A stretch of 64,000 nt of DNA from a virus. Lineage: Duplodnaviria; Caudoviricetes. The stretch lies in the IMG/VR virus record IMGVR_UViG_3300037761_000250, positions 1 to 64,000 of that record. The stretch is one strand, 5' to 3'. The position numbers were made by a program, and so were the translations under genes. The notes under the pieces were generated by a model that was given only the letters and a program-made list of their open reading frames with translations, had not been told where the DNA came from and made no database searches. Shown piece by piece: positions 1 to 64,000 of this stretch (position 1 is the first letter of the stretch; each line of letters starts with the position of its first letter).

Positions 1-384
1 GAAGAGTCAGCACTTAGCATTCTCTACGGCATCGATAAAGCGCAGGATAAGACTTTGCGCGACTACGTGGGTTCTAAGGGAGAGTATGTATTCGGTTCCG
101 CAGGTGTGCGTCTCTTCTTGGCTTGTAAGAAATGTAAGATCACCATCCAGGCTCTAACCGGTGGGGTTATGTTGCGTGTAAGGGTGGTGTTGGCTTTTCT
201 GGAGAGGGACAATATCACCAGGGATGACATCCTTCCAGAAGTGGATCCTCTGGAGGGACATGTAGTTGACTATCGCACAAGTCTCCCCAAGCCATACTAA
301 CGTTTTACAAGGTTATACTAGCTACCAGTTTAACTTGTTTAGTTATCTCACCCGTCTACATTATCCTCTAATTGGTAACTTATG

Positions 385-428
385 TATATAGTATATTATA
401 GTATATAGTATATAGTATATATAGTATT
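385..428. repeat. AT-rich low-complexity TATAG(TA) tandem repeat
   Basis: tatatagtatattatagtatatagtatatagtatatatagtatt in a non-coding region. Confidence 0.7.
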
Positions 429-644
429 GTGTAGTTATGAACCGTTGCGGGACATAGCATGTGTTCCTAGTATAACTAACTGGTTTTTATAAAGAAATCT
501 CAGTTGGAGTGAGTATAATGGTATTATATCCGCTCCAACCGGTACATCTGGTAGCTAGTAGTACAGAGTAACACAACAGAAGTCACCGCAGAATTCATCA
601 CGAAGTCGATGCGGAATTCAACAGCCCTGTGGAAGCTTGTGCGT

Positions 645-990
645 GTCGATAGGCCCTTGGACCGACTCGATGACTATGAATTACGGTCGTTCGAGGGTGT
701 TTCCTTCGGCATGTATACATCCCACCATGCCAGGCAGGAATGCAGGGTCGTACCCCAGCACGTCGTCCTCGGTGCAGGGGAAGTTGTCGGCGTCAAACAC
801 GTCGAAGATCGGAGCAGGTTCGGGACTCTGTGAAGTCGTCCCGACTGTATACCCGACCACGAATGTGATGAAGCCAATGAGAAGCAGGGCCAGTGCTGTG
901 CGACCATTCATAAGTTGCTCCTTAGAGACCGATGGTAGGAGTACGATGAGTAGACCACGGCCATCGAGTCGATTCAAGGAGCCTATCGAC
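645..990. repeat. Inverted-repeat pair enclosing gene 681-911 (left array cassette 1)
   Basis: gtcgataggcccttggaccgactcgatg (645-672) vs catcgagtcgattcaaggagcctatcgac (962-990); 2 mismatches and 1 gap. Confidence 0.9.
681..911 (-). CDS. Small membrane/secreted protein
   Basis: ATG at 911 with AAGGAG RBS; N-terminal hydrophobic helix; PCTEDD...GCIH motif. Confidence 0.75.
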   Translation of the reverse strand: MNGRTALALLLIGFITFVVGYTVGTTSQSPEPAPIFDVFDADNFPCTEDDVLGYDPAFLPGMVGCIHAEGNTLERP

Positions 991-991
991 C

Positions 992-1406
992 AGAACCTGT
1001 AACCTTGGGGCAGCTCGGTGGCCTGGGGGGAATGTTACTCGATGGGGTTCAGCAGCGCGTGGACCAGGTCGTTCCGTCGATCAGGGTCGATGTAGAAGAA
1101 GAAGTCCAGCCCGTCGCCCTCGAGCGTGTCGACCCGGATGCGCTTGTGAAGCCGCTGGGACGTGTCGAAGGTCTCTTCGACCGTGGCCGTGAACGTATGT
1201 TCGGTGTGCGGATGGGTTAGGACTTCGAGGTACAATCCGAAGTCCTCGAGGGTGATCTCCTGGGCGTCGTGCTGCGATTCCGCGACGTACTGTGCCCAGT
1301 GCTGCTGGAGCGTTGCCATCAGCTCGCGTACCTGCTCGGTGCTTTGTTCGGTCATGATGTCTCCTTCGAAAGAAGGACACCAAGCCGCCTCAGGGTTACA
1401 GGTTCT
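992..1406. repeat. Inverted-repeat pair enclosing gene 1035-1355 (left array cassette 2)
   Basis: agaacctgtaaccttggggcagctcggtggcct (992-1024) vs aggacaccaagccgcctcagggttacaggttct (1374-1406); 28/33 complementary. Confidence 0.85.
1035..1355 (-). CDS. Hypothetical protein
   Basis: AAGGAG RBS upstream of ATG 1355; high-GC codon usage. Confidence 0.75.
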   Translation of the reverse strand: MTEQSTEQVRELMATLQQHWAQYVAESQHDAQEITLEDFGLYLEVLTHPHTEHTFTATVEETFDTSQRLHKRIRVDTLEGDGLDFFFYIDPDRRNDLVHALLNPIE

Positions 1407-1408
1407 TT

Positions 1409-1967
1409 GGTTCGTAGATCCTGAACTCGGGCCGATCTCCGTACTGCTGATCGTCCTAGATGCGCTTGCTGACGTACTTGATGACGAACGCTGCGGCCTG
1501 CGCCTGGGTCACCGGCTTGGTGTCCTTGACGCTCGGAACGATCATACCGTTCCGGCCGTAGTTGTACGCCGCCTGCGTCCTGATCTGGTACGGCTTGCCG
1601 TCCTTCATGACCCCGAAGATCTCGAGGACTGCGTTGAGGACGCCGGCCACCGCGTACAGGGTCAGTCGGTCACCCTTGACCGTCTCGAGAACGTCCCAGG
1701 TTGCCTGCTCGACAGTCACAGGCTCCGTCTCGGCAGCCAGTGCCTCGAGCACCGCCTCGGACTCGAGGTCGGCCTCGGCAGCCAGCTCGGTTGCCTCCAG
1801 CTCGGTCGCCTCGATGCCCTGGACGTCTTCGGTCTCGGTCGGGTCGGTCGCGTCGATCACGTCGACGGTCTTGGTCTTACTCATGGTAGTCTCCTTCTGA
1901 GTTCTGGAACAGGAATGAACGATGGACTGGAACTCAGAGATCGACCCGAGATCAGGACCTACGAACC
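1409..1967. repeat. Inverted-repeat pair enclosing gene 1456-1884 (left array cassette 3)
   Basis: ggttcgtagatcctgaactcgggccgatctc (1409-1439) vs gagatcgacccgagatcaggacctacgaacc (1937-1967); 28/31 complementary. Confidence 0.9.
1456..1884 (-). CDS. Hypothetical protein with acidic N-terminus; paralog of 2553-2852
   Basis: AAGGAG RBS before ATG 1884; shares PYQIRTQAAYNYGRNGMIV / PYQVRPQMMYNYASSGMIV. Confidence 0.8.
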   Translation of the reverse strand: MSKTKTVDVIDATDPTETEDVQGIEATELEATELAAEADLESEAVLEALAAETEPVTVEQATWDVLETVKGDRLTLYAVAGVLNAVLEIFGVMKDGKPYQIRTQAAYNYGRNGMIVPSVKDTKPVTQAQAAAFVIKYVSKRI

Positions 1968-2256
1968 TATTTGGTAACATGATACTGTTACGTTTGTCAA
2001 GATACCCGAACCCCACTCCTGGAGCTCATGGACGCGCTCGACCACGTCAAGTACGTCCATCAACCTCAGGCAGACTGGTAGTAGTCTTCTCAGCATCAGT
2101 ACTTTAAGTTTTTGTTTCTAATTTTAGTATATAGCGGTCTCTCAGCGCCCCACAAGAGGGCTCTCGCAAGATCTTTTGCACACCAGGTGTAACACTGTGT
2201 TGCAGGTTTTGGGTAGCCGGTAGTCCTTTGTTCTAGACGGTTCCGATGTTTAGGAT

Positions 2257-2478
2257 CTAGCACATACAAGATCCGTTTGTAGATCTGGCCTCGTAGCAGT
2301 CCGGACAAACAGGGTTCCGAACCTTACCTTTCCTGTTCGGCCGGATCCTGTAGCCTCCGGTCAACTTCTCGTCCGCGATCTTGTCTAGCAACCACTCCGG
2401 AGGTTTGCAGCGACCTCCAGGCCAGTTACCTTCATCCTTGTTCCGCTGTTCGCCTAAGAGGCGACTCGAGTACGTCAT
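2257..2478 (-). CDS. Small Cys-rich putative Zn-binding protein
   Basis: AGGAGG RBS before ATG 2478; C-terminal CPDC...GSCMC. Confidence 0.7.
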   Translation of the reverse strand: MTYSSRLLGEQRNKDEGNWPGGRCKPPEWLLDKIADEKLTGGYRIRPNRKGKVRNPVCPDCYEARSTNGSCMC

Positions 2479-2512
2479 GGTTTCCACCTCCTCTCTAGCT
2501 TCCGTCTTTTTG

Positions 2513-2926
2513 GACTAAGATCCTAAGGGCTGAGTCGATCTCCTAGGTAGAACTAGATGAGCTTGTTGATGAACCTGCAGATGAATTCGTAGGCCTGCAA
2601 CCGAGTTACGCTCTTGGCATTCTTATCGCCTTTGACGATCATGCCGCTGCTGGCGTAGTTGTACATCATCTGCGGACGGACCTGGTACGGAGATCCGTTC
2701 TTCGTAACCTCCAGCTGGTCCAGCGAAGAGTTCAGGTACTTCGCCAGCTGGTAGAAGGTCATCTGATGCGGCGCGTCCGCGAGAATCTGCTCGATGACGG
2801 CGTAGACATCCTTGTCGATCTCGAACAACGCGTCCTGGATGATAGTACTCATGATCTTCTCCATTCGAACTTCTGATACGAGTCTGAGGACAGAGAGAGA
2901 TCGACTCAACTCTTAGGATCTTAGTC
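2513..2926. repeat. Inverted-repeat pair enclosing gene 2553-2852 (left array cassette 4)
   Basis: gactaagatcctaagggctgagtcgatctc (2513-2542) vs gagatcgactcaactcttaggatcttagtc (2897-2926); 28/30 complementary. Confidence 0.9.
2553..2852 (-). CDS. Hypothetical protein; paralog of 1456-1884
   Basis: GGAG RBS before ATG 2852; shared YQxRxQxxYNY..GMIV motif. Confidence 0.8.
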   Translation of the reverse strand: MSTIIQDALFEIDKDVYAVIEQILADAPHQMTFYQLAKYLNSSLDQLEVTKNGSPYQVRPQMMYNYASSGMIVKGDKNAKSVTRLQAYEFICRFINKLI

Positions 2927-3067
2927 GCTGTTTAGTTATCAAAGAACTTGTAGCTGTTTTTTTTGTTCTAACTATATTATAATTCAAGATCATTATTTTC
3001 TAACGGCCGCTACGATAAAATCTCTGCCGTGCAGGAAACCTGTAGTAACACTATGTAAAACTTACCG

Positions 3068-3114
3068 TAGGCTAATCCTGTACTAGACTGATCCCGCGCT
3101 AGGCTAATCCTGTA
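3068..3114. promoter_or_regulatory. 15-bp direct repeat upstream of TerS-like gene
   Basis: taggctaatcctgta at 3068-3082 and 3100-3114. Confidence 0.45.
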
Positions 3115-3214
3115 GTAGTACTACGTTACTTGTTACTCTTATATCCTTCTGTCGTGTGATCTCTAGTCTCCTCACTATATACTTGATGTAACAACGTAGC
3201 GTTGGGAGACGTTC

Positions 3215-3559
3215 ATGGCGACCGATCCAAGCACTCCTCAGGACGAGTGGGTGACTGATGAAATGCTCGGCAGGCTCGTAGAGCCGAAAGCAGTGGAAAC
3301 CTACGAGCACGGTGCTATGAGCATATTTCGTCAGAACGCAGTAGAAGCCGCCAAGGCGATCTGCAAGCTAGCAACCCACAGCACCAACGACAGAATCAGA
3401 CTAGATGCAGCTAAGTACGTGTCCGATCGTGTTCTTGGGCGTATTAGCGAGGCACGGCCGACCGATGCTGCAGGCGCTCCATGGGAAAGTGTGTACGAAG
3501 CCGTTGTCAGAGAGCCTACTGCAACCGAACGTGAAAGCGGAGCCCAAGTAGCTCGCTGA
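3215..3559 (+). CDS. Terminase small subunit-like protein
   Basis: Helical protein with RIRLDAAKYVSDRVLG motif, upstream of TerL; C-terminal APWESVYE. Confidence 0.55.
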   Translation: MATDPSTPQDEWVTDEMLGRLVEPKAVETYEHGAMSIFRQNAVEAAKAICKLATHSTNDRIRLDAAKYVSDRVLGRISEARPTDAAGAPWESVYEAVVREPTATERESGAQVAR

Positions 3560-3624
3560 ACTGCGCGAAAGAGCACTCAGGCCCCTGTGGAGGCTGTTGG
3601 GTCGCGGCGGGCGAATTCAAGTCA

Positions 3625-4170
3625 ATGAATGGAGATGACGTGCCACTACTGAATGCTGCGGCGGGCGATACGGTTCAGTATCGCAATGCTGATGGTGAGA
3701 CCGCTAATGTGTATGTGACGGGCGTCCAGCCTACCGCACCTGCAGCTCCAAGTGTGACCACGCAGGGTACTGGCGGGACCCTAGGTGCTGCTACCTACTC
3801 GTATAGAGTCACGCGAGTAGTTGGCGGGGCTGAGGGTCCGCCTAGTACTGCTGGTTCGGTTGTGGTGGGGGCCGGCACGACCAACCGGAACAATGTTGCA
3901 CTGCCGGGTGTGGCTGGTGTACAGTACGGTGTTTACGGCAGAACAGCTGGTACTGAGCGGTTCATTGGGCTGTCTGCTGCAGGCGCAACCACGTTTGCCG
4001 ATACGGGTGCGGTGACGCCCGATGCTGCCCGGCCCGCAACTGGGGTGACTGCTGATGGTCGAATCGGGGCGTTGCAGTTTCACCCAAAGCGAGTGCTAGG
4101 TGCTCCTTCAGGTACGGTCGTTGTCAAGGCTACTAGCATGAAGGATACCGACGTTTACTTCAAGCGCTGA
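3625..4170 (+). CDS. Putative virion accessory protein (G/T/A-rich beta fold)
   Basis: PTAPAAPSV...YSYRVT...GVYGRTAG...TFADTG pattern; position next to terminase. Confidence 0.55.
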   Translation: MNGDDVPLLNAAAGDTVQYRNADGETANVYVTGVQPTAPAAPSVTTQGTGGTLGAATYSYRVTRVVGGAEGPPSTAGSVVVGAGTTNRNNVALPGVAGVQYGVYGRTAGTERFIGLSAAGATTFADTGAVTPDAARPATGVTADGRIGALQFHPKRVLGAPSGTVVVKATSMKDTDVYFKR

Positions 4171-4186
4171 GGCGTAGGGGCGGATT

Positions 4187-4411
4187 ATGGCATGGGTGCC
4201 TAAGATTAACAGGCATGTGACATTGCTGAAGCGTATTAGTGCTTCAGTTGTTAAGCCTGTTCCTGCGGTGATCATAGCCTTCGCTACTGATACCAATCCG
4301 ATTGTCCGCGTCGGACGTCATGGACAGACTTTCGGCAGTGGAGCCGTTGGTGTGCCGCGAAGAACTAATCCGGACGAGAACATTACGGTCACGAAGTACA
4401 TATCGTACTAG
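4187..4411 (+). CDS. Hypothetical protein
   Basis: ORF in plus-strand operon. Confidence 0.55.
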   Translation: MAWVPKINRHVTLLKRISASVVKPVPAVIIAFATDTNPIVRVGRHGQTFGSGAVGVPRRTNPDENITVTKYISY

Positions 4412-4471
4412 CGCCACGCTCGTATAGCTATATAAGCTAGCTACATTTACAGTAGTCCTTAATATTAGGGG

Positions 4472-7006
4472 GTGAGTGCGGGGGTGGCAAGCCTGGTTGT
4501 TGATAAACGAGCGTACTTTCAGCAGCTCGGGTATCAACCACATCCGAAGCAGTGGCTATACCACATGTCTAGATCTCGCTTCCGTGCTGCTGTATGTGGC
4601 CGGCGCTTTGGTAAGTCGTGCATGGCTGCTAGGGATCTTGAGCCGGAGCTGATGGTTCCTAACCGTCGCTATTGGATTGTCGGCCCTTGTGTCGATGAGT
4701 TGACGGAGATCTTTACAGATCGAGGTTGGTTGCGCTACGACGAAGTTGTTGTTGGCGATCGAACACTTTCGATTAACCCCAAGACGGGCTTAAGCGAGTG
4801 GGATACAGTTGAGAAGGTCTTGCGGAAGTCGGGTGTGCATCCTGTCATTCGAATGGAGGGACACTCCTTCTCATCTGTCTCCACACCTGATCACCGTTGG
4901 TTGACTAATAGACGTTGGGACAGTATTGGGGGTGCACGTGTTCCACGTCTTCCGGGGGTCTTGCAGCCGATAGCTGACAAATTGCCCAAGACTGACAACG
5001 GTTGGACTTGGCGCACTACAGCGACGCTTACGGCAGATGATAGAATTCCGACTGCGGCTCCCTGTGTCGATGTCCCTACCGAACCGAAGTACACTGATGC
5101 CTTTGTAGAACTGGTTGCTTGGATCTGGACTGAAGGCTCTCTGTCACGGAGTACGAGGCAGACCCAGACGTGCTTCCAGATACATCAGTCACACGTAGCG
5201 AATCCTGATAAGGTGAGTCGCATTCGTCGTGCGCTCGAGGCAGTTGGTGCCTCCTACTACGAATTTCAGGATGTTCGCAATGGCACACCAATGACTCACT
5301 TTGAGCTCAATGCTACTACGTCGTTCGAGTTCTGGAAGGTCTTTAAATCACATAAGGTGGTAGATCCCGAATTCATTACGTCCCTAACACGTGCACAGCT
5401 GCAGCTCTTTGTTGGCGTCTCCGTTCTCGGTGATGGGACAGGCGTACATCGAGAAACGCAGTGCAATATAGTGCAGGAGAATGAGAAACAGCTTTTTGCT
5501 GTGCAGATGGCCTGCCACCTCCTAGGCATTCGCACCAGCCTGCGTCAGCAGGATATGATGTCATACGGCAAGCCTGGAAAGAAGTGGGTGCTAGGCCTCC
5601 TAACGCAGACCTTCGTGAATCCTAAACGGGCTGTGTACAACGCCGGAGCCGAAGGTATGCGCATCACGTACGAGACGTACGAGGGGACTGTTTGGTGTGT
5701 AACAACTCGTAATGGTAACTGGCTTTCTCAGCGTAAGGGTTCTGTGTCATATACTGCAAATACCTACGATCTCGGGGAGAAAGAATTTCGGTATCTCTGG
5801 CAGGACATGATCATCAAGCTTCGGTTCGGTCGAGACAAGCGAGTCAAGAAGGCTTACAACAAGCGTAGCGGTGAGATGTATATAGAGTTTCCGTGGCAGA
5901 CGCGTGTTGAAGTAAGAAGCGCCCAGCACCCCGAGACGCTTGTTGGTGATGGCCTCCATGGCGCCATTATGTCGGAGGCCGCGAAGCACCGCAAGGACAC
6001 CTGGGAGCAGTATATTCGCGCAGCTCTTTCGGACTTCCGTGGATGGGCGACCTTCGTTACTACTCCAGAGGGCTTCAACTGGCTATATGACCTTTGGATG
6101 TTGGGCATTTCTGGAGATGTTGGGCTTAAGGACTACGAGTCGTGGCGGTTCCCGTCGTGGGACAACCCCATTGTGTATCCTGGCGGTCGTGAGGATGAGG
6201 AAATCAAGCTCATCGAGCGTACTACGGCACTAGAGTGGTTTATGCAGGAATTTGGTGCTGAGTTTGGCGCTTTCGTTGGTAAGATCTATGGCGAGTTCGA
6301 TCCGACGTTGCACATCAAGCGACACACCTTCAATCCTGCATGGGCTAACTACATTGCCTTCGACTGGGGCTTCACGAATCCGTTAGCTGCAGTAGAGTTC
6401 CAGGTTGACCCTTGGGATCGGGTGTATGTGTGGCGCGAGCACTACAAGTCCTTCCTACAATTGGGTGAACACATCCAGATTCTAAAGAATCGCCAGCAGC
6501 CTGAAGGGTACCACCTAGACGTTGGATTTGGTGATGCTGCCGATCCTGCGGCTGCGATGGAGATGAGTACACACTTTGTTGGTACGTGGGCACTTCCAGA
6601 GGCTAAGGAGAACTGGCGTCAAGGTGTGGATTTGGTTAAGAAGTTCTTGAAGCCTCGGGATGTGTATAGCCCCGGTGGTAGTCTGGTTGTTTGTGATGAG
6701 TATGGCACACCGCTTCAAGAGCCGTGGATGTTTATAGATCCATCCTGTATTAACACCATCCGAGAGTTCAACAACTATCGTGCAGCTGATGCTCGGCCCG
6801 AAGTCAACCCCCGAGAAGCAGCCAAGAAGCATGATGATCACGCGCTCGATGCTATTCGCTACGGACTCATGCACATCTTTGAGTTGGGTTGTGCGTCACG
6901 CTTGTCGGATGTGTACGACCTGAACGAGTTTTCCGACACCTCAAAAGCCTTCGGATCTGTTGAGGGCTCGGGGTACTTTACCACAAGCGATCTGGATGAC
7001 ATGTAG
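4472..7006 (+). CDS. terL: Terminase large subunit containing an intein
   Basis: Walker A GRRFGKS, Walker B IMSEA, TTPEG motif, nuclease DWG and DHALDA; collinear with 57618-59153 apart from a 358-aa insertion. Confidence 0.95.
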   Translation: MSAGVASLVVDKRAYFQQLGYQPHPKQWLYHMSRSRFRAAVCGRRFGKSCMAARDLEPELMVPNRRYWIVGPCVDELTEIFTDRGWLRYDEVVVGDRTLSINPKTGLSEWDTVEKVLRKSGVHPVIRMEGHSFSSVSTPDHRWLTNRRWDSIGGARVPRLPGVLQPIADKLPKTDNGWTWRTTATLTADDRIPTAAPCVDVPTEPKYTDAFVELVAWIWTEGSLSRSTRQTQTCFQIHQSHVANPDKVSRIRRALEAVGASYYEFQDVRNGTPMTHFELNATTSFEFWKVFKSHKVVDPEFITSLTRAQLQLFVGVSVLGDGTGVHRETQCNIVQENEKQLFAVQMACHLLGIRTSLRQQDMMSYGKPGKKWVLGLLTQTFVNPKRAVYNAGAEGMRITYETYEGTVWCVTTRNGNWLSQRKGSVSYTANTYDLGEKEFRYLWQDMIIKLRFGRDKRVKKAYNKRSGEMYIEFPWQTRVEVRSAQHPETLVGDGLHGAIMSEAAKHRKDTWEQYIRAALSDFRGWATFVTTPEGFNWLYDLWMLGISGDVGLKDYESWRFPSWDNPIVYPGGREDEEIKLIERTTALEWFMQEFGAEFGAFVGKIYGEFDPTLHIKRHTFNPAWANYIAFDWGFTNPLAAVEFQVDPWDRVYVWREHYKSFLQLGEHIQILKNRQQPEGYHLDVGFGDAADPAAAMEMSTHFVGTWALPEAKENWRQGVDLVKKFLKPRDVYSPGGSLVVCDEYGTPLQEPWMFIDPSCINTIREFNNYRAADARPEVNPREAAKKHDDHALDAIRYGLMHIFELGCASRLSDVYDLNEFSDTSKAFGSVEGSGYFTTSDLDDM
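4688..5761 (+). mobile_element. Intein with LAGLIDADG-type homing endonuclease domain
   Basis: Starts Cys (GP|CVDELTEI), block B TPDHRW, endonuclease motifs ELVAWIWTEG and FVGVSVLGDG, ends SYTAN|T; absent from second TerL. Confidence 0.92.
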
Positions 7007-7015
7007 GAGACTTAA

Positions 7016-7417
7016 ATGACAATTGGATATGATGTCACACTACGGAATACTAGGCTCGACGCAATTACCACTCGTGCTGGTAATGCTGCGTTGTTGCGTG
7101 TTTATAATGGCACCCGTCCGGCAACTGGGGCGGCAATTACTAGTCAGGTGTTACTAGCGGAGCTGACTTGTGGTTCTCCGTTTGCGGCAGCCGCTGCGGC
7201 CGGAGTCCTGACCGCAAATGCGATTACGCAGGATGGGGCGGCTGATGCTACCGGCACTGCCAGTTGGTTCCGACTCCTACAATCGAATGGTACCACTTTC
7301 GTTGTGGATGGTGACGTTGCCGCTTCTGGTTCTGATCTGAACCTGGATTCCATCAGTATCGTTGCCGGTGGTACTGTGTCGGTCACATCGTGCGTAATCA
7401 CACACGGAAACCCGTAA
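7016..7417 (+). CDS. Putative virion structural protein
   Basis: LRVYNGTRP...GTASWFRL...DGDV...DLNL resembles a widespread phage virion accessory family. Confidence 0.65.
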   Translation: MTIGYDVTLRNTRLDAITTRAGNAALLRVYNGTRPATGAAITSQVLLAELTCGSPFAAAAAAGVLTANAITQDGAADATGTASWFRLLQSNGTTFVVDGDVAASGSDLNLDSISIVAGGTVSVTSCVITHGNP

Positions 7418-7434
7418 TAGAATAGGAGAATATC

Positions 7435-7746
7435 ATGGCAGGTGGATACTACGACCTATCCACGGGAGTGACCGTCAACCAGGTGGCCGGTGGAATCGCC
7501 ACTCGAGCACGCGATGTCATGCTCGATATTGTCAAGTTCGAGGTCTTCCGGACGGCAAATGTTCTTACCGCTGCGCCGTTTAGCCTGCCACAGGCGTCTG
7601 TTGATGACATTGGCAGCGCATTCCTCGATCTCGCGCACTTCCAGAAGATTTGGGCTGGAACGGTCCAGGCTCGCGATAAGGCGGACGCGGCATTTATTAG
7701 CTATGACTTCCAAACGTTCGTGAAGCGACTTTACGGACCACGCTAA
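7435..7746 (+). CDS. Hypothetical protein
   Basis: AGGAG RBS; ORF in operon. Confidence 0.65.
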   Translation: MAGGYYDLSTGVTVNQVAGGIATRARDVMLDIVKFEVFRTANVLTAAPFSLPQASVDDIGSAFLDLAHFQKIWAGTVQARDKADAAFISYDFQTFVKRLYGPR

Positions 7747-7758
7747 TCTAACAACCAA

Positions 7759-9942
7759 ATGACTACAGTCCGTAGGCTGGGTAACGCCGACGACATCTCC
7801 TTTTCCACTGGACTCGGAGGTGTCGACGGTGCTACCTATGGTACGATTGCGATTCTGTTCCGCCCGTTGGCGGATCCAGTCTGGCATTGGCTGGTAAAGC
7901 TACACGATATCTCCGGTGTAGAACTAGGTGGTGTCGGGGTACTTAGCGATGGAAGGTTATATTGGGCCGGCGAGACCATCTGGTGGACAGAAGGACCAGC
8001 TGTTACTTTTGGTGATTGGCACGTGTTGGTCGCTCGGAAGAACACTGGCGACTTAAAGCCAAGGTTCAGCTTGCAAAATGTTGCGACGGACATGTGGAAT
8101 CATGCTGATGGCACAGAAACCCAACTGGACTGGATAGCGCCGTCGGGTGGCAGCATTCGCACCAAGGACGCGGCTTCCGGTGAGGGGCCAAACGCCGACT
8201 ACGCCGCAGCAGCATTTTGGGCAAACGAGCTACCGTGGGCGGCCGACACGACTGGCGACGCGGAAATTGAGGCAGCCAACCTCTACGAGCATTTGAACAA
8301 CTGGCGGGATCACAGTCCGTCGTCTGGCTGGCAATTTTCCCAGACTAGCTCCAGTGAAATGGTTGAAGACTTCACCCTTAATCGGGCTGATGAAACATCT
8401 ACCGGTGTTGGCACTCCAATTACCGCAACCGACCTCGACTTTACCTTTGAAGATGTCGGTATCCTCGCCCTGTCTCGTAACTTCTTTCGCGACACCCAGA
8501 CGGAACCCGGCACCGGTGGGATCATTCGGGATTTGTCGGAAACCCAAGGTACCTCCACTACGTTGACCTCGGCAGGCATCTCTGGTGGGTTCACCGAAGT
8601 ATTCCGATTTTGGCGTGTCGTTGACGCTACGGTGGACGCCAGCGTAACCATAGACACGTCAATTGCCATGTCCTCGGTGTCCGCGGCCACACTGGCCTAT
8701 CGATGGCGGGTGCAGCGTTATAACAGTGCCGGCGTGTTGCAGGAAAGTTCCAGTTACTCCAGTGAACACAACACGTTCGGCGTAAAAACGCAGACGATGA
8801 CGTTGACTGGACCATTCGTTGCTGGTGATAGGCTTGCGCTAAGTATGGAACTGCGCAAGACTTCTGGCGGCGGTTCCAGAACCGTTACCCTGAGCGTTAA
8901 CCACCCCAACTCGTGGGTCGAGTTTTCAATTGCCGAGATACCATCGATTACTGGAACCATCAATGTAATAGAGGATTCCGATACTTTAGCTGCTTCTGGC
9001 ACCTCTGTTCCCCCACCAATTAGCGGAACCATCAACGTAACAGAGGCTAATGATACTTTAGCTGCTTCTGGCACGTTTGCTAGTCCAGGAGTAACTGGTA
9101 CTATAGCAGTTACCGAAGATGATGATACTTTAGCTGCAAGTGGTACCTTTGTTCCTCCACCAATTACAGGTACGTTGTCCGTCACTGAAACTGATGATAC
9201 ATTATCCTCCTCAGGTACTTTTACTCCAGCACCAATTAGTGGTACCTTATCAGTTACCGAAGATAACGATACACTTGCAGCTTCTGGTACAGTTACTACG
9301 GGTGGTGTAGTTGGCAGTATTTCTGTAACCGAAGCTGACGATTCTATAGTTGCTACAGGAACATTTGAACTTCCAACAATTTCCGGTACATTGTCTGTTA
9401 CTGAAACTAATGACACTTTATCGGCTACTGGTACTTTTGAAAGCGAAGGTATAACTGGTTCCATTGTAGTAACCGAAGAGAATGATGATTTAACTGCTTC
9501 TGGTACAAATACACTTCCGACGATTTCCGGCATTTTATCTGTTACTGAAACTGATGATGATTTAATTGCTTCTGGTACGAATACGACGCCGACGTTTTCT
9601 GGTACTATTTCTAGTAATGAAGCTGACGATAGTTTAGTTGCTTCTGGTACTTTTACTTCTCCATCAATTACCGGAAGTGTTTCAGTTACTGAACAATCTG
9701 ATTCGTTAGTTGCTACTGGTATTGTAACTTTGCCAGTTATAACGGGTAGTATAGTTGTAACTGAGGAAAACGATGAGTTGGAGGCTTTTGAGTCTTCACC
9801 AATTGTTGCTGCAATTAGAATAATAGATGTCACTGGACCGGCTCGATCGGTCAATCCAAATATCAGTAGTGGACCTAAAATTAAACTAAATACGCCGACT
9901 GGCGTGAATGTTGCAAGAGTTATTACTGGGGTGAGGACATGA
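7759..9942 (+). CDS. Putative virion surface/tail protein with twelve 24-aa repeats
   Basis: Repeats of type PxITGTLSVTExxDTLxASGTFxx from about 8941 to 9800; beta-rich N-terminal domain. Confidence 0.75.
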   Translation: MTTVRRLGNADDISFSTGLGGVDGATYGTIAILFRPLADPVWHWLVKLHDISGVELGGVGVLSDGRLYWAGETIWWTEGPAVTFGDWHVLVARKNTGDLKPRFSLQNVATDMWNHADGTETQLDWIAPSGGSIRTKDAASGEGPNADYAAAAFWANELPWAADTTGDAEIEAANLYEHLNNWRDHSPSSGWQFSQTSSSEMVEDFTLNRADETSTGVGTPITATDLDFTFEDVGILALSRNFFRDTQTEPGTGGIIRDLSETQGTSTTLTSAGISGGFTEVFRFWRVVDATVDASVTIDTSIAMSSVSAATLAYRWRVQRYNSAGVLQESSSYSSEHNTFGVKTQTMTLTGPFVAGDRLALSMELRKTSGGGSRTVTLSVNHPNSWVEFSIAEIPSITGTINVIEDSDTLAASGTSVPPPISGTINVTEANDTLAASGTFASPGVTGTIAVTEDDDTLAASGTFVPPPITGTLSVTETDDTLSSSGTFTPAPISGTLSVTEDNDTLAASGTVTTGGVVGSISVTEADDSIVATGTFELPTISGTLSVTETNDTLSATGTFESEGITGSIVVTEENDDLTASGTNTLPTISGILSVTETDDDLIASGTNTTPTFSGTISSNEADDSLVASGTFTSPSITGSVSVTEQSDSLVATGIVTLPVITGSIVVTEENDELEAFESSPIVAAIRIIDVTGPARSVNPNISSGPKIKLNTPTGVNVARVITGVRT

Positions 9943-10280
9943 CTGCCGAATTAGAACGGGAGACCACTGAATACATATATGCTGGAATAACTGGTGATCT
10001 GCCGTCTAGTACAGTAGAGACAGCGATACTTCCAGCCGCTCAACGACCTATTGAAACTGATTGGGAAACTTCGATCTTAATAAATGACGATACGCACCCG
10101 TTGTGGGCAGATGCAATATCGTCAGGTGTCACAGGTACCTATTTTATAGGTTTATTAATTGGCAGTTTTGGCGGTAATACAGTAGTTCCGGCACCTGGTC
10201 CATATACAATTTGGTATAGAATAACCGATGTGACTGAACGTCCAGTTCGTATTGCACCAGAAGCATTGGAAATACTGTGA
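9939..10280 (+). CDS. Putative virion-associated protein
   Basis: ATGA overlap with previous gene; YTIWYRITD..E.PV motif. Confidence 0.6.
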   Translation: MTAELERETTEYIYAGITGDLPSSTVETAILPAAQRPIETDWETSILINDDTHPLWADAISSGVTGTYFIGLLIGSFGGNTVVPAPGPYTIWYRITDVTERPVRIAPEALEIL

Positions 10281-10510
10281 AAATAATAACTGCTTATGAC
10301 CATAAATCACATGATCTATCCTTCATTTACTTAGCTTTGATGCCTATTGGTTCTAGTCCACAAGAATCGGACTGGAAACCAGCCTATCGTGATATTATAA
10401 ATGGCCAAAGAGTAGTTTGGATTATAGACGAATGGAATCGTCGATCTGTTCTTTGGCTGAGAGATCGGACTGGTGAAAGAAGAGTCAAAATCATTTTGGA
10501 AAGGAGGTGA
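10277..10510 (+). CDS. Hypothetical protein, weakly similar to 9939-10280
   Basis: GTGA overlap; P....DW..A motif in both. Confidence 0.55.
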   Translation: MKIITAYDHKSHDLSFIYLALMPIGSSPQESDWKPAYRDIINGQRVVWIIDEWNRRSVLWLRDRTGERRVKIILERR

Positions 10511-10514
10511 TAAA

Positions 10515-10682
10515 ATGATTAAGCGTGTTCTCGTTGTCATGGCAATGGCCGGTATGATTCTCGGTGGCGCATCCAGCATGGCTTATGCTGAGCAGCCGGG
10601 TCCAGGTGACAGCCAGTGTGTTCCGGGGCAGCAGGGTAATCCGCACCCGGCTCACAAGGCTGGAGTATGTACTAATCCGTAA
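10515..10682 (+). CDS. Small secreted Pro/Gly/Gln-rich peptide
   Basis: AAGGAGG RBS; signal-peptide-like N-terminus ending AYA; two Cys. Confidence 0.7.
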   Translation: MIKRVLVVMAMAGMILGGASSMAYAEQPGPGDSQCVPGQQGNPHPAHKAGVCTNP

Positions 10683-10692
10683 TAATTAATAT

Positions 10693-10728
10693 AATAGCCT
10701 GGTTGTCTTCAACGGCAACCAGGCTATT
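10693..10728. terminator. Bidirectional intrinsic terminator
   Basis: aatagcctggttgtc-ttcaac-ggcaaccaggctatt 15-bp stem at the convergence of the two arms. Confidence 0.85.
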
Positions 10729-11164
10729 TCTTTAGTCTATTTAGATCAAACCAGTTATTTTTCATTTGATATTGCAGTCGATGCCTGGTGGCATCATTGG
10801 CATGTGGTTTTCCTTTAGTGTAAAGTCCTAGTTTCTTTAGTTTGTCATCGTTGAAGAAACCTTTACCATATGATGGTGTTTGAAGTGTAAGTTCGAATTT
10901 ATGTCGTTGTCCCAACCATTTAATAATGCCAATATATTCGACTGGCGTATAGTCAACATTGGACCGTTGAGTATGCACGAAACTTTCACCAACTAAATGT
11001 GTTGGCCAAACGTCTAAGATCTCTTCAATAAGTTCATCGTGGTTGACTTCTTTTTCCCAGCTTACTACACCTTGTTCCTCTGGAGGTTCACCCCTAATAA
11101 ATTCAGTAACTTCTGCAAACGAGAACCCAGTAGTCTTTCCAGGATCAATTGCCAGAATGCGCAT
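10724..11164 (-). CDS. RuvC-like Holliday junction resolvase
   Basis: N-terminal ILAIDPGKTTG, GESF, HANDA motifs. Confidence 0.8.
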   Translation of the reverse strand: MRILAIDPGKTTGFSFAEVTEFIRGEPPEEQGVVSWEKEVNHDELIEEILDVWPTHLVGESFVHTQRSNVDYTPVEYIGIIKWLGQRHKFELTLQTPSYGKGFFNDDKLKKLGLYTKGKPHANDATRHRLQYQMKNNWFDLNRLKK

Positions 11165-11434
11165 TTATTCATCCTCTGTTAGATATCTTTCCTGTCGATT
11201 TACATTCTCTACTATACGCTCGCCGGTATGTAAAAGTCCTAATGTTACGTGCTCAGCTTGGTCGCCTCCCTTAACTATACTGGAATATGTGGAAACTGAA
11301 TCTCCTTCATTGTCTATATTGTATTGATGAGTAATCAGTACCCAGGAAGTGAGAACTCCTGAATCAGCCCAACCTACATCGCGTAGATAATCTTCAACTG
11401 ATTTATCTAACTTTTCTTGTTCCTCTTTTTTCAT
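11165..11434 (-). CDS. Hypothetical protein
   Basis: ORF in minus-strand operon. Confidence 0.65.
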   Translation of the reverse strand: MKKEEQEKLDKSVEDYLRDVGWADSGVLTSWVLITHQYNIDNEGDSVSTYSSIVKGGDQAEHVTLGLLHTGERIVENVNRQERYLTEDE

Positions 11435-11593
11435 GTTATTCCTCGAATCAGCACAGTTATTCGCTCACGCTGCCGGCTGAATAAAATCAGTCCCTTACCC
11501 ATGGACCACCGAATGAGCCGATAATAAATGAAGTTGATCTTGCTTGCTGAACACATAAGATAATTATGTGTTCAATTGCTTTATCAAGATCAT

Positions 11594-11902
11594 TCATTTA
11601 CCACTTATGATGTTGGAAACAACCGCGGGGGTATCTGTCCAGGTGTTGTGTCCATCCACAATCCATTGAGCTACCTCAACGAGATCTATTGGGCTTACAT
11701 TATGGCTGGTGAATGGTGTTTTGTCACCCAGCACTGATCGTGCCTCATGCAAAGCAGCTGCTCGCGTTTGTTGCGCGCCGCTTAGGGGGTTCTCTTCTGT
11801 TTTCACCACGTTTTCATCTCCAATGACAATCTCATTCAATTGTTGTTTAGCTGAAATAGCATCAATAATTTCTTTATTCTTTGCATCAATTACGTACGCC
11901 AT
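11594..11902 (-). CDS. Hypothetical protein
   Basis: ORF in minus-strand operon. Confidence 0.65.
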   Translation of the reverse strand: MAYVIDAKNKEIIDAISAKQQLNEIVIGDENVVKTEENPLSGAQQTRAAALHEARSVLGDKTPFTSHNVSPIDLVEVAQWIVDGHNTWTDTPAVVSNIISGK

Positions 11903-12010
11903 TATCGCCTCAACCTTCGCATGGTAATTTCACGAATTCGACGTTTGTATTCTCTCCTCAATCGTATGACGAAGATCGAACGTCTGATTACGAGATTATG
12001 TTGTAACAGA

Positions 12011-12316
12011 TCAATTCGACTTAGCTTTTTTGAATCTTTGCAATGCTCGGTTTCTGATTTTGACAAGATCACTACCCTCCAAAATTGCGATGAATACGCA
12101 AGCAGTTTCAGCTCGTCCCTTGTCTAATCCATCGGCTGCTTCCTGATTAGTCATCAGCCTTTCGATTATAGTATCCAATTCTTCCCAATACATTCTGCTA
12201 AGCCAAACCATTTCTGACACCTTACCACATTTGTCATGAACCCAAGTCTGATTTCCTATGTCGGTCCACCCTGAATTTCTAGGGCGATTGCATTTACAAT
12301 ATGGTTTATCCTGCAT
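12011..12316 (-). CDS. Hypothetical protein with Cys/His motifs
   Basis: YCKC and HDKC; overlaps upstream gene. Confidence 0.6.
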   Translation of the reverse strand: MQDKPYCKCNRPRNSGWTDIGNQTWVHDKCGKVSEMVWLSRMYWEELDTIIERLMTNQEAADGLDKGRAETACVFIAILEGSDLVKIRNRALQRFKKAKSN

Positions 12317-12731
12317 TTGTGCTCCGAATCTCTCTGAGTAGAATCTCTTTGAGTATACTTAATGTGTCAGGCCAGTTTTCAAACCGCACAGCTCTGTCGT
12401 CGATGTAGAATAATGCTGGAAGTTTCCTATTAGTAACTAATATCTTTGATTGGTCTTTCCAGAATTCTAGGTCATCATAAGTGAAACCTAATCTAGAGCG
12501 TTCTGCGATATCATTTTGTGTAACACATGGAATATCAAACTGTTCTTTTATCCAAATCGCTACGTCTCCTGTGTCTCTAGTAGTTAAAATAAATACCGCA
12601 TATTTGTCCATAAGTTGTATCAAGGATTCCTTAGCTCCATAGACAGGTTCGTCATATATAGAACCATCTTTCCAACCTTGGCTATATTTATGGATAACTC
12701 CATCGAAATCTACTGCTACTGCATAAGCCAT
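12306..12731 (-). CDS. HAD-superfamily phosphatase (5'-nucleotidase/PNKP phosphatase-like)
   Basis: AVDFDGVIH motif I, LTTR, YIDDRAV motif IV. Confidence 0.8.
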   Translation of the reverse strand: MAYAVAVDFDGVIHKYSQGWKDGSIYDEPVYGAKESLIQLMDKYAVFILTTRDTGDVAIWIKEQFDIPCVTQNDIAERSRLGFTYDDLEFWKDQSKILVTNRKLPALFYIDDRAVRFENWPDTLSILKEILLREIRSTNAG

Positions 12732-12882
12732 TACTTTTCTTCCTTTGTAGTTTTGATGGGTTCGTAATAATAAAACCAGCAATCGACAAAGAACGATTTC
12801 TCGCTATAAACTCTTTGTCGAGTTCCAGTTCTTTTAGCCTCAGCATTAGCTATTTCTAGAGTTGTTTTCCAGTCGCGAAAAT

Positions 12883-13068
12883 TCATTCTACCTTCTCAAA
12901 TTCATCGGAATGCGCCCAATCGTCTGCGCCGGTCGCCGGATCCTCGAATCGGAATAATTCTGGGCTATCACAATCGTATTCGTTGCAAGTACCAATCTCC
13001 AGCACTTCTACCACGAACGCGACATTCACCATTTTCACCTTATCGCCAACGTTAAACTTCGACATCAC
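12883..13068 (-). CDS. Hypothetical SH3/KOW-like small protein
   Basis: KFNVGDKVK start. Confidence 0.55.
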   Translation of the reverse strand: MMSKFNVGDKVKMVNVAFVVEVLEIGTCNEYDCDSPELFRFEDPATGADDWAHSDEFEKVE

Positions 13069-13080
13069 TTCTCCCTTGGT

Positions 13081-13317
13081 TTAATAAACAAAAAATAACA
13101 TGACAAACATAAAAATTAATATAATTGCGGTACTTATCCACGTTAATTCCTTCTGGATTTTGGCATGTTTGATCCAAAACCGTTCCATTTCATTCCAGAA
13201 CCGTTCCATTTGACTCCAGAACTCTACTTTAGCATTGTACCACTCTAGACTGCCTGGTTTAACAGTGCGATCCATCTTGGGTGGCTTAGGTATTGGGTTA
13301 TTCCATCGTTTGAACAT
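13081..13317 (-). CDS. Small membrane protein
   Basis: C-terminal transmembrane helix. Confidence 0.6.
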   Translation of the reverse strand: MFKRWNNPIPKPPKMDRTVKPGSLEWYNAKVEFWSQMERFWNEMERFWIKHAKIQKELTWISTAIILIFMFVMLFFVY

Positions 13318-13627
13318 TTTGCGTATAGTCCTCGATCTCCCTTGGCTTAATAAAGACTGGCGTGTCGACTATATCGTATTTAATTGAATCTTGACGATAT
13401 CTTTCTGCCAAGATACGTAAATCATCTTTTAGATCTTTGTCATTTTCAGTATTTATTTCTACGCACCAGCAAGCATTTTGGTAATGATCGCCAACTTGTG
13501 TTTTCCAGAATCCATGTATGTTTGCAAAATACTCTACCACTACCCTAACATCATCGATGAAGTCTTCATATTCAACATACGACAATTTTTTGTCAGTGTT
13601 CCCAATACAAATATAGACTGTTTTCAT
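13298..13627 (-). CDS. Hypothetical protein
   Basis: GGAGG RBS; ORF in operon. Confidence 0.65.
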   Translation of the reverse strand: MKTVYICIGNTDKKLSYVEYEDFIDDVRVVVEYFANIHGFWKTQVGDHYQNACWCVEINTENDKDLKDDLRILAERYRQDSIKYDIVDTPVFIKPREIEDYTQNVQTME

Positions 13628-13747
13628 TTGTTCCTCCTTGTGTACCATCGGTAGATGGGAATTACTATTGGATTAAGTATGGGATCAGTATATTTACGGA
13701 TTCCATACCATAAAACAGCAAACTTGGTGTGAAGATACTTATATATC

Positions 13748-14026
13748 CTAATTACAATTCTCCGTAATTCTTCTACTGAGCTCATTAGATGCTTTCTCTT
13801 GAACATCTTTACTTACCTCTATGTTATACGGCGAACGAGTTAACCTATTGACTAACGCTTCTACCATGTTATCGGAAACAGCAGTTAAACAATTTCCTGC
13901 AATAGCATTTTTTGCTTCTTCCATATGTACGTATGTGTGAACGTATTCATCTTTTTGTACAATATGAAATGTCAGCCGCCAGATGTTGTATTTGGCAACA
14001 TAATCTACGAAATAAATTATTTTCAT
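13748..14026 (-). CDS. Hypothetical protein
   Basis: ORF in operon. Confidence 0.55.
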   Translation of the reverse strand: MKIIYFVDYVAKYNIWRLTFHIVQKDEYVHTYVHMEEAKNAIAGNCLTAVSDNMVEALVNRLTRSPYNIEVSKDVQEKASNELSRRITENCN

Positions 14027-14035
14027 TCTACCTTC

Positions 14036-14614
14036 TCAAACTCCACGTGTCGGCCACCCCGAGAATTTCCTAAGATCAGTTCTAAAGTATTTGATATCTA
14101 CCAAGCAATCTTGCCAATATTCGTAATGGGCAATATAAGGTAGATATGTGAATAGATTCTCTCGCGGTCCAACTACCATGATTTGCCTATTGGTTGACCA
14201 TCTTGAAGAATATGGTTCTAAATCACTAAGTGATTTTAGAAGTTCAATAACACCAATGGCAATTCCTAACTCCACGTGTCGGCCACCCCGAGAATTTCCG
14301 CTTCTAGGTTCCTCAGTAAATGCTATCAATGTATCAGCGATCATTAGATCTTCAACATCGTCATGTACGAATTTTTGTCTTAGTTTGTATGTTTCTAGTT
14401 CCTTGTCTTTAATACTAGCAAGATTGGTGCCATCATCTTCTACTAGTTTTTCACCTAGTTCGGAAATAGGACTGCCTTCATTGTCAATTTGATGCGATCC
14501 GTTAAGCCATCTAGAAGTGACTTCAATACCTAAATAATTTAAGTCTTCTCTGTATGCACATAATTCAAGACGACGACTGTATCTAGCAGCCAGATAAATT
14601 TTATTTGGTTTCAT
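14036..14614 (-). CDS. Nucleoside 2-deoxyribosyltransferase-like protein
   Basis: IYLAARYSR, D..D...AD.LIAFTE, GGRHVELG.A, VVGPREN.F motifs. Confidence 0.7.
   Translation of the reverse strand: MKPNKIYLAARYSRRLELCAYREDLNYLGIEVTSRWLNGSHQIDNEGSPISELGEKLVEDDGTNLASIKDKELETYKLRQKFVHDDVEDLMIADTLIAFTEEPRSGNSRGGRHVELGIAIGVIELLKSLSDLEPYSSRWSTNRQIMVVGPRENLFTYLPYIAHYEYWQDCLVDIKYFRTDLRKFSGWPTRGV
14039..14299. repeat. 32-bp exact direct repeat
   Basis: aactccacgtgtcggccaccccgagaatttcc at 14039-14070 and 14268-14299. Confidence 0.9.
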
Positions 14615-14615
14615 G

Positions 14616-16934
14616 TTACAATTCTCCAAGCCTAGTGGCGTAAGTTGTGTCTACCGTGAACGGAACAAGATCAGTAAATTCTGCGGCCGACCTTACCATT
14701 TCCTCAACCATAATCTTCGCAACTTCTTCTTTATCTTTCTCGGCACATTCTGCTACGATTGAATCATGCACTAGAAGTCTTATCAATGCAATACCTTCCA
14801 GCCGTGGACGCAATCTGATTGCAGCTCTTAGACAAATATCACTGGCGATGGATTGTGGCTGGAATGACAATGCTTCGTTTAATACATCTTTTAAATTTTC
14901 ATTTGTTATCAGGTGGAAGGTCCGTTTTCGTCCGAATGGAGTCCATAATTCTTGCTCGTTCAGCGTCTGCTGCTTTACGGATTGTTGCCACGCTACCACA
15001 CCAGGAATAAGCTCTTTGAAATCCCGCAAAAGTTCTACCGACTCTGATAAAGATATCCCCAGTTCGTGGGCGATCGACTTCGCTTCTCTCCCGTAACTTA
15101 ATCCGTAGAAAACGGATTTTATGCTTACTCGTCGTTCCTTCTTGAGAACTTGGTTGTTCCACCACTCACCTTCACCCCAAATCTGCATACATAAATTATT
15201 GAAAATGTCCACTTTGGTGTTTCGAAATAATGAAAGAAGGTATTCGTCTTTGCTCAAATGTGCAATTGTCCTACCCTCGGCTTGTTTGTAGTCGCCTTGG
15301 ACGAATACATGTCCCGGGAGGCAAACGAACTGATTACGAATGTCTTTGTCTCGGTCCACGTTTTGCAAGTTAGGGTTACGAGAAGCAAGTCGTCCGCTAG
15401 TGGTTGCATGTAGAGAATAAGTGGTGTAGATTTTTCCATCTCTAACCTTTCGTCGTAATCCTTTTACGTAAGTTCCATATAATTTTCCAAATCGACGATT
15501 TACTAATAGTAAGTCTACAAACGGACCAACTGGATCGCGCAATGACAAACGAATCTGTTTCAAGAAATCTTTTGATGTTGTTGGTATTGTATATCCGTGT
15601 TCGGCAAAATATCGCTGAATCTGAATTGGAGATCGAGGATTCAACTTCTTACCAATAGCCGCTTCGATCTCGGCCTCAGACTTATCTAATTTTTCTTCAT
15701 AAACTTCGTGTAGATGCTGGTTGTATTCAAGGTCGAAGTAGATTCCGTTTAATTCAATGTGCATCAGTTCATTTGCTGCTTCGATCAAGAATTTGTGCAA
15801 CTTCTTGTTATCTGCCGACATCTTGGATTCTTGTTGTTCAATCAAATCCCAAGTAGAGCAAGCATCATATGCATTGTATTTGTAAAGAATAGGTTTTGGA
15901 ATTTTGGCGTAACTTCCGTCTTTTCCTTTAACGTACTTTTGTATTTCCTCGTCATAACGAGGAGCACCTAAGTCTTCAACCGCTCTGTCTTTAAGGCCAT
16001 GCTGGCGTGGTCGTTCATCCAATACGTAAGATCGAAGCATCCCGTCTCCACTTAATTTTTTTACTCCAAACAGTGGAGATAGCCCAAGCATATCGAATTT
16101 TCCATTCCAGGCTTCTACTGGAACTTTCTCTATCAATTTGGCAAATGCGGCAATACAGGCTTCGTCTTTGAATACCCGATCTCCAAAAACCACAGCCTGT
16201 GACTTGGTGTACGCCACACCCACACAAAGGATTTCATAGTTCTCTGGGTGGGAATCATCCAAATCTTTGTCCGAAGCCGCCTCGATATCAATGACAACTT
16301 TGTCGACCGAGCTAAGCCTATTAATAGCCACAAGCGCGGTAGTCGGATCGTTAAATACTTTATATATGGGCGGCCGCCAACTGAGTGGATCATTGAATAA
16401 TTTTCCTACGTCGGTAACGAAACTTGGGAAAGCATCAGGTGTCCTTAAACAAAATGCCGGATGCCAGGTACTTATTACTGGACCATACTTTGATGAACGA
16501 TCCCAACCAATCCGAAGTTTTGTAATTTTAGTTTTGGTATTAAGAAGAACCTGGGCCGATGTACCGCCAACGGCAAGAATCTTCGGAGCTGCTGCTTTCT
16601 CTAGATCATATTCCAACCGCTCATTACAGGCACTAATTACTTGCTTTGGAGGTTTTTCAGTAGGTCCATATGGACGACAGCTTACAGTATTAATTAAAGC
16701 AATATCTTTGCGCTCAATTCCGTGATAATTTAGTACCGATTCCAGCAACTCACCCGAAGGTCCGGTGAACGGGATGCCGGACCTAGCCTCCTGCGCTCCC
16801 GGTGCCTCGCCCACCACCGCTAGCCTAGCCGAGCCGGCTGGGAATTGGCTTGGGACGTACTTGCCTACCTCACGCCACGGGCAAATTTCGCACGCTGCCT
16901 TCGGATGCTTTCTTGCTGGAATTTCCATTTTCAC
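14616..16934 (-). CDS. polA: Family A DNA polymerase with N-terminal family-4 uracil-DNA glycosylase domain
   Basis: VGEAPG, PFTGPSG, TWHPA and Fe-S Cys (UDG); DIEA and YNAYDA (3'-5' exonuclease); TSGRLAS..PNLQN, GDYKQAE, K...YG..YG, VHDSI (PolA). Confidence 0.95.
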   Translation of the reverse strand: MKMEIPARKHPKAACEICPWREVGKYVPSQFPAGSARLAVVGEAPGAQEARSGIPFTGPSGELLESVLNYHGIERKDIALINTVSCRPYGPTEKPPKQVISACNERLEYDLEKAAAPKILAVGGTSAQVLLNTKTKITKLRIGWDRSSKYGPVISTWHPAFCLRTPDAFPSFVTDVGKLFNDPLSWRPPIYKVFNDPTTALVAINRLSSVDKVVIDIEAASDKDLDDSHPENYEILCVGVAYTKSQAVVFGDRVFKDEACIAAFAKLIEKVPVEAWNGKFDMLGLSPLFGVKKLSGDGMLRSYVLDERPRQHGLKDRAVEDLGAPRYDEEIQKYVKGKDGSYAKIPKPILYKYNAYDACSTWDLIEQQESKMSADNKKLHKFLIEAANELMHIELNGIYFDLEYNQHLHEVYEEKLDKSEAEIEAAIGKKLNPRSPIQIQRYFAEHGYTIPTTSKDFLKQIRLSLRDPVGPFVDLLLVNRRFGKLYGTYVKGLRRKVRDGKIYTTYSLHATTSGRLASRNPNLQNVDRDKDIRNQFVCLPGHVFVQGDYKQAEGRTIAHLSKDEYLLSLFRNTKVDIFNNLCMQIWGEGEWWNNQVLKKERRVSIKSVFYGLSYGREAKSIAHELGISLSESVELLRDFKELIPGVVAWQQSVKQQTLNEQELWTPFGRKRTFHLITNENLKDVLNEALSFQPQSIASDICLRAAIRLRPRLEGIALIRLLVHDSIVAECAEKDKEEVAKIMVEEMVRSAAEFTDLVPFTVDTTYATRLGEL

Positions 16935-16956
16935 CTACTAATACTATTTATTATTT

Positions 16957-17169
16957 CTACGTGTTCAAATATTTGATCAAGATCAGTGCGTTCTTTGTAA
17001 GTTCCATAAAATACAAATTTCGCCTTGGATACTCCCCGCAATTGTGAACAGTGGGAAACATATATCGCTTTTTCTTGTCTCTTGGGTTTATGTCATTCTC
17101 GCGGCAATAATCATAAAACTGCCTGTAGTCTCCAGCTACAACATACTTAGTAATTGGTTCCATTTTCAC
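16957..17169 (-). CDS. Hypothetical protein
   Basis: ORF in operon. Confidence 0.5.
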   Translation of the reverse strand: MKMEPITKYVVAGDYRQFYDYCRENDINPRDKKKRYMFPTVHNCGEYPRRNLYFMELTKNALILIKYLNT

Positions 17170-17435
17170 CTCCTGGATTTATATATGACTTCAATTAAAA
17201 TTTCTGGATTGATACCAGTTTTCAAACAACCCTGCATAAATTCAGTGATTTGTTTAACCGAAAATCCGTATGCCCAAAGCAGCTTGGTCCACTCGTGTGT
17301 TTTGGTATATGAAAATGGTAAGTACCGACTAAGATTAGTTGCTAGTTCTTCGTATTCTTTATCCACTACTACCGTAACCAGTTCCGTCAGGATATATAAT
17401 TGTGTAAGGCAATTTTGCTGATTTTGCATATTCAA
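17166..17435 (-). CDS. Hypothetical protein
   Basis: ORF in operon. Confidence 0.5.
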   Translation of the reverse strand: MNMQNQQNCLTQLYILTELVTVVVDKEYEELATNLSRYLPFSYTKTHEWTKLLWAYGFSVKQITEFMQGCLKTGINPEILIEVIYKSRR

Positions 17436-17865
17436 TTGTGGTCCAAGTACCAGATCTTGGAACTTTTTTCATGGTTTTTGGAGTTGCTAGCAGATAAGCA
17501 GATTCAGTTATAATGTTAAGGTCTCTTTCTAAGTATGTTTTTGGTTTTCTGGTAACATCGTTCAAGTACATTTCACCCATCATGAACTTTTCATTGATTG
17601 GTGGATGACCAATGACAGTGAAATCCAAACCTTTTGCTATAAGGGCAACTTGGTAGTCCGCGCCTATGCAGCATCCATGATGTAATACATTGAATCTGTG
17701 GTAGGTTAGAAAATTGATTACTCCAGCCATTTGCTTGTGTGATAGCCCATATTTTGTTCCTGTGAATCCTAAATGATTTTTGTTTTTTACAGGTTCTTCA
17801 TAAGTTTTCACGTTTTCGTCTATAAAATACTCTAGCACACTAGAGTATTCTAACACACTTGTCAT
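17359..17865 (-). CDS. SLOG (DprA/YspA-like) Rossmann-fold protein
   Basis: GFTGT, HHGCCIGAD, RD..I, SGTW.T..YA motifs. Confidence 0.7.
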   Translation of the reverse strand: MTSVLEYSSVLEYFIDENVKTYEEPVKNKNHLGFTGTKYGLSHKQMAGVINFLTYHRFNVLHHGCCIGADYQVALIAKGLDFTVIGHPPINEKFMMGEMYLNDVTRKPKTYLERDLNIITESAYLLATPKTMKKVPRSGTWTTIEYAKSAKLPYTIIYPDGTGYGSSG

Positions 17866-18012
17866 TTTTACTCCACAATTATAATACGGAACTTTTTGCA
17901 ATCACAGCCTATGCACAAGCATTTCCCCACCCGATCAAGGTGGGCGCCGTCTGCATGTTTACAACGACACCATTTAATCTTATCTATAAGTTCGAATATA
18001 TTTTTCATTATG

Positions 18013-18399
18013 TTACCGTGAAGGTCCTTGTGGAGTGTCCTTGGGGTTATCAAGATTCAGTTCACGTTTAGGCCCACACATGTCAAACAATGCTATTAAG
18101 GCAGGATGTTTTGGATATGCTGCGCCTTGAGGACGTGAGCCACGCTTGCGTGCAGCATATAGTTGAGGTCCTATAAATGCTGCCTCGGACACCCGGTTGC
18201 AATCAATTACTGATTCTTCGAACAACTTCACGTCTTCTTTTGATCCTATTTTTTCACAGTCGGAAGTTGCCCACCAGAATGTATCGTCACAAAGTGCAAA
18301 TACAGTTAAATCATCGTGCCAGAAAATTCCTTCTTGGATGTCGTATTTAGCAACAAGTTTGGCCACTTCTAGGAAGATTTCTATTCTCTCATTTTTCAT
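18013..18399 (-). CDS. Hypothetical protein
   Basis: CDDTFWWATSDCE and RPQGAAYP motifs; ORF in operon. Confidence 0.65.
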   Translation of the reverse strand: MKNERIEIFLEVAKLVAKYDIQEGIFWHDDLTVFALCDDTFWWATSDCEKIGSKEDVKLFEESVIDCNRVSEAAFIGPQLYAARKRGSRPQGAAYPKHPALIALFDMCGPKRELNLDNPKDTPQGPSR

Positions 18400-18679
18400 T
18401 TGCTAGCTCCCTAAAAAGATGCCAAACAAATCCATTAGTTGCCAATGCGGTTCCCACGTATTGGATACTGGAGACAATTTCTGGTACTGGCCAACCAGTG
18501 CCAAATGCCTTAAACATGTAAGATATTGGTGGATGGTCATTTGTCCATGACCAAAATTCCACTATGTCTGATTCACGACTTGCAACATGCAGGATTGGAC
18601 CGGTTAGAGTAATTTTGTGCCATTCCTCGTCTACTGGAACTTCGTACCGATAAATTCTTTGTGGCTGTTTATTCGTCAT
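18389..18679 (-). CDS. Hypothetical protein
   Basis: ORF in operon with overlaps. Confidence 0.65.
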   Translation of the reverse strand: MTNKQPQRIYRYEVPVDEEWHKITLTGPILHVASRESDIVEFWSWTNDHPPISYMFKAFGTGWPVPEIVSSIQYVGTALATNGFVWHLFRELANEK

Positions 18680-19349
18680 CTGCCAACTCCTTTAATATAT
18701 CGTCCATCTTGTCAATATCAATTGGTTGGTCACTACTAACTGGATCAATACCAACTTTTCCAAGACGTTCGTGCATCGATTGAAACGATGAGAAAATCTG
18801 ATGATGCCTTAGTTTTACCCGATCAAATGAAGGTTCTATTTCTGGTTTCCAGTACGAAGTTGGATCGATTCGGAGGATTTCTTTTGGGTTTAAAGTACCT
18901 AGTTTCATTATAGCATCCTCTGTAGCTATTTTATTGAATATCCAGTTTCTTCCTTCAAAATGTCGGTCGGTAAATATCAATACGCTTCCATCTCGAAATC
19001 TTACTCGAAGAGATGGACATTTTTTGTGTGTAAGAGTTCTAGTAACAGCTTCTAATCTACTATTTTCAATTTTTATTTCGTAAACTACGTCAAGATTCAA
19101 AGTAGCATCGGAAAATATTACTAATTTTTGTCCAAGTTTCCATGGGCCGCAAGTATCGCAGGCGTAACTTTTGCATCGAATGACGTGATAGAAATGTTGT
19201 CCATTTTGTTTTACACCCCAAGCTGGTAGTAAGCACCTCCTATTGTTGCCATGGATGATTACTTTACTACCGGATTCTTGGGTCATCGCATCACTCAACC
19301 AAATATGGTCAGACGCTTTTTGGCCCTGGTTACTCCGGTGTATAGCCAA
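18669..19349 (-). CDS. Rep-like Zn-finger (CxxxxCxxC) protein; paralog of 50885-51469
   Basis: RCKSYACDTCG, LDVVYEI, ILRID shared with the 51-kb ORF. Confidence 0.6.
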   Translation of the reverse strand: MAIHRSNQGQKASDHIWLSDAMTQESGSKVIIHGNNRRCLLPAWGVKQNGQHFYHVIRCKSYACDTCGPWKLGQKLVIFSDATLNLDVVYEIKIENSRLEAVTRTLTHKKCPSLRVRFRDGSVLIFTDRHFEGRNWIFNKIATEDAIMKLGTLNPKEILRIDPTSYWKPEIEPSFDRVKLRHHQIFSSFQSMHERLGKVGIDPVSSDQPIDIDKMDDILKELADDE

Positions 19350-20572
19350 CGGTCATATTCACGACCATTAGCAAGCCTTTTTTGAAACGAGCTGTCGGGT
19401 TCAAAAATCACCACCTCATCATACTCTGAACCTTGAGCTGTATGGGTAGTCTGTGCATATGCATATGACCAACGCTGTAGATGGTCAGCTCCATCCGGCA
19501 TCATCCCTTCGAATTGTTTCGCTGAAATATGGACTCTACTCAGTGTTTTTCCATATTCAGTGGTGATAGTTGCCAAATAAGTTTGACTATCTAATTCTTT
19601 CAACCAATCAATGACACCTCTTGTTCCCTTTGGAATTCCATGGTGTCGGATGTTTTTAGCAAGAACAACACGTTCACCAGGCTTTGGTGGTCCACTAAGA
19701 CCTCTTATAGACCTAACACCTTTATTTAGATAGTGAAATGTGAAATTGCGATTAGGTTTACTTGTAACGTAGTAGTTTTCTCTACTAAAGAAAGTCAGCA
19801 TCATTAAATCCGGATTATCCAGATCAATGTCGAACTCTCCATCATTCGGAAATGATAACCGACGTACATCTTGACTAAATTCTCCGTATTCCAATCGCTC
19901 ACCATTTCTAATTTTGTGAGCTAATTGGATTATTGGTGAATCTTTTGCTTGTCGGTGGATATCGGCAACATTATCCATCTTAATATTAGCGTCTGACATT
20001 AGATCTAATTTTGATTTATAATTATATCCAAGTCGGACTAATTCACTTCCACTCTCTACTGGAGGTAATTGAAAGTGGTCTCCAAAAAAGATAATACTGG
20101 AGTTTTTTGGCATGGTTTCAATTATATCATCATAGAGGATGCGACCTACCATGGAACTTTCGTCGCAAATAAGAAGACGTGTGCCTCCGATTTCTCTTGG
20201 ATTAAAAGAAAGTACACATCCACAAGCATTATAGGTTCCTGATCCATGACAAAGATCTCGTTCGTCAGTTCGGTATGGACAGGTACTACAATGATGTGAA
20301 ATTGGACGATAAAATTTGTTATGTATAGTAACAACACGTTGTGAGATATCTAGAGCCTTGTGCTTTTCGCCCAATACCAAGGTTGCTTTGTTCGTTGGGG
20401 CAATAAAACATACTTCCTTTCGATCTATGCCAAGCAATTCAGGCAATTGGACAGCTAAGGTGGTCTTGCCAGTTCCGGCTAGACCACCTACTTTAACAAT
20501 TCTTTGTCCATTTCTAAGTGAATTATCAATTTCCGACACTACCCATGCTTGCTTTTCAGTAAGTTCAATCAT
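19295..20572 (-). CDS. SF1B (Dda/RecD2-like) DNA helicase
   Basis: GLAGTGKTT, DESSMV, GDHFQLPPV, HRQA, YAQTTHTAQGSE, LYTGVTRAK. Confidence 0.9.
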   Translation of the reverse strand: MIELTEKQAWVVSEIDNSLRNGQRIVKVGGLAGTGKTTLAVQLPELLGIDRKEVCFIAPTNKATLVLGEKHKALDISQRVVTIHNKFYRPISHHCSTCPYRTDERDLCHGSGTYNACGCVLSFNPREIGGTRLLICDESSMVGRILYDDIIETMPKNSSIIFFGDHFQLPPVESGSELVRLGYNYKSKLDLMSDANIKMDNVADIHRQAKDSPIIQLAHKIRNGERLEYGEFSQDVRRLSFPNDGEFDIDLDNPDLMMLTFFSRENYYVTSKPNRNFTFHYLNKGVRSIRGLSGPPKPGERVVLAKNIRHHGIPKGTRGVIDWLKELDSQTYLATITTEYGKTLSRVHISAKQFEGMMPDGADHLQRWSYAYAQTTHTAQGSEYDEVVIFEPDSSFQKRLANGREYDRWLYTGVTRAKKRLTIFG

Positions 20573-21570
20573 ACTTTCCTTCTCAAAGTTGTATGGGCAG
20601 CTACCCGTCTTGGAATTTTGTTTCTTATTAGAATTTCGAAATCATGTCTGGTTCGTTCATTTAAAATAATTGAAGTTCCACAAGCACAAGATGAAGTTAT
20701 GTTATCCACGTGTGCAAGTACGTAATCAACTTCGCTATCCCACTCGCTTTGTAAGTCACGTGATCTAGGTGCATTGACGAAAATGTTTACTAGAGTTTCT
20801 AGAGCGTACTTAACCCCTGAATGACCATGACTGCCAGCGGTGAGTATTTTTCCAATAATGGTTAGTCCAGTGTCATGAACACCACCATCGTAGGATAATT
20901 GTAACTGTTGTGAACATTCTATCATAAGTTTAGACATGAATTCACAGATTGATTCATTTGGAAATGAATCTAATTCCTTGAATTCTTGTCGGGGAGATTG
21001 AATAAATATGGACCTTACCGGTTCCTCTACTAACTGCTCGGTCCACATTTCTGGTAACTCTGTTAGGTCTTTGATTTCTGGAATTTGTCCAACTAACTCA
21101 TTTCCACCCAGTCCGTTATACCATAAATAACGAGATTCTGCTTCTTTGTTCCATGATGGATAAGTAATCACGTATCTATGAGTGTACTGAATTACCGTTA
21201 TTCCGTTTATGGTACTGTACCATTTTCCGTTTTCATATTTTTCCGGAATACGATAAAGTATCTTCCCGCCTTCACCACCCCGGGCATCTACATTGAATGT
21301 AGTTGGTAGCTTTCCGTACTTGTTTTCTAGTTCTTGTAATTTGTTAAGGTCATCTTTGTAAGCATCTATATCTAGTGCTATTACGTTCTTAGGTAAACGA
21401 ATAGCTATATTTGCCCATTGGTACTCGCCTATCCACTTTTTAATTTGTTGATTAGTGGCAAGTCCGTATCCACCACTTACACCTTTTACAATTATATTTT
21501 TTCCTTTTGCTGGTAGAGGAGAGAACCCGGCCATATAATATGTTTCAGCAGCAAGTCCGTATGGTCCCAT
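20569..21570 (-). CDS. Bifunctional primase-polymerase (PrimPol/AEP) domain protein
   Basis: FSPLP..GK, NIAIRL, IALDIDAY, YVITYPS motifs. Confidence 0.8.
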   Translation of the reverse strand: MGPYGLAAETYYMAGFSPLPAKGKNIIVKGVSGGYGLATNQQIKKWIGEYQWANIAIRLPKNVIALDIDAYKDDLNKLQELENKYGKLPTTFNVDARGGEGGKILYRIPEKYENGKWYSTINGITVIQYTHRYVITYPSWNKEAESRYLWYNGLGGNELVGQIPEIKDLTELPEMWTEQLVEEPVRSIFIQSPRQEFKELDSFPNESICEFMSKLMIECSQQLQLSYDGGVHDTGLTIIGKILTAGSHGHSGVKYALETLVNIFVNAPRSRDLQSEWDSEVDYVLAHVDNITSSCACGTSIILNERTRHDFEILIRNKIPRRVAAHTTLRRKV

Positions 21571-21891
21571 GGGTGCTCCTCATTATGCAGAAAAATTATT
21601 TTCCCATTCTATGTTCGCATTCTATGTTCGCAGTCACACCAGCTATCACCTCGACATAATTCGTGTTTTTTGTTTTTACATGGTTCACATATAAACTTCA
21701 TATTGAATTCAGTCACCTACCTTCATTCATTATAAGTCCTTAGCTATCTTCTTCTAGTTTGTCTTCAATATCTCTGCACGAATGTAAGCCTGCGAAATAA
21801 CCCGCGAAGAATCCAATATAAATTAAAAATGCCGCAGCAAGTAGTTTAAGCATTATCAGAAGTTTCCGGTAGTCCACGACAGATAATTAGT

Positions 21892-22101
21892 TTAGGCATT
21901 TTCTTCCATATTTTTCGGTGTAAAAGAAATAAATCCATCAGTAGGCAGATTCAAGCACAAATAAATTGCTTCGAGTGCGTTTATAGAATCAGCTATTAGC
22001 TCGTTTATTGTTTGTGGACTTGGATTGTTTAAAGAATTCTTGACCATTTCAGCTCTAGCTACTCGCAACTCTGATAGTGCAAGTAACGCATCTTCTACCA
22101 T
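21892..22101 (-). CDS. Hypothetical protein
   Basis: ORF in operon. Confidence 0.5.
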   Translation of the reverse strand: MVEDALLALSELRVARAEMVKNSLNNPSPQTINELIADSINALEAIYLCLNLPTDGFISFTPKNMEENA

Positions 22102-22436
22102 TGGTATTGCTCCAATCGATACAGCTCAAGCCACTTCCAGTTGCTCATTTCGTTATAATTATCCCACTTTTCCTTTAACCTAGCCTTTAAGTTCAGCATT
22201 TTTATAGTTGTCTCCGTATCCACCCTTCGACCTTCGGTCAACATATCAATCGACTTCATCCACAAGTAAGGGTATTTAGTGCTGGTTGGATGCCAATATT
22301 TGCTAACTCTGGGTTGTACGTCATAAGCAGCGTGCTTGGCCTTGTATTTATTTTTTGGGTTTGCAATGATCCATACTAATAGTACAATTCCAGAAACGAT
22401 CAAGATAGCACCTAGGAACATAAAAAACGTCAACAT
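22095..22436 (-). CDS. Membrane-anchored hypothetical protein
   Basis: N-terminal transmembrane helix. Confidence 0.6.
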   Translation of the reverse strand: MLTFFMFLGAILIVSGIVLLVWIIANPKNKYKAKHAAYDVQPRVSKYWHPTSTKYPYLWMKSIDMLTEGRRVDTETTIKMLNLKARLKEKWDNYNEMSNWKWLELYRLEQYQW

Positions 22437-22440
22437 ATTA

Positions 22441-22707
22441 TTACCACTTCCAAGAGTATTGACTGTATGTGTGTTCGTTACAACTAACTTCTACCTTGTA
22501 GTGAGAGATATCAAAGCTCAGGAAAGCCATTATCCTTTGATATAATTCAGCACAAACTGCTTCCGTATTATCTGCTTTTATTCCCTTCGAAACAATATGC
22601 ACTTGCTTTATTAGTGTATCTTGGTTAAGTGTAATTTTTCCGTTGTTGAAAACTTCGATTTCAATGAAGTAGCCATTCCATTTAGTCTGTACTTTCATCC
22701 CGTACAT
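22441..22707 (-). CDS. Hypothetical protein
   Basis: ORF in operon. Confidence 0.5.
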   Translation of the reverse strand: MYGMKVQTKWNGYFIEIEVFNNGKITLNQDTLIKQVHIVSKGIKADNTEAVCAELYQRIMAFLSFDISHYKVEVSCNEHTYSQYSWKW

Positions 22708-23161
22708 CGACTACCTCTCCCTCAATTAAAACAGTCTCATATACTTTTTCCCATGGTGCCCTTTGAATTCCAGCAGACAAATTTATCGAAGCAGTTTCCA
22801 TTCCATAAAGTTTTGATTTCCTTTCAAGTGCCTTTAGGACAATAGCCGCGGCCAGTTTGTCTCCACGGCTAGCATCGTCAATGAACCGCTCAACAATATT
22901 ATCAATTTGGTGTGCCATAGTCTCCCGAAGTTCATTTACTCCAGGAGCCTTTACTTTCTGAAACATTCTATTTAGATATGCACGTACGTTATCTTCACTG
23001 ATGTTTAGTGTTTCAGCAATATCGTAGTAAGACTTCCCAGCATATCTCATTCGAACTATTGCCTTAACCATCTTTCCATATCTAAATCCAAGCGCTTTGA
23101 AATTAGTAATTTCTAATGCTTGTTCTAAAAGATCGGGTTCTTGTTCGGGTTTGTATTCCAC
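22682..23161 (-). CDS. HTH protein, terminase small subunit-like
   Basis: HTH GKSYYDIAETLNISEDNV, LERKSKLYG, C-terminal APWEKVYE as in 3215-3559. Confidence 0.6.
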   Translation of the reverse strand: MEYKPEQEPDLLEQALEITNFKALGFRYGKMVKAIVRMRYAGKSYYDIAETLNISEDNVRAYLNRMFQKVKAPGVNELRETMAHQIDNIVERFIDDASRGDKLAAAIVLKALERKSKLYGMETASINLSAGIQRAPWEKVYETVLIEGEVVDVRDESTD

Positions 23162-23198
23162 TTAGAATCACCACCCATATTTTATATCTTTCAGTTAA

Positions 23199-23233
23199 AG
23201 AGACCCAGGGCACCCCCCGTGCCCTGGGTCTCT
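23199..23233 (-). terminator. Intrinsic terminator
   Basis: Perfect 15-bp stem agagacccagggcac/gtgccctgggtctct followed by T residues on minus strand, after SSB gene. Confidence 0.85.
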
Positions 23234-23265
23234 GGCGATTAATTTATTTAGTTAAAATAGCCAAC

Positions 23266-23751
23266 CTAAGAAGGAAGCGGAAGTCCACTTCCAGACTTGT
23301 CCTTGGCACTATCCAACTTCTGGAAGACAACGTTGAACTCGTCCCGCTCCCGAATCTCGCCGTTCTTCTTCTTGGTTCCAGCCAGGAACTTAGTGCCCTT
23401 GACAGAGCACTTCTGACCGATGAAGGAGGTGGGGTCGGGAGCACCATTGGGTGCCGTAGGCAAGTGGATTTCCTTGTCAACAACATATTCGGGATGAACG
23501 GCATCACAAAGCCATTTAAGCGCGTAGGCTTCTCCCCAAAGCATGATGTTGGTGTATACCGGGAGACCTTGGTATTTTCCTTCTTCAATGGTCAGCTTGG
23601 TCCGCCAGAACGGCTTGCCCGTGTTCTTGCCCTGCTGAACTTCTTCCGAAGTTATATCGGAAATCATGACAACGTATCGACCAGTTGGAGGAAGTTCGTA
23701 TTCTCCTGAACTAGCTGCCACGTTATCTGACATATTAAGCTTGAAGGTCAT
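23266..23751 (-). CDS. ssDNA-binding protein (DUF669-like)
   Basis: YELPPTGRY, GKP....KLTIEEG.Y, position after AAA ATPase. Confidence 0.7.
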   Translation of the reverse strand: MTFKLNMSDNVAASSGEYELPPTGRYVVMISDITSEEVQQGKNTGKPFWRTKLTIEEGKYQGLPVYTNIMLWGEAYALKWLCDAVHPEYVVDKEIHLPTAPNGAPDPTSFIGQKCSVKGTKFLAGTKKKNGEIRERDEFNVVFQKLDSAKDKSGSGLPLPS

Positions 23752-24484
23752 TGGTTAATTTCTCGCCCTCTTGAATTTGTTTGAAAATATATTGCATGGT
23801 TGGATTTAAGATTTGTTTGTCTAAGAGATTGGTTCGATCTTTTGCAATTACTCCTGGTATGCTGTCAGTTAATAGAATTCGTTCGTTTTTTTCCTCCACA
23901 GTTTCAATGTATAAGTGTGCAACTATATCGAAGAAAGCTGAGACCTCATCAGCAGCTTTGCCTGTTAATGATGGCTTCTTTGTTGTCATGGTTGTCCGTT
24001 TGTCAACGTCTACTCGCACCAGCGCGGTCATAATGACGTTCATTGGAAGATCTCGGAACTTCCGAACAAATTTCCTTACATGTTCGGTGTTTATCCCCCA
24101 TTCTTTAATTTCTGGAATTGCCATTGGATCGTTACCTTTTCGGGTATCCATGGTAAATTCCATGCTCAACTTTTGTACTTCGGTTAAGCTATCAACTACT
24201 ATTGTTTTGAATTCATGTTTGCCAGTTTTTAGTTCTTCATACAAAGAATCAAACGCTTGCCAAGAACCGATTCGCACCTTTTCAACGTTTGGAAACATGT
24301 TTCGAAGACTAAGTGTACCACCTTCTACATCAATAAATAGTACAGGGCGCATCTCTGAAACTGAATCGGATGATCCAGCAAGCGTGGTTTTGCCTGCACC
24401 ACTTATCCCATAAATTAGCATATTGAATTTTAGTAATTCATCTCTAACAGACCGAATTGGCAGACCGGCAATTGTTGATATCAA
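23735..24484 (-). CDS. AAA_24/Sak4-like ATPase
   Basis: LIYGISGAGKTT, FIDVEGG, IVVDSLT, AKDR motifs. Confidence 0.85.
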   Translation of the reverse strand: MISTIAGLPIRSVRDELLKFNMLIYGISGAGKTTLAGSSDSVSEMRPVLFIDVEGGTLSLRNMFPNVEKVRIGSWQAFDSLYEELKTGKHEFKTIVVDSLTEVQKLSMEFTMDTRKGNDPMAIPEIKEWGINTEHVRKFVRKFRDLPMNVIMTALVRVDVDKRTTMTTKKPSLTGKAADEVSAFFDIVAHLYIETVEEKNERILLTDSIPGVIAKDRTNLLDKQILNPTMQYIFKQIQEGEKLTNDLQA

Positions 24485-24555
24485 AATATTATCCCTTGAA
24501 GATTTACTGTGTTATGTCCATTATGGTTCGACGTTACCACAGCTCAGGGAGCGTG

Positions 24556-24891
24556 TCAAGGCGTGAGTGCATCGGTTAATTTAAGATCATCAATGCGTTG
24601 GTAGGCCAGCTCGCCAGCCAATAATGAGGCGCACCGATTTTGTTCATCACGCCAAAATATGTATTTTTTGTATGCTGATTGAAGGTCTGGTTGGACTGCT
24701 TTAGTTTCATCGATTCGGTATTTAATTATTATTGGGTCTGTTATATTTCGTTGTCGGCAAGTTTCTAATTCTCGATCTTCGAACATTTTGTCTAGGCGAT
24801 TATACTCTTCACTGTTTTCCTTGGCCTTCGCTGCTGCCAACCTCATCCTTGTTAGAATCTCCAAGAAGTTTGTGTAGTTCATATTTTTCAC
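24556..24891 (-). CDS. Hypothetical protein
   Basis: ORF in operon. Confidence 0.55.
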   Translation of the reverse strand: MKNMNYTNFLEILTRMRLAAAKAKENSEEYNRLDKMFEDRELETCRQRNITDPIIIKYRIDETKAVQPDLQSAYKKYIFWRDEQNRCASLLAGELAYQRIDDLKLTDALTP

Positions 24892-25198
24892 CCAAATAGA
24901 ATTCGTCTATTTTCTTCGAATGTAATACAAAATTTCCAGATTTAACAATGAATCTGGAAACGTCTTTACCATAAACTTCAAAATGAAAAGAAAAATATTC
25001 GCTATGATTTTCGTTTGTAACTTTTGTACATTTAATATAATAATACATTTTACTCATTTCATTAGAGTTTCTCGATCGATCATACTCGGTTAGTATTTCA
25101 GCTAGACAGCTGACAACTGAACCCTGTCGACTGTGCCGCTTACCCGCACGCCGATCGAGTATCTCTATCAAATTATCGGGTACCTGTTCTGGAGTCAC
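24809..25198 (-). CDS. Hypothetical protein
   Basis: ORF in operon. Confidence 0.5.
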   Translation of the reverse strand: MTPEQVPDNLIEILDRRAGKRHSRQGSVVSCLAEILTEYDRSRNSNEMSKMYYYIKCTKVTNENHSEYFSFHFEVYGKDVSRFIVKSGNFVLHSKKIDEFYLGEKYELHKLLGDSNKDEVGSSEGQGKQ

Positions 25199-25348
25199 GA
25201 CTTCGTTTTCCCTGCTTCACGTATGTGGTCAAATGATTTCGGCATATCGCTGTCCCGTCGACTAGGTAGAGCGCCGCCTTATCGCATGTCAGGTTTGACG
25301 ATGTGAAAATTGGACAATAGAACATGCTCATATTAGTCTCTACTTAAC

Positions 25349-26155
25349 TTATTTCATTAGAGTTTGAAGCTGATCAAATTTCTTTGCCTTTTTAATGGTT
25401 TCAGGATCAGCTTCTATTGCAGATATGTCCTGTACCAATTTAACCATGCTGTGCCTAATTTTGTTTAGCTCCCAGTATGTATTGTCTATTTGCTTCGAGA
25501 TTTCCATTGCAAGTGCAATAAATCCAGTTTTGTTAGTCTTCTTTGAAATAGCTTTCTTAGGACTTTGTGCTGCGCCATTCCTTGGTCGATGCTTGCCCAA
25601 GTGAGCACGTACACTAATTCCAGAATCAGCCGTGTATACAAGACAAATGTCACACTGATATACTACACTTCCATCTTCGAGTAGAACTTCACTAATGTTC
25701 TTGAAAGGAACTGCCTTTCCTCCAGTTATTGGAGTTTCGATTTTTGCTTGGGATCGTTCGATGATCTTTACACCATTGATGAAATCTTTGTTGTTTGATT
25801 GAACTTCGTCGATATTTCCACGAACGGTGGCTATATCTGCAATTTTATTTGAGGATTGTTCAATTCTCTTCATTCTATTTTTATCTTTCTTTTTTGAAAG
25901 GTTAGCTTCTGCCTCAAGAAGACCATTTCGTTTGCACCAAGCTTCCGCATTGCGAAAGCCTCGGCCTCGGCCTGCGTCTGGTGTAGATGGAAACGATTCT
26001 GCGGCTCCGTTCGGTGCACGAATAAAAAAGTGACCTCCTCCAGTTCTACGGACGGGCCAACCAACTGCTTCACATCTTTCCATAAGTTGCTGAAATTGTA
26101 GCTTTTTACTGGACATATTGATCTTCTTCGTAGTAATGTAATTCTTTTTTGACAT
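25349..26155 (-). CDS. HicA-like N-terminal domain fused to C2H2 Zn finger and coiled coil
   Basis: GWPVRRTGGGHF..RAPNG...PSTP; YQCDIC...VRAHLGKH. Confidence 0.55.
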   Translation of the reverse strand: MSKKNYITTKKINMSSKKLQFQQLMERCEAVGWPVRRTGGGHFFIRAPNGAAESFPSTPDAGRGRGFRNAEAWCKRNGLLEAEANLSKKKDKNRMKRIEQSSNKIADIATVRGNIDEVQSNNKDFINGVKIIERSQAKIETPITGGKAVPFKNISEVLLEDGSVVYQCDICLVYTADSGISVRAHLGKHRPRNGAAQSPKKAISKKTNKTGFIALAMEISKQIDNTYWELNKIRHSMVKLVQDISAIEADPETIKKAKKFDQLQTLMK

Positions 26156-27344
26156 ATAAAGTGTCTAGGGTATATTTATAATCCTCATCCATGTTTTTTC
26201 CAATGCAAGGAGTCTTATACGCACAGTGGTTACAGGTGAATCTAGAAGGCATAGGATAAACTCTTGGATTTTCCATCATATCTTTAACTTCGTTTAGCAA
26301 ATCTCTCCAAGTGTTTTCGATTTCGTATCGATTCTTGATAATTTTGTGTCGTTGGTAGAATTTAGGGCCTTCGGCACTTTTTAGGTAGGCGACGTAATCA
26401 TTATAAATTCCATGATAGTATCCAGGATCGTTCGCTTCTACTTCCCTAATAAAAAGGTCTAGCTCAGTAGGTGCATTCTTGTCGGTACTATATAGGCGAC
26501 CTTTGTATGGTCGCTTCAATTTTTGTGGTGGCTCCGGTACTGCCTTCCTCTGCTCATGATAAATGAAGCCATCCACAGGCCGACCTAGTTTGGCTAGAGC
26601 CATTGGATACCTACCGACCTGCGTGTCTAATTGTAGAAAGGATGATTCTGTGTCGTCAGCGATAATCCTAGTGGTCGTTTTCCAGTCTACAATCAAAAGT
26701 CTATGCTCTAAATCCTGGAAGATTGCATCAATTATACCTCCATAGGTAACTGGCAAACCTTCCCATAATTCGTAACTTCGGTTTCCCGAATCTACTATTT
26801 CTTTTGGAGTCATAGTAGTTGTGTGCTTAAGCCATTTCTTCCAACATCTAGTGCATTTACACCATAGTCCCAAATCAACTTCAAATGGAATTTCAACCGT
26901 CAGTGGTGTTAGACCAACATCAAGTTTTGGGCTAACTTCCTTGGTGTAATATTCTAGCATTCGTCTTCCAAGATCAACGCGTTCTTGGTAATCTTGAATT
27001 ACTTCATCGCTAGGTTCGCCGTTTACTTCCTTATAATAGTCAAGTTGCTGTTTGACTACTACATTGAACTTGGCAAAGGCAGCGGCTGCCATCATCTCAC
27101 GATCTTTGCGCCACATGTCTGGGTCATACCAGATTTGTTTCGCAGCGTGCCAGGCCATACCAAATTCCAACGGCTTAGGAGTTACGGTTGGATAATAACC
27201 TTCTCTGTAAACCCAGTCCCATCGTCTACGACAGGATTCGAACGAACGAATTTCGGAGTTGTGAAAACTGTGTTGTAACTTAGCCTTGATTAGTTCGTCT
27301 CTGTTCATCATATGCTCCATGAGTTGGACAGTGTTGTGATCCAC
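26106..27344 (-). CDS. Cas4-like/PD-(D/E)xK exonuclease
   Basis: SEIRSFESCRRRW, GIIDAI, IVDWKTT, C-terminal CNHCAYKTPC. Confidence 0.85.
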   Translation of the reverse strand: MDHNTVQLMEHMMNRDELIKAKLQHSFHNSEIRSFESCRRRWDWVYREGYYPTVTPKPLEFGMAWHAAKQIWYDPDMWRKDREMMAAAAFAKFNVVVKQQLDYYKEVNGEPSDEVIQDYQERVDLGRRMLEYYTKEVSPKLDVGLTPLTVEIPFEVDLGLWCKCTRCWKKWLKHTTTMTPKEIVDSGNRSYELWEGLPVTYGGIIDAIFQDLEHRLLIVDWKTTTRIIADDTESSFLQLDTQVGRYPMALAKLGRPVDGFIYHEQRKAVPEPPQKLKRPYKGRLYSTDKNAPTELDLFIREVEANDPGYYHGIYNDYVAYLKSAEGPKFYQRHKIIKNRYEIENTWRDLLNEVKDMMENPRVYPMPSRFTCNHCAYKTPCIGKNMDEDYKYTLDTLYVKKELHYYEEDQYVQ

Positions 27345-27681
27345 AATCTATGATACCAATTCCTACGTCTGCTTCACAACATGGAGTATCACAAGTGCAA
27401 ATTGACTCATTTTGGGGTAGTTGTACGAAACATTCTTGACAAAGTTCATGTTCACAATCATCGCATTGGTTGTCATCGGCAGCTATGTGTCCGTCCTTTC
27501 CTAATTTTCTACAAGCACAGCATATGTTGCATAGTGGTAAACCCATTCTGGAGAATTCCATATCTTCGCAAATGTAACATCCTTCTCTGTGTACTTTAGG
27601 AACCGATACCATGGAATCTTTTAGTAGTTGATAGGCTGGGTCGTTCGGTCGTTGATGCATTCTAGGTGTTCTATGTGTCAT
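27280..27681 (-). CDS. Cys-rich putative Zn-binding protein
   Basis: Multiple CxxC motifs. Confidence 0.6.
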   Translation of the reverse strand: MTHRTPRMHQRPNDPAYQLLKDSMVSVPKVHREGCYICEDMEFSRMGLPLCNICCACRKLGKDGHIAADDNQCDDCEHELCQECFVQLPQNESICTCDTPCCEADVGIGIIDCGSQHCPTHGAYDEQRRTNQG

Positions 27682-27711
27682 AATTCAGCTCTATTCATCT
27701 CTCACATTTCT

Positions 27712-27933
27712 CTAATTGTCGTCACTGATGAATCCATTGCTGTTAACTTCATCAATGATTTTCTTAAGATATGTCAACTCTTTTTCAGGGATTTTCCAGT
27801 TTTTAATATTGTCATGGTAGAATCGGTAATCTCCTTTCTCTTGTAATAGTAATATAGTCTCAATCACTTCTTTGGTTCGACAGCCTAGATGATTAGCTGC
27901 TTGTGTCGGTGAGAACCATTTTCCTGAATTCAA
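27712..27933 (-). CDS. Excisionase/MerR-like HTH protein
   Basis: WFSPTQAANHLG...WKIP pattern. Confidence 0.55.
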   Translation of the reverse strand: MNSGKWFSPTQAANHLGCRTKEVIETILLLQEKGDYRFYHDNIKNWKIPEKELTYLKKIIDEVNSNGFISDDN

Positions 27934-28163
27934 CGTGTTCCTTCTTTACACTTAGCCTTGATTAGTTCAGTTCTGTTTATCAAGAAACCCATCTTTAATT
28001 CTAAGTCTGTTTAATTGACTATAGCACCTATAAAATTCCCGTTCTATTATCTTATTAGATTCTACCGCTTCCTCATCAATAATTTGGAAGGTTCTTAAAT
28101 CATCTGGAATTGTAAAAACGCTTACCGTTTTACGTTCGTGATCGGTAATTGCTATTGATACTA

Positions 28164-28349
28164 TTAATCTTTCCATTGATTTTCTTTCTTTAAAGTAATC
28201 AATGCTTGAGCATGGATGCCACCTTGTACGTAACCCGCGTGGTCCATGCACACCGATTGTCCGTTTATTATCATATCCGCATAAGCTGCTTCTGTTGGTG
28301 GAGTAGGTTGGGGTTGGAATACGCAAATACTACAAAGCAACTCAGTCAC
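28164..28349 (-). CDS. Small Zn-binding protein
   Basis: CSIC and INGQSVCMDH. Confidence 0.55.
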   Translation of the reverse strand: MTELLCSICVFQPQPTPPTEAAYADMIINGQSVCMDHAGYVQGGIHAQALITLKKENQWKD

Positions 28350-28677
28350 GGGGCACCGCCTCGTCCTGGGTGACCAACCGAACGGTACGGATGTCCTGCT
28401 CCAAGGCGTCCAGCACCAGCAGCCATTGGCCGCCTATCTCGGCGTGGAACCGAATACGTGGTGGGGCGTCCGCCTTGTCGCCGAACAAGTAGCCTAACAA
28501 CGCGCCGGTCCAACTTACCTGGCTTGCTTTTACGTGTTCAGTGTGGCCACTGGTCCACGTGATTTCGTACGTTTGCAGTTTTCCACGCTTGGAATGTGGT
28601 GTTGGTTCAGTAAATCTAGGCGGAGTCCGCTTGGGGAACAGGGGTAGGGGCTCGTCTGTAGGGTAGTAGGGAATCAT
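28342..28677 (-). CDS. Hypothetical protein, locally high GC
   Basis: GGAG RBS; GC-rich codons compared with flanks. Confidence 0.65.
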   Translation of the reverse strand: MIPYYPTDEPLPLFPKRTPPRFTEPTPHSKRGKLQTYEITWTSGHTEHVKASQVSWTGALLGYLFGDKADAPPRIRFHAEIGGQWLLVLDALEQDIRTVRLVTQDEAVPRD

Positions 28678-28708
28678 GGTCTCTCCATTCTGGCGTCGTT
28701 ATTATTTC

Positions 28709-29014
28709 CTAATATGGAAGATCGTGCTTTTTGGCTAATTTGTAGGCTTCAAGTTCTTCCTTTTCCTTTTTTTTTTCCTTATTAATCTCACGCTTTTGTC
28801 GGTTAGTTGGTCGACTTATCCAAGCCAATAATGCCATTCCAATACCAATGAGAGCTGCTACTGGCCAAGCAATCATAATTGCGAACAAAGGTATCCAACC
28901 ATCTTCTTCGGGATCCATACAGTTTTCGAAATATTTATCATCTATAATATATGCCAAACGAGCTGAAAATACTCCAACTAACAAATAACCTAGTATAATC
29001 ACCCAAACCAACAA
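28709..29014 (-). CDS. Membrane protein
   Basis: Two hydrophobic helices and basic C-terminus. Confidence 0.65.
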   Translation of the reverse strand: MLVWVIILGYLLVGVFSARLAYIIDDKYFENCMDPEEDGWIPLFAIMIAWPVAALIGIGMALLAWISRPTNRQKREINKEKKKEKEELEAYKLAKKHDLPY

Positions 29015-29203
29015 CTAGTTCACGTCCTTAGTTATAGAATATCCGCATTGTTTCAATGCTTTAATTACATTTTGTGCAAAACGCTCGCGCACGCTAAAAT
29101 TTAAGAATGGTTTTCCTCCTGGGGCAAGTGGCCTACCAAATTCTTTGCATGCCTCGTTAGCTATAATGGATATGTGAATTGAATGATTATGTTTTGATGT
29201 CAT
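29015..29203 (-). CDS. Hypothetical protein
   Basis: Tightly packed ORF. Confidence 0.5.
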   Translation of the reverse strand: MTSKHNHSIHISIIANEACKEFGRPLAPGGKPFLNFSVRERFAQNVIKALKQCGYSITKDVN

Positions 29204-29382
29204 GGATGCTTAACCCAATCTAATGTTTCTTGGATACTTTTTCCAATATTCAGCCAATTTGTATTGTAAACCTTTTTTCTGTTTTGAAGATTTGCTCTAG
29301 CCAAACAATAACGAACAGCGTTATCTAGCAAATCAATTGTTTCATAATGGGATTCATTGGGAACTTCAAACGTTATTTTCAT
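29200..29382 (-). CDS. Hypothetical protein
   Basis: Overlapping start/stop with neighbours. Confidence 0.5.
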   Translation of the reverse strand: MKITFEVPNESHYETIDLLDNAVRYCLARANLQNRKKVYNTNWLNIGKSIQETLDWVKHP

Positions 29383-29563
29383 TTACGTCAACCTCGTATA
29401 GTTTCACATCTACGTAACCATTATGTGCATCTCTCCTAGCAATCCTGCGTGCTCCCCATCTTGTGCACGCATAGGATATAACCCTACCTTCATTTGTAGA
29501 GACTTCATAACGAAATATTATGGGAACGTGTTCATAGCGAACAATTTTATATATTTTCTTCAT
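29366..29563 (-). CDS. Hypothetical protein
   Basis: Tightly packed ORF. Confidence 0.5.
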   Translation of the reverse strand: MKKIYKIVRYEHVPIIFRYEVSTNEGRVISYACTRWGARRIARRDAHNGYVDVKLYEVDVNENNV

Positions 29564-29566
29564 TTT

Positions 29567-29839
29567 TTATTTTTCCACCCGTGGAGAGTAATATTTTGAC
29601 CTTCCCTCTATTTTTACTTTTTGTAGATCAGCTAGTACGTCATGTTCCGGATCGTCCCATGGTAGTACGTGTGGAGGTTCGCAATCATCTCCGTAATAGT
29701 GCGTTCGGGGAAGCGCGCTTGGGCATTTTTTGTCATGCTTAATTTCTCCATTTCTCCATGGTTTATGACAAATAATGCAACGTTGTCCATCCATATTAAT
29801 TCTTTTCTTGTATTGTCTTCTCACGGACGTGCTTACCAA
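29567..29839 (-). CDS. Hypothetical protein
   Basis: CIIC...HDKKC motif. Confidence 0.5.
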   Translation of the reverse strand: MVSTSVRRQYKKRINMDGQRCIICHKPWRNGEIKHDKKCPSALPRTHYYGDDCEPPHVLPWDDPEHDVLADLQKVKIEGRSKYYSPRVEK

Positions 29840-30182
29840 ACCGCCGAAGCATATCTATCACTTCATCCTTTAAACGGTACTTGGCGTCGTTCCACTCGAC
29901 GTATTCATCTATACCTGAATGAAGACACCCAGCTTCCGTTATCGTAAATTCAGTGAGTGCATCTTCCAGTGATGCATCCAAATTGTCGAACGACTGTATA
30001 GCAGAAAACAACGGCACAACACCTGCTTCTATTTCGACATTAAGAGCTGCCAACAGTCCTCCGCGCATACACACTTTGCCATCGGCATCGATCTCTTCAC
30101 CTTGGCACCACCCGCGTATGCTGATTTCGTCTGCGGCCTTGTCGGCAATATCTGCCCATTCGGGTTTTAAGTTATGATCCAT
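29796..30182 (-). CDS. DUF6197-like actinobacterial protein
   Basis: GWCQG, GKVCMRGGL, WND...R...V..ML pattern. Confidence 0.55.
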   Translation of the reverse strand: MDHNLKPEWADIADKAADEISIRGWCQGEEIDADGKVCMRGGLLAALNVEIEAGVVPLFSAIQSFDNLDASLEDALTEFTITEAGCLHSGIDEYVEWNDAKYRLKDEVIDMLRRFGKHVREKTIQEKN

Positions 30183-30373
30183 CAGTGATCTTCCTTATAT
30201 TTTGCTGTCATGTAGGCCATGTGATCCTTGTAGAGAATAAGCTGTGTTCATTATTGTGATACAATTTAATTAGGTCCTGTTCGGTAGCTGATTTATTATT
30301 CTTTTTTAGTTTTTCAAAAAGCAAATCGAACAGAATTCCTTCATCATCAAACAATTCAACGCATGCTTCACAT

Positions 30374-30604
30374 TTATTTTCCATTTTTAAAATTCCAAAA
30401 TTCTTCAATTTCTTCTATAAGTTGATGGGCATAGGAAGGATCGTCATGACATATTGACAACATCCACTGTTCAACAACATTTTCAAATGTTTCAGGTCCA
30501 CGGAAAACATAGTCTGAATCATATCTTGCTACAAAATATCGGTGAATTTGAACTTGTATATCAAGATCACTTTTATCACCAAAATGGTCTGCTACTTTGC
30601 TCAC
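30374..30604 (-). CDS. Hypothetical protein
   Basis: ORF in operon. Confidence 0.5.
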   Translation of the reverse strand: MSKVADHFGDKSDLDIQVQIHRYFVARYDSDYVFRGPETFENVVEQWMLSICHDDPSYAHQLIEEIEEFWNFKNGK

Positions 30605-30616
30605 TTTATACTCTTT

Positions 30617-30799
30617 CTATTTTTGAAAATATGAGTGGATAAGTGCAGTAGACAAATAGCACAAACCTAACAATACTGGACATGCTTCAATGGCTGTTCG
30701 TGGGTCGATAATTGCCACCGTTAAAGGAACTACGATACCAATGCCAAGCGCGCTTAGTAAAGCAATTATTCTCCATATAAAACAATTGCGCGCTGCCAC
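30617..30799 (-). CDS. Small membrane protein
   Basis: Two hydrophobic segments. Confidence 0.5.
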   Translation of the reverse strand: MAARNCFIWRIIALLSALGIGIVVPLTVAIIDPRTAIEACPVLLGLCYLSTALIHSYFQK

Positions 30800-30805
30800 A
30801 CGGCA

Positions 30806-31171
30806 TCATCCATCTGTTTTTGAAGTAACGAGCACCATCGTCGCTCCCTCACGAAGTAGGTCACTCACGGACACACCCCGCTCGGTAGCCAGATCGCGCA
30901 GAGCAATCACAATTTCCGAATCCAACCTAAACGAGATCATCTGGCCAAGTCGCTTTGGTGCAACGGGCACGGCGGACTCGACATCAATCTCATCACAATT
31001 AATTTGCGCCAAATCCCTGCGTTTATTCTCACTTAGATGTTCAACTATGTGAACCCGGCACATCGCTGTCCCATCGACCAGGTAATCCACTGGCTGATCA
31101 CATATGATGCCGTGTGTGAATATTGGACAATAGAGCGTGCTCATATCAACTCTTTCTCCATAACCACCCAC
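30806..31171 (-). CDS. Ribbon-helix-helix (CopG-like) DNA-binding protein
   Basis: MISFRLDSEIVIALRDLATERGVSVSDLLREG. Confidence 0.7.
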   Translation of the reverse strand: MGGYGERVDMSTLYCPIFTHGIICDQPVDYLVDGTAMCRVHIVEHLSENKRRDLAQINCDEIDVESAVPVAPKRLGQMISFRLDSEIVIALRDLATERGVSVSDLLREGATMVLVTSKTDG

Positions 31172-31175
31172 TTAT

Positions 31176-32585
31176 CTACAATTCTCCAAGTAGTTGTTTA
31201 ACAACTGCCCAGTTCATGGCAATTCCGTCAAGACGCTCTGCGTCTAGCGTGTCGTCAGCTACAATGTCAATTACTTGGGTAGCGTTCTTTTGTCCTATTC
31301 GATGCAATCTGTCTTCTGCTTGTATGTTAAGCGATTGTGCCCAATCTCGATCTGTAAATATTACTGTGTTGCTATTGGTAAGAGTAAGGGCTACGCCTCC
31401 AGCTTTAATTGTTCCAGCGAACACTCTTAGTTTATTATTTTGGAAATTATCAACTATTCGATCTCGTTCGGTCTTCTTGACCGAACCGGTATATATACCA
31501 TGACTAATCCCAGCCTTTTCCAAACGAGCGCCTAGTAGATTAATCATTTGACTGAATTGACTAAACACTACAATAGGTAAATCAGTAGACTGAACAATGT
31601 TCAGGACTGCGTCTAGCTTAGATGACGGATCATCCAAAAATACTTTAGTTCTAACTTCTTCTTGAAAATCTGCCCGTGCACCTTGAGGATGTGGACCAAT
31701 GTGTTCTAATCGTGCATAAGCACAGGCAAATTGTTGTAATCTCATCAACTGTGCAATTACTATTGGAGCGTTGATGGGTTCATGTTCGTGTTCACCAACC
31801 CAAGCAATCATATCCTTTTTCATTGCATCGTATGCTTTGCGTTGCTTGCTGTGAAGTTCAACCTTTATCGTACTATAATATTTGTCTGGTAAGTCTTTAA
31901 GAACTTCTGCTTTGCGACGTCTAATATAGAACGGTCGCATTTGCGACATTAACTCTTCTTCGTTTTTTACTCCAACAACTTGCTTATAACCATTCCAGTC
32001 GGCCCATTCAATATACCGTTTGAAATAGCTCCAATAACTTGACCAAAACTTCGGATACAACCAGTTCAGAATTGACCACAAGTCGTCTGGCTTATTGAAT
32101 ACCGGAGTACCGGTCAGTCCAGTCTTATACATTGACTTGATTTTTTTGAGTGCTTTGGTCTGAGCCGATTTACGATTTTGTAGGTTGTGTGCCTCATCAC
32201 CAATTACGTGAAACCATGGGTATTTTTCCAGTTCAGGTTCTAGCCTAAGCATAGGCCAATGGCAAATGTAGACGTCGAAGTAACCGGCCTCTACTGCCTC
32301 CATAAATGGCTCACGGTTTTTGTTATTGATCGGCATGACCGATAGGTGGGGAGCCCACTTTCGAAAATGCTCGGTCCAGGAACTATCTGAACCAGAAACT
32401 ACGCTAAGTGGGCACACCACCAAAGTCTTAACTGGCTGATCTAGCTTCTTTCGTCGCTCAACATCTAAAGCGATGGCAGTAACTGTCTTACCTAAGCCCA
32501 TGTCGTCACCAATTAGAACACTACGGATATCATTTAATTTATCCACAGCTTCTTTTTGGAACGGAAACAAACTTAATTTGGTCAC
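31176..32585 (-). CDS. SNF2-family helicase
   Basis: GDDMGLGKT, DEAH, LTGTP, RRRK, QAEDRLHRIGQ. Confidence 0.93.
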   Translation of the reverse strand: MTKLSLFPFQKEAVDKLNDIRSVLIGDDMGLGKTVTAIALDVERRKKLDQPVKTLVVCPLSVVSGSDSSWTEHFRKWAPHLSVMPINNKNREPFMEAVEAGYFDVYICHWPMLRLEPELEKYPWFHVIGDEAHNLQNRKSAQTKALKKIKSMYKTGLTGTPVFNKPDDLWSILNWLYPKFWSSYWSYFKRYIEWADWNGYKQVVGVKNEEELMSQMRPFYIRRRKAEVLKDLPDKYYSTIKVELHSKQRKAYDAMKKDMIAWVGEHEHEPINAPIVIAQLMRLQQFACAYARLEHIGPHPQGARADFQEEVRTKVFLDDPSSKLDAVLNIVQSTDLPIVVFSQFSQMINLLGARLEKAGISHGIYTGSVKKTERDRIVDNFQNNKLRVFAGTIKAGGVALTLTNSNTVIFTDRDWAQSLNIQAEDRLHRIGQKNATQVIDIVADDTLDAERLDGIAMNWAVVKQLLGEL

Positions 32586-32597
32586 TGGAATCGCCCA

Positions 32598-32840
32598 CTA
32601 ATTACTTGATTTGTTTACATCACGTTTGTCCATTTGTTTTTTGATAAAGTTTGATACATCTTGCAAACAGTCTTGACTCCATATCGCGGGCACATTGTCT
32701 ACACTCAAACTGAGTACGTACCTTCGCCATCCTCCATACCACTTTACATATCCAAGGTAGGAGCCGTCGTTAGAGTTTTCGACTTTCCACACCTTTGTTT
32801 TACCAGTGTCTGATATTTCTGTAAATTGCAAAAATGTCAT
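32598..32840 (-). CDS. Hypothetical protein
   Basis: LG.VKWYGGWRRY motif; ORF in operon. Confidence 0.6.
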   Translation of the reverse strand: MTFLQFTEISDTGKTKVWKVENSNDGSYLGYVKWYGGWRRYVLSLSVDNVPAIWSQDCLQDVSNFIKKQMDKRDVNKSSN

Positions 32841-33073
32841 GGTGTGTTAGGCCAATCAAAATCAGGATCATAGAAGTAATTGTATGATATTGTAAGTTCG
32901 CTCACCGGAAAAGATCTTATGTCCGGCTTGAGAACAGGTGCGTTTATCTTTCTTCCACAAAAGTAACACTTGCCATGGAGATCAGCAATTCCATGACCGC
33001 TAATTGATTCTTGGCATTCCCGTGGCCAATTACGTTCCTCCGTATACCAAAATAATTTGGTGTATCCCATCAT
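32837..33073 (-). CDS. Hypothetical protein
   Basis: ORF in operon. Confidence 0.55.
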   Translation of the reverse strand: MMGYTKLFWYTEERNWPRECQESISGHGIADLHGKCYFCGRKINAPVLKPDIRSFPVSELTISYNYFYDPDFDWPNTP

Positions 33074-33399
33074 TACTCAATTCTTATTTCTTTAATCTTA
33101 GATAAATGATCGGCATTCCTTTGGGCACGTTCAATTCTTTCACGTGCACTCACGCCACCAGTTGTCGGAAAACTTTTTTCACGATTCGTTGTTGGCTCAG
33201 GAACTGTGCCGTCTGGTCGTACCTGAACGATCCAATCTCGATCAAATCGCTTGCACCTAGTGTTTGCACACCTAAAAATATGTAGCTCACCAGGTGGTGG
33301 CTCGAATTTCTTCTTTGGAAGAGGTCGACGTCCGGCTGACTTACCTAGTTCATTACAAGTAGGACAACGGCGGGCCTCATCTAAAGTTGAATCAACCAT
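33073..33399 (-). CDS. Zn-ribbon hypothetical protein
   Basis: CPTC and CANTRC. Confidence 0.6.
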   Translation of the reverse strand: MVDSTLDEARRCPTCNELGKSAGRRPLPKKKFEPPPGELHIFRCANTRCKRFDRDWIVQVRPDGTVPEPTTNREKSFPTTGGVSARERIERAQRNADHLSKIKEIRIE

Positions 33400-33545
33400 A
33401 TCTCCACATCAATTCTTAGAAAATTTCATAACTTTTTATTATCGACGAAATGCTAACAGCGTTTTGATGCTGAGCACTATCGAAAAGAATACTAACAGCA
33501 CAACGCCAGCGGTCAGAACGATATCTTCCATCTTACACCTCTTTC

Positions 33546-33746
33546 TTAATCGTCTTCATCGTCTTCATCGTCTTCATCGTCTTCATCGTCTTCATACTCG
33601 CCATCACCATCACAGTATTGACAATTAGTCGAACCTCGACAGTCGGCACAAGTTTCATCATTATCATTTTCTTGTACTACTGTGCCAGTACCTTCACATT
33701 CTGCACATTCACCGGTACCGTCACACTCTTCGCAATTAATCAACAC
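33546..33746 (-). CDS. DnaJ-type CxxCxGxG Zn-finger mini-protein with acidic tail
   Basis: Four CxxCxG motifs; tail encoded by five 9-bp tandem units at 33549-33593. Confidence 0.7.
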   Translation of the reverse strand: MLINCEECDGTGECAECEGTGTVVQENDNDETCADCRGSTNCQYCDGDGEYEDDEDDEDDEDDEDD

Positions 33747-33942
33747 TTTCGTCTCCGTTTTCTAGAAGCCTATGTACTTCTTTAACTGGATACCTACGAC
33801 GTCCATTTGGTAATTCTATGTTGATAATTCTACCTTCTTTTGCCCATTTATTAACTGTTTTTGGACTTACACGAAAAAAGGCAGCTACTTCTGATGGAGT
33901 GTAAAAACATTGGACTTTTGGATCTAGTTTGTTTTCATTCAT
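33736..33942 (-). CDS. BldC-like MerR-family DNA-binding protein
   Basis: YTPSEVAAFFRVSPKTVNKWAKEGRI closely parallels Streptomyces BldC LTPAEVATMFRVDPKTVTRWAKAGKL. Confidence 0.8.
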   Translation of the reverse strand: MNENKLDPKVQCFYTPSEVAAFFRVSPKTVNKWAKEGRIINIELPNGRRRYPVKEVHRLLENGDESVD

Positions 33943-34327
33943 GATCTAAGGACCCATGAATTTGTTTGGCTATTTCTTGGGCAGTTTGACCATGATCTAC
34001 CCAATCATAACCTTTACGAGCTAACTCATAAGCAATTGATTTGTCAACTTCATGCTTTTTTTCGAGTATTTCACCAACCGATACCTCATCATAAATTTTC
34101 ATTTTACCTCTCAAAATTTTCTCACGCTGCCTCTGAGTCGTTCCTCCCCAAATACCATGTAATTTAGTCACGGGCCAACTGAGCGCGTATCTTAAACATT
34201 CATTGGTAACTGGACAGCGACGGCAAACTGACTTTGCCTTTTTTGGTTTTCTTCCAGCGTCCTTAAAGAATATTTCTCTATCATAATTACGACAAAGTGC
34301 TTTTTCTTGCCAAGATAGGTCGTCCAT
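33935..34327 (-). CDS. whiB: WhiB-family Fe-S transcription factor
   Basis: W...A.C, FF, AK.VC..CPV..EC, GIWGG.T...R. Confidence 0.92.
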   Translation of the reverse strand: MDDLSWQEKALCRNYDREIFFKDAGRKPKKAKSVCRRCPVTNECLRYALSWPVTKLHGIWGGTTQRQREKILRGKMKIYDEVSVGEILEKKHEVDKSIAYELARKGYDWVDHGQTAQEIAKQIHGSLDHE

Positions 34328-34547
34328 ATGTCAACTCCAAATTTCCTCTTTCGTCATATTCAAAGTTCAGCTTTGTTACATCGACGACAAAGGACTTAGG
34401 AAGTGAAATATATCCACCAGCATGTTTTACCACACCGGCCAAAAGCTTAGTTACCGTCAAGAAAGCTTCTACTTCCTTTAGGTCTTGAGTTTTGGACACG
34501 ATAGATACGTAATCATCGATCAATTTGCCCTCAAAGTCCCCTACCAC
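34287..34547 (-). CDS. Hypothetical protein
   Basis: ORF in operon. Confidence 0.55.
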   Translation of the reverse strand: MVGDFEGKLIDDYVSIVSKTQDLKEVEAFLTVTKLLAGVVKHAGGYISLPKSFVVDVTKLNFEYDERGNLELTYGRPILARKSTLS

Positions 34548-34738
34548 TTTTCATTCTCCCAATTTTGGTAGACAATCCAAGCATATTTGGTTCCATGCTT
34601 TCCATACCAATTGAACAAAGCACGCTTACGTTGCGAATCCGAACGCAGATTATTTAAGTAATTTACATCTTTGTCTGTTAGTTCACCTATGTATCGATAT
34701 CTATTTATAGGTGTTTCACTTACCCATTCAATTACCAT
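34541..34738 (-). CDS. Hypothetical protein
   Basis: ATG at 34738 directly after stop of a 56-codon ORF (34740-34910). Confidence 0.5.
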   Translation of the reverse strand: MVIEWVSETPINRYRYIGELTDKDVNYLNNLRSDSQRKRALFNWYGKHGTKYAWIVYQNWENEKW

Positions 34739-34933
34739 ATTACGAAAATACAATGCCAGCAGCAGTGAACAGGCCATTATCTACTAGGCAAACGGGTAAA
34801 TAATTTGCTGTACTATGAAATTTCCTCGGTGCACCTGCTGGCAATCGAACTCCATTTTCAAAAAGCCATGCCTCTTTGGTCATATTGGTCGGATTAATAT
34901 AAATTCCCATTTCTACCTTCTTTCTTTTAGGAG

Positions 34934-35006
34934 TGCCCCCAACAGGATTCGAACCTGCGACCTTCGCATTAAAAGTGCGTAGCTCTGGCCACTGAGCTAT
35001 GGAGGC
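34934..35006 (-). tRNA. trnK: tRNA-Lys(UUU)
   Basis: Cloverleaf: GCCTCCA/TGGGGGC acceptor, loop CT-TTT-AA, GGTTCGAATCC T arm. Confidence 0.92.
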
Positions 35007-35056
35007 AAAAATGGGGAGGCTATATGCCTCCCCGTTTTTATTTCAACAAATATGTT

Positions 35057-35557
35057 CTACAGTCCTACCTCAGTTGCTGCATGTTCCGCTTGCTTTGTGG
35101 TAAATCCTTCGAATTCCAACTGCTCGATCAGTCCTTGACGGGAGAAGTTCGAGAACTCAAGGTAATTCTCGGCACTACCAACAGCCTGCGCCATCCAGTC
35201 TACATCTAGATAATCAACCGCGAACTCGGCATCTTCCGTAGAGAATCCTTCGAGTTCTAATTGATTAATAAGTCCCTTGCGGGAGAAATTGAAAATATCC
35301 AGGTAATTTTGAGCCGATCCAGTTGCTTGTTTCTGGGCAGTTGTCAACTCTGGATCGGTTGACATTTCTGTTTCTTTATTATTCTCAGGTTGAACGGTAA
35401 TGTTATCGCTCTGTCCTAAAGACGTAAGGGTAACAATTGTACCAAGAAGACACATCCCCAAAATTCCAACTAATACAATTAGAACAATCCTTCTTGTTTT
35501 GTTCTTCTTCTTTTTCGGAGGAAACTCTCCGTTTTGTTGTGGATAATACTGTGTCAC
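35057..35557 (-). CDS. Ltp-family lipoprotein (superinfection exclusion-like)
   Basis: TM helix then two SA.NYL....FSR.GLI.QL..EGF repeats. Confidence 0.85.
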   Translation of the reverse strand: MTQYYPQQNGEFPPKKKKNKTRRIVLIVLVGILGMCLLGTIVTLTSLGQSDNITVQPENNKETEMSTDPELTTAQKQATGSAQNYLDIFNFSRKGLINQLELEGFSTEDAEFAVDYLDVDWMAQAVGSAENYLEFSNFSRQGLIEQLEFEGFTTKQAEHAATEVGL

Positions 35558-35604
35558 TAAATTCCTTTCAAGTATTTAAGATATAATATATGGTTTCACT
35601 TGCG

Positions 35605-35677
35605 TAGTCCCAATGGGATTTGAACCCATGTCTCCGGAGCGAAAATCCGGAATCCTTGGCCACTAGACGATGGAACC
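35605..35677 (-). tRNA. trnE: tRNA-Glu(UUC)
   Basis: GGTTCCA/TGGGACT acceptor, CCGGA-TT-TTC-GC-TCCGG anticodon arm, GGTTCAAATCC. Confidence 0.9.
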
Positions 35678-35679
35678 AG

Positions 35680-35779
35680 GGAATAGTGTTGCGGTTGGAA
35701 ATTCCGCCTCCGTGCCTCACTATTGCTCAATGGCAAGATTACTCGGCAAGGTACCTTCCACGGCCCTCTTCACTATTCC
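35680..35779 (-). ncRNA. Candidate 100-nt structured RNA between tRNA-Glu and tRNA-Gln
   Basis: Terminal 9-bp helix GGAATAGTG/CACTATTCC, internal CCGTG/CACGG and hairpins. Confidence 0.45.
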
Positions 35780-35780
35780 G

Positions 35781-35852
35781 CTGGGATACCAAGATTCGAA
35801 CTTGGACTGTCGGAACCAAAATCCGATGGCCTGCCATTTAGCCTATATCCCA
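35781..35852 (-). tRNA. trnQ: tRNA-Gln(UUG)
   Basis: TGGGATA/TATCCCA acceptor, TCGGA-TT-TTG-GT-TCCGA, AGTTCGAATCT. Confidence 0.9.
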
Positions 35853-35856
35853 TTGC

Positions 35857-36290
35857 AGTGTTGAGGTTATTCACGTCTCTAGAAAGTAAACGGACAAAGA
35901 AAACTTTCGAGCCGAAGAACAGGAATGTTTGGAGCCATTCCTGCATTGTTCTTAAAACAATTGTTCCCTCAACACTACGCTTATTGAACCCACGTCAGTG
36001 ACCTAAGATGATTAACAGCCTGTGATGTTAATTTATCATCTTATATTAGATGGTCATTGACGTGGGTCTTTCACAACTCAGGACTTGACTAATAATCAAG
36101 TAAGGCGCCTGAGCTAGCTTTAAGTGGGTATCGTGGTTGCCAGCCCATACCCAGTAAATCTCACCTGGCCGAACAGATGTATTCACAGTGCGTCGGTGCA
36201 CAGACAGAGCGTTCTATTGTCCAAACGGGTCAGGGTGCTTGAGCAATTAACGGGTGTCTTTACCATTTGTTAGTAAAATTTACTAACATC
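35857..36290 (-). ncRNA. Candidate structured ncRNA region
   Basis: Consecutive stems 35857-35866/35967-35976, 35988-36003/36052-36067 and further hairpins; no credible ORF. Confidence 0.55.
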
Positions 36291-36294
36291 GACG

Positions 36295-36436
36295 TGGGGC
36301 GGACAGGACTTGAACCTGTATCCTGCTGTCGTCGTTCACCCACCGGAAACCTCGCCTTGGTTGGCTACTCAGCCCAGCTATTTTCCAGCTTAACAGGTGG
36401 TGCTAGCACGCAGCTCTACCGTTGAGCTACCGCCCC
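36295..36436 (-). tRNA. Atypical 142-nt tRNA with ~69-nt structured insertion (Ala-like body, possible AGC anticodon)
   Basis: GGGGCGG/CCGCCCC acceptor, GCTC/GAGC D stem, ACAGG-TTCAAGT-CCTGT T arm; insertion folds into three hairpins. Confidence 0.7.
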
Positions 36437-36438
36437 TC

Positions 36439-36742
36439 GATGGAGGAAAATGGCCATTCCCTCCATCTATCTACATTTGTTTAAGGAAAATAAACGTAGA
36501 AAACAACCCCACAGTTTAGGATGCACGTCCCGAGATAGCGGTTCTCACAACTTTTGTGTGACTTGTCACGAACCACCAGCTAAAGAAGTTTGTAAACGTG
36601 CATTCCAAACTTCTTTACTGGTTCAGTCGATGACGAGGAGTAAGTTGCCAACTCACCTCGAACCTCACGCAGTCGAGGCCAAGCGTCCAGTTTTGGTTTT
36701 GTTCACTTTAAGTGAACCAAGGTGTAACTGGAAAACACCTCG
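36439..36742 (-). ncRNA. Candidate ~300-nt structured ncRNA
   Basis: Stems gatggagg/cctccatc, 36581-36592/36606-36617, gttcact/agtgaac; loop complementary to 36521-36528. Confidence 0.55.
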
Positions 36743-36815
36743 TGCGCCAAGTAGGATTTGAACCTACACTATACCGGGCTTAAACCGGTTGCCTCTACCG
36801 TTGGGCTATTAGCGC
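36743..36815 (-). tRNA. trnL: tRNA-Leu(UAA) with short variable loop
   Basis: GCGCTAA/TTGGCGC acceptor, ACCGG-TT-TAA-GC-CCGGT, 5-nt variable region, GGTTCAAATCC. Confidence 0.85.
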
Positions 36816-36829
36816 GTCTAAATGAGTTG

Positions 36830-37791
36830 TTTAATTTATTATTTACCACTTAATGTGGAAGTGTCGCGTCGACTTTGCAACTCAGTATCCGGCGGTCCTT
36901 CTTGTTTAAGACAGTGTATCTGTCACCGTCAATACTGGACACTTCCACATTAAGTGGTCAATAATAAATTAAAAGTTAAAAAGTTGTGAGTAGTCCCGGA
37001 CGGATTAGTCTTAGTCTGTTCTCCCAGGCCGGGACACCCAGTTCCAGAACTTTTAGTGCGCGCGCTCCGTGGTCTCGTCGCCGAGATTGCATACTCACAA
37101 CTTGGACAATAGCCAATATATCTAGATATACTGACTATTATCACTTGGGCACATAACTAGATGTCGTTTAATACCGAGGTTCTCCAACCAGGTACCCCAA
37201 GCTTAGTAAAGGTCAACAGACGAATAATAATCCCCTATCCGTTCTGCCCGTTACCGGATTTTCGACCTTCACTGATTCAACTTTTGGAACTACGGCGTCG
37301 ACCAAACCGCACTTGCCTCTTTAATCCCTATGCCTAATCCTGACGGACAGGTCTCCCTCACGGGTGGCCACGGGCCGCAACGCAGAGCTACCTCGTTACG
37401 GTAGATGCGGTTCCTAACCCTTATCAATCCCGGAGGATGATAAGGAATTAATTTGTCCATCGTGACGACAATGTTTGCTCCGTCCATGAACTTTCGGTTT
37501 GACCAGAGGAACTATTGCGCGGATTCAGGCAATTAATCTCACGATTAATGCAATCTCCGAGGAGATTATCTTTGCTCATCGCTCACACTTCCGGAGTGTC
37601 CACCGGAAGACTCCTACCACCGACAGGGAAAATTCGAAGGTATGCCTTTAGTTCGCTAAGCTGAACAGGTCATGACTCCTGCGTGCCACATCCGTGGAAG
37701 TACCACTGTTATATGACATACCAACGTTTTAGGTGTCCCGTTTTTCGCGCACCTTCGGGACCACAAGGCGAGGAAGCATTAAATGCCGCGG
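36830..37791 (-). ncRNA. Candidate large structured ncRNA (~960 nt)
   Basis: 36-bp IR (35/36) at 36830-36865/36938-36973, 12-bp helix 36981-36992/37092-37103, many hairpins, no credible ORF. Confidence 0.6.
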
Positions 37792-37865
37792 TGGCGGGGA
37801 CGGGATTTGAACCCGTGAACTCCAGATTATGAGTCTGGCGTGGTACCGAACTCCACTACCCCGCG
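37792..37865 (-). tRNA. trnM: tRNA-Met(CAU), initiator-like
   Basis: CGCGGGG 5' end with C1xC72 mismatch, CCAGA-CT-CAT-AA-TCTGG, TTCAAAT T loop. Confidence 0.88.
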
Positions 37866-38185
37866 TCACGTAGCGGTTGGTTAGGCCGCTACGGTCGGGA
37901 ACCACCCGACAAGTCCAAGAGAAATATTAATTCCTAACCGATTATAGGATCGTTATTCTCTTGGAGGTTTGAGTGGGCGCCTGTTCAGTCTATCGTATTG
38001 GCGACAATCCCTTGACGCCTCAAAAGTCAGGCCGGTCGTTTAAAACATTCCAGCGCGTGTAAGAATGTCCCCACGTGTATTTCTAAGAATTCAATTGTCA
38101 ATGTCCGTTTGCTGCCCGTTTGTGGCCCGTTCGGGCGCCTCTCGCCCTATCGTAGCGCATGGGCGGGCAGGCGCGCAACCCGGTA

Positions 38186-38219
38186 TCAAGATCAAGTTAC
38201 TCGAGTAACTTGATCTTGA
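38186..38219. promoter_or_regulatory. Perfect 34-bp palindrome upstream of tRNA/ncRNA cluster
   Basis: tcaagatcaagttactc|gagtaacttgatcttga. Confidence 0.7.
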
Positions 38220-38236
38220 CGAATAGGACTGGTGTA

Positions 38237-38479
38237 CTAATGCTGTTTATTCCAGGCCAAATCAAACGCATCATCCGCATCATCATTGGATGGTCCAATT
38301 GAATTAGTCGGATCAGGTGGTGGCAATGGAACTACACTAGTTGGTAATGTAAAATTATCCGTCGGTCTATCTTTAACTAGCCAATTAATAATTTCCCATG
38401 GAATCCAAATTAGTGCTCCAAACCCGCAAGTCAGTATGGTAATAATGCACAGGAATAGTCTTATTTTTCTTGATTCCAT
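38237..38479 (-). CDS. Small membrane protein
   Basis: N-terminal TM, Pro-rich then acidic tail. Confidence 0.65.
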   Translation of the reverse strand: MESRKIRLFLCIITILTCGFGALIWIPWEIINWLVKDRPTDNFTLPTSVVPLPPPDPTNSIGPSNDDADDAFDLAWNKQH

Positions 38480-38490
38480 GTATATATACC

Positions 38491-38730
38491 TTACACTGAT
38501 AGCAGTTCATTCTTAACTAAGTAATTAAAGCTTACATCACTTAGCCATAGATTTATTCCATAATTATTAACGTCCGCAGTTACTGCGAAACTGCTACCAT
38601 ATGGTAAATCTTCACGTTCCATCAAAGACTTAACTAACTCATTTACTGTTTCTCGTTTTGCTTGAACGTGGTGTGGAAATACATCGGGCAAATTCTTTTG
38701 GTAAATTGACATATTAATTTCACTTACCAA
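38491..38730 (-). CDS. Hypothetical protein
   Basis: ORF in operon. Confidence 0.55.
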   Translation of the reverse strand: MVSEINMSIYQKNLPDVFPHHVQAKRETVNELVKSLMEREDLPYGSSFAVTADVNNYGINLWLSDVSFNYLVKNELLSV

Positions 38731-38996
38731 TCTTTTCTATGTTGAGAAATGTGAAGTCCTCTTGACTTTAGCATTTCTTCAAGTCTGTCTACCTTTAAAA
38801 TAGACAGAGCCTGCTTGTCTAATGCCTCTTCTACTTCCTCAATGACAGGTGGTGTTGAACTTAATTTAGTAGGTTTATATTCTTCACGACAAGACTTACA
38901 ACGTACTGGTGGTCGACCGCGCCCTCCTCGAATTTTAAATTCCTGACGACAGTCTCGGCAAACACGAGTATTAGTTAACACTGTTAATAATTCCAA
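38724..38996 (-). CDS. Zn-binding hypothetical protein
   Basis: CRDC...GRPPVRCKSC. Confidence 0.6.
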   Translation of the reverse strand: MELLTVLTNTRVCRDCRQEFKIRGGRGRPPVRCKSCREEYKPTKLSSTPPVIEEVEEALDKQALSILKVDRLEEMLKSRGLHISQHRKDW

Positions 38997-39192
38997 TCAC
39001 TAGAACAATAATTGCAAAGATTGCAATTATTATGAATGGCCAGCCCGTAAAATGTTCACCATCACTATCACCATTACCATTCCAGTCGGGCATTTTTATT
39101 CTCCAAGATCATTTTGTAGGTACACTAATGTTAATCCATTTCATAGGTGGTAAGAGGAGGAGTGCCGAGCGTCCATAACGACACTCCTCCAG

Positions 39193-39266
39193 TGGGACAA
39201 GAGGGACTTGAACCCCCGACCGATCGATTATGAGTCGACTGCTCTAACCAGCTGAGCTATTGTCCC
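39193..39266 (-). tRNA. tRNA(CAU), elongator Met or Ile2
   Basis: GGGACAA/TTGTCCC acceptor, GTCGA-CT-CAT-AA-TCGAT, GGTTCAAGTCC; anticodon arm resembles Ile2 tRNAs. Confidence 0.88.
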
Positions 39267-39311
39267 AACAATGACGCAGCTTCTATAACTACGCCATGTT
39301 AATTTGGGTGT

Positions 39312-39581
39312 TTAACTCTTTGCTATTAATCCCAATATATTCAATAATGCCTCTGCACTAGTTTTAGCTTCTTGTAATTCATTCTTTATTTCTTCTAATG
39401 TTCCAGACAGAATTGGTTCCTCTGATTCTGAGCTATACAAAACATATACTTTAATTGATTTGTATCCAATTACCCTTTTGTATTCATATGTTCCATCAGG
39501 TAATGGATATTCAGTAGTTATTTTATCAGTAATTGGTCGTAGTACGTCAGGTTGATTTTCAAATCGAAAAAAGAATTTCAT
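39312..39581 (-). CDS. Hypothetical protein
   Basis: ORF with upstream AGGTAG. Confidence 0.55.
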   Translation of the reverse strand: MKFFFRFENQPDVLRPITDKITTEYPLPDGTYEYKRVIGYKSIKVYVLYSSESEEPILSGTLEEIKNELQEAKTSAEALLNILGLIAKS

Positions 39582-39755
39582 CTAACTACCTATTTAACTG
39601 GTGAAGTGATTGACAAGTGTGATGACAGCCCAGGCAATCAGTCCCAAAATTCCTAGTCCAAGTAGGGCGCAGAACGCGAACCATAGCATGAACCACCAGG
39701 GCATACCAGGAAGCTCCGGCTTACGGTCAGAGAATCGCATTATTTGTATCCTTTC

Positions 39756-39944
39756 TTAGCAAACACAATTCTCAGTTAGGCGCACAAACCATGCACTTGG
39801 GGACCAATGATCGGAATAGCGAGCGGTTACCCACCCATCTTCATCCTCCTCTAAGATGACTTCGGCATTCCTCTCCGTTGCTTTTCGTTCCATATCTTTC
39901 AAGGTGCAATAATTACATCTGGTCAGTGTACTCATCTCAGTCAT
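39756..39944 (-). CDS. Small Cys-containing protein
   Basis: CNYC and terminal CVC. Confidence 0.55.
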   Translation of the reverse strand: MTEMSTLTRCNYCTLKDMERKATERNAEVILEEDEDGWVTARYSDHWSPSAWFVRLTENCVC

Positions 39945-40239
39945 CCCTTGGCGTGATAGCGTCTCGAATGCTGTTCAACACATTGAGAAATTCTCGCTCA
40001 CCGTACCTAATCGGCACAGCACCTAGTAGAATACTGGCCGCGACACCTCTTTCATATCCTCGCCTGACGTGGTTGAGAATATCTGAAATTACTCGAACTA
40101 GAATATCCCGCTCCCGAGCAGTCAGCTCGCGCTTAGGTGGATTGTTTGACCCGTCATAAGCATCGGTGCCTTCCGGCCAAGACTTGTAGCCATTGCCTTC
40201 CATAATTTTCTTTATTCTCTCTAATAATTCATCGTTCAT
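39937..40239 (-). CDS. Hypothetical protein
   Basis: GGGAAG RBS before ATG 40239. Confidence 0.6.
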   Translation of the reverse strand: MNDELLERIKKIMEGNGYKSWPEGTDAYDGSNNPPKRELTARERDILVRVISDILNHVRRGYERGVAASILLGAVPIRYGEREFLNVLNSIRDAITPRDD

Positions 40240-40490
40240 TTCTTCCCTTTCTGTTTGATGTACCAACCGGCCACACAGTTTCAACTGTGTAGCCTATTGG
40301 CAGATCAAAATAGAGTTACTACCTTGAAATCAATCGTCTTATAAGAATCGTCCTTTGTTTTAATTACATCCAATAAAACATTCTTAATGAATTCTTGAAC
40401 ATCTGAAATAGAATCTGTAAAAGCGCTGAATTTCCAATGTGGTTCTTTATTTGCAATTTGAAATTTAACGAACAGGGCAAACGTAACCAT

Positions 40491-41189
40491 CTATGTACCA
40501 ATTCCTTTTCTATTTTCTCGGGAAAGTTTGCTGCTGCCTAGATCTGCCCGCCGGCCAGCGGCGAAGCCGTCTGTAAATCCGTTTTGGCTAGAAGCGGTTA
40601 GGTCATGCTTTATATATTTAAGATTAGGAAACGCCTCGTCTACTGCTTGATCAACTTCGGTTTCTCGATTCCGAAGCACTGGCAGATTGTCCGGCTCTTC
40701 GGTTTTTATTCGTTTGTTCATGTAGTGAAGTCGGTTCCCGACTTCAACCACAAAACCATACATCCAACTACTATTATAGGACTTCCCATTTATGTAGCTT
40801 GGTTTCTTGGTTGATGCTTCCATCACTCCGAATAACATTTGGGTATGTAGAGATGCGTACAACATCTTAATTCGGTCCAGATCACCCTTGTAACCAAACA
40901 CACGGACAGCGTTTGAATTATCAAGGAAAACAGGTTTGCCACCAAGGTGGATAGCAATTTCTGCAAGTAAGGTTTTTGCTTGCTTTCTGTAATGAGAACT
41001 GAACTTAATATCCAAGTAAATAACCTGTTCACCAGTTACCTTGTCTCGGGCTTTAGCCTCCTCAATTCCATACTTGGCCATTAGATAGGTAGCCTTGTCA
41101 ATCAAGGCATCGCGTTCGGCTTCGGTTACACCGGCCGCATTTGCCTTAGTTAGCAAGCCTTCTATTACGTTTCTCCATTTTTCTGCCAT
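40491..41189 (-). CDS. DUF2786-family protein
   Basis: I..LL.KA, E.......A..LMAKYGI, SW..GF, G...GRRADLG. Confidence 0.75.
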   Translation of the reverse strand: MAEKWRNVIEGLLTKANAAGVTEAERDALIDKATYLMAKYGIEEAKARDKVTGEQVIYLDIKFSSHYRKQAKTLLAEIAIHLGGKPVFLDNSNAVRVFGYKGDLDRIKMLYASLHTQMLFGVMEASTKKPSYINGKSYNSSWMYGFVVEVGNRLHYMNKRIKTEEPDNLPVLRNRETEVDQAVDEAFPNLKYIKHDLTASSQNGFTDGFAAGRRADLGSSKLSRENRKGIGT

Positions 41190-41195
41190 TGATTA

Positions 41196-41468
41196 TTACT
41201 TTCGTTTTTGTAGCCAATATCGAATATTATCCCAAGTTTTTTCTATTTTCCATATCCACCAAGTAGGATCAAGAAGTTGGATGTTGATTGGTAATACTAT
41301 GATCTTGCATTCACTACAACGGTGAAGATGCCACCTATACCAACGACTATCGTAGTTTATCTTAAGAAGTCTACCGTTGCAAGTATATTTCTTTGGATAT
41401 TTAAATCCACCTCCGGCCCAACCAGGACAACGGCGAGGCTTGTCGTAACAATGCCGACTAATCTTCAT
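41196..41468 (-). CDS. Cys/Trp-rich hypothetical protein
   Basis: ORF in operon. Confidence 0.55.
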   Translation of the reverse strand: MKISRHCYDKPRRCPGWAGGGFKYPKKYTCNGRLLKINYDSRWYRWHLHRCSECKIIVLPINIQLLDPTWWIWKIEKTWDNIRYWLQKRK

Positions 41469-41471
41469 GTA

Positions 41472-41777
41472 TTAGAAATCCCAATCATCGAGACCCGAAG
41501 GATTTTCGATGGCAACAATTTGCTGGTCCCGAAGATAATTCAGAACAAGAATCTTTACCGCCTCGAATGGAATATTCAATTCCGCCAGTTCTTCGTCGGT
41601 TTTGTTTGTCCAAGTTCCTGCTGGTACCTTAACCACATCGGCGATCCTGTTTGGCAAAATGAACTTTACATTTCCAGAGTAATCTCCGTTATGGTGCATG
41701 GTAACTTGAGTTTCTTCGAACTCTCCACGTCGGAGACGTTCGTTTTGGGCGTCACCTTTCCAACTAATCGTGTGCAC
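41472..41777 (-). CDS. Hypothetical protein
   Basis: HHNGDYSG motif; GGAG RBS. Confidence 0.6.
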   Translation of the reverse strand: MHTISWKGDAQNERLRRGEFEETQVTMHHNGDYSGNVKFILPNRIADVVKVPAGTWTNKTDEELAELNIPFEAVKILVLNYLRDQQIVAIENPSGLDDWDF

Positions 41778-41946
41778 GTGTCATCTCCTTTCAGGAAAAT
41801 TCACAACTTGTCATTGACAGATTGTGAATCAACCTGACTGTAGATGCTATCATATGTCCTGTACTAAACCGTAAAGTACAATTGCTAGTGCAGCAAGAAG
41901 CAACACTAGCAGGACTGTTCCTCGCCAACCTTGCATGTTTATCTTC

Positions 41947-42159
41947 CTAGAGCGATAGGAGTTTCCAACAATGGGGACAGGCATTTAGGATTTTTGCCTG
42001 TATAAACGTGCATTGGTCACACCATAGTGGAGCCCAGCATTGCAGTTTATCTTCCTGTTCCTCGGTAAGGTCTCGCATTCTAGTAGTTTCGTCCCAATAG
42101 TGGCACAACCTACAGCGAATTTGTTCATCATTGGTATGAGTCACACTACGAGTAGCCAT
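41947..42159 (-). CDS. Small Cys-rich protein
   Basis: CRLC, CDQC, CPHC. Confidence 0.6.
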   Translation of the reverse strand: MATRSVTHTNDEQIRCRLCHYWDETTRMRDLTEEQEDKLQCWAPLWCDQCTFIQAKILNACPHCWKLLSL

Positions 42160-42188
42160 GTCATCTCCTTAACTAGAAAATTTCATTA

Positions 42189-42494
42189 CTACCCATAAAG
42201 TTCCATCTCTTCTAGTGCATCTCTAAATGAATTCATGAGATCTTCAAGTAATAGGCTAATGTCATCATTTTGGTGCCACTTCTGTAAAAATCCATGTAGC
42301 TCCTGCAACTCTTTGGCATTGATTCGGAAGGTGGCATCTTGTCTTAATTCAGTTCGTTCCATTTTACTCTCCCTGTCAAAATCATAGTCATATAACACAG
42401 CTTCGCGCTCTGCCAACGCAGAGCGCCTTGCTTCTATTTTTAGAAAATCATCGGTAACAATATCTAGTGCTTCGGCCCAAGAAAGTTCACCCAT
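42189..42494 (-). CDS. Hypothetical protein
   Basis: ORF in operon. Confidence 0.6.
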   Translation of the reverse strand: MGELSWAEALDIVTDDFLKIEARRSALAEREAVLYDYDFDRESKMERTELRQDATFRINAKELQELHGFLQKWHQNDDISLLLEDLMNSFRDALEEMELYG

Positions 42495-42777
42495 CTAATT
42501 CCTCCTCCTCTTCTTCTTCCGACCTTTGCCAAGCCTCCATCTCTGCGTCTTCCTGCAAGGCTTCTTTCAAAGCGAAATCACGATCGCTCAAACTAGCCCG
42601 ATCGTATCCTTCGGCGTTCAAGGATTCGAATGCCCTCTTTACAAGTGTCTGGGCGGCCAGAATGTGTGATTCAGTGGTCTCACCCATTACCCAGGCCCGA
42701 GCCAGCTCGATATTTGAGAGTGGGCTGATGGCAACTAAATCGCCGCCATCAATTGCTATGATCATGAGTTTTTTCAC
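42487..42777 (-). CDS. Hypothetical acidic protein
   Basis: ORF in operon. Confidence 0.6.
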   Translation of the reverse strand: MKKLMIIAIDGGDLVAISPLSNIELARAWVMGETTESHILAAQTLVKRAFESLNAEGYDRASLSDRDFALKEALQEDAEMEAWQRSEEEEEEELDG

Positions 42778-43006
42778 TATTTGCCAATCTTATACAGGCA
42801 CAGTGATTCCATGAACAATTACTAAAATCACCAGGCTTATTTGGATAAAGGTAATTGCCAATTACATCCCAATGCTCGGCTCGTCTGGTCAGACGGTACC
42901 ATAGTGCCTGTCGCCAATTGACAATCCAGGGGTATATTTCCCTGACCACAGCTAATTTGTAGCTGCAATCTTCGTATAGCTCACCAACCTTAATTGGTTG
43001 CTTCAT
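42749..43006 (-). CDS. Hypothetical protein
   Basis: GELYEDC...CSW.HC motif. Confidence 0.55.
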   Translation of the reverse strand: MKQPIKVGELYEDCSYKLAVVREIYPWIVNWRQALWYRLTRRAEHWDVIGNYLYPNKPGDFSNCSWNHCACIRLANSEKTHDHSN

Positions 43007-43136
43007 TTATTGGCTTCCGTTTCGAGTATTGGGTAGATTTCATTGTCTAAAGTATCTTGCGAAACAGGTTGTGAAAGAACTACCCATCCATCAATTACCA
43101 CCAGAATCTTAATGTCTATAGGATTTGTATTCTTCT

Positions 43137-43727
43137 TTATTCATTGCCTTCCTCATTCAGTAGTTCAACGACTTCATCTATTGACACTGGTCGGTAATCC
43201 CAAGCGTCCACACCGACATGTACCTGTTGATTACGAATTTGTAGACTACTGTGAGTGTGCCCATGCAAGAGAATTTTGCCATCATCCTTTGGTCTATTTT
43301 GTTCGGGGATTATATCTCTGTGGGTGTCCCCAAAGTATGGGAAATGTGATAAGCTCCAGATTTCTGTCCCTCTCTCACTGAAATTCAGTAAGCTTACTTG
43401 TTCTGTTTCAACAGTGAAGCCAACGTTGCTATACATTTCAAAATCCTGGGCGCGCGGTCCGCCTTTACGGTATCCAGAAAAGCACCGATCGTGATTCCCG
43501 GGTACCAAATGTTTGATTCCGTTCAATTCAGTAACAACTGACAGTGAATCTTGAATAGGTCCAAGTGCCACATCACCCAGCACCCAAACGACATCTGATG
43601 GAGTAACCCGGTCGTTCCAGCGCCTAACAATCTCTTTATTCATTTCTTCGATAGAAGAAAATGGACGGTTGCATAGTTCGATAATCCGAGCATGACCAAT
43701 ATGTAAATCAGACGTAAAGAAAATCAT
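43137..43727 (-). CDS. Calcineurin-like metallophosphoesterase
   Basis: SDLHIGH, LGDV, GNHD, HFP, LHGHTH, VGVD motifs. Confidence 0.9.
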   Translation of the reverse strand: MIFFTSDLHIGHARIIELCNRPFSSIEEMNKEIVRRWNDRVTPSDVVWVLGDVALGPIQDSLSVVTELNGIKHLVPGNHDRCFSGYRKGGPRAQDFEMYSNVGFTVETEQVSLLNFSERGTEIWSLSHFPYFGDTHRDIIPEQNRPKDDGKILLHGHTHSSLQIRNQQVHVGVDAWDYRPVSIDEVVELLNEEGNE

Positions 43728-43918
43728 GCTTTCTCCTGATATTTTTTCTTTTCAATTTCGATGGCATCAATCCATCGAAGTCGGGAGGCGACATTCACCA
43801 TGATATCCATGGCCCGATCATAGAATTCCAAATCTGGAATGCGTTTGTCATCAATAACAACCTTCAATATACTTCGTAGTTCCTGAGACATTTTCCTCTT
43901 AAACTCTTTGCTTGACAA
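43724..43918 (-). CDS. Hypothetical protein
   Basis: ORF in operon. Confidence 0.5.
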   Translation of the reverse strand: MSSKEFKRKMSQELRSILKVVIDDKRIPDLEFYDRAMDIMVNVASRLRWIDAIEIEKKKYQEKA

Positions 43919-44024
43919 TGCTATCTCCTTCTAATTTTCTTTTGTCGATCCCCCTTAGCTGTAAAGAAAAGGAACGACCCGACAAATACTAAGACTGCTA
44001 ACATAGCAAAAGTTATTGAATTCA

Positions 44025-44276
44025 TTACACATCTTCTACAAAGTAGTAGTTGGTAGTGCGTTCTACCATGTATACTTGATAATCTACATTGGAATCTTCG
44101 GAAGCTTGCTTAGCAACAACCTCTGCCTCTTCCTTAGAATTGTAAACATTTGGCTCTGATGTCCAGAACATTTTGTGCTCTGTACCAAAGTCTGCCATTC
44201 TACCATACACATAGAATCGGGCACGGTATTGTTTGGCTATCTTCTTTTTACTATCCTTGAATTCCATCGTTGTCAT
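44025..44276 (-). CDS. Hypothetical protein
   Basis: ORF in operon. Confidence 0.55.
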   Translation of the reverse strand: MTTMEFKDSKKKIAKQYRARFYVYGRMADFGTEHKMFWTSEPNVYNSKEEAEVVAKQASEDSNVDYQVYMVERTTNYYFVEDV

Positions 44277-44725
44277 GTTTTTCCTTCTTGGGCCGAGGCT
44301 AATTCGTTGATTGATTTAAGCATTTCTCTCTTCTCGGCTTCCAGCTTGTCCAGATTAATTCCATGAAACTCCGCAAGAACCTCATTGATATTACGCCGAT
44401 CGCGTACCCAGTCCTCGTGGTGGTGTGTTATTTCATACTCGTGCTTGCCTTTACATACTTTGCAAGTACACCGTTCTTTAGTCAACTCGGTGTAGTGAGT
44501 ACAAAAGTCGCATACTCTCTGAGTAGTTTCGTCCCACTCTTCGAACTTCATTCGTTGTACGCCCTGGCTGGACAGCCATTCGAGCAATTCACCTTGTGCT
44601 TGACTAATTTCCATAATTACTTGCAGATTGTCATGCTCAGGATATTTACTACTTTGCATGTTTCCTACTACTCCATTCACCAAGTAACTGCTCAAATGGT
44701 ACATGATACCAATTAACCCCGTCAT
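44273..44725 (-). CDS. Hypothetical protein with Zn-finger insert; start uncertain
   Basis: CDFC...CKVCKG. Confidence 0.55.
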   Translation of the reverse strand: MTGLIGIMYHLSSYLVNGVVGNMQSSKYPEHDNLQVIMEISQAQGELLEWLSSQGVQRMKFEEWDETTQRVCDFCTHYTELTKERCTCKVCKGKHEYEITHHHEDWVRDRRNINEVLAEFHGINLDKLEAEKREMLKSINELASAQEGKT

Positions 44726-44989
44726 TGGAGTTCATTAGGATAATACCATACTTGTCATAGACCCAATCGAGAAACTCGGTAATTGCTTTAGATTGTTCAG
44801 ATGGTAAATGATATTTACTCATTTAAGTTCCTATTTTCGGTATATAGCCCGTGTCTATAAGCCACCGCTGAATCACTTTACTGTCGTAGGTACCCGTCAG
44901 CCAGAGCACCAAATTTACAAATTCCTCTCGTTTGTGGTCTGGTAAGCTGTCAGCAATCGAGCTGAGAGTTTCATACAGCTCTTTCCTAG

Positions 44990-45250
44990 TCATGAGCGTT
45001 CACCAACCGGAAGCATCATCCGCCAATCGACGGGTTCCCGCTCGACGGCCTCGGTCGTGATGGCGCCGTCTAGGATGACGCTCTGCTTCTTCAAGACCTT
45101 TCGTCCTGACTCGCACAGAGCCTTCTGACGGGCTACTGCACGCTCTCGGCGCTCTGCTTTCCGCCACCGTGCTCCATATGGCCCGTGGCCACTTGGATGA
45201 TAGTTTGGACTATTTCGTCCAAGCTCTTCTGCTTTAGTCTTTACTGTCAT
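44990..45250 (-). CDS. Hypothetical basic protein
   Basis: ORF with GAGAGG upstream. Confidence 0.55.
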   Translation of the reverse strand: MTVKTKAEELGRNSPNYHPSGHGPYGARWRKAERRERAVARQKALCESGRKVLKKQSVILDGAITTEAVEREPVDWRMMLPVGERS

Positions 45251-45413
45251 TTTTCATTCCTCTCTTTTTTCGTTATAGAAAAAGGACACTTGTTACGGTG
45301 TCCTTATGGCAGACTACGCCGCTACTATGAAGCGTACACGTAGCCCGTGCGTTTTTCCGACCACAGCCCGTCGTATGAAGCCTATACTACCATGTCCGTT
45401 ACCATGATCGCCA

Positions 45414-45671
45414 TTAGCAATTCTCCCATGGCCAAACACAGGCAACGTGAAGAGGCAGCCAAATGACGAATGTTGTCCACAGTGCAGCAACGGTAACCCA
45501 TAGCCACATCACGTTCTTACGTCGAGGCTCTATGCCTAACCATTTTCTCAATGGACCGGTGTAAGGTCCACGATTTCTAAGTCCAATGGTCTGAGCCACA
45601 GCAAAAACTGCCAATGGAATTACCGTGAATAGAATCCAGAATAGTTCGCTAGGCATTATCCTCCTCCCCAT
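45414..45671 (-). CDS. Membrane protein
   Basis: Two TM helices. Confidence 0.6.
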   Translation of the reverse strand: MGRRIMPSELFWILFTVIPLAVFAVAQTIGLRNRGPYTGPLRKWLGIEPRRKNVMWLWVTVAALWTTFVIWLPLHVACVWPWENC

Positions 45672-45981
45672 CGTGCCTTGACTTGATTATGTCACTTAGG
45701 AGTTTGACATTTTCGTCGTCTAGTTCATTTCCATAATCATCAAGTACAGTTACTTCGTTATCCATCTCGAAATGCTGAAAATCGTCGTCGTTGCCATCTA
45801 GTCCCAATGGAACTGCCTCGATATTCTCGATGAAATTAGAAATAACGTCACGATTATCCAAGTCCCGCTCGTAGGCTACTGCCTCAACTAAGGTTTCTGC
45901 TATGTCGTTAGGGTAATAGTTCTTATCGTATGGAACTTCACTGATAACCGTGATGGTGGTTTTTACTCGAATCTTAGGCAT
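45649..45981 (-). CDS. Hypothetical acidic protein
   Basis: ORF in operon. Confidence 0.6.
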   Translation of the reverse strand: MPKIRVKTTITVISEVPYDKNYYPNDIAETLVEAVAYERDLDNRDVISNFIENIEAVPLGLDGNDDDFQHFEMDNEVTVLDDYGNELDDENVKLLSDIIKSRHDGEEDNA

Positions 45982-46171
45982 CTAGCTTAGTTCCAATCCT
46001 TTGATTGTACCTAGCTGGCTTTAGCCGACTGTTTACTGCCAACTTACGTGATTGGCGCCAACGCTTGAACATTCGCGTTAGCTCCCAATCGGTGTATTCC
46101 TTGGAATGCTCAAGGTACCACCAGCGATCGTAGCTAGTGCCATTGAACATGGCCGGAATCGTCTTGGTCAT
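45974..46171 (-). CDS. Hypothetical protein
   Basis: ORF in operon. Confidence 0.5.
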   Translation of the reverse strand: MTKTIPAMFNGTSYDRWWYLEHSKEYTDWELTRMFKRWRQSRKLAVNSRLKPARYNQRIGTKLDA

Positions 46172-46216
46172 AGTGCTATCGATCTCCCTTTGTTAGGTTT
46201 TGGAAAGAACCATCCC

Positions 46217-46495
46217 TTATTCGACATCCGGGTAGTCTCCAATTTGAGCGTTGTAGATATTGTAGGGGCAGGTATGCCACTCGCACCTGATTGCGCCGTC
46301 ATTGTCATACAGTCTGTAAGTGTTGCCAGCGTGAATGTGGTGGCCCTTTACTGTGCTCCGCCTACGAATCTCAGTGCCTGCACGCAGAATTGCGTTTGCC
46401 ATCCTAGTACAACTCATCAGATACCGGTGGTCACAATTGCAACCCTCACGATTGTGGATCTCGGTTGCCAAGGTAATTAGCTCAGTATCATCCAT
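46217..46495 (-). CDS. Hypothetical protein
   Basis: GGAGG RBS before ATG 46495. Confidence 0.6.
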   Translation of the reverse strand: MDDTELITLATEIHNREGCNCDHRYLMSCTRMANAILRAGTEIRRRSTVKGHHIHAGNTYRLYDNDGAIRCEWHTCPYNIYNAQIGDYPDVE

Positions 46496-46531
46496 AATTT
46501 TTCCTCCTCGTATTCGACTAAGTAACCAACT

Positions 46532-46560
46532 GGGTGGTTGGGAAAAATTCCCAACCACCC
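46532..46560. terminator. Perfect 13-bp hairpin, terminator/processing site-like
   Basis: gggtggttgggaa-aaa-ttcccaaccaccc just downstream of 46582-47244; no U tract. Confidence 0.55.
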
Positions 46561-46581
46561 TATTGGCAACTTACTCGTGGT

Positions 46582-47244
46582 TCACTCGTCGTCGGCAATT
46601 TCCTCTTCCTGGCTGGAAACCCACTCCGCGTAAGCTTCCTTGGCATCCTGCCAGGTCTTGCCAACCTCTTCAAGCAATTCACCGTACCGCTTAACCTGCT
46701 TTTCCAGCTTCGCCAACCGACTGTGAGCCTTGCCAGCTCGCAGGACCCGGGCTTCGATCTGGTTGGCATCGAGCGGCCCCCGGCCAGTTCCCTCTCCGCG
46801 CTCCGGCCGGGCGTCCCAGGCCGCCATGGCGGCCTCCAGAGGGAGGACTACGCCCCCACGCACCTCAGTGCCGCTCGGCAAAACCAGCTGAGCCGAAGGG
46901 ATGGTGTGGCGCTTTGCCTGAGTGGAAATATAAACCAACTGCTCAGGCACCATGTCATTTTCGGTAGGCGTCTGCCCATTTTCGATTCGATTCTGGAAAT
47001 TCCGCTGAGTCATCGTGAACGCGAAAGTCTTCACGCTCACGTAACCTGCTGGAATTTCCGAAACGTCCTGGACGGTAATCTTGGGACGCTCCACGTCGGG
47101 AAGCTTGCGGGCACCCCGGCGCTTGCTGGTTTCCTCGACCTCTGTGGTCTCGGTCTCGGTGTTGACCTGCTCGGTCTCGGCGGCTTCCACCTGATTGGCA
47201 GTCTCCACCAGGTCATCGAACAGACCCGTGCTGGTGTTACTCAT
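46582..47244 (-). CDS. Hypothetical protein with acidic N-terminus, high GC
   Basis: AGGAG RBS; GC-rich codons; behind a consensus promoter. Confidence 0.75.
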   Translation of the reverse strand: MSNTSTGLFDDLVETANQVEAAETEQVNTETETTEVEETSKRRGARKLPDVERPKITVQDVSEIPAGYVSVKTFAFTMTQRNFQNRIENGQTPTENDMVPEQLVYISTQAKRHTIPSAQLVLPSGTEVRGGVVLPLEAAMAAWDARPERGEGTGRGPLDANQIEARVLRAGKAHSRLAKLEKQVKRYGELLEEVGKTWQDAKEAYAEWVSSQEEEIADDE

Positions 47245-47301
47245 GATCCATAATCTCCTAGCTTGTAGTTGGGTTGCTACCCGTTCGTGCTTGTCCGTTC
47301 C

Positions 47302-47330
47302 AGGATAGCAAAACCTCGCTCGGGTGTCAA
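47302..47330 (-). promoter_or_regulatory. Sigma70/HrdB-type promoter
   Basis: TTGACA-17 nt-TATCCT on minus strand upstream of 47244. Confidence 0.7.
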
Positions 47331-47665
47331 CTTCCCGAGCAAGATTTTTCTACACCGGTTGTCCATTCAAACTTTTGTGCTACTGTTTGTCCGTGATACC
47401 GACAAATCGGACATGGCTGCCCGCAGCTCAAGAATCGCGTTCAACGCGCCGGTATATGCGCGTAACGTTCTGACCGCTTGCGCCTTGCTGGTGCCTAGCA
47501 GCCTAGGAAATAGGGTGTCGTTGTAACTTCCGTCTGAATTTTTTGACCAGTAGCCAAAAAATACCATCTTCCTCAACTACTGAAACTCGGTCGGTAACAA
47601 ACCCAAGCCTATTTGCCATTTTGATGAATGTATCGAATGCATCTAAGGCTTGCTCATTCTGCAAG

Positions 47666-47857
47666 CTAAACCACACTCGCTTCGACACGCGTAATTGTGT
47701 GCCATGGGTGAATGTATTTAGTTCTCTTACTTATTAGAACCAAACCGTATGATTCAAACCTGTAACTATTGAACACGTAATCTGGTCCAATAAACATAGG
47801 TGATTGGTCCACATCTCTGTTTTCATTTGCCCATGATATGGTTAGGCTGGTTGTCAT
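47666..47857 (-). CDS. Hypothetical protein
   Basis: ATGA overlap with upstream gene. Confidence 0.55.
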   Translation of the reverse strand: MTTSLTISWANENRDVDQSPMFIGPDYVFNSYRFESYGLVLISKRTKYIHPWHTITRVEASVV

Positions 47858-48072
47858 TGCGCAGTGAACCTCTTTTCCAAGGTTCGATATCGAGCCCAGG
47901 CACCCGCTCCGGTATACCCGACCATGGCTGAGATATCTTGCCAAGTCAATCCATCACTTCTAGCATCTCGAATCAAATGGTACTCTTGGGTATCGGTCAA
48001 AGTACCCTTGAATCGCTTGGCATAAGATGGGAACAATGATCTGGTCCGGTACGACTTCGACTTACGTTGCAT
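47854..48072 (-). CDS. HTH DNA-binding protein
   Basis: ARSDGLTWQDISAMVGYTGAGAWARY. Confidence 0.65.
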   Translation of the reverse strand: MQRKSKSYRTRSLFPSYAKRFKGTLTDTQEYHLIRDARSDGLTWQDISAMVGYTGAGAWARYRTLEKRFTAQ

Positions 48073-48169
48073 CTCACTTCCATTCTTTAGGGTTAGCGCC
48101 GGATTTTGTAGCCATCCATTAGCTTTTGTTCCGACCTTAGCGATAATATCCTCGGATAACCGCCGTTTG

Positions 48170-48269
48170 TGTCCGCGTGTGGAATCGAACCACACCCACC
48201 CTGCCCAACCGTATTAGAGCGGTTGAATGCTGGGCTACGCTAAAAGTAGTATTACCTTCCAGCACGGAC
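48170..48269 (-). ncRNA. tRNA-like element (100 nt) with non-canonical D/anticodon region
   Basis: GTCCGTG/CGCGGAC acceptor-like stem, TGTGG-TTCGATT-CCACA T arm, CAACCG/CGGTTG stem with 8-nt CTCTAATA loop. Confidence 0.6.
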
Positions 48270-48273
48270 AAGA

Positions 48274-48678
48274 CTACCAATTTCCATTCTCAACTCTCGA
48301 ATCTAGAACTGCTGGAATATAAAATTCATCCGAAAGGTACAACCAACCACCGATCAATTCTGTGGATGGTGCTAGACTGTTAACTACGGAACATGTTCGT
48401 ACGTAGGTAGCTCCCGAGGAGATGAAATCGTCAACGAATAGCCAACGATTTCCTACTTTACCCTCTAGACCAGCTTTACTATGAGACGAGTCATTCGGCT
48501 TACGGACTACTGCAAACATTCTATGGCTGGCGGTTGCCATTAGTGCAGCCGCAATCGACCCACTGATACCCGTACCAATTAAGGTATCATGGTCTGGCAA
48601 ATTTGCCTGCAAATAACTCTCAATTATTTTTTGAGGGTTATCAAATAACCGTGTACTATAATGGTAGCTATTATACAT
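48274..48678 (-). CDS. Phosphoribosyltransferase-like protein
   Basis: GTGISG, VRK, FVDDFISSGAT PRPP-binding loop. Confidence 0.8.
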   Translation of the reverse strand: MYNSYHYSTRLFDNPQKIIESYLQANLPDHDTLIGTGISGSIAAALMATASHRMFAVVRKPNDSSHSKAGLEGKVGNRWLFVDDFISSGATYVRTCSVVNSLAPSTELIGGWLYLSDEFYIPAVLDSRVENGNW

Positions 48679-48705
48679 AATTTCACCTCCTGTTCGGTGT
48701 TTGTC

Positions 48706-48756
48706 TGATATTACAATACCGAACAAGTCCATGGACTTGTCCGGTATTCTCGCATC
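48706..48756 (-). promoter_or_regulatory. 51-bp hairpin/extended -10 element, copy 1
   Basis: TGATATTACAATACC-hairpin-GTATTCTCGCATC; near-identical flanks at 49186-49236. Confidence 0.6.
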
Positions 48757-49156
48757 AGGCAGCGCCAAAATAGAGGTCCCGGTCGTGGTTACCAGGACCG
48801 TGCCAGCGGGTCATACCGTCAAGCTGGTGGGGGTGGAATGGCGCCCACAGTGTCGGATTGACCCGGAGGTACTCTCTCATTTCGTGGGTGTCGATCTCGA
48901 TGATCCGCTCAGCCACGAAACGATATAGGGAAATATCATCGCAGTTTGGTCCGATCATGATATAGAAAGCCGCGTAGGGCAAATTATCCTGATCATAACC
49001 GGCGCGGGCAGCTTGCCGTGATGTTTCCTGGGCCGGATAGTCGATTCGAAGTCGAATCGCATTCTCATGCCGGTTGGTTGCATCCTCGGCAGTTATTTTC
49101 CAACCAGGCTTGTAAATCAGCTGGTTTACAAGCTGGATGGCACTCTCTACCAACAT
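48755..49156 (-). CDS. Hypothetical protein
   Basis: Y.PGW, HE.RE.LR, PFHPH motifs; AGGAG RBS. Confidence 0.7.
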   Translation of the reverse strand: MLVESAIQLVNQLIYKPGWKITAEDATNRHENAIRLRIDYPAQETSRQAARAGYDQDNLPYAAFYIMIGPNCDDISLYRFVAERIIEIDTHEMREYLRVNPTLWAPFHPHQLDGMTRWHGPGNHDRDLYFGAA

Positions 49157-49185
49157 TCTTTCTCCTGTCCGTTTGTCCGTTTAGC

Positions 49186-49236
49186 TGATACTACAATACC
49201 ATGGACAGCTAATGCTGTCCATGATATTCTCGCATC
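49186..49236 (-). promoter_or_regulatory. 51-bp hairpin/extended -10 element, copy 2
   Basis: TGATACTACAATACC-hairpin-ATATTCTCGCATC. Confidence 0.6.
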
Positions 49237-49243
49237 GGATTGT

Positions 49244-49426
49244 TCACGTCTGGTAGCCAGCGGTACGCATGAACTTTTCCCGGTCGAAGTGGTCGTTGAA
49301 CTGACCTACCGCATAGGCGAGCCGACTGGTGACGTAATCGATTGCTACCAACTCGGCAGGATCGGTGAAAGCCACCCGCGTTTCGGCAATCGCATCGGCA
49401 ATTGCCTGAAAGTGCTTTCTGGTCAT
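49244..49426 (-). CDS. Hypothetical protein
   Basis: AAGGAG RBS; MTRKHFQAIA...F..EKF...A. Confidence 0.7.
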   Translation of the reverse strand: MTRKHFQAIADAIAETRVAFTDPAELVAIDYVTSRLAYAVGQFNDHFDREKFMRTAGYQT

Positions 49427-50051
49427 CGTTTTTCTCCTTTCATATTCCGTATTCGTCCCGTAATTCCATCCAAAACAGGACGTCACTGAACCGAATAATT
49501 TGCATTCTCCGGTTACGTTTTCTGTAACCACGTCCGTCGTAAACCCACTTACGCTGTAAGAATCCGCAATGGACGCCTTCCCAGATCAGGTTTGTGCAGG
49601 TCTTAGGCACGACATCACCGGCTGCCATCATCCGGCGCACAATTGGTCTTTGATCATGCCAATCCTCATCCTGCAATTCTTGCAAAACCACGGTCCAAGC
49701 TGCACCCAATCGTAAACTAAGTAATGGAAAACGGTCCGGTGACAACGGGTGGAAGCCTCTAGGCAATCCTTCACTTGTTAACCTGACTTTCCTACTGATC
49801 GCTGCCACTAGCGGCTCTTGTGTTTCCGGTCAAGAATTCTTTGACAATTCTTGAGCGAACTACTCACTGCCACTTTCATGCAAATACAGATAGCGGCGAC
49901 TGTGAAGTCGCCGATATTTTTGTATTCCATGGTTTTCAAGTCCCGACGACTGTCCTTGGTACACTCCATAGTTTTCCCTTTCTAAACTATGTGGTCAGAC
50001 GTTCATAGCGGAATTTGGAGAGTTCCAAATACTACTAAAATCGTCTGTTCG

Positions 50052-50294
50052 TTAGTCCGGCTGGGACATCCATTCTCTGTATTCGGCATCGGTTCCGTAC
50101 ATTATCAGTGTGTCTCCAATGGCTTGTTTAGAGACGATATCTGGTTGTGCCTGATACCATCTATCGGCACCGAATGTGCAGGTTGGCATAGCTGTCATCC
50201 ATTGAATGTATTCAAACATTTCTCCGGTGATACCGCAAGTCATACACACGGTACCGTCATTCTCGGAAACCCATTTGTGGGACATATAAGTCAT
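50052..50294 (-). CDS. Hypothetical protein
   Basis: AAGGAG RBS; CMTC. Confidence 0.6.
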   Translation of the reverse strand: MTYMSHKWVSENDGTVCMTCGITGEMFEYIQWMTAMPTCTFGADRWYQAQPDIVSKQAIGDTLIMYGTDAEYREWMSQPD

Positions 50295-50354
50295 GTTTCT
50301 CCTTTTTACTCTTCACTTTTTTACAAAAACATGAAGAATCTATAAGGCTAACTA

Positions 50355-50892
50355 ATCGATGATCTTGAACTAGCTATCTTCAAGGTCATCGATGAGACAC
50401 CCCCCTCTGACCTGCGAGTATGCGGTGAATCTACGCGATCTGCTTTATTAGTAAATGAGAATCGATGATCTTGAACTAGCTATCTTAAAGATCATCTATG
50501 TGTCACCCCTTCTGACCTGCTCATATTCGGTGAATCCACGTGATCTGCTTTATTAGTAAATGAGAATTGACCACTGTCGATCACTACTTGATCTACTAGA
50601 TCAGTGGTCGTCGATTCTACGTGATCTGCTTTATTCGTAAATGAGAATGCCCTGGTCAGAGCGTTTTTGATCTCATTTACCTCTTAGAATGAAAATGAGA
50701 ATTTGCAAGATCAAAATACCTCCTGAGCTGCACATTCTCATTTTCTCTTATCTATGAGCGGATCACGTATATTTGATGGTTGTCAATTCTCATTTACTAA
50801 TATAGCAGATCACGTAGATTTGCCGAGTATGCGCAGGTCAGACCCGGTGTTCCATCGACGATCTTGAAGATAGATAGTTCAAGATCATCGAT
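50355..50892. repeat. ~105-bp unit: two direct copies, one partial, one inverted; putative replication origin
   Basis: Units 50355-50460, 50461-50565, partial 50616-50648, inverted 50785-50892; each full unit contains an internal palindrome. Confidence 0.85.
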
Positions 50893-51469
50893 GACCCGAG
50901 TGACTTTTTGCCCATTCTCCGCAAAAATCTATGCGGAGTATTGATTGAGGAGCTTTTTCTAGGTTAAATAGTCTAGAAATTGCCCGTTCCACTGACATTT
51001 CTTGCGATTGCCAGTGTCTGCCTTGTATTTGTCTATCTACTATTACCCATAGCGTTCCGGTTTTTAACCGGATGCGCATTGACGAACTAACCCGCTGAGT
51101 AAGTGACCTGGTTATTGTGGTCACTCTATTGTGGGTTGTGTTTTTGTCTGTGGGTTGCAACAGGATTTCGTAGACGACATCGAGATCTTTGGTCAACTGA
51201 CGAAAGGTCGCCAAATGTTGCATTACCTTTTCTTGTCCACAAGTTGGACAAGCGTAACAGCCACAACGCCAAAAATTGTTTTTGGTTGTTGGACAGACTT
51301 TCTTTTCTTTCACTTTTTCCTTTTCTTTCCTTTCCTTTTTCCTTTCCTTTTTCCAATTCACCCGTAGGGGTAAAGAAATTAGAGGAAATAGGAAAATTGG
51401 GAAAATTAGGAAAATTGGGAAAAATAAAGGTGGTGCGCGACTAGAAACCACCCGCCGTGACCGGGGCAT
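50885..51469 (-). CDS. Rep-like Zn-finger (CxxxxCxxC) protein with low-complexity N-terminus
   Basis: GGAGG RBS before ATG 51469; RCGCYACPTCG, LDVVYEI, ILRID shared with 18669-19349. Confidence 0.65.
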   Translation of the reverse strand: MPRSRRVVSSRAPPLFFPIFLIFPIFLFPLISLPLRVNWKKERKKERKEKEKVKEKKVCPTTKNNFWRCGCYACPTCGQEKVMQHLATFRQLTKDLDVVYEILLQPTDKNTTHNRVTTITRSLTQRVSSSMRIRLKTGTLWVIVDRQIQGRHWQSQEMSVERAISRLFNLEKAPQSILRIDFCGEWAKSHSGHR

Positions 51470-51900
51470 TTTAAGTCCCCTCCACATCCGCTGTGAAAAC
51501 CGAATCTAGCCGCTATAGAGTTGTCAAACGGTGTTGCTGGGATCGATGACTACTTGCCTATGGATGGTTTGGTTAGCGTTAGCGCCATTGTTGGTAGAGG
51601 GATATCCTGCTCGTTGCCACTCTGGGCAAGTCCACACTAGGAATCCGGATATACCGACGTAACGGTTGCCAATTCCACTTACACTCTAAGGCTATGCAGT
51701 TGTCGATCTTTTCCGCCCTATCCCGTACTGTTCGGGCGGAGTAATCGTGGCCTGTTTGTATTCCCGGTGGTTTCTCAAGCCACCTTTGGTACGGGACCAC
51801 GTTGTTAGGACAGTCAGACCTAACCTGACCGTACAATCCGCTCACTTACACTTACCCCTTATGGGCATCGGTGGGTGAACATTTGTAGTATCCCAACTAG

Positions 51901-51974
51901 GGAATACGGTGGGAGTCGAACCCGTTATTACTGCCCGAACAGTGTAGCTTTAGCCACCCCGGGAACCGTATCCC
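51901..51974 (-). ncRNA. tRNA-like element (74 nt) without anticodon loop
   Basis: 9-bp GGGATACGG/CCGTATTCC stem, GGG-TTCGACT-CCC T loop, two small hairpins. Confidence 0.5.
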
Positions 51975-52394
51975 GTTACTCATGCTAGCGTTAACTCTAT
52001 CCTAGGTTAGAGCCTGACCCGAGTAACTAAGCCAGTCTTCCGAGTAACTCTCACTACATTATCCGGAAGCTCAGTTGTCGTTGTGCCGTTTCTCCGTAAG
52101 CTTGGTATCCTTGGCACGCCACGGGCCTTCACGTTTTGCGCGTTCGGTGCCCGGAACGTTCCGCTTGATAAGCTTGCGGTTGTCGGCGTTCAGCCTACGC
52201 TTCATGCTAGCTCCGTTCGTTTTCAGTTGTGCTTGCGATTGCCAGTCTAGTTGGCTTCCGTCTGGACTGTCAACCCTGTTGACCGGTTTTCTTTATTTTG
52301 GAAAAATGAACAATTGGGACATTTTGCTGTACTGTAACGATCATGGCCAGCACAGCGGAAACCCCTCTCAGCGCCACGCTGACGGGTTGGAAAT

Positions 52395-52577
52395 TCAGAC
52401 CCTACCAGGGGTAGGGGTTTGGCTTGTGCGTCCGTCAGGTTGCGGTAGGTCGGTCCGCTGGTGCTCTGCCTGCCCGCAACGCGAGCACCATAGCTTGCCA
52501 CCGTGCTGGCGCGCCATCTCTTCCTCTCCGGTGAACGGACAGAACACAATTGCGAACTCTTGCCGATGAATTTTCAT
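52395..52577 (-). CDS. Small Zn-ribbon protein
   Basis: AAAGGTGG RBS; CPF...WCSRC..EH. Confidence 0.55.
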   Translation of the reverse strand: MKIHRQEFAIVFCPFTGEEEMARQHGGKLWCSRCGQAEHQRTDLPQPDGRTSQTPTPGRV

Positions 52578-52597
52578 ATTTCCACCTTTTTGTTTGT

Positions 52598-52937
52598 TTA
52601 TACCACTATATGGTGACTCGCCACGGATGTACAGTTTTTACAGGCTACTGCCGATAAAGTCGATAACCTTAGTTTGGAACAGTTTGATTGCTCTGTTCCA
52701 ATTGTGCGTATAGGTGCCATTGATCCATCCGCCGCAACTGAGCGATTCTTCCGTTATGGTGGCAACTACGTACTTTGTAGGTGCTTGTGTCCAGTGGTCT
52801 GGATAGATTTCTACCAGAATGACGCCAATTGTCGGACCCGTGTAGGAATGAATCACTGTGTACCCATTGAGGGTACTTGGGATTTTTAGCATGACTTGTC
52901 CGTTTCTATGTGGGCAAGTCACCATATAGTGGTATAA
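52598..52937. repeat. Inverted-repeat pair enclosing gene 52638-52892 (right array cassette 1)
   Basis: ttataccactatatggtgactcgcc (52598-52622) vs ggcaagtcaccatatagtggtataa (52913-52937); 24/25. Confidence 0.9.
52638..52892 (-). CDS. Hypothetical protein
   Basis: YVVA.I....L..GGW..G.Y motif; ACGGACAA upstream of ATG. Confidence 0.65.
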   Translation of the reverse strand: MLKIPSTLNGYTVIHSYTGPTIGVILVEIYPDHWTQAPTKYVVATITEESLSCGGWINGTYTHNWNRAIKLFQTKVIDFIGSSL

Positions 52938-52979
52938 CACTTAATTGTCTAGGCATGTGCCTACTTGTCCGGAATTGTG

Positions 52980-53186
52980 CTAGTTGCGAGGATAGACCAT
53001 TTCGCACTTTTCGCACTCTACTGTGCGGGTTTGTGCAACTGTGTCCAGATCCTCATCATTCACGTACATCATCCCGGAAACCCACGAATGAAGGCATTCG
53101 TCCGGATAATCTGGAATGTCCGGATCGTCTGGATAGCTGTTTCTGTCCTCATAGTCCATTTCGAGGAAACTGTCCAGTTCGTACAT
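52980..53186 (-). CDS. Acidic Zn-ribbon small protein
   Basis: CLH.W...CEKC; ATG 53186. Confidence 0.6.
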   Translation of the reverse strand: MYELDSFLEMDYEDRNSYPDDPDIPDYPDECLHSWVSGMMYVNDEDLDTVAQTRTVECEKCEMVYPRN

Positions 53187-53190
53187 TTTG

Positions 53191-53361
53191 CTACTTCCTG
53201 TCCAGATAGAGAACATTGTCACCGATTACCACAAATGACTGACCGGTACCGTTTCCCTGGATTTGCGCATTCCATGCGCAAAAGCCCGGACTGTCCTCAG
53301 TTGGGCAGGATGGGGCAATTGCGAACAGAATCGCAATTAGGAAGTTTAAGAAAAATTCCAT
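53191..53361 (-). CDS. Small secreted/membrane protein
   Basis: Hydrophobic N-terminus, PSCPTEDS..C.WNA..GNG.G.SF; GAGG RBS. Confidence 0.65.
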   Translation of the reverse strand: MEFFLNFLIAILFAIAPSCPTEDSPGFCAWNAQIQGNGTGQSFVVIGDNVLYLDRK

Positions 53362-53457
53362 GGTTTGTACCTCTCTGTCCGTTTTGTGTGGACAAGTAGG
53401 CGCAAACCTAGACAATTCTAGATGAATCCGGACATATGCTGCCATGTCCAATTTGTC

Positions 53458-53724
53458 TTAAAGGATCTGATCTTTCCGAACTAGGTAGGTTCTGTGTGAA
53501 TTGACCGATTCGACTAGGTATCGGTCAATTGGGATGACAAATCCATTGTGGTACTGTTCGTACGGCTTTGCGTCGAGTATCACCTTCACCCGAATTGGGA
53601 TCAATGCGTCATCTAGCATGACTTCGACCGTATCCTGGATATTTGTGCCGTAATAATCGGTTCCGTACTTTTCGCTGCATTCGCGGCAATAGCGCGGATC
53701 GTGGTCGTGTGTCCTAGTTGTCAT
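53458..53724 (-). CDS. Hypothetical protein
   Basis: H.H...C..C; ORF inside cassette. Confidence 0.6.
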   Translation of the reverse strand: MTTRTHDHDPRYCRECSEKYGTDYYGTNIQDTVEVMLDDALIPIRVKVILDAKPYEQYHNGFVIPIDRYLVESVNSHRTYLVRKDQIL

Positions 53725-53730
53725 GATTTG

Positions 53731-53976
53731 TCAGTCCGTCAACAGATTCGCGTGGAGTAGATTGGAAAGTCTGGTATGGAACCTAGTGCGTGCGATGATG
53801 TATCTGTCCGTAAACTCACAGTCGCCCAATTCGTCCCGTTCGAGACTTTTTATTGAAATGTTCCCCACGACCCATTCGTCCTTATCCTCATTGGATGCGA
53901 GGATAATACCAAATACGGGGGTAACATATGCCATGTGCACTTTGTACCCTTGGATACTATCCGGAACCTTTAGCAT
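53731..53976 (-). CDS. Hypothetical protein
   Basis: ORF inside cassette; GGACAA upstream of ATG. Confidence 0.6.
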   Translation of the reverse strand: MLKVPDSIQGYKVHMAYVTPVFGIILASNEDKDEWVVGNISIKSLERDELGDCEFTDRYIIARTRFHTRLSNLLHANLLTD

Positions 53977-54025
53977 GATTTGTCCATTCTGTTAGGACAT
54001 AGCAGCATATGACCGGATTCATCGT

Positions 54026-54548
54026 GACTTATACCGTTATAAAGTGACTCGCCTGGATTGCCTCAGATGTGGACGTTGTGCCGTTCGCGTAGTACGTCCC
54101 CATTGAGCAGAAGGTACTTTTCGCTCCATGTGCGATCAATGTACTCATTGGCCAGATTGATCGAATCGTTGTACTTTGCCCCAAGAACCTTGGAAACGAC
54201 CATTCCGTCCGTAGTTCTGTGGAATGCTCCATTTTCGGAGGTAAGTGCGCATGGCCAGGCTTCGACCATAATGCCCACAATGCCTTCACTTGGGACGATA
54301 AGGACGTCTCCGTCCTTAATGCCGTCTTCGACCTGAGTTAGGTTATATGCGTCTCTTGACCCATATGCGAAGATATGCACCTTTGGTGCGTATTGTGCTT
54401 CTTGTGCGATTCGTACTTCTCCGACGGTTAGGTCCGTTCTGCAACTTCCGTCACAGTTAGACAGGTTATCCACGCATTTGTCGGAATTGTTCATGATGAT
54501 CCCTTTGTCCGTTTTGACTAAGCGAGTCACCATATAACGGTATAAGTC
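54026..54548. repeat. Inverted-repeat pair enclosing gene 54063-54494 (right array cassette 4)
   Basis: gacttataccgttataaagtgactcgc (54026-54052) vs gcgagtcaccatataacggtataagtc (54522-54548); 25/27. Confidence 0.9.
54063..54494 (-). CDS. Hypothetical protein
   Basis: AYN.TQ....IKDGDVL.V.SE..VG....AWP.A motif. Confidence 0.7.
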   Translation of the reverse strand: MNNSDKCVDNLSNCDGSCRTDLTVGEVRIAQEAQYAPKVHIFAYGSRDAYNLTQVEDGIKDGDVLIVPSEGIVGIMVEAWPCALTSENGAFHRTTDGMVVSKVLGAKYNDSINLANEYIDRTWSEKYLLLNGDVLRERHNVHI

Positions 54549-54550
54549 TA

Positions 54551-54937
54551 GACGTGTTCGGACAAATGCCACTTTATCTGTTTTGCACTACTTGCGGATG
54601 ATTGTACCATTCTCGTCATAGAAGACGATTTGTCCGTTTGCATCCCGGAATGAGATGAATTGACCGGAAAGTGCCATACCGGTGTTATGGCGCACGTTTG
54701 TGCGCAAAACACCAGAATCGGGGGAAATGTCCGGGTTTGCTTCGGCTTGACGCAGTACATCCCAATATGTGTACTTTGCCTTGATACCCGGGGGTTTGTT
54801 CACCTTGATGCGCTTTGGGCGCCTTTGTCCGTTTTTGTGAACCATTCCGTGGTAATTGGGCATAATACCCTCCATGTCTGGGAAAATCGGAATTGTCCAG
54901 ATTTTTACAGACAAAGTGGCATATGACCGAACACGTC
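54551..54937. repeat. Inverted-repeat pair enclosing gene 54588-54863 (right array cassette 5)
   Basis: gacgtgttcggacaaatgccactttatctg (54551-54580) vs cagacaaagtggcatatgaccgaacacgtc (54908-54937); 27/30. Confidence 0.9.
54588..54863 (-). CDS. Hypothetical basic protein
   Basis: GGAGG RBS before ATG 54863. Confidence 0.65.
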   Translation of the reverse strand: MPNYHGMVHKNGQRRPKRIKVNKPPGIKAKYTYWDVLRQAEANPDISPDSGVLRTNVRHNTGMALSGQFISFRDANGQIVFYDENGTIIRK

Positions 54938-55410
54938 ACAAAGTGCTACGCAATGTGTATGTATGCGCTGTTTAGTTGGCAATGTACCGAAATGTCCGAA
55001 TTTCTCCGGCTGCCTACGGTATGTCCGTAGCGTCCCGTTTTCGGGCACTTTAGGCGAAATACGGACTATGTCCGTACATCACCTGAAATGTCCGTTATGC
55101 CAGGGGATCGTACCCTATGCCTGAAACGAACCTTTCGTACGCCCTTACGAGCTTTTGGGCGTATTCGTGGGAGATGTCACCTTGGTAGTGGTCTGCTATG
55201 GATTGTGCCACTTCCAGGTGGTATTCCTGCATTTCGGTGGAGTAGTCCTGTTTTGTCATGGTGTGTACTCCTATGTCCTGCTATGTCCGTTTCGCCCCTG
55301 TCTGGGCGCTTTCGTCCATTGTAGCATGTGGGAACGCTCCCAGTATGTTGATCTTGGAGTAATTTCGCTATTTGCCAAAAGAGACCAATCTGGACATTTG
55401 ATGATAGATC

Positions 55411-55500
55411 ATGTTAAATGATGTTAAATGATGTTAAATTATTATTTGTTATAATATATTGTGATATAATATGATATATAGCTATATTATTGATTTGTCC
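55411..55500. promoter_or_regulatory. AT-rich divergent control region with 3 x 10-bp tandem repeat
   Basis: atgttaaatg atgttaaatg atgttaaatt (55411-55440) followed by TATAAT hexamers, between divergent arms. Confidence 0.55.
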
Positions 55501-55659
55501 AATTTGTTGTAATTGCACGCCAACCCCCACAAACTGCAAGGTAAATATTGACTGTCCACATTGGACTCAAGGTCTACATTGACCGTCCAGGAGCTGGGCG
55601 AGCTGGCTGATGTCGCCCAGCTATAGACAAGACAGGACATAAGGTGTACCGTACAGCTC

Positions 55660-55956
55660 ATGAAAACTGTTGACCTAGATAAGGCTCTTCAAGAAATAGA
55701 TCCTAAAGATGGAGAAACGGTTTTAAGACCAGCCGTTATTTCTGGTTTTGTATTTGCAGCAGGGTATGTCCTAATATCATTTGGTCTTGATTTATCATCG
55801 GATCAGTTAAATGCAATTGCAACTTTTGCATTGTTTCTAGTTCCGATCGGTGCTGGTCTCTGGGCGCGTAAGAAGGCATGGTCGCAAAAGAGTGTTGCCA
55901 TGGTGGTCGAAAAGTTTAATCCGGAAGTGTCTACAGAAATGTCCACAAACGATTAG
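55660..55956 (+). CDS. Holin-like membrane protein
   Basis: Two TM helices, basic RKK after second; resembles actinophage holins. Confidence 0.5.
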   Translation: MKTVDLDKALQEIDPKDGETVLRPAVISGFVFAAGYVLISFGLDLSSDQLNAIATFALFLVPIGAGLWARKKAWSQKSVAMVVEKFNPEVSTEMSTND

Positions 55957-55970
55957 GAAGACAATAAACA

Positions 55971-56213
55971 ATGAACTTGGAAAGATTCAGAGGACGACAC
56001 AATTCTACTTTGCAGCTACTACAATGGTTTCAGTTTGAACATTTACCTGGATACTTGCAGGAAATTTCTAAAGAATCGGCGGGGTTAGCCGAGCGGATGG
56101 CCGATGCCTTGTCCGATGGTCCGGAGTTGTCGGCCGGACTGCGCAAATTGTTGGAGGCAAAAGACTGTTTCGTTAGGGCAGCGCTTTCCGAGGTAGGTCG
56201 CAGTGGACGATGA
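55971..56213 (+). CDS. Conserved phage hypothetical protein
   Basis: F...HLP..LQ.IS...GPE...GLRKLLEAKDCFVRA. Confidence 0.7.
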   Translation: MNLERFRGRHNSTLQLLQWFQFEHLPGYLQEISKESAGLAERMADALSDGPELSAGLRKLLEAKDCFVRAALSEVGRSGR

Positions 56214-56505
56214 TACTTCCGTTGCTCGTGATCGGTACTATAGAGCATTGCACGCTATGCAAAGTGGCGTTGCTGCTAAAATGGACATTGATCCTGCGGA
56301 TGAGGTAACACCTAAACACCTTCGAGTGGGTATAAATTCGTCCCTGGTCAACTCTAGTTCATTGGCATCGTTATTAATTTCCAAGGGAATTATTACTGAG
56401 TTGGAGTACATAACTGCGGTTGCTGATGGAATGGAAGACGAGAAAAAAGCATATGAAGAATACTTGCGTGAAGCAACTGGAAACGATAGGATATCACTTC
56501 TATGA
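56203..56505 (+). CDS. Conserved actinophage hypothetical protein
   Basis: HAMQSGVA...PKHLRVGINS motif. Confidence 0.7.
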   Translation: MDDDTSVARDRYYRALHAMQSGVAAKMDIDPADEVTPKHLRVGINSSLVNSSSLASLLISKGIITELEYITAVADGMEDEKKAYEEYLREATGNDRISLL

Positions 56506-56741
56506 ATAAAAACGAAAATTGGAATGGGAACGAAGGATTTTACGAAGAAGATGAACCTGTTCAGGACGTTATTGACGCATATAAGAAAGATGTAACTGGC
56601 GCATATAATTATCAAACTTATCGATGCGAACATTTTAGCGTTGGCGTACCTGCCGGTGGCCCGCCTTGGTGCTATATGTGTAATGGTGAAATGAAGAATT
56701 ATCAGGTTACCACCAGTACAAGTACGGGTGTCAAACTATGA
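56502..56741 (+). CDS. Hypothetical protein
   Basis: ATGA overlap; CEH...CYMC. Confidence 0.55.
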   Translation: MNKNENWNGNEGFYEEDEPVQDVIDAYKKDVTGAYNYQTYRCEHFSVGVPAGGPPWCYMCNGEMKNYQVTTSTSTGVKL

Positions 56742-57427
56742 TAACAATAGGATACATTTACCCAACCGACCGATATGCTGTGGTCAGCCACAACTTCTTC
56801 TATTCCTATTGCCAAGCATTCAGTAATGACAAAGCTGGATTGCTTAGTCAGAATAGCATAGCTGTTAGTTGCCATGGTATTGGAATGGTTGTTGGACGCA
56901 ACAAGTTAGTTGAATATTTCCTGGACAATACCGAAGACGAGTTCTTATGGATTCTCGACACCGATATTGGTTTCCAGGCAAATGCTCCCGGAATGCTTTT
57001 GGATACGATCACGGACACGATTGAAGACCCCGACAAATTAGATGTAGTGGTCGGTGCGTTGTGTTACGGACAAGACAACAACCGATCAGACGGATTTGGT
57101 GGATACATAAGCGAAAAATTTCCGGTCGTTTACGATTTTGTGAGAGACGAGAGTGGCCTGGCCGGATATGCAATTAACAGAGACTGGAACCATGGACAAA
57201 TTGTTCAGGTTGGGGCCACCGGGGCGGGTTGTTTGTTGGTCCCTAGGCAAGTTCTGCTTGCCGTGGAAAAGGAATATGGACGATCTTGGTTTAACCAGGT
57301 AAAGTATTCCAACGGTGAGGTAGTTAGTGAAGATTTGAGTTTTTGTTACCGACTGAGTACGCTAGGCATTCGGATTTTTGTAAACACGAACATTCGAACC
57401 AGTCACCATAAGGCGGTTTGGATATGA
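56738..57427 (+). CDS. GT-A fold (family 2-like) glycosyltransferase
   Basis: GRN.LV..FL, LDTDIGF, GATGAGCLLV, SEDLSFC. Confidence 0.8.
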   Translation: MITIGYIYPTDRYAVVSHNFFYSYCQAFSNDKAGLLSQNSIAVSCHGIGMVVGRNKLVEYFLDNTEDEFLWILDTDIGFQANAPGMLLDTITDTIEDPDKLDVVVGALCYGQDNNRSDGFGGYISEKFPVVYDFVRDESGLAGYAINRDWNHGQIVQVGATGAGCLLVPRQVLLAVEKEYGRSWFNQVKYSNGEVVSEDLSFCYRLSTLGIRIFVNTNIRTSHHKAVWI

Positions 57428-57603
57428 CCGATGATTTCCAAACACCCATGTTACGACCGTCAATTAACATTAGGGTAGAGTACCGTCAGCTAGGTGCCGG
57501 TCCTGAGTCAATTGAGGTGCAGTGGGATGAAGGAACCATTGTTCCATCGGCGGAAGATATTTGTAAGATAATTGACAAACTTATCAGTTTAGTAGAGAAG
57601 TAG
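57424..57603 (+). CDS. Hypothetical protein
   Basis: ATGA overlap with glycosyltransferase. Confidence 0.5.
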   Translation: MTDDFQTPMLRPSINIRVEYRQLGAGPESIEVQWDEGTIVPSAEDICKIIDKLISLVEK

Positions 57604-57617
57604 AATGATTAGATAAA

Positions 57618-59153
57618 ATGGCTATTGACATAGATCATAACGAGTATGAGGATGATGCTGTCTATGATGTAGAAATAGATGTCAATGACCAGGAACAGGA
57701 GCCTCCTAAAACTAGGGTTGATAAAAACAAGTATTTCGACATGGTTAACTACCAGCCACATGGTCGACAGTGGCTTTTTCATCGAAGTAAGGCAAGGTTC
57801 AAGGTAGTCGTAGCCGGCAGGCGAGCTGGAAAATCCTTAATGACTGCCAAGGACATTGAACCAATGCTAATGGTTCCAAATAAACGTGTCTGGCTAGTCG
57901 GAAACACGTATGATTTAGCTGAAAAAGAATTCCGGGTGATCTGGGATGACATGATTATCCGGCTAGGATTTGGGCAGGACAAGCGGGTAATTAAGGCTTA
58001 CAACCGTAAACAAGGAAATATGTTCATCAAGTTTCCTTGGAATACAATCATTGAATGTCGGTCGGCCGAACGTAAGGAAACCTTGGTTGGTGACTCGCTA
58101 GACTTAGTGGTACTGTGCGAGGCAGCCAAGCACCTCCGCGAGACCTGGGAGCGGTTTCTTAGGCCGGCGCTGTCGGACCGGCGTGGTAGTGCCATTTTTA
58201 GTACAACTCCAGAAGGACAAAACTGGGTTTACGAATTATGGCAGCATGGCCAGAACCCTCGTCCAGAATATGTAGATTATCAGAGCTGGTCGTATCCGAG
58301 TTGGGAAAATGATGTTATCTATCCTGGGGGATATGATGATCCGGAAATTCAGCTCATGCGACTTACCATGTCTTCGGACGAATTTGACCAGGAAATTGGC
58401 GCTAGCTTCACTAGTTTTAGTGGTAAGATCTATGCCGAGTTCGATGAGAATGTTCATGTCAAGGAACATATTTTCAACCCGGCGTGGAGAAATTATGTTT
58501 GTATGGACTTTGGATTCAATAACCCATTCGCAGCGGTTGAATTTCAGGTAGACCCGCAGGACAGAATATACGTATGGCGAGAATACTACAAGTCCGGAAT
58601 GCGCTTGGAAGACCACCTGGATTTTATGAGATCAAGGAAACAGCCAGATGGTTACCGAGTTGATATGTGCTTTGGTGATGCGGCTGACCCGGAAGCTATC
58701 GAAACCATAAATGTAAAGTTTGGTCCCTGCGTCGGCGACCCGTTGTCTAAGGTTAACTGGCGAGAGGGTATTGAGCAGGTCAAGTTTTTCTTAAAAGTTC
58801 AAGGTGAAGGCGATGACGGCCAGCCTTGGTTGATTTTAGACCATAGTTGTAAAAATGGCATTCGAGAGTTTAACAACTACAAGGCTCCAGACACTGGTCG
58901 AGTTGAACGTAACCCACGAGAAGATGCCAAGAAGCATGATGACCACTTCTTAGACGCACTAAGATATGGAATTATGCATGTGTTCAAGCTAGGATATCGA
59001 GTTCGGTTCAGTGATGTCATGTCAGTAGATGAATTACGAAGAACTGTTAGTCCACAAGACGGCGGAGGATACGTAAACCTGGCCGATGTTAAAGGGTATC
59101 CGGCGTTGGAGAATGCTGGTTTCGTAACTTTAGACGATCGAAGGCGGTTTTGA
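57618..59153 (+). CDS. terL: Terminase large subunit (intein-free)
   Basis: GRRAGKS, VLCEA, STTPEG, MDFG, DHFLDA. Confidence 0.95.
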   Translation: MAIDIDHNEYEDDAVYDVEIDVNDQEQEPPKTRVDKNKYFDMVNYQPHGRQWLFHRSKARFKVVVAGRRAGKSLMTAKDIEPMLMVPNKRVWLVGNTYDLAEKEFRVIWDDMIIRLGFGQDKRVIKAYNRKQGNMFIKFPWNTIIECRSAERKETLVGDSLDLVVLCEAAKHLRETWERFLRPALSDRRGSAIFSTTPEGQNWVYELWQHGQNPRPEYVDYQSWSYPSWENDVIYPGGYDDPEIQLMRLTMSSDEFDQEIGASFTSFSGKIYAEFDENVHVKEHIFNPAWRNYVCMDFGFNNPFAAVEFQVDPQDRIYVWREYYKSGMRLEDHLDFMRSRKQPDGYRVDMCFGDAADPEAIETINVKFGPCVGDPLSKVNWREGIEQVKFFLKVQGEGDDGQPWLILDHSCKNGIREFNNYKAPDTGRVERNPREDAKKHDDHFLDALRYGIMHVFKLGYRVRFSDVMSVDELRRTVSPQDGGGYVNLADVKGYPALENAGFVTLDDRRRF

Positions 59154-59181
59154 GTATTGTTCTTTGTAACAGGGGGCAGGT

Positions 59182-60693
59182 ATGTCGGAAGGTATGTCGG
59201 AAGGTATGAATGAAAAAGTTACTACTCAACAGGCAGTAGAAATACTTGAGGAGCAAAATCGTCTAGGCGAAATGACGCTTCGAGAGGCACTGCACGAGTA
59301 TGACATTGTTGATATACATTATGAGCCAGGCGGAGGTTCCCACGTAGTTTTATCGGAACGAGAATCGACCATTGATCGAGGTACTGGTTTTCGAGAAATG
59401 GGATTTGTCGATCCTAGTCCGTTCACTGCCTGGACTCGTCTTGAGCATGTGTCGGAACTTAGAGAACGACGTGGTATTCGAACTTATTACGACATGGCAA
59501 GGTCCGATGGTACCATTCGGGCCGCGCTTAGAATTCTTAAAACGCCTATTCAAGGTGCGGATTGGTACATTGAATCAGCTTCGGATTCGGTTATTGATAG
59601 AAATATTGCCGATTTTGTGGCCAATAATTTGTTCGAAGAGCTGGATACTACCTGGGAAAGGGTGGTCGAAGATTGTCTTCGAATGCTAGATTATGGCTTT
59701 TTCCCAATGGAGAAAGTTTATAAGATTGATGGTAACCGGATCAAGCTAGAAAGATTAGCACCAATTCACCCGTTGGACGTTCAGTTATGGGAATATGATC
59801 CAAATGGTCGGGTAACTGGGCTAACGATGGAGCCGTTGACTGGTATTGATCGAGATATTCAACCTATCCATATACCGTACAGTAAACTGTTAATGTTTGT
59901 ATTTGAGATGGAGGGAAGCGATCTACGCGGTACTTCGGTATTGAGGTCTGCCTACAAACATTTCTATTACAAGGATATTCTCTACAAGCTGGATGCCATT
60001 CAAAAGGAACGGCATGGAATTGGCGTTCCTTGTATTAAACTTCCGGTGGGATATAGTAAGGAAGACAAGGAAATTGCAAATGAGTTGGGTAGAAACCTTC
60101 GTACCAATGAGCGAGCATTCATTGTTGCTCCGTTAAGTTGGGAGATTGGTTTCGCCAAGATTGAAGGGCAACCAGTAGATTGCATTCCTAGCATTAACCA
60201 CCATGATCAAAAGATTATGCAGAATATTATGGCCACATTTACGGCCAATAAGACCGAAGAAATGACCAAGGAAAGCTTGGATACCTTCTACAAGTCTACT
60301 AGGTACATTGCCAATGGCGGGGTGGCGGCTGTTTTCAATAAGTTCTTGATTAAAGAACTTGTCGATATGAACTTTTTGCGTAAGAGTGGATTTCCCAAAC
60401 TTCGGGTTCGTCGTATGGGCGAGTGGGAAGACACCCGGACCATGACATTTGCTCTGCGTAACTTGGTGGGTGCCAAATTTATTACACCCGATGATCCGAC
60501 CGAGGTGTTTCTGCGTAAGTTGCTTTCTCTGCCAGAGATGGATAAAGCTACTGCTCGGGGTATGGAGGGACCGTTGGCCGATCCTAGTAAAAATGTTGAT
60601 AAACCAGAAGTTGGATTGCCTAAACAACAGCCAAAACCACCGATTCAACCACCGGCTTTGCAAGCTGGCGCTGATCGGTCGGGCGGCGATTGA
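59182..60693 (+). CDS. Portal protein (DUF935/Mu gp29-like)
   Basis: Follows TerL; RML.YGF...EKVY, G.SVLRSAYK....K, ERHGIGVP. Confidence 0.85.
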   Translation: MSEGMSEGMNEKVTTQQAVEILEEQNRLGEMTLREALHEYDIVDIHYEPGGGSHVVLSERESTIDRGTGFREMGFVDPSPFTAWTRLEHVSELRERRGIRTYYDMARSDGTIRAALRILKTPIQGADWYIESASDSVIDRNIADFVANNLFEELDTTWERVVEDCLRMLDYGFFPMEKVYKIDGNRIKLERLAPIHPLDVQLWEYDPNGRVTGLTMEPLTGIDRDIQPIHIPYSKLLMFVFEMEGSDLRGTSVLRSAYKHFYYKDILYKLDAIQKERHGIGVPCIKLPVGYSKEDKEIANELGRNLRTNERAFIVAPLSWEIGFAKIEGQPVDCIPSINHHDQKIMQNIMATFTANKTEEMTKESLDTFYKSTRYIANGGVAAVFNKFLIKELVDMNFLRKSGFPKLRVRRMGEWEDTRTMTFALRNLVGAKFITPDDPTEVFLRKLLSLPEMDKATARGMEGPLADPSKNVDKPEVGLPKQQPKPPIQPPALQAGADRSGGD

Positions 60694-60928
60694 TAAATGG
60701 AAGAATTGGTCCAAGGTGGACTAAATCGGACAAGTCAGACAAAAACCGGAATTATCCTCAACGCCACAGCGTGGGGCATTGCGCGCAAGCAGGACGTATC
60801 GTATGCTCAGCTCAGCACCAGCCCGACCTCGCCTACCCAAAGACAGCGGGCAGGCTTAAGTAGGAAAATTCTAATCTCAAAAGAGTACACGGCAACTAAA
60901 AATCTAGCCGTAAAAGTAGGTATATCGT

Positions 60929-62275
60929 ATGTCCATGTATAGTCCTAGTGGATCAGGCGAAGTGCATGTTGACAAAGTAATTTCAGGCAAGAAAGGAGGT
61001 AGTCGAGTGCCTTATGAGATTAGAATGAATAATGGTCGGCATTGTGTCTACAAAAAGGGCACTGATAAAAACTTAGGTTGTCATGATACGCACGATGGCG
61101 CGCAGCAACAATTAGCTGCTCTATATGCGTCGGAAGGAATGAAAGGAATGGACGAAGGTCACTACAGTTATTTGGTTAGCTTGGACTCCATTAACCTGGA
61201 AGAGGTTAATGGAGTAAGTTCTTGCTGGGTACATGCGCTACCAATTGGTAAGTATAACCACCCAGTTCTCGGTGTACTTGATATTACTGCTCAGCGAGCT
61301 GCAAAATTTGCCGAGAGTGTTAATAACAAGGTCCGAGGTATCGAACCAAGTATCAACTACAACCACAACAATAAGGACGAAGCTGCCGGTTGGACCAAAA
61401 AGGCAGAGGCTCGCTCTGATGGACTTTGGCTCTTTGTTGAATGGGTAGATGATGCTGCCGAGAAGATCAAGAAAAAGAAGTATAAGTATTTCTCGGCCGA
61501 GATTATGGATAAGTGGGTAGATGCGGCCGGCAAGGAATTTTCCGACGTACTGTTCGGAGGCGGGCTGTCCAATCGGCCGTTCATGAAGAACCTGGTTCCG
61601 ATTAACTTGTCTGAGTCCACCATCGAAAATGCTTTCGAATTGGTGTCGACGATTACCGGTACTTCCGTTGATAATTTGAAGGGTGACGGAATGCAACTTA
61701 GCGAAGAAGATCTGAAAAAGATCACGGATAGTGTTATTGCTGGTCTTAAGGGTACCAAGCCGGCAGAGCCCGAGCCTACCAAACTGGAAGATATCGCCGA
61801 GCTTAAAGCACTCGCCGAAGATAACCCGACCGTGAAGGCGCTGTTACATCACTTCGAGACTCAGGGTTCCAACCTTCACGAAACTACTAAAGTACTTCGA
61901 GAAACTCAGGTCCAAGCCAAACTTGCCGAGTTTGATAACTCCAAGTTGACACTTACTCCTTCGGCAAAGGAACTTCTTCGGGAGATTATGACTCACGAAA
62001 AGTTGCCGACCGAACTTAGTGAAAAACTTTGGGGTCTTATGGAGCAGGTTCGGACTTCCCAGAGTTTCCTGGTAGAATTGGGTGAACGGTCTGGTGCTGG
62101 TGTTAGGTATGGATACGGAATGGTCGAAAAGTCGGCCACTCAGGAATTTAGCGAGCGAGTTAATAAGTTGATGGCCGAAGAGAAGGCTTCCTTCCTCGAT
62201 GCGGCCGATAAGGTTGCCCGAGACGACCCAGAACTTTTCAATGCATATCGGGCCGGCGACGGCGCCAAGAAGTAA
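60929..62275 (+). CDS. Prohead protease/scaffold (Mu I-like) with capsid-like N-terminal extension
   Basis: YNH, GLWLFVEW, YKYFSAE, GGGLSNRPF; coiled-coil C-terminal scaffold; second start GTG 61007 with AAAGGAGG. Confidence 0.85.
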   Translation: MSMYSPSGSGEVHVDKVISGKKGGSRVPYEIRMNNGRHCVYKKGTDKNLGCHDTHDGAQQQLAALYASEGMKGMDEGHYSYLVSLDSINLEEVNGVSSCWVHALPIGKYNHPVLGVLDITAQRAAKFAESVNNKVRGIEPSINYNHNNKDEAAGWTKKAEARSDGLWLFVEWVDDAAEKIKKKKYKYFSAEIMDKWVDAAGKEFSDVLFGGGLSNRPFMKNLVPINLSESTIENAFELVSTITGTSVDNLKGDGMQLSEEDLKKITDSVIAGLKGTKPAEPEPTKLEDIAELKALAEDNPTVKALLHHFETQGSNLHETTKVLRETQVQAKLAEFDNSKLTLTPSAKELLREIMTHEKLPTELSEKLWGLMEQVRTSQSFLVELGERSGAGVRYGYGMVEKSATQEFSERVNKLMAEEKASFLDAADKVARDDPELFNAYRAGDGAKK

Positions 62276-62290
62276 TGAAAGGATACTTAA

Positions 62291-62704
62291 ATGGCTAACT
62301 ACGTTCTTGACATTACTCGAATTCCAGAAGCTGCCACTACCAACCCAGATGGTGATACTGGGTCAGTTTCTGCTTTCCGATTTGTTGCTCAAGGTTCCGC
62401 CGATACTGGAGTAGATACCACACCCACTTTGAACGGTCCAGTTATTGGCGTTACCATGGACGAATTGGACCCAGATAAGGTTACTGCTGGTGGTTCAGTA
62501 GCAGTTCGAGTTATGGGAATTGCTCCGGTTCGAGCTGGTACTGGTGGTACAACTGCTGGTACTCGGGTTTCTGCGGGAGCCGATGGTAAAACTGTGGCAG
62601 TTGGTACTGCTGCCACTAACTTCTCGGTTGGTATTGCACTCCAGTCCGGTTCGGTGGGTTCGATTGTTGATGTCCTGCTAACTCCTGGTGTTCTGGCAGT
62701 CTGA
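62291..62704 (+). CDS. Capsid decoration/cement protein (DUF2190-like)
   Basis: Between scaffold and MCP; VRVMGIAPV.AG, G..VSAGADGK.V, GIAL. Confidence 0.75.
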   Translation: MANYVLDITRIPEAATTNPDGDTGSVSAFRFVAQGSADTGVDTTPTLNGPVIGVTMDELDPDKVTAGGSVAVRVMGIAPVRAGTGGTTAGTRVSAGADGKTVAVGTAATNFSVGIALQSGSVGSIVDVLLTPGVLAV

Positions 62705-62749
62705 TAGCAGTCGGTTAATTGAAATGGTTAGTTGAAAGGATAAAATTAC

Positions 62750-63718
62750 ATGGCCATGTATTCTCCAAGTGGATCTGGGGAAGTCCATGTCGATCAGGTC
62801 TTAACCCAGATTAGTATTGGTTACAAAAACGAAGCGTTGGTTGGCGATCAACTTTTCAAGTCTGTACCTGTAAAGAAAAAGTCTGACAAATATTACGAGT
62901 TTGGTCGAGAAGGGTGGCTTCCGGAAGATGACCGGCGAGCGCCCGGAGCTGCGGCTCGGGAAATTGTCGGGGCCAAGGTTTCCACGCATACTTACTATGC
63001 TGAGGAGCACTCGCTTTCCATCGCAGTTACCGATGAGGAGCGAGAAAATGTCGATTCTCCGCTGGCTCCGGACCGGGATGCTTCCGAGTTGGTTACGGAT
63101 AAGGTTTTGCTGAGCCGCGAGCGTACCATTCAAGTTCTTGCGACCACGGCAGCAAATTATCATGCTGACAATACAGTTACGCTGACTCCAGCGACGGATA
63201 CTTGGGATGTATACGCTACCTCGGACCCGATTGGTGACCTGCGGACTGGAAAGTCTACGGTTCACTCTAAGATTTTCCGGGAGCCGACGCTAGGTTTGTT
63301 TCCATATCAGGTTATGACGAAGCTGGAAGACCACCCAGACTTCCTTGAGCGTATCAAGTATTCCGAGCGAGCAATTTTCTCACCTGATCTGTTGGCGGCC
63401 ATTATTGGCCTTGGAAAAATTCTTGTTCCGGGAACTGGAATTAACAACGCCCAGCTTGGCTTGCCCGATGACATTGGTTATCTGTGGGGAGTCGATGTTG
63501 TGCTGGCTTATGTTCCGCCTCGTCCGGGAATGAAAATTCCTTCTTATGGGTATGAATTTACTCAGGGTGGTCAAGTTGTTGATCGGTGGCGGGTTAATGA
63601 ACGGAAGTCTGATTTGGTTCGGGTTTCTCGGAACTATGATATTAAGATGACCGCAATTGATTCTAGTGGTGACCAGCTTGCAGGTTATCTGATTAAGACC
63701 GCTGTGGACGTGAGCTGA
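62750..63718 (+). CDS. Major capsid protein
   Basis: HVDQVLTQISIGY, V.V.KKSDKYY, RAPG; 322 aa after protease and decoration gene. Confidence 0.88.
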   Translation: MAMYSPSGSGEVHVDQVLTQISIGYKNEALVGDQLFKSVPVKKKSDKYYEFGREGWLPEDDRRAPGAAAREIVGAKVSTHTYYAEEHSLSIAVTDEERENVDSPLAPDRDASELVTDKVLLSRERTIQVLATTAANYHADNTVTLTPATDTWDVYATSDPIGDLRTGKSTVHSKIFREPTLGLFPYQVMTKLEDHPDFLERIKYSERAIFSPDLLAAIIGLGKILVPGTGINNAQLGLPDDIGYLWGVDVVLAYVPPRPGMKIPSYGYEFTQGGQVVDRWRVNERKSDLVRVSRNYDIKMTAIDSSGDQLAGYLIKTAVDVS

Positions 63719-63725
63719 TATTATT

Positions 63726-64000
63726 ATGGCAAAGAAAATTATGACGGTAACTCGGTTGAAGGTTAAGGGTGACTTGCTTTTTCCTAATACCGAATTAGAT
63801 GTTCAGAAGTATAAATTAACTCAAGACCAATTGATAAAACTACATAAAGCAGGATCTATTAAGGTAGTTGATACTTCCGAGCCGGTGGATCGACCAGAAC
63901 TTACCCCGGCTGATGTAGTAACTAAGTCTTCTACTGAGGAAAATAATGGCACGAGTGGAGATGGCACAGGTTCAGGGGTGGTTGGAACCAACCAAACTGA
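63726..64000 (+). CDS. Hypothetical protein after capsid (runs off window end)
   Basis: Open frame from ATG 63726 to the window edge. Confidence 0.55.
   Translation, partial: MAKKIMTVTRLKVKGDLLFPNTELDVQKYKLTQDQLIKLHKAGSIKVVDTSEPVDRPELTPADVVTKSSTEENNGTSGDGTGSGVVGTNQT

Follow-up and report, generated by a model that had tools for sequence, protein, structure and literature searches.

A run of small phage genes just upstream of a terminase operon is organized into cassettes, each a single gene enclosed by its own inverted repeat (IR), and the two arms of the repeats have stayed complementary through paired substitutions. On balance, our reading is that the IRs pair as RNA over long distances within a polycistronic early transcript, and that the helices are probably substrates of host RNase III, whose cuts would release end-clamped monocistronic messages. 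A sequence-only reading had inferred conservation of the architecture and not of the sequence, pointing to a structure-based system. That core inference is supported by the arrays of relatives and by compensatory double substitutions in the arms.

Results

The window is the whole stretch of DNA analysed, 64,000 nucleotides of a 79-kb contig. The source phage is uncultured, a soil metagenomic contig. Four IR pairs with arms of 28–33 nt lie at 645–2926, exactly where the sequence-only reading had put them. It had also assigned one gene to each pair and gaps of 1 and 2 nt to the abutting cassettes, and both assignments are right: the minus-strand open reading frames 681–911, 1035–1355, 1456–1884 and 2553–2852 each sit alone inside an IR with a Shine-Dalgarno site, and three cassettes abut, separated by 1 nt (991) and 2 nt (1407–1408). 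The description of an array needs one correction. The enclosed cassettes are real, but the run is not continuous, being interrupted at 1968–2512 by an AT-rich spacer and one gene (2257–2478) without an enclosing IR in this contig.

All four cassettes are read from the minus strand. In c1 the 5′ arm (962–990, mRNA strand) pairs with the 3′ arm (645–672) across a 1-nt bulge, which is why the pair is detected as two offset blocks; the duplex energy is -45.6 kcal/mol. Its cargo gene (681–911) has an AAGGAG site before the ATG at 911 and encodes a small protein that is hydrophobic in an N-terminal segment and carries a GP79 domain, with matches to Pfam PF17463 (E=5.8e-11) and phrog_828. The 5′ arm of c2 (1374–1406) is complementary to the 3′ arm (992–1024) at 28 of 33 positions and the enclosed gene (1035–1355) encodes 106 aa without a family match. 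The arms of c3 (5′, 1937–1967; 3′, 1409–1439) are complementary at 28 of 31 positions, with a duplex energy of -57.4 kcal/mol on the sense strand versus -48.4 kcal/mol on the antisense strand. The 142-aa product of its gene (1456–1884) belongs to a recurrent cargo family whose alignment carries a YQ[IV]RPQxxYNY motif; the family has no Pfam match, and an AlphaFold model (pLDDT 72.6) found no PDB match below E=0.8. The c4 gene (2553–2852) is a c3 paralogue (blastp 37.5% identity, E=7e-20), and its 5′ arm (2897–2926) is complementary to the 3′ arm (2513–2542) at 28 of 30 positions, or 29 of 30 in the related contig L001. The gene without an IR (2257–2478, minus strand) is small and Cys-rich, and in L004, L005, L082 and L086 its homologues do have an enclosing IR. 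An AT-rich divergent region (2927–3214) separates the array from the packaging operon and contains three TAGGCTAATCCTGTAGTAG-like copies at 3068–3118; promoter function has not been shown for it. Pfam and PHROGs gave no match for almost all cargo proteins, and Rfam no family within the arrays.

Chance does not account for these repeats. A shuffled-sequence control had been named in advance as a possible refutation, and in 100 dinucleotide-preserving shuffles of the 79-kb contig (1-kb blocks) no IR of comparable strength appeared: with loops of 100–1500 nt, 14 IRs reach a score of 18 in the real contig and none in the shuffles. Thirteen of the 14 sit in the two arrays of this contig or at 50.3–50.9 kb.

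About ten related metagenomic contigs have the same layout upstream of their terminase. Their arrays, too, are made of abutting gene-enclosing IRs; they sit immediately upstream of the terminase, on the opposite strand, and differ in arm sequence. Absence from all relatives, which would have refuted the proposal, is therefore not what we find. The idea that the system is shared across the phage family holds only in part: sub-clade relatives have it, but 24 more distant relatives do not in the 4.5–6 kb of upstream sequence examined in each. Apart from the second array of this contig, only a sub-clade whose terminases share at least about 67% identity shows the pattern. Alignment-based and single-protein searches yielded no further arrays. 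Deposited phages gave no match by megablast of positions 1–6000 or by tblastn of two cargo proteins, and the terminases match only actinophages, at 32–36% identity.

Cassette anatomy is uniform. We compared 32 non-redundant cassettes from 9 contigs (the tally scored c1 in a reading frame other than the Pfam-supported 681–911), and in all of them the order is 5′ arm, AAGGAG-type ribosome-binding site, open reading frame, stop codon, 3′ arm. The distance from 5′ arm to gene is mostly 18–90 nt and holds the ribosome-binding site, which is always inside the loop and never within an arm; the reading frames encode 41–163 aa; and the stop codon lies 1–54 nt (median 12.5) from the 3′ arm. The arms of one cassette are 137–600 nt apart, with the whole gene between them. 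Cassettes measure 245–665 nt and occur up to seven in a row, 0–5 nt apart at most junctions. All 32 cargo genes are on the operon strand. The arms are private to each cassette, common only to orthologues and paralogues.

The arms covary. Among the columns that differ between homologous arms, 88 are doubly compensated and 22 still pair as G.U; in 24, one member is left unpaired. The c1–c3 arms show the same compensatory pattern against L001 and L087: T650C/A984G in c1 is compensated in L001, and c2 has three compensated columns relative to L087. Between the window and L087, nucleotide identity is 85% in the arms and 61% in the enclosed genes, and in L038 and L082 about 100% identical arms and identical UTRs flank diverged cargo. 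The earlier claim that arm sequence is not conserved stands for comparisons between the arrays of relatives, but orthologous arms exceed the cargo genes in conservation. Some non-Watson–Crick positions are kept while their neighbours covary (for example U.G in F1-family arms and U.U in c3-family arms), which argues against simple arm-to-arm gene conversion. In c1, c2 and the F5 arm family, some other conserved mismatches read A.C on the mRNA strand but would be G.U on its complement, and these count against an RNA helix.

In silico, the helices of the 32 cassettes span 24–41 bp and, on the mRNA strand, have energies of -39 to -63 kcal/mol. In a 1.3-kb minus-strand RNA, three long-range helices form closed domains in both the minimum-free-energy and the centroid folds. 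There is also a preference for the mRNA strand: the duplex is stabler there in 26 of 32 cassettes (Wilcoxon p=0.0013), and transition mismatches on that strand are more often G.U (36) than A.C (20; p=0.044). Background composition at 4-fold sites and in UTRs leans opposite to this asymmetry. These tests include partly homologous cassettes, so that the effective sample is smaller than 32. Consensus scans, uninformative overall, predicted no minus-strand terminator-like site in 1–4500 (array included), no convincing internal promoters and no sigma-70-like hexamers in the arms; there are no transcript data with which to compare them.

Discussion

We propose that the leftward minus-strand genes beside the putative divergent promoter region would be transcribed as one polycistronic early RNA, in which the segment before each ribosome-binding site would pair with the segment after the stop codon to form a private helix. 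The transcript would then be a chain of closed domains, usually with one translation unit per domain. Host RNase III may cut the helices, making each cistron a separate message with both ends in a residual stem, and this stem would shield the message from exonucleases acting at either end. The helix might also isolate each ribosome-binding site from adjoining sequence. That the arms are co-transcribed, that they fold in vivo, that RNase III cleaves them and that the stem stabilizes the message are all inferences, made without transcript data and with the host unknown; we found no RNase III gene of the phage's own. Because each domain would be structurally self-contained, whole cassettes could on this proposal be lost, gained or re-filled without disturbing their neighbours.

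A close likeness is to the rRNA stalks formed by 16S and 23S leader and trailer sequences in rrn operons, which are RNase III substrates. There too, distant segments pair into a helix that encloses a unit, the units are serial in one transcript and the helices are kept by covariation. The phage cassettes differ in enclosing protein-coding cistrons with ribosome-binding sites, and their cleavage has not been shown. They satisfy two criteria for an RNase III stalk, namely (in silico) an enclosing helix of at least about 20 bp and compensatory evolution; that both arms share one transcript and that RNase III makes a staggered double cut are inferred. Processing of phage messages by host RNase III has precedent. 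The early RNAs of T7 and T3 (sites R0.3, R0.5, R1, R1.1 and R1.3) and of Bacillus phage SP82 are cut by it into single messages, and the stems at these sites, which contain internal mismatches, persist at the ends of the messages and stabilize them. Those sites are local intergenic hairpins, whereas here the helix strands flank the gene and both message ends would be clamped together.

Pairing across hundreds of nucleotides of mRNA is also known. In Bacillus subtilis, RNase III cleaves intramolecular mRNA duplexes that form over such distances (bioRxiv 10.1101/2023.03.12.532304), and in Staphylococcus aureus icaR a pairing of the 5′ and 3′ UTRs is an RNase III substrate and hides the ribosome-binding site (PMC3868564). 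These are single regulatory cases, whereas the phage feature is serial and modular and leaves the ribosome-binding site in the loop. We found no published description of such a layout for phage mRNAs. Reports on Gordonia and Tsukamurella phage genomes count inverted repeats and leave them unexplained (PMC4524720, PMC4972346), but do not describe this architecture.

If RNase III does release these cistrons, phages have extended a bacterial device for packaging rRNA for processing to messenger RNAs, serially. Each early gene, typically a candidate for host takeover or anti-defence, would be an autonomous, insulated and exchangeable expression unit, which would account for the way in which hyper-variable early regions cope with constant gene turnover. 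The layout would also provide a sequence signature for early operons and fast-evolving cargo in metagenomes, and natural parts for insulating cistrons in synthetic operons.

Two further observations count against the RNA-helix reading. One is the stemless gene at 2257–2478. The other is that precise gain and loss of cassettes and the reassortment of arms and cargo are DNA-level events, which an RNA model explains only indirectly. A broader proposal, which we put forward tentatively, takes in both levels: a recombinase-free 'plug-in socket' system, in which the private, covarying RNA helix, cut by host RNase III into end-clamped messages of one gene each, would also define the DNA unit that is deleted, duplicated or re-filled. 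Were this so, modularity at the RNA level would make the early region evolvable.

The helices might instead form and stay uncut, acting as insulators, as barriers to RNase E/J scanning or as sites for a dsRNA-binding protein that times early expression. All of the evidence for selection at the RNA level fits this equally well, as does the constant placement of ribosome-binding sites within the loop, and the conserved internal mismatches could equally lower cutting by RNase III. We nevertheless consider it unlikely. Bacterial RNase III needs roughly 20–22 bp, and uninterrupted helices of 25–40 bp would need special features to escape cleavage. Nor did a search limited to a few families turn up a gene for a dsRNA-binding protein.

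A DNA-level role for the IRs is harder to sustain, and we regard it as rather improbable. On this account they mark the boundaries of mobile cassettes that recombine or slip as folded single-stranded DNA, a counterpart of integron cassettes that is recombinase-free or served in trans. Cassette-level insertions and deletions bounded by the helices are indeed observed. The c2 cassette (992–1406) is missing from L001, with breaks precisely at the ends of the IR, and L038 and L082 differ in the same way by the presence or absence of cassettes B and E; moreover, members of one cargo family are found between different arms, unrelated cargo sits between homologous arms, and identical arms and UTRs surround diverged cargo. 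However, homologous exchange in conserved flanks together with hairpin-promoted slippage can account for the indels. At the junctions we find no more than a 2-nt microhomology at cassette B (L038/L082) and a 9-nt unrelated spacer between the window and L001. Neither a tyrosine (PF00589) nor a serine (PF00239) recombinase gene turned up in the 79-kb contig or in four related contigs. There are no common terminal sequences for a transposase and no target-site duplications; cassette order is syntenic in relatives, with no transposed copies seen in foreign contexts; and no cassette is inverted (0 of 32). Loops of 190–600 bp exclude cruciform extrusion in duplex DNA, and a bias towards the mRNA strand would not be expected of a duplex-DNA signal.

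Integron cassettes and CALINs resemble the phage array in having co-oriented small cassettes, structure conserved over sequence, non-Watson–Crick positions that are kept and unit-wise presence or absence. An attC site, however, is an imperfect hairpin with R and L core sites that forms locally where the cassette ends on its 3′ side, and the phage array has neither these nor an integrase. With no recombinase gene, no local attC hairpin and no shared core, we rejected an integron or CALIN array. Elements of transposon, MITE or IS type, including mycobacteriophage MPME, were set aside given the private arms and lack of target-site duplication, invertible segments by the absence of inverted cassettes, and duplex-DNA cruciforms by loops that are far too long.

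The promoter-early stem-loop (PeSL) cassettes of T4-type phages carry a single recurring motif, a promoter joined to a local terminator hairpin, as direct repeats that flank the open reading frames (Arbiol et al. 2010, PMC2839356). Both systems hold small orphan early genes in a plastic region, with conserved non-coding elements where relatives gain, lose or replace genes. Each phage cassette here has a private inverted pair instead, with no promoter seen in the arms. We rejected PeSL identity because no direct-repeat family flanks the genes and the arms are inverted, private and without sigma-70-like hexamers.

That the IRs are functionless scars of gene acquisition, such as inverted duplications from illegitimate recombination, is very unlikely: the cargo genes are orphans with mosaic histories, as scars would allow, but scars would decay, and the arms are instead more conserved than coding sequence and kept complementary by many double substitutions.

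This contig, which carries two terminase modules and is rated 100% complete by CheckV, has a second array. Array 1 lies inside a GC-rich block (1–9342) that is 92–97% identical to another phage lineage (L001/L002), from which we deduce separate ancestry of the two arrays; it is possible that the contig is recombinant or was assembled as a chimera. IMG/VR yielded no relative of the second terminase, and hence there are no relatives with which to compare its array. That array (52598–54937, minus strand) lies upstream of the second terminase module and comprises five IR-enclosed cassettes that abut one another. The sequence-only reading had seen no clear similarity between its arms and those of array 1, and we found none. 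Within it, the arms of cassettes d1 and d4 are homologous, and comparison of the letters by eye reveals compensated changes between them.

Gene-enclosing inverted repeats

Just upstream of the packaging operon (small genes, 3215–4411; terminase large subunit, phrog_2, 4472–7006), and on the opposite strand, small genes are enclosed one by one in private pairs of inverted repeats (IRs); we call each half of a pair an arm and the enclosed gene its cargo. The sequence-only reading had placed four such pairs at 645–2926 (array 1), each around a single gene and some of them abutting. All four are there, with exactly one minus-strand ORF inside each: cassette c1 (arms 645–672/962–990, one bulged base; ORF 681–911), c2 (992–1024/1374–1406, 28/33 matching; ORF 1035–1355), c3 (1409–1439/1937–1967, 28/31 matching; ORF 1456–1884) and c4 (2513–2542/2897–2926, 28/30 matching; ORF 2553–2852). 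Each ORF has a canonical ribosome-binding site, and c1/c2 and c2/c3 are separated by only 1 and 2 nt. The array is broken at 1968–2512 by an AT-rich spacer and a non-enclosed gene (2257–2478).

Array 1 is real, and a chance origin of the IR array is excluded. An ungapped scan of the entire 79,278-bp contig (loops 100–1500 nt, score cut-off 18) returned 14 IRs scoring at least 18, whereas 100 dinucleotide-preserving shuffles in 1-kb blocks, a control that might have refuted the pattern, returned none. Three of the 14 lie in array 1 and five in array 2 (52598–54937), whose cassettes also abut and whose place upstream of the second terminase (57618–59153) is equivalent to that of array 1 at the first. 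Another five fall at 50355–50892 and one elsewhere. The region 50355–50892, about 1.7 kb from array 2 in ORF-poor surroundings, is densely packed with long repeats, both inverted and direct, whose arms reach 114 nt with 85% complementarity, and it differs in kind from the gene-enclosing stems.

The cassette plan is uniform across 32 non-redundant cassettes surveyed: a 5′ arm of 24–41 nt, mostly 18–90 nt containing an AAGGAG-like ribosome-binding site, an ORF of 41–163 aa (two ORFs in two array-2 cassettes), the stop codon and, after 1–54 nt (median 12.5), the 3′ arm. The cargo lies on the operon strand in all 32 and is inverted in none. When the 1,333-nt minus-strand RNA of 640–1972 is folded in silico, three long-range helices closing three successive domains appear in both the minimum-free-energy and the centroid folds.

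Distribution and evolution of the arms

Related loci were gathered through terminase and cargo proteins from IMG/VR, JGI metagenomes and Logan assemblies. The expectation that relatives would share the pattern was borne out: several contigs carry abutting, gene-enclosing private IRs at the same position, with seven cassettes in L005/L034, six in a row in L004/L033, four each in L038 and L082, and three each in L086 and L087; the arrangement also occurs in L001, L007/L035, L021/L053 and L039. More distantly related contigs, 24 in number (terminase about 52–65% identical, 4.5–6 kb of upstream sequence scanned), yielded no gene-enclosing IRs, even at a lowered threshold. Given that absence, the layout is a trait of the clade. 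It is independently present in the AT-richer main body of the window's contig.

The IR layout is conserved, and selection acts on the helix. Among homologous arms, from other phages or paralogous cassettes, 88 differing columns are altered on both sides with pairing kept and 22 on one side with pairing kept through G.U; in 24, one member is unpaired. In the c1 stem, for example, T650C is offset by A984G in L001. Compared with L087, whose gene order c3-c2-c1 is that of the window, the c2 stem has three double changes, and the c1 and c3 stems have two apiece. The arms of the two phages are 85% identical against 61% for the enclosed coding sequences, and their c1 and c2 proteins show scarcely any recognisable relationship or none. 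Between L038 and L082, two cassettes have essentially identical arms and UTRs around strongly diverged ORFs. Moreover, certain non-Watson–Crick positions are conserved amid covarying neighbours: U.G in the F1 family of homologous arms, U.U in the c3 family, and A.C in c1 and c2. Such persistence speaks for selection on a specific imperfect helix and against simple arm-to-arm gene conversion.

One cargo family, that of c3 and c4, occurs in almost every array (homologues in L004, L007, L021, L038, L039, L086 and L087). Its members have an acidic, disordered N-terminus and a confident helical C-domain of ~85 residues with a YQ[IV]RPQxxYNY motif, and they have no match in Pfam, PHROG or PDB. It is a conserved early protein of unassigned function.

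Probable function at the RNA level

The array is most likely an RNA-level device. Of the transition mismatches in the arms, 36 are G.U on the mRNA strand; 20 are A.C there and would read as G.U on the opposite one (binomial p=0.044). The mRNA strand gives the more stable helix in 26 of the 32 cassettes and the less stable one in five, with one tie (mean difference −2.2 kcal/mol, Wilcoxon p=0.0013). The mRNA-strand background itself leans to A and C (TG/CA 0.69 at four-fold sites, 0.62 in UTRs), so compositional or mutational bias predicts the opposite asymmetry. These p-values overstate independence, the cassettes being partly homologous; the preference points the same way in both arrays. We consider it quite probable that the arms have an RNA-level function of some kind.

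We propose that the early transcript would be polycistronic, with each cistron closed by its private long-range helix; RNase III of the host would cut the helices to give single messages, and both ends of each released message would stay clamped together. For this processed version we have a mild preference only. Its main rival leaves the helices uncut, serving as insulators or protective clamps. The window's contig has no RNase III gene of its own, so that cutting, if it occurs, would fall to the host. Processing of this sort has precedents in the leader–trailer stalks of rRNA, which enclose the unit to be released, and in the early RNase III sites of T7 and SP82. Long-range intramolecular mRNA duplexes are cleaved by RNase III in B. 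subtilis (bioRxiv 10.1101/2023.03.12.532304).

Full-text literature searches turned up no account of phage mRNAs with arrays of gene-enclosing helices; publications on Gordonia and Tsukamurella phages merely tally inverted repeats, to which they assign no known role (PMC4524720, PMC4972346). The nearest evolutionary analogue is the PeSL cassettes of T4-type phages, which differ in being direct repeats of one promoter–terminator motif (PMC2839356). Most likely, the array is the processing-stalk principle in a new form, serial and on protein-coding early genes.

At the DNA level, cassettes are also gained, lost and reassorted. L001 has a 9-nt spacer in place of c2 (992–1406); cassette B of L038 is absent from L082, where the junction shows only 2-nt microhomology, and cassette E of L082 is absent from L038. 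L034_5356 combines F1-type arms with a cargo homologous to that of the differently armed cassette 3 of L004 (sequences compared by eye). The Cys-rich cargo family of window gene 2257–2478 has F2 arms in four phages, other arms in L039 and none in the window. Despite this reassortment, cassette order is syntenic among relatives. Dedicated machinery moving cassettes at the DNA level is not excluded; no tyrosine or serine recombinase gene was found in the window's contig or four related contigs, and we do not take the indels and reassortment as evidence of such a machine. In our reading they follow instead from the modular, self-contained make-up of the units, and the turnover may come from homologous exchange within the conserved arms and UTRs plus slippage promoted by hairpins. 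Cruciforms in duplex DNA are ruled out by loops of 137–600 bp, too long for such structures.

Within the array region, L001 also has an additional small minus-strand gene (5369–5593, ~60 aa) where the window has only 41 nt (2031–2071), a single-gene indel with no obvious enclosing IR.

Genome context

The source contig is linear and 100% complete by CheckV, and the window covers its first 64 kb. GC content is 52–60% at 1–9342 and about 40% at 9–45 kb. The former segment is 92–97% identical to L001 and L002, which belong to a phage lineage other than that of the main contig body; in L002 the terminase module runs on into portal and capsid. Because 1–9342 is GC-rich and matches these contigs, while the second terminase carries its own array, arrays 1 and 2 are of separate ancestry. 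The contig, with its two terminases, is either a recombinant that arose naturally or the product of chimeric assembly.

The GC-rich block (window 1–9342 plus contig 77462–79278) carries a second, partial packaging module, and genes 7016–7746 have an ~82% similar counterpart, found via L001, at contig 78189–79261. The first terminase large subunit has 844 aa, against about 478 in relatives' homologues. Residues ~65–430 are an insertion, shared with no contigs other than L001 and L002, that resembles an intein whose middle part has the size of an endonuclease, without a Pfam match to an intein. Downstream, 7759–9942 encodes a 727-aa protein with about ten tandem ~27-residue repeats (SGT..VTE..D.L.ASGT); GC content falls midway through the gene, which has a co-linear 729-aa homologue in L002. 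Seven tRNA-model matches cluster on the minus strand at 34934–39266, one of them (36295–36436, 142 nt) with a large insertion.

AT-rich islands containing short repeats of the TATA(G)TATA type lie beside the arrays in the window (360–440, 3036–3126 and 55400–55470) and in relatives (L038, 150–230 and 2240–2270), with three TAGGCTAATCCTGTAGTAG-like copies at window 3068–3118; the islands probably serve as early promoters or operators. The window holds 29 copies of the heptamer ACGGACA where 7.35 are expected, a count reached in none of 100 shuffles. Ten minus-strand copies are packed into 52897–55290, array 2 and the region directly upstream, several of them ~5–20 nt ahead of cargo start codons (judged by eye), and the heptamer could act in the early leftward operon as an operator, a promoter or part of a leader.

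What the first reader, a model, noticed from the sequence alone, without database searches (positions are those of the whole stretch)
36295..36436. tRNA with perfect acceptor, D and T arms but a ~69-nt three-hairpin insertion
Seen (minus strand): GGGGCGG/CCGCCCC acceptor, GCTC/GAGC D stem and canonical T arm, total 142 nt. The extra sequence forms CCACC/GGTGG closing hairpins AGCTG-GAAAA-TAGCT, GGCT-GAGT-AGCC and AACC/GGTT. One fold gives a weak anticodon arm CT-AGC-AC (Ala, AGC anticodon, rare in bacteria) plus a giant variable arm; the other replaces the anticodon loop with the insert. The Ala identity pair G3:U70 is absent (G3:C70). Inference: a tRNA mimic/decoy (for example against anticodon nucleases or T-box/RelA sensing), or a tRNA carrying a novel mini-intron.
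Basis: partly seen in the sequence, partly recalled or inferred. Interest (0 to 1): 0.75.

Follow-up and report, generated by a model that had tools for sequence, protein, structure and literature searches.

The report
Phage tRNA look-alike with extra domain
A 142-base gene in a phage's tRNA cluster has a complete tRNA body, but a 70-base folded insert splits its anticodon stem and the mark needed for alanine charging is missing, so it is more likely a tRNA mimic than a working or intron-bearing tRNA, though nothing shows what it does.

Summary
Window 36295-36436 (minus strand) is a 142-nt tRNA-type gene (Rfam tRNA 45.8 bits, cut-off 29) with flawless acceptor, D and T arms.

Removing exactly 70 nt between tRNA positions 41 and 42 restores a perfect 5-bp anticodon stem with loop CUAGCAC. 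Only 0.2% of shuffled sequences do this.

The body resembles actinobacterial tRNA-Ala, but every acceptor pair is Watson-Crick (G3:C70), so AlaRS should not charge it.

No known ribozyme or intron family matches the insert. The phage encodes no RNA ligase, RtcB or PNKP-type phosphatase. I found no homologue or second copy of the insert.

Related phages (SNF2 helicase 55-66% identical, same gene order) carry many tRNA look-alikes with overgrown anticodon arms (81-162 nt) at this locus. Five of nine also carry Ro60/Rsr and YrlA-like Y RNAs there. This phage has neither.

Best reading (about 45%): a non-decoding tRNA mimic whose tRNA body gives processing and stability and whose extra domain is a binding handle. 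Rivals: a spliced or insert-tolerant tRNA(AGC), or a dead gene.

No expression data could be obtained. Other agents in this scan have reported other kinds of insert-bearing phage tRNAs on other DNA.

The parts
36430..36436 (-). Acceptor stem, 5' strand (gene nt 1-7)
   Evidence: Seven Watson-Crick pairs with 36296-36302.
36413..36427 (-). D arm (nt 10-24): 4-bp stem and 7-nt loop with GG
   Evidence: Aligned to Rfam tRNA at posterior probability near 1. A14, A15, G18, G19 and A21 are present.
36410..36411 (-). First two pairs of the anticodon stem, 5' side (nt 26-27, G and C; tRNA positions 27-28)
   Evidence: Pair with nt 111-112 (window 36325-36326). This is Rfam's own alignment and part of the single best deletion solution.
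36397..36409 (-). Anticodon-like hairpin (nt 28-40): 3-bp stem and loop CUAGCAC (U33, AGC, A37). It lies within a 10-nt palindrome that can also form a shifted 4-nt-loop hairpin.
   Evidence: The restorable arm is seen in 0.2% of shuffles.
36327..36396 (-). 70-nt insert between tRNA positions 41 and 42 (nt 41-110)
   Evidence: Unique best deletion. No Rfam family at E<=1. No second copy in the genome.
36382..36399 (-). Rod, 5' strand (nt 38-55), with the 5-nt bulge GUUAA. In this fold nt 38-40 are borrowed from the anticodon-like hairpin.
   Evidence: Lowest-energy cloverleaf-compatible fold, -49.9 kcal/mol.
36350..36381 (-). Distal 32 nt of the insert (nt 56-87). Holds the small hairpin GGCU-GAGU-AGCC and the words GGGCUGA and GGCGAGG, which resemble Ro60/Rsr-site motifs.
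   Evidence: Motif comparison with Chen et al. 2014 (PMC4201824) and with phage YrlA-like 5' ends. The motif match is weak (about 3% by chance).
36337..36349 (-). Rod, 3' strand (nt 88-100)
36327..36336 (-). 10-nt unpaired linker AACGACGACA (nt 101-110)
36325..36326 (-). First two pairs of the anticodon stem, 3' side (nt 111-112; tRNA positions 42-43)
36320..36324 (-). Variable loop AGGAU (nt 113-117). U48 can pair with A15.
36303..36319 (-). T arm (nt 118-134): 5-bp stem and loop UUCAAGU
36295..36302 (-). Acceptor stem, 3' strand, plus discriminator A73. CCA is not encoded; the next base is C, as for all six tRNAs of the cluster.
34934..39266 (-). Surrounding tRNA cluster: Lys UUU, Glu UUC, Gln UUG, Leu UAA and two CAU tRNAs, all on the same strand

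Best explanation
This is a real RNA gene derived from an actinobacterial-type tRNA-Ala gene. It is most likely made as one 142-nt RNA and used as a non-decoding tRNA mimic.

Shown:
- The whole tRNA body (acceptor, D arm, variable loop, T arm and the bases that build the L-shape) is intact.
- Its flanks look like those of the neighbouring tRNAs.
- The alanine charging mark is missing.
- A 70-nt folded domain branches from the anticodon stem between positions 41 and 42.

Inferred:
- The tRNA body recruits RNase P, 3' trimming and CCA addition, and makes the RNA stable and recognisable to tRNA-binding proteins.
- The added domain (a 13-bp bulged rod, a 32-nt distal part and a 10-nt linker that is single-stranded in most folds) is the working handle that binds a partner.

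This is the design logic of bacterial and phage Y RNAs (YrlA), in which a tRNA-like module is joined to a stem bound by Ro60/Rsr. Because this phage has no Ro60 gene, the partner would be a host protein, either Rsr or another tRNA-directed factor, which the RNA recruits or soaks up.
For: - **Intact tRNA core:** Rfam tRNA 45.8 bits, full length. All stems are Watson-Crick, and U8, A14, A15:U48, G18G19 and the T loop are present.
- **Same context as real tRNAs:** same strand, and the same 3' context (discriminator followed by C, no encoded CCA) as the six tRNAs of the cluster.
- **Not chargeable as Ala:** G3:C70 and no G:U pair in the acceptor stem. That G3:U70 is the main AlaRS determinant is established knowledge.
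- **Ala-type ancestry:** with the insert removed, 54 of 72 nt match a tRNA-Ala(UGC) of an Actinomycetota MAG, and 57 of 72 match the 81-nt look-alike L083:5315-5395. The match to the phage's own tRNAs is 41-52 of 72. Its first 25 nt match that look-alike at 23 of 25.
- **Related phages carry many expanded look-alikes at the same locus:** sizes are 81-162 nt in L083, L086, L087, L088, L109 and L111. None of the 13 tested there has a restorable anticodon arm (best score 10 of 12).
- **Ro60/Rsr and Y RNAs share that locus:** five of nine relatives encode TROVE/Ro60 there, with YrlA-like RNAs at 29-44 bits, E down to 1e-6.
- **Nothing supports splicing:** no ribozyme or intron family match, and no RtcB, RNA ligase or PNKP-type phosphatase in the phage.
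Against: - The anticodon arm is restorable far better than chance. A pure mimic does not need this, and none of the relatives' look-alikes shows it.
- This phage has no TROVE, DUF2828 or YrlA, so no partner is identified.
- Across 55 IMG/VR phage rsr loci, only 2-3 long open-acceptor tRNA look-alikes were found. The link to Ro60 may therefore be mere co-location in one clade's RNA island.
- The Ro-site-like words in the insert are weak (about 3% by chance for GGNCYGA).
- No homologue of the insert exists, so there is no covariation evidence.
Confidence: 0.45

Rival explanations
1. It is a decoding tRNA with anticodon AGC whose 70-nt insert is either cut out and the ends rejoined (a new kind of bacterial or phage tRNA intron in the anticodon stem) or tolerated as an extra arm. 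The tRNA would then supply reading of GCU codons for an AT-rich phage in a GC-rich host.
For: - Deleting exactly nt 41-110 gives a perfect 5-bp stem with U33 and A37. This is the only such solution, and 0.2% of shuffles reach it.
- The phage is 44.9% GC, and GCU is its commonest Ala codon at 36%.
- The other phage tRNAs read A/U-ending codons.
- Other uncultured phages carry tRNAs with 40-65-nt inserts at the mirror-image site 28|29 that also restore perfect arms with ordinary anticodons: L017, L024, L025, L058, L059, L068, L078.
- 'Enigmatic' tRNA introns are reported in Lak phages (PMC6784885).
Against: - G3:C70 and no G:U pair in the acceptor stem, so AlaRS should reject it. No other synthetase is known to read AGC (established knowledge).
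- A34 is rare in bacterial tRNAs.
- No ribozyme or intron family match, and no bulge-helix-bulge at the junctions.
- No ligase or healing enzyme in the phage.
- No insert-free homologue anywhere searched.
- ARAGORN's intron mode gives only an implausible Arg(CCG) model.
Confidence: 0.25
2. It is a dead gene: a former tRNA-Ala disrupted by a chance insertion and no longer used.
For: - It is a singleton: no homologue of the insert in phage, viral, metagenome or genome collections.
- The charging determinant is lost.
- About 1.4 kb of flanking DNA has no convincing ORF and no Rfam match at E<=1, so the region tolerates non-coding DNA.
- The whole-molecule folding z-score is only -1.9.
Against: - All 16 stem pairs of the acceptor, D and T arms and every conserved tertiary base are intact. 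Decay would erode these.
- There is no target-site duplication, no terminal repeats and no second copy that would mark a mobile insertion.
- Expanded tRNA look-alikes recur many times in related phages, which argues that such expansions are kept rather than accidental.
Confidence: 0.2

Closest known systems
YrlA-type bacterial and mycobacteriophage Y RNAs bound by Ro60/Rsr (Rfam RF02553; Chen et al. 2014, PMC4201824)
   Same: Both join a tRNA-like module (D arm, T arm, acceptor-like stem, variable loop) to a long non-tRNA stem at the place of the anticodon stem. YrlA is processed by tRNA enzymes (RNase P, CCA addition and tRNA modifications, per PMC4201824). YrlA-like RNAs and rsr occupy the same locus in five related phages.
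   Different: YrlA is circularly permuted: its ends lie in the long stem and its acceptor is closed by a loop. This RNA has an open acceptor and a closed extra domain. The Rfam YrlA model does not match it (best 9.3 bits, partial). No rsr is present in this genome. The Rsr-site motif is only approximated.
'Enigmatic' introns in tRNA genes of Lak megaphages (Devoto et al. 2019, PMC6784885)
   Same: A phage tRNA gene is interrupted by a short insert of unknown removal mechanism, and deleting the insert restores a cloverleaf.
   Different: As far as the paper's text and method show (they were predicted with eukaryote-type tRNA intron settings, and one is itself tRNA-shaped), the Lak inserts are anticodon-loop introns in tRNAs with ordinary identities. 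Some relatives lack them. Here the insert sits in the 3' strand of the anticodon stem (41|42), is not tRNA-shaped, and the host tRNA lacks its charging determinant. No insert-free relative was found.
Phage T4 species 1 RNA (rnaC, 139 nt), a stable RNA of unknown function in the T4 tRNA cluster
   Same: A stable-RNA gene of about 140 nt inside a phage tRNA cluster, with a canonical T arm and an acceptor-like stem (L082:1409-1547).
   Different: rnaC has no recognisable D arm or anticodon arm (Rfam tRNA-Sec 17.5 bits only). It shows no sequence relation to this RNA.
IMG/VR phage tRNAs with an insert between positions 28 and 29
   Same: An insert of 50-61 nt branches from the anticodon stem at the same helical level (pairs 28:42 and 29:41), and a perfect anticodon arm is restored on deletion.
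   Different: Those inserts are on the 5' strand. They begin with UA(A/U), and GUUAY lies at or within 5 nt of their 3' end. This junction is also seen in the permuted phage YrlA-like RNA L086:953-1053. The insert here is on the 3' strand and has no sequence similarity to them.

Membership tests
Canonical decoding tRNA (Rfam RF00005; tRNA-Ala) | Cloverleaf core: 7-bp acceptor, D arm, T arm with UUCRANY loop, conserved tertiary bases | tested here: met
   45.8 bits against a gathering score of 29, full model; sequence.
Canonical decoding tRNA (Rfam RF00005; tRNA-Ala) | Uninterrupted 5-bp anticodon stem with 7-nt loop; total length about 70-95 nt | tested here: not met
   70 nt lie between positions 41 and 42, and the gene is 142 nt long. 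ARAGORN in default mode does not call it.
Canonical decoding tRNA (Rfam RF00005; tRNA-Ala) | G3:U70, the AlaRS identity pair | tested here: not met
   G3:C70; all seven acceptor pairs are Watson-Crick. By contrast, the tRNA-Ala(UGC) genes at L087:3914-3986 and in L101 have G3:U70.
YrlA / Y RNA (RF02553) | Match to the family covariance model | tested here: not met
   No hit at E<=5 in 34500-39800. The best hit in the whole genome is 9.3-10.8 bits and partial.
YrlA / Y RNA (RF02553) | Encoded within about 4 kb of rsr (TROVE) on the same strand (criterion of PMC4201824) | tested here: not met
   No TROVE by Pfam search, and no remnant by tblastn with four relatives' Rsr proteins. The criterion is met for look-alikes in relatives L083, L086, L087, L088 and L109.
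YrlA / Y RNA (RF02553) | Rsr-site motif GNCGAAN0-1G, or GGUCCGA-like | tested here: inconclusive
   Only near matches are present: GGGCUGA (fits GGNCYGA), GGCGAGG and GACGACAG, the last two each one mismatch from the motif. The chance level is about 3% or higher.
YrlA / Y RNA (RF02553) | Bound by Ro60/Rsr | not testable with these tools
   Needs immunoprecipitation or in vitro binding.
Self-splicing introns and small self-cleaving ribozymes (Rfam families) | Match to any group I/II intron, hammerhead, twister, pistol, hatchet or HDV-like model | tested here: not met
   tRNA was the only family at E<=1 in 36200-36550. At 70 nt the insert is far below group I intron size.
Archaeal/eukaryal protein-spliced tRNA introns | Bulge-helix-bulge motif at both junctions | tested here: not met
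   The 5' junction lies inside a helix or directly at the hairpin end, and the 3' junction follows the 10-nt linker. No fold places two 3-nt bulges 4 bp apart.
'ACAGCAA-handle' RNAs paired with DUF2828 Ro60-like proteins (reported by other agents of this scan) | Short clamp helix plus ACAGCAA; DUF2828 gene in the genome | tested here: not met
   Only ACAGCAG is present, at the insert/stem junction, with no adjacent clamp helix. No DUF2828 in the genome.

The most novel reading that the evidence does not exclude
This RNA would be an 'unpermuted Y RNA': a tRNA-shaped RNA with an open acceptor end that can receive CCA, whose anticodon stem carries a Ro60/Rsr-binding domain. A phage that has lost its own rsr would use it to capture or redirect the host's Rsr-PNPase RNA-degrading machine. 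If so, the mirror-image phage tRNAs with inserts at 28|29, including ones with normal anticodons, would be chimeras of tRNA and Y RNA.
Probability: 0.1. Interest if true: 0.8.

Novelty: new variant of a known kind. Interest (0 to 1): 0.5.

Why it matters
Phage tRNA genes with unexplained inserts have been on record since 2019 without a mechanism. tRNA mimicry by Y RNAs is known, but its purpose is not.

This element sits where those two puzzles meet:
- It has a flawless tRNA body.
- It has lost its charging mark.
- It carries a large folded domain at a defined point in the anticodon stem.
- It belongs to a phage lineage whose relatives place Ro60, Y RNAs and many overgrown tRNA look-alikes at the same locus.

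If the RNA is stable and binds a host factor, phages would be shown to build custom RNA tools on tRNA scaffolds. If it is spliced, it would be a new intron position and splicing route in bacteria. Either result can be tested with ordinary RNA blots and binding assays once a host is known.

Tried and rejected
**Known RNA families.** tRNA was the only family at E<=1 in 36200-36550; elsewhere in the cluster region only weak, sub-threshold chance-level matches appeared.

**ARAGORN intron mode.** It returns tRNA-Arg(CCG) with a 57-nt intron, a mismatched anticodon stem and an odd variable arm. I rejected this.

**Searches for a homologue of the insert or of the whole gene.** All were negative:
- blastn against 50,697 phage records.
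- Exact 27-mer of the insert in IMG/VR.
- Anticodon-arm pattern in IMG/VR.
- CUAGCAC loop plus long gap plus T loop in JGI metagenomes: three unrelated hits.
- The 24-nt scaffold pattern in IMG/VR and in 185,579 species genomes: ordinary tRNAs, tRNA 5' fragments and other look-alikes, but no copy of the insert.
- blastn-short against all fetched loci.
- Search of the phage's own genome for a second copy or an antisense target: best other match 15 of 16 nt, E 0.29.

**rsr in this phage.** No pseudogene remnant in the non-coding flanks.

**Phage-encoded splicing or repair enzymes.** RtcB, RNA_ligase and HAD_PNKP are all absent.

**'ACAGCAA handle' family from earlier notes.** Not met.

**General link between rsr and long open-acceptor tRNA look-alikes.** In 55 IMG/VR rsr loci only 3 candidates turned up, and one of them lies inside the rsr gene on the opposite strand. 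The link is therefore confined to the clade related to this phage.

**Multiple alignment with the relatives' long look-alikes.** Only the tRNA core aligns.

Full report
**What is there**

The window is the first 64 kb of a 79,278-bp IMG/VR virus record rated 100% complete. Its GC content is 44.9%.

The minus strand between 34.9 and 39.3 kb carries six ordinary tRNA genes: Lys UUU, Glu UUC, Gln UUG, Leu UAA and two with anticodon CAU. Among them, Rfam's tRNA model matches 36295-36436(-) over its full length at 45.8 bits (gathering score 29, E 1.4e-6). It places 83 nt where 13 nt of the anticodon arm belong. ARAGORN does not call the gene.

The sequence shows:
- a seven-pair, all Watson-Crick acceptor stem with A73;
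- a 4-bp D stem with a 7-nt loop containing GG;
- the variable loop AGGAU;
- a 5-bp T stem with loop UUCAAGU;
- all the usual tertiary bases (U8, A14, A15 with U48, G18G19).

Like all six neighbouring tRNAs, it has no encoded CCA, and a C follows the discriminator.

**Where the extra sequence sits**

I tried every single deletion between the D and T arms. Only one restores a class-I tRNA. Removing 70 nt between tRNA positions 41 and 42 (window 36327-36396) gives a 5-bp, all Watson-Crick anticodon stem and the loop CUAGCAC, with U33, anticodon AGC and A37. In 5000 dinucleotide-preserving shuffles, such a perfect solution arose 10 times, and 12 times when only the interior was shuffled. The anticodon-like hairpin and its two closing pairs are therefore not chance.

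Three folds compatible with the cloverleaf lie within 6 kcal/mol of each other:
- **Bulged rod, -49.9.** A 13-bp rod with a 5-nt bulge borrows the 3' strand of the hairpin.
A four-way junction with three hairpins.
- **7-nt-loop fold, -43.9.** This keeps the anticodon-like loop.

A 10-nt palindrome lets the hairpin slip between a 7-nt and a 4-nt loop. A 10-nt linker is unpaired in every fold except the 7-nt-loop one, where four of its bases pair.

**What it is not**

- **Not a known ribozyme or intron.** No other Rfam family matches at E<=1, and only weak chance-level matches appear in the wider cluster region. Seventy nt is far too short for a group I intron. The junctions do not form a bulge-helix-bulge.
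- **No phage-encoded splicing enzymes.** The phage has no RtcB, no RNA ligase and no PNKP-type phosphatase.
- **Not a repeated mobile element.** The insert has no second copy in the genome, and the junction sequences show no duplication or terminal repeats.
- **Not chargeable with alanine.** Position 3:70 is G:C, and there is no G:U pair anywhere in the acceptor stem. G3:U70 is the established main determinant for AlaRS. Real tRNA-Ala(UGC) genes with a near-identical 5' half and G3:U70 exist in a related phage (L087:3914-3986) and in an Actinomycetota MAG (L101).

With the insert removed, the gene is 54 of 72 nt identical to the Actinomycetota MAG's tRNA-Ala. It is 41-52 of 72 identical to the phage's own tRNAs. 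I read it as a derivative of tRNA-Ala.

**Relatives**

The phage has WhiB and DUF2786 genes. Its terminase is closest, at about 35% identity, to those of Arthrobacter, Microbacterium and Mycobacterium phages. An actinobacterial host is therefore likely. No close relative exists in the collections.

The neighbouring SNF2 helicase has many homologues at 55-66% identity on 40-90-kb contigs. I fetched nine of these loci. They share the gene order and carry tRNA genes upstream of the helicase, bounded in L083 and L111 by a DUF2786/DUF7168 gene as here.

- **Ro60/Rsr and Y RNAs.** Five of the nine (L083, L086, L087, L088, L109) encode a TROVE/Ro60 (Rsr) protein in this stretch. All five also have RNAs matching Rfam YrlA below threshold (29-44 bits, E down to 1e-6).
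- **Expanded tRNA look-alikes.** The same stretches hold tRNA look-alikes with overgrown anticodon or variable arms:

| Locus | Look-alike sizes (nt) |
|---|---|
| L083 | 81, 83 |
| L086 | 85, 115 |
| L087 | 106 |
| L088 | 148 |
| L109 | 81 |
| L111 | 81, 96, 101, 109, 137, 162 |

- **Closest match.** The 81-nt look-alike L083:5315-5395 lies 209 nt downstream of rsr. It shares 23 of the first 25 nt with the gene studied here.
- **No restorable anticodon arm.** None of these 13 look-alikes (nor L089, a 14th from an IMG/VR contig) can be restored to a canonical anticodon arm; the best score is 10 of 12. They cannot be decoders.

This lineage therefore keeps a locus of RNA genes in which tRNA bodies carry non-tRNA domains. 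The gene studied here is the one member that still shows its anticodon hairpin.

**Limits of the Ro60 link**

- This phage has no TROVE gene, no remnant of one, no DUF2828 and no YrlA.
- L111 also lacks rsr on its 11.8-kb contig, yet it has six look-alikes.
- In 55 phage rsr loci from IMG/VR, my scanner found only three long open-acceptor look-alikes. One of those lies inside the rsr gene on the opposite strand.
- The words in the insert that resemble the Rsr site are weak evidence. GGGCUGA fits GGNCYGA, the pattern at the 5' ends of the phage YrlA-like RNAs, and resembles the vertebrate GGUCCGA (PMC4201824). The chance of such a match is about 3%.

The Ro60 connection is a lead drawn from context, not a finding.

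**Most likely working**

Shown: an intact tRNA core, the same flanks as real tRNAs, loss of the alanine mark, and a structured 70-nt branch at 41|42.

Inferred: the RNA is cut by RNase P, trimmed, given CCA and stabilised like a tRNA, but it is not charged and does not decode. The branch binds a partner. That partner could be host Rsr or some other tRNA-directed host factor, which the RNA recruits or soaks up. I put this at about 45%.

A spliced or insert-tolerant tRNA(AGC) is the main rival, at about 25%. It explains the restorable arm and fits the phage's preference for GCU, which makes up 36% of its Ala codons. It has no charging route and no splicing machinery. A dead gene (about 20%) fits the lack of homologues but not the undamaged core.

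**Comparison with what is known**

- **YrlA-type Y RNAs** have the same logic (a tRNA module plus a long stem) but the opposite topology, and the family model does not match.
- **Lak megaphage tRNA introns** (PMC6784885) are also unexplained inserts but, as far as the paper's text shows, are anticodon-loop introns of otherwise normal tRNAs.
- **T4 rnaC** is an old example of a roughly 140-nt tRNA-cluster RNA with a T arm and an acceptor stem and no known role.
- **Phage tRNAs with inserts at 28|29**, found here in IMG/VR, branch at the same helical level on the other strand. They share their junction words with a permuted phage YrlA-like RNA.

I found no paper describing an insert at 41|42 or an open-acceptor Y-like RNA. 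Earlier notes of this scan report other kinds of insert-bearing phage tRNAs on other DNA. I tested the 'ACAGCAA handle' they describe, and it is not present here.

**Verdict**

The element is a new variant within the known, poorly understood kinds 'tRNA mimic' and 'phage tRNA with an enigmatic insert'. It is a singleton with no expression or covariation evidence, so interest is moderate.

Noticed in passing
window 48170-48269 (-): A second tRNA look-alike of 100 nt lies outside the tRNA cluster. It has a 7-bp acceptor stem, a canonical T arm (loop UUCGAUU) and a four-arm fold with z-score -4.8. Neither Rfam at gathering score nor ARAGORN called it. It lies between two minus-strand ORFs.
   Followed up: partly
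L017, L024, L025, L058, L059, L061, L068, L078, L081 (IMG/VR and one metagenome contig): This is a recurrent class of phage tRNAs (Thr, Ile, Asn, Lys, Glu and others) with a 41-65-nt insert in the 5' strand of the anticodon stem, mostly between positions 28 and 29. In most, deletion restores a perfect anticodon arm (L061 scores 10 of 12). Most of the inserts begin with UA(A/U) and carry GUUAY or GGUUAG at or within a few nt of their 3' end.
   Followed up: partly
L086:953-1053 (with 15-nt flanks): This is a phage YrlA-like RNA. When its 3' tail is joined to its 5' head, it restores a perfect tRNA-Lys-like anticodon arm (loop CUUUUAA), with the Y-RNA stem leaving at 28|29. That is the same junction as in the insert-bearing tRNAs above. 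Its 5' end reads GGACUGAAG, like the Ro60 site GGUCCGA.
   Followed up: partly
L083:5315-5395, L083:2371-2453, L109:1343-1423: This is a conserved family of 81-83-nt tRNA look-alikes. The anticodon arm is about 10 nt too long and has the base AUCCR...YGGAG. Each lies within about 200 nt of rsr or directly beside a YrlA-like RNA.
   Followed up: partly
L111:1480-4107: A 2.6-kb gene-free stretch of a related phage contig is packed with tRNA look-alikes of 81-162 nt. Several have long rod-like anticodon arms containing UAGCUA palindromes. No rsr is present on the 11.8-kb contig.
   Followed up: partly
L089 (minus strand from nt 1773 of the reverse complement): This is an 83-nt tRNA look-alike with an acceptor stem close to the one studied here and an encoded CCA. 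Its anticodon arm is a 6-bp stem around the loop CGAAA (with the closing pair, GCCGAAAG), an exact match to the published Rsr-site motif GNCGAANG. No TROVE gene is present on its 42%-complete contig.
   Followed up: partly
L090 and L091 (IMG/VR): These are about 170-nt elements. They begin with the same 24 nt as the gene studied here (acceptor 5' strand plus D arm) but continue into about 70 nt of other sequence and a second tRNA-like unit with a 9-nt loop containing GUCGAAAA. No matching acceptor 3' strand for the first unit was seen.
   Followed up: no
L012, L013, L018, L032, L035, L043, L049, L050: This is a family of 134-nt phage tRNAs with an intact anticodon arm and a 62-nt insert in the variable region. 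The anticodon loop differs between copies (UCU in some, CUU in others).
   Followed up: no
window 35857-36290 and 36830-37791: These are two stretches without a convincing ORF that flank the tRNA-Leu / odd-tRNA pair. They have no Rfam match at E<=1, only weak microRNA and snoRNA hits at E 1.6-2.4. Only 35857-35968 has weak DNA similarity (72-77%) to related phages (L127:9255-9376, L086:8412-8474).
   Followed up: partly
L115:2658-2757: This is a 100-nt tRNA look-alike in a related rsr-carrying phage. Its insert is in the D loop rather than the anticodon arm, and contains AUCCGAAAC and CCGAGG.
   Followed up: no

Follow-up and report, generated by a model that had tools for sequence, protein, structure and literature searches.

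The 974-nt spacer between tRNA-Met and tRNA-Leu on the minus strand of this phage genome most likely makes a structured non-coding RNA, because it is free of genes and folds far beyond chance. It is probably part of an island of structured RNA for which the collections searched gave no related sequence. The window is a stretch of 64,000 nt from an uncultured, WhiB-encoding phage genome of ~79 kb, obtained from sediment. The WhiB gene (33935-34327), along with the DUF397 and Rv1352 domains present in relatives of the phage, suggests that the phage infects Actinobacteria.

The phage carries six tRNAs (Lys-UUU, Glu-UUC, Gln-UUG, Leu-UAA and two Met) and one tRNA-like element, and the tRNAs and their neighbouring genes are all on the minus strand. 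The surroundings (33.9-40.5 kb) are hypervariable cargo with mostly orphan genes, so non-functional DNA could persist there. A Logan contig, which is an independent assembly of the source run, matches 35600-38215 without any difference at a depth of 33, and the runs listed as holding the sequence come to one DNA run, possibly the source itself, with no RNA run among them. The GC content is 0.49 in the spacer and 0.48-0.49 in the island, vs 0.446 in the window and 0.32-0.45 in the other gaps.

A preliminary description of this locus had claimed that no credible ORF lies between tRNA-Leu and tRNA-Met, and the coding tests agree. The longest minus-strand ORFs of the spacer are 64-65 aa, and codon usage scores the spacer ORFs at -0.15 to +0.07 bits/codon, vs 0.15-0.28 for the flanking small genes. 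ORFs in any frame of the spacer had zero Pfam or PHROG matches, and neither recoded stop codons nor alternative genetic codes opened a sensible long frame.

Folding beyond dinucleotide-shuffled controls on the transcribed strand is a general mark of ncRNAs and was one of the checks proposed in that description; the spacer clearly passed it. Its minimum free energy (MFE) on the minus strand is -350.8 kcal/mol vs a shuffle mean of -287, a value reached by 0/80 shuffles (0/20 and 0/60). The corresponding z-score is -6.0 with 60 shuffles (sd 10) and -13.6 with 20 shuffles, the latter resting on an sd of 4.7 that is probably too small. The plus strand of the spacer gives -6.6 (20 shuffles) and -5.2 (60 shuffles). 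Two coding controls of 974 nt each had z-scores of -1.43 and +0.60, the other gaps of the window range from +1 to -3.8 except for one unrelated repeat zone, and windows across the intact tRNA-Gln/Glu pair are at about 0 to +1. Within the spacer, the 5' 160 nt (37632-37789) show no local structure excess.

The spacer is predicted to fold into three independent domains in series: a branched domain A of 455 nt, a domain B of about 310 nt, and domain C, a long hairpin of 144 nt. The closing helices have high pair probability and the fold is modular. Domain A has an inner closure (37625-37631 with 37352-37358) and contains twin tetraloop hairpins (CUCG and GUGA) as well as the cttccgg and ccttatc hairpins. 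The hairpins noted before, ccttatc/gataagg, cttccgg/ccggaag and a gattaat pair, are in the sequence with predicted pair probabilities of 0.89-0.91, and both of the long helices noted with them, of 36 bp (36830-36973) and 12 bp (36981-37103), are present. The arms of the 12-bp helix (36981-36992 and 37092-37103) enclose 99 nt. Those of domain C (36830-36865 and 36938-36973) show 97% complementarity and flank 72 nt, and the domain ends 14 nt upstream of tRNA-Leu. No pairings were predicted that link domains A, B and C, the only candidate being a AAGUUGUGAG triple whose third copy (36544-36553) lies in the next spacer, of 305 nt. A search for internal paralogy among the modules of the spacer found only hairpins. 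Long near-perfect hairpins are also present elsewhere in this phage's intergenic DNA.

Table 1. Features of the probable RNA island, in 5' to 3' order on the minus strand; p is predicted pair probability.
Feature	Position	Strand	Details and evidence
Leader of the island, structured, 371 nt	37866-38236	minus	z -6.4 on minus, -5.1 on plus
tRNA-Met(CAU)	37790-37865	minus	Bounds the spacer RNA at its 5' side; no encoded CCA; ARAGORN, Rfam tRNA 65.7 bits
Spacer, 974 nt, ORF-free, structured	36816-37789	minus	Fold z, coding tests, Rfam
Domain A, multi-branched, 455 nt	37315-37769	minus	12-bp long-range closing helix 37757-37769/37315-37328, p 0.96-0.98
Domain B, four helical modules	36974-37285	minus	Weak 6-bp closing helix 37277-37282/36974-36979, p 0.66
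Two branched hairpins of domain B, G-U-rich	37143-37273	minus	37205-37273 (GUAA tetraloop) and 37143-37202; p 0.97-0.98
17-bp hairpin, 3 G-U pairs	37105-37142	minus	p 0.99; plus-strand equivalents are A-C mismatches
123-nt module	36981-37103	minus	12-bp closing helix AAGUUGUGAGUA/UACUCACAACUU; inner GCGA tetraloop hairpin
Domain C, near-perfect 36-bp helix and 7 more pairs, branched tip	36830-36973	minus	p 0.93-0.99
tRNA-Leu(UAA)	36742-36815	minus	3' boundary of the spacer RNA; ARAGORN, Rfam
Spacer downstream of tRNA-Leu, structured, 305 nt	36437-36741	minus	z -5.5 on minus, -4.3 on plus
Aberrant tRNA-like element	36295-36436	minus	Rfam tRNA 45.8 bits, 83-nt insert
Spacer upstream of tRNA-Gln, structured, 442 nt	35853-36294	minus	z -9.0 on minus, -5.3 on plus

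The orientation of the genes, the z-scores of the domains and the tetraloops together favour the minus strand as the one that would act as RNA. Local structure is stronger on the minus strand for domain A (z -3.1 vs -1.1 on plus), domain B (-6.0 vs -3.4), the branched-hairpin region of domain B (about 37143-37285; -3.4 vs -1.8) and the 17-bp hairpin (-6.7 vs -1.8), and several modules fold better there because of G-U pairs. Among the tetraloops of the minus-strand MFE structure, 3/8 are GNRA and 1/8 is UNCG, vs 0/11 of either kind on the plus strand. Domain C is symmetric (z -9.8 on minus and -10.4 on plus) and the 123-nt module is better on plus (-4.1 vs -2.7), so a DNA-level role is possible for these two. 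The two strands differ little when the 974 nt are taken together, with an energy excess over shuffles of -59.5 kcal/mol on minus vs -47.6 on plus (sd about 10), and G-U usage relative to shuffles is equal on both strands. No intrinsic terminators were predicted on the minus strand within the island.

The structure continues outside the spacer. The extent first proposed, 36830-37791, is indeed structured, but its limits are too narrow: the ORF-free structured zone runs over 2.4 kb (35853-38236) and holds two tRNAs, an aberrant tRNA-like element of ~143 nt and four structured spacers. This whole zone folds like the 974-nt spacer, and all four spacers have minus-strand z-scores of -5.5 to -9.0. 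Its leader opens with a perfect 34-nt palindrome (38186-38219) directly after the stop of the ORF at 38237-38479. The tRNA-like element has canonical acceptor, D and T arms, with the insert taking the place of the anticodon stem-loop, and is labelled by ARAGORN as a 'tRNA-Arg with a 57-nt intron'. Conservation of the island in relatives is confined to the last 110 nt of the 442-nt spacer (35857-35968), a segment that is 72% identical over 122 nt to two related loci, L005 and L081; a pattern scan with this conserved anchor returned only these two already-known relatives.

We favour, at about an even chance, a reading in which the 974 nt are the largest spacer of an RNA island that makes minus-strand structured RNAs, processed at the tRNA borders and split into modules. 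The island would be transcribed as a minus-strand precursor with tRNA-Met, tRNA-Leu, the tRNA-like element, tRNA-Gln and tRNA-Glu. RNase P would cut at the 5' ends of the tRNAs and RNase Z or exonucleases would act at their 3' ends, which would free the 974-nt RNA through RNase Z or exonucleases at its 5' side and RNase P at its 3' side. The freed RNA would fold into the independent domains A, B and C. Cutting of long perfect helices is an established property of RNase III, and in domain C the 36-bp helix would be long enough to be a likely site for it; cleavage there would split the RNA further into stable modules instead of leaving one ornate molecule. The earlier claim of a large ncRNA seems to hold as far as the DNA is non-coding, GC-enriched, strongly structured and on the tRNA strand, while a single ~1-kb molecule is not supported, given three domains in series. 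As for function, our guess is that these are stable RNAs which serve the tRNA module, for instance by stabilising the precursor or aiding its processing, or which act on host RNA-directed factors as decoys or sponges. Phage T4 makes RNAs of this general kind: its species 1 and 2 RNAs are stable non-tRNAs of ~120-140 nt and unknown function, co-transcribed with tRNAs and cut from the precursor by tRNA-processing enzymes. They have no sequence relation to the spacer and are far shorter.

The search for homologues of the spacer came back empty. The spacer and both neighbouring spacers had no homologue among GenBank phages (blastn). When the island was compared with 80 IMG/VR loci, 4 Logan loci and 6 Ltp-linked loci (blastn and nhmmer), the matches in those 90 loci were only to the tRNAs, the Ltp gene and the 35857-35968 element, and no spacer homologue was among them; BLAST of the spacer against 41 whole related phage records gave no match. 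In IMG/VR, three exact 17-mers of the spacer gave matches without extended similarity, two hairpin patterns in purine/pyrimidine code gave no homologue, and a scan with the helicase protein gained none; two spacer patterns found no homologue in JGI metagenome contigs. Single-sequence covariance models of 37143-37273 (R1) and 36981-37103 (R2) returned only self-matches in 1.4 Mb of relatives, and bacterial genomes scanned with a helicase profile yielded no actinobacterial prophage. Because the collections searched hold no homologue, there is no family with covarying helices, as there is for GOLLD, and no sign of purifying selection; a lack of conserved homologues, which the preliminary description had named as refuting its proposal, is the outcome in these collections, and the new class it thought possible cannot be shown.

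The large RNAs of the GOLLD/ROOL type near phage tRNA arrays are among the least understood RNAs and have recently been shown to build RNA-only cages. ROOL is found in Lactobacillales and rumen bacteria. The spacer was compared with these and with other families in Rfam, where three nested ranges were searched at the gathering threshold and at E<=10 and nothing but tRNAs and noise came up. GOLLD, ROOL, tmRNA and RNase P, which had been suggested for this comparison, all went unmatched. As the spacer matches no Rfam family, its class, if it is functional, is not catalogued. The GOLLD model (RF02032, a conserved 3' domain with a gathering threshold of 150 bits) had no match at E<=10 by cmscan in the 4.7 kb and 1.2 kb around the spacer; none of the 10 candidates scored across the full 79-kb genome passed, and in the 41 related phage records there was only one noise match of 15.6 bits. 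The ROOL model (RF03087, gathering threshold 99.1 bits) had no match at E<=10 by cmscan around the spacer and none in the whole genome, the latter a weak result since control genomes gave none either.

GOLLD (>800 nt, highly structured) and ROOL (~580 nt, ornate) are RNAs of phages and prophages with unknown function, 'often near tRNA islands'; one GOLLD, env-38, is found downstream of a Met-tRNA (10.1101/2024.12.08.627333). The same paper also places GOLLD, by citation, in Mycobacterium tRNA arrays (10.1101/2024.12.08.627333). The spacer is GOLLD-like in being large, highly structured and located in a phage tRNA array, downstream of tRNA-Met and upstream of tRNA-Leu; unlike GOLLD, whose 3' domain is conserved with covariation, it is without homologues and has near-perfect stems of 17-36 bp. 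Hairpins of this length and perfection are unusual in known ornate RNAs. To ROOL it is similar in its ornate-type structure near tRNAs, and different in host range and in the lack of a model match.

Several other candidates were rejected. Neither ARAGORN nor Rfam found a tmRNA (RF00023, two-piece forms). Nothing in the spacer resembles a tmRNA tag template; the only frame ending in VAA-stop (37881-37952) lies outside it and encodes an atypical hydrophobic peptide. Group I/II introns and RNase P RNA had no Rfam match at E<=10, and RF01998 (group-II-D1D4-1) is absent from the genome.

Apart from the processed modules, the same DNA could be read as making one ornate RNA that belongs to a new class and is functionally analogous to GOLLD and ROOL, remains a single molecule and possibly forms a higher-order assembly. 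Its size, ORF-free state and structure excess fit, as does its place directly downstream of tRNA-Met in a tRNA array, where GOLLD env-38 also lies (10.1101/2024.12.08.627333). The long-range closing helix of domain A spans 455 nt with a probability of 0.97, and the GNRA tetraloops could dock. We consider this unlikely all the same: beyond the AAGUUGUGAG candidate no pairing is predicted to hold the domains together, RNase III would probably cleave the 36-bp helix, GOLLD and ROOL have no match at E<=10, and without homologues the 'class' is empty so far. The neighbouring spacers are equally structured, so a string of modules fits better.

Another reading, also fairly unlikely, is that the hairpins work in the DNA itself or do nothing: they could be palindromes of operators or terminators, scars of recombination or of MITE-like elements, debris of the cargo zone, or just tRNA spacer. 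Domain C, the strongest element, is a 97% perfect inverted repeat that is equal on both strands, the plus strand of the spacer also exceeds its shuffles (z -5.2 to -6.6), and a perfect 34-nt palindrome opens the island. The island motif TCAAGATCA is enriched in intergenic DNA genome-wide (9 copies vs 0.86 expected), another zone at 50346-50884 is more palindromic still (z -15 and -19) and iteron/origin-like, and the spacer is an orphan in a zone that differs completely among relatives. What argues for RNA is that ~25 separate hairpins with nested long-range helices over 1 kb are unlike operators, terminators or origins, and that the spacer has no direct repeats or iterons. Its inverted repeats are found nowhere else in the genome or the collections, which speaks against a mobile element that has spread; several of its modules fold clearly better on minus via G-U pairs, its GNRA/UNCG loops are minus-only, and its GC is raised, vs lowered in the phage's other intergenic DNA. 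Decayed genes, either a tRNA graveyard or a pseudogene of cargo carried by relatives such as TROVE/Ro60, are a very improbable source and largely refuted. In relatives, the ~850-nt gaps around the same Ltp gene do hold four tRNAs and a 534-aa TROVE gene lies at a syntenic distance from the helicase; in this phage the aberrant tRNA-like element is 380 nt downstream. But 36816-37789 holds no tRNA or tRNA pseudogene with an RF00005 match at E<=10, while the flanking tRNAs and 36295-36436 do match. Windows over the intact tRNA-Gln/Glu pair stay at z ~0 to +1, so decayed cloverleaves would give neither z-scores of -6 to -10 nor helices of 12-36 bp; both TROVE proteins from relatives had no tblastn match in the island, and no frame matched Pfam or PHROG.

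Set against these, processed modules of a structured island remain the reading we prefer, and the island at present rests on one sequence, found in a single sediment sample and lacking relatives: a candidate, not an established class. If expressed, it would be an unrelated further example of a tRNA-linked large RNA, from a low-GC phage of Actinobacteria, and would lend weight to a view of tRNA arrays as general launch pads from which tRNA-processing enzymes release other functional RNAs. That the 974-nt transcript represents a new class of large phage RNA, released by tRNA processing and an actinophage counterpart of GOLLD and ROOL, is quite unlikely, whether it is taken alone or together with the other spacers and the tRNA-like element that lacks an anticodon. 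If this were true, it could be an RNA-only scaffold in infection, or a decoy for RNA-targeting factors of the host such as anticodon nucleases or RNA quality control. A conflict at the RNA level is suggested by the tRNA set of the phage and the Ro60 and Y-RNA cargo of its relatives.

YrlA (RF02553) had no match at E<=10 in 34800-39500, and TROVE/Ro60 (PF05731) is absent from the whole genome. The spacer is Y RNA-like in being a structured ncRNA candidate with tRNAs around it, and in this phage group the Y-RNA-like matches fall in the corresponding genome zone. The Y RNA architecture, which joins a long closing stem to a branched module, is similar to that of domain C and the 12-bp module. Unlike Y RNA, these two seem, from reading the sequence, to have no T-loop-like motif, and 974 nt is many times longer. 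In one relative, L085, the same search yields YrlA-like matches, below threshold, at 2258-2370 (39.9 bits) and 2601-2693, and a TROVE gene lies at 3502-5106. With tRNAs, TROVE/Ro60 and sub-threshold YrlA in the same zone of relatives, this part of the genome seems to be a hot spot for RNA cargo, where tRNAs, tRNA mimics, and Ro60 with Y-RNA-like elements are swapped across the phage group.

The 974-nt spacer between tRNA-Met and tRNA-Leu (the interval) is real, clearly non-coding and strongly structured, and belongs to a larger RNA island, the ORF-free zone 35853-38236. The preliminary description had placed a highly structured stretch at 36830-37791, borders that proved too narrow, since the structured ORF-free zone is the whole island, whose other three spacers are as structured as the interval on the minus strand. 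The helices listed there were all found in the sequence, with partition-function pair probabilities of 0.89-0.99, and the excess of structure over dinucleotide-shuffled controls held up, as 0 of 80 shuffles reached the native minus-strand energy. Of the two minus-strand z values for the interval (native folding energy against dinucleotide shuffles), -6.0 is preferred as the safer one because the standard deviation of 4.7 from 20 shuffles is probably too small. The 5' 160 nt of the interval show no local structure excess. A Logan contig obtained independently from the source run spans 35600-38215 with zero differences at depth 33, interrupted only at a perfect 34-nt palindrome, and the interval is therefore not an assembly artefact.

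Features of the island, of its surroundings and of related loci (L numbers), with folding scores where calculated
Feature	Position	Strand	Details
Family A DNA polymerase, Dda-like helicase, exonuclease, SNF2 helicase	in 12-56 kb block	minus	
Prim-Pol primase	in 12-56 kb block	minus	
WhiB	33935-34327	minus	
tRNA-Lys(UUU)	34933-35006	minus	
Ltp lipoprotein	35057-35557	minus	
tRNA-Glu(UUC)	35604-35677	minus	
tRNA-Gln(UUG)	35780-35852	minus	
Spacer	35853-36294	minus	z -9.0
tRNA-like element	36295-36436	minus	canonical acceptor, D and T arms; Rfam tRNA 45.8 bits
Spacer	36437-36741	minus	z -5.5
tRNA-Leu(UAA)	36742-36815	minus	
Interval	36816-37789	minus	z -13.6 (MFE -350.8, shuffle mean -286.7; tool's 20 shuffles); z -6.0 (60 shuffles, sd about 10)
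Interval	36816-37789	plus	z -6.6 and -5.2
Domain C	36830-36973	minus	helix of 36 plus 7 bp, branched tip; ends 14 nt before tRNA-Leu
Domain B	36974-37285	minus	two branched hairpins, 17-bp hairpin, 123-nt module with closing 12-bp helix; z -6.0 minus, -3.4 plus
17-bp hairpin			z -6.7 minus, -1.8 plus
Segment of interval	37143-37285		z -3.4 minus, -1.8 plus
Domain A	37315-37769	minus	closing 12-bp long-range helix (p 0.96-0.98), inner closure, about ten hairpins; z -3.1 minus, -1.1 plus
tRNA-Met	37790-37865	minus	
Spacer	37866-38236	minus	z -6.4
tRNA-Met (second)	39192-39266	minus	
Repeat zone	50346-50893	both	z -15 minus, -19 plus (50346-50884); strongest in window
974-nt coding controls		minus	z -1.4 and +0.6
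Eight other gaps of window		both	z +1.0 to -3.8
TCAAGATCA copies	2984, 11584, 16977, 30561, 38186, 38211, 50360, 50466, 50879		
TROVE/Ro60	L085:3502-5106; L088:1460-3079		syntenic tRNA zone of relatives
Sub-threshold YrlA (Y RNA) matches	L085:2258-2370, 2601-2693		39.9 and 30 bits, beside tRNAs
GH43 enzyme	L087		tRNA zone upstream of helicase

The predicted minus-strand fold is modular, with domains A, B (four modules) and C and no pairing between them. On the RNA strand there are two copies of the 10-mer AAGUUGUGAG (37094-37103 and 36544-36553), with a single copy of its complement in between (36981-36990); the AAGTTGTGAG sites at these places are two in one orientation and one inverted, and all three exact copies in the 64 kb fall within the island. 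Because the inverted copy lies between two direct copies, two mutually exclusive 12-bp helices are possible. Pairing of the complement upstream would form the 12-bp-closed module, and pairing downstream would enclose domain C together with tRNA-Leu and a 190-nt stretch of the spacer that follows. The triple could have arisen by duplication, or could act as a switch or as a stem for processing.

Four explanations of the interval were weighed. That it consists of decayed genes is very improbable. The claim that it holds no credible ORF was confirmed: on the gene strand the two longest frames, of odd composition, reach only 64 and 65 aa, frame codon usage scores -0.15 to +0.07 bits per codon versus 0.15-0.28 for adjacent small genes, the longest frames have no Pfam or PHROG match, and recoding of TGA, TAG or TAA opened no sensible frame. 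That it is a set of DNA-level or inert palindromes seems rather unlikely. Domain C folds symmetrically on the two strands, G-U use relative to shuffles is similar between them over the interval, and the whole-interval folding excess differs little (-59.5 kcal/mol minus versus -47.6 plus, sd about 10). Several modules have a clear folding advantage on the minus strand. In the minus-strand MFE structure, tetraloops are GNRA in 3 of 8 cases and UNCG in 1 of 8, versus neither type in 11 on the plus strand; ViennaRNA gives such loops a bonus, equally on both strands. Island GC is 0.48-0.49 and the phage's other gaps are GC-poor; raised GC is how structural RNA genes usually stand out in AT-leaning genomes. 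Module asymmetry, tetraloops and GC enrichment, together with tRNA and gene orientation, favour a minus-strand RNA, short of proof, and the interval probably yields RNA.

Going beyond non-coding and structured, we infer, at about even confidence, that the island is an RNA region punctuated by tRNAs, with the interval as its largest spacer, and that the interval is processed into modular RNA. RNase P and RNase Z, which are established to process bacterial tRNA precursors in this way, would cut a minus-strand precursor at the edges of the tRNAs and release a 974-nt RNA with three independently folded domains. This RNA would then be split into stable modules by RNase III at domain C, which is likely because the 36-bp helix there is long enough for that enzyme. 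That the whole interval forms one ornate RNA and a new class, a possibility raised in the preliminary description, is unlikely. GOLLD is often reported close to tRNA islands, in one example downstream of tRNA-Met (10.1101/2024.12.08.627333), and the interval shares this place. The predicted fold is one of separate domains, and the status of a class or of one giant RNA is unproven because the sequence stands alone. By the searches made, the interval belongs to no known RNA family, GOLLD, ROOL and tmRNA included. Rfam 15 returned only tRNAs over three nested ranges at E<=10, with no additional tRNA-like match within the interval and no tmRNA in the searched region; GOLLD (RF02032) had no match in the whole genome or in 41 related records, and ROOL (RF03087) none in the whole genome, where control genomes likewise had no match in that run. 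In Rfam, RF01998 denotes group-II-D1D4-1 and not GOLLD. No homologue was found by blastn or nhmmer in the collected loci (for helicase relatives 80 from IMG/VR and 4 from Logan, for Ltp relatives 6), by BLAST of 41 whole records, with two single-sequence covariance models, in GenBank phages, or in IMG/VR and JGI metagenomes, where seven pattern scans gave nothing real. There is thus neither covariation nor selection evidence for the 974 nt.

Upstream of their helicase, relatives have a tRNA zone in which scattered tRNAs go with cargo that varies. The island holds no trace of the TROVE gene found at this place in relatives; a phage Ro60-Y RNA module in this group is probable, judging from the sequence matches. 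Most small genes at 33.9-40.5 kb have no counterpart in relatives. The sole conserved island piece is 35857-35968 (minus), just upstream of tRNA-Gln, which is 72% identical to L005:8411-8532 and L081:2891-3012, loci whose helicase is 56% identical to this phage's. Some of its blocks are invariant, and one hairpin is retained through a G-C to G-U change. Given that its L005 counterpart lies within an intergenic gap, the piece may serve in regulation or as a terminator.

Neither tRNA flanking the interval encodes CCA. The 1:72 pair of the flanking tRNA-Met is mismatched, a trait of initiator tRNAs. Just upstream of it, a short minus-strand frame (37881-37952) ends in PTVAA, its stop codon within a 7-bp hairpin; the likeness to a tmRNA tag is superficial, as the encoded peptide is hydrophobic and tmRNA models give no match. 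The tRNA-like element, whose anticodon stem-loop is replaced by an 83-nt insert, could be a disrupted tRNA gene, or it could mimic a tRNA or act as a decoy; a group I intron would need a longer insert. The Lys, Glu and Gln tRNAs are the wobble-thiouridine tRNAs targeted by known anticodon nucleases. By nhmmer, 35056-35630, which takes in the Ltp gene and some of the tRNA-Glu gene upstream of it, matches six contigs (L132-L137) at DNA level with E down to 7e-34. These contigs have 66-68% GC and the array Arg, Trp, Glu, Ltp, Gln, Gln, Glu, Cys; Ltp inside a tRNA array is thus a module common to phages of very different GC.

The repeat zone is a different kind of element from the interval. Its 540 nt contain nested inverted repeats, with arms as long as 41 nt, and a unit of roughly 30 nt repeated directly about three times; it looks like an iteron/origin zone or major regulatory region. 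The 9-mer TCAAGATCA occurs 9 times in the window versus 0.86 expected. At least six copies lie in ORF-free gaps (the one at 2984, both arms of 38186-38219 and three in the repeat zone), a count that leaves out 11584 and 30561. One copy precedes the polymerase gene by 43 nt, and two make up the perfect 34-nt palindrome at the island's upstream edge. The motif may be an operator or promoter-linked.

The source record (79,278 bp, rated complete by CheckV) is publicly present in one sediment-metagenome DNA run only, maybe its source. Its minus-strand gene block spans about 12 kb to 56 kb, and window GC is 0.446. WhiB here and the DUF397 and Rv1352-type domains encoded by relatives point to an actinobacterial host. 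The polymerase is at most 31% identical to those of the nearest GenBank phages and the closest helicases among 5.8 billion proteins are at most 66% identical; the phage is therefore without a close sequenced relative. Two ORFs, 4472-7006 and 57618-59153, match large-terminase families, the 844-aa one through its C-terminal half only.
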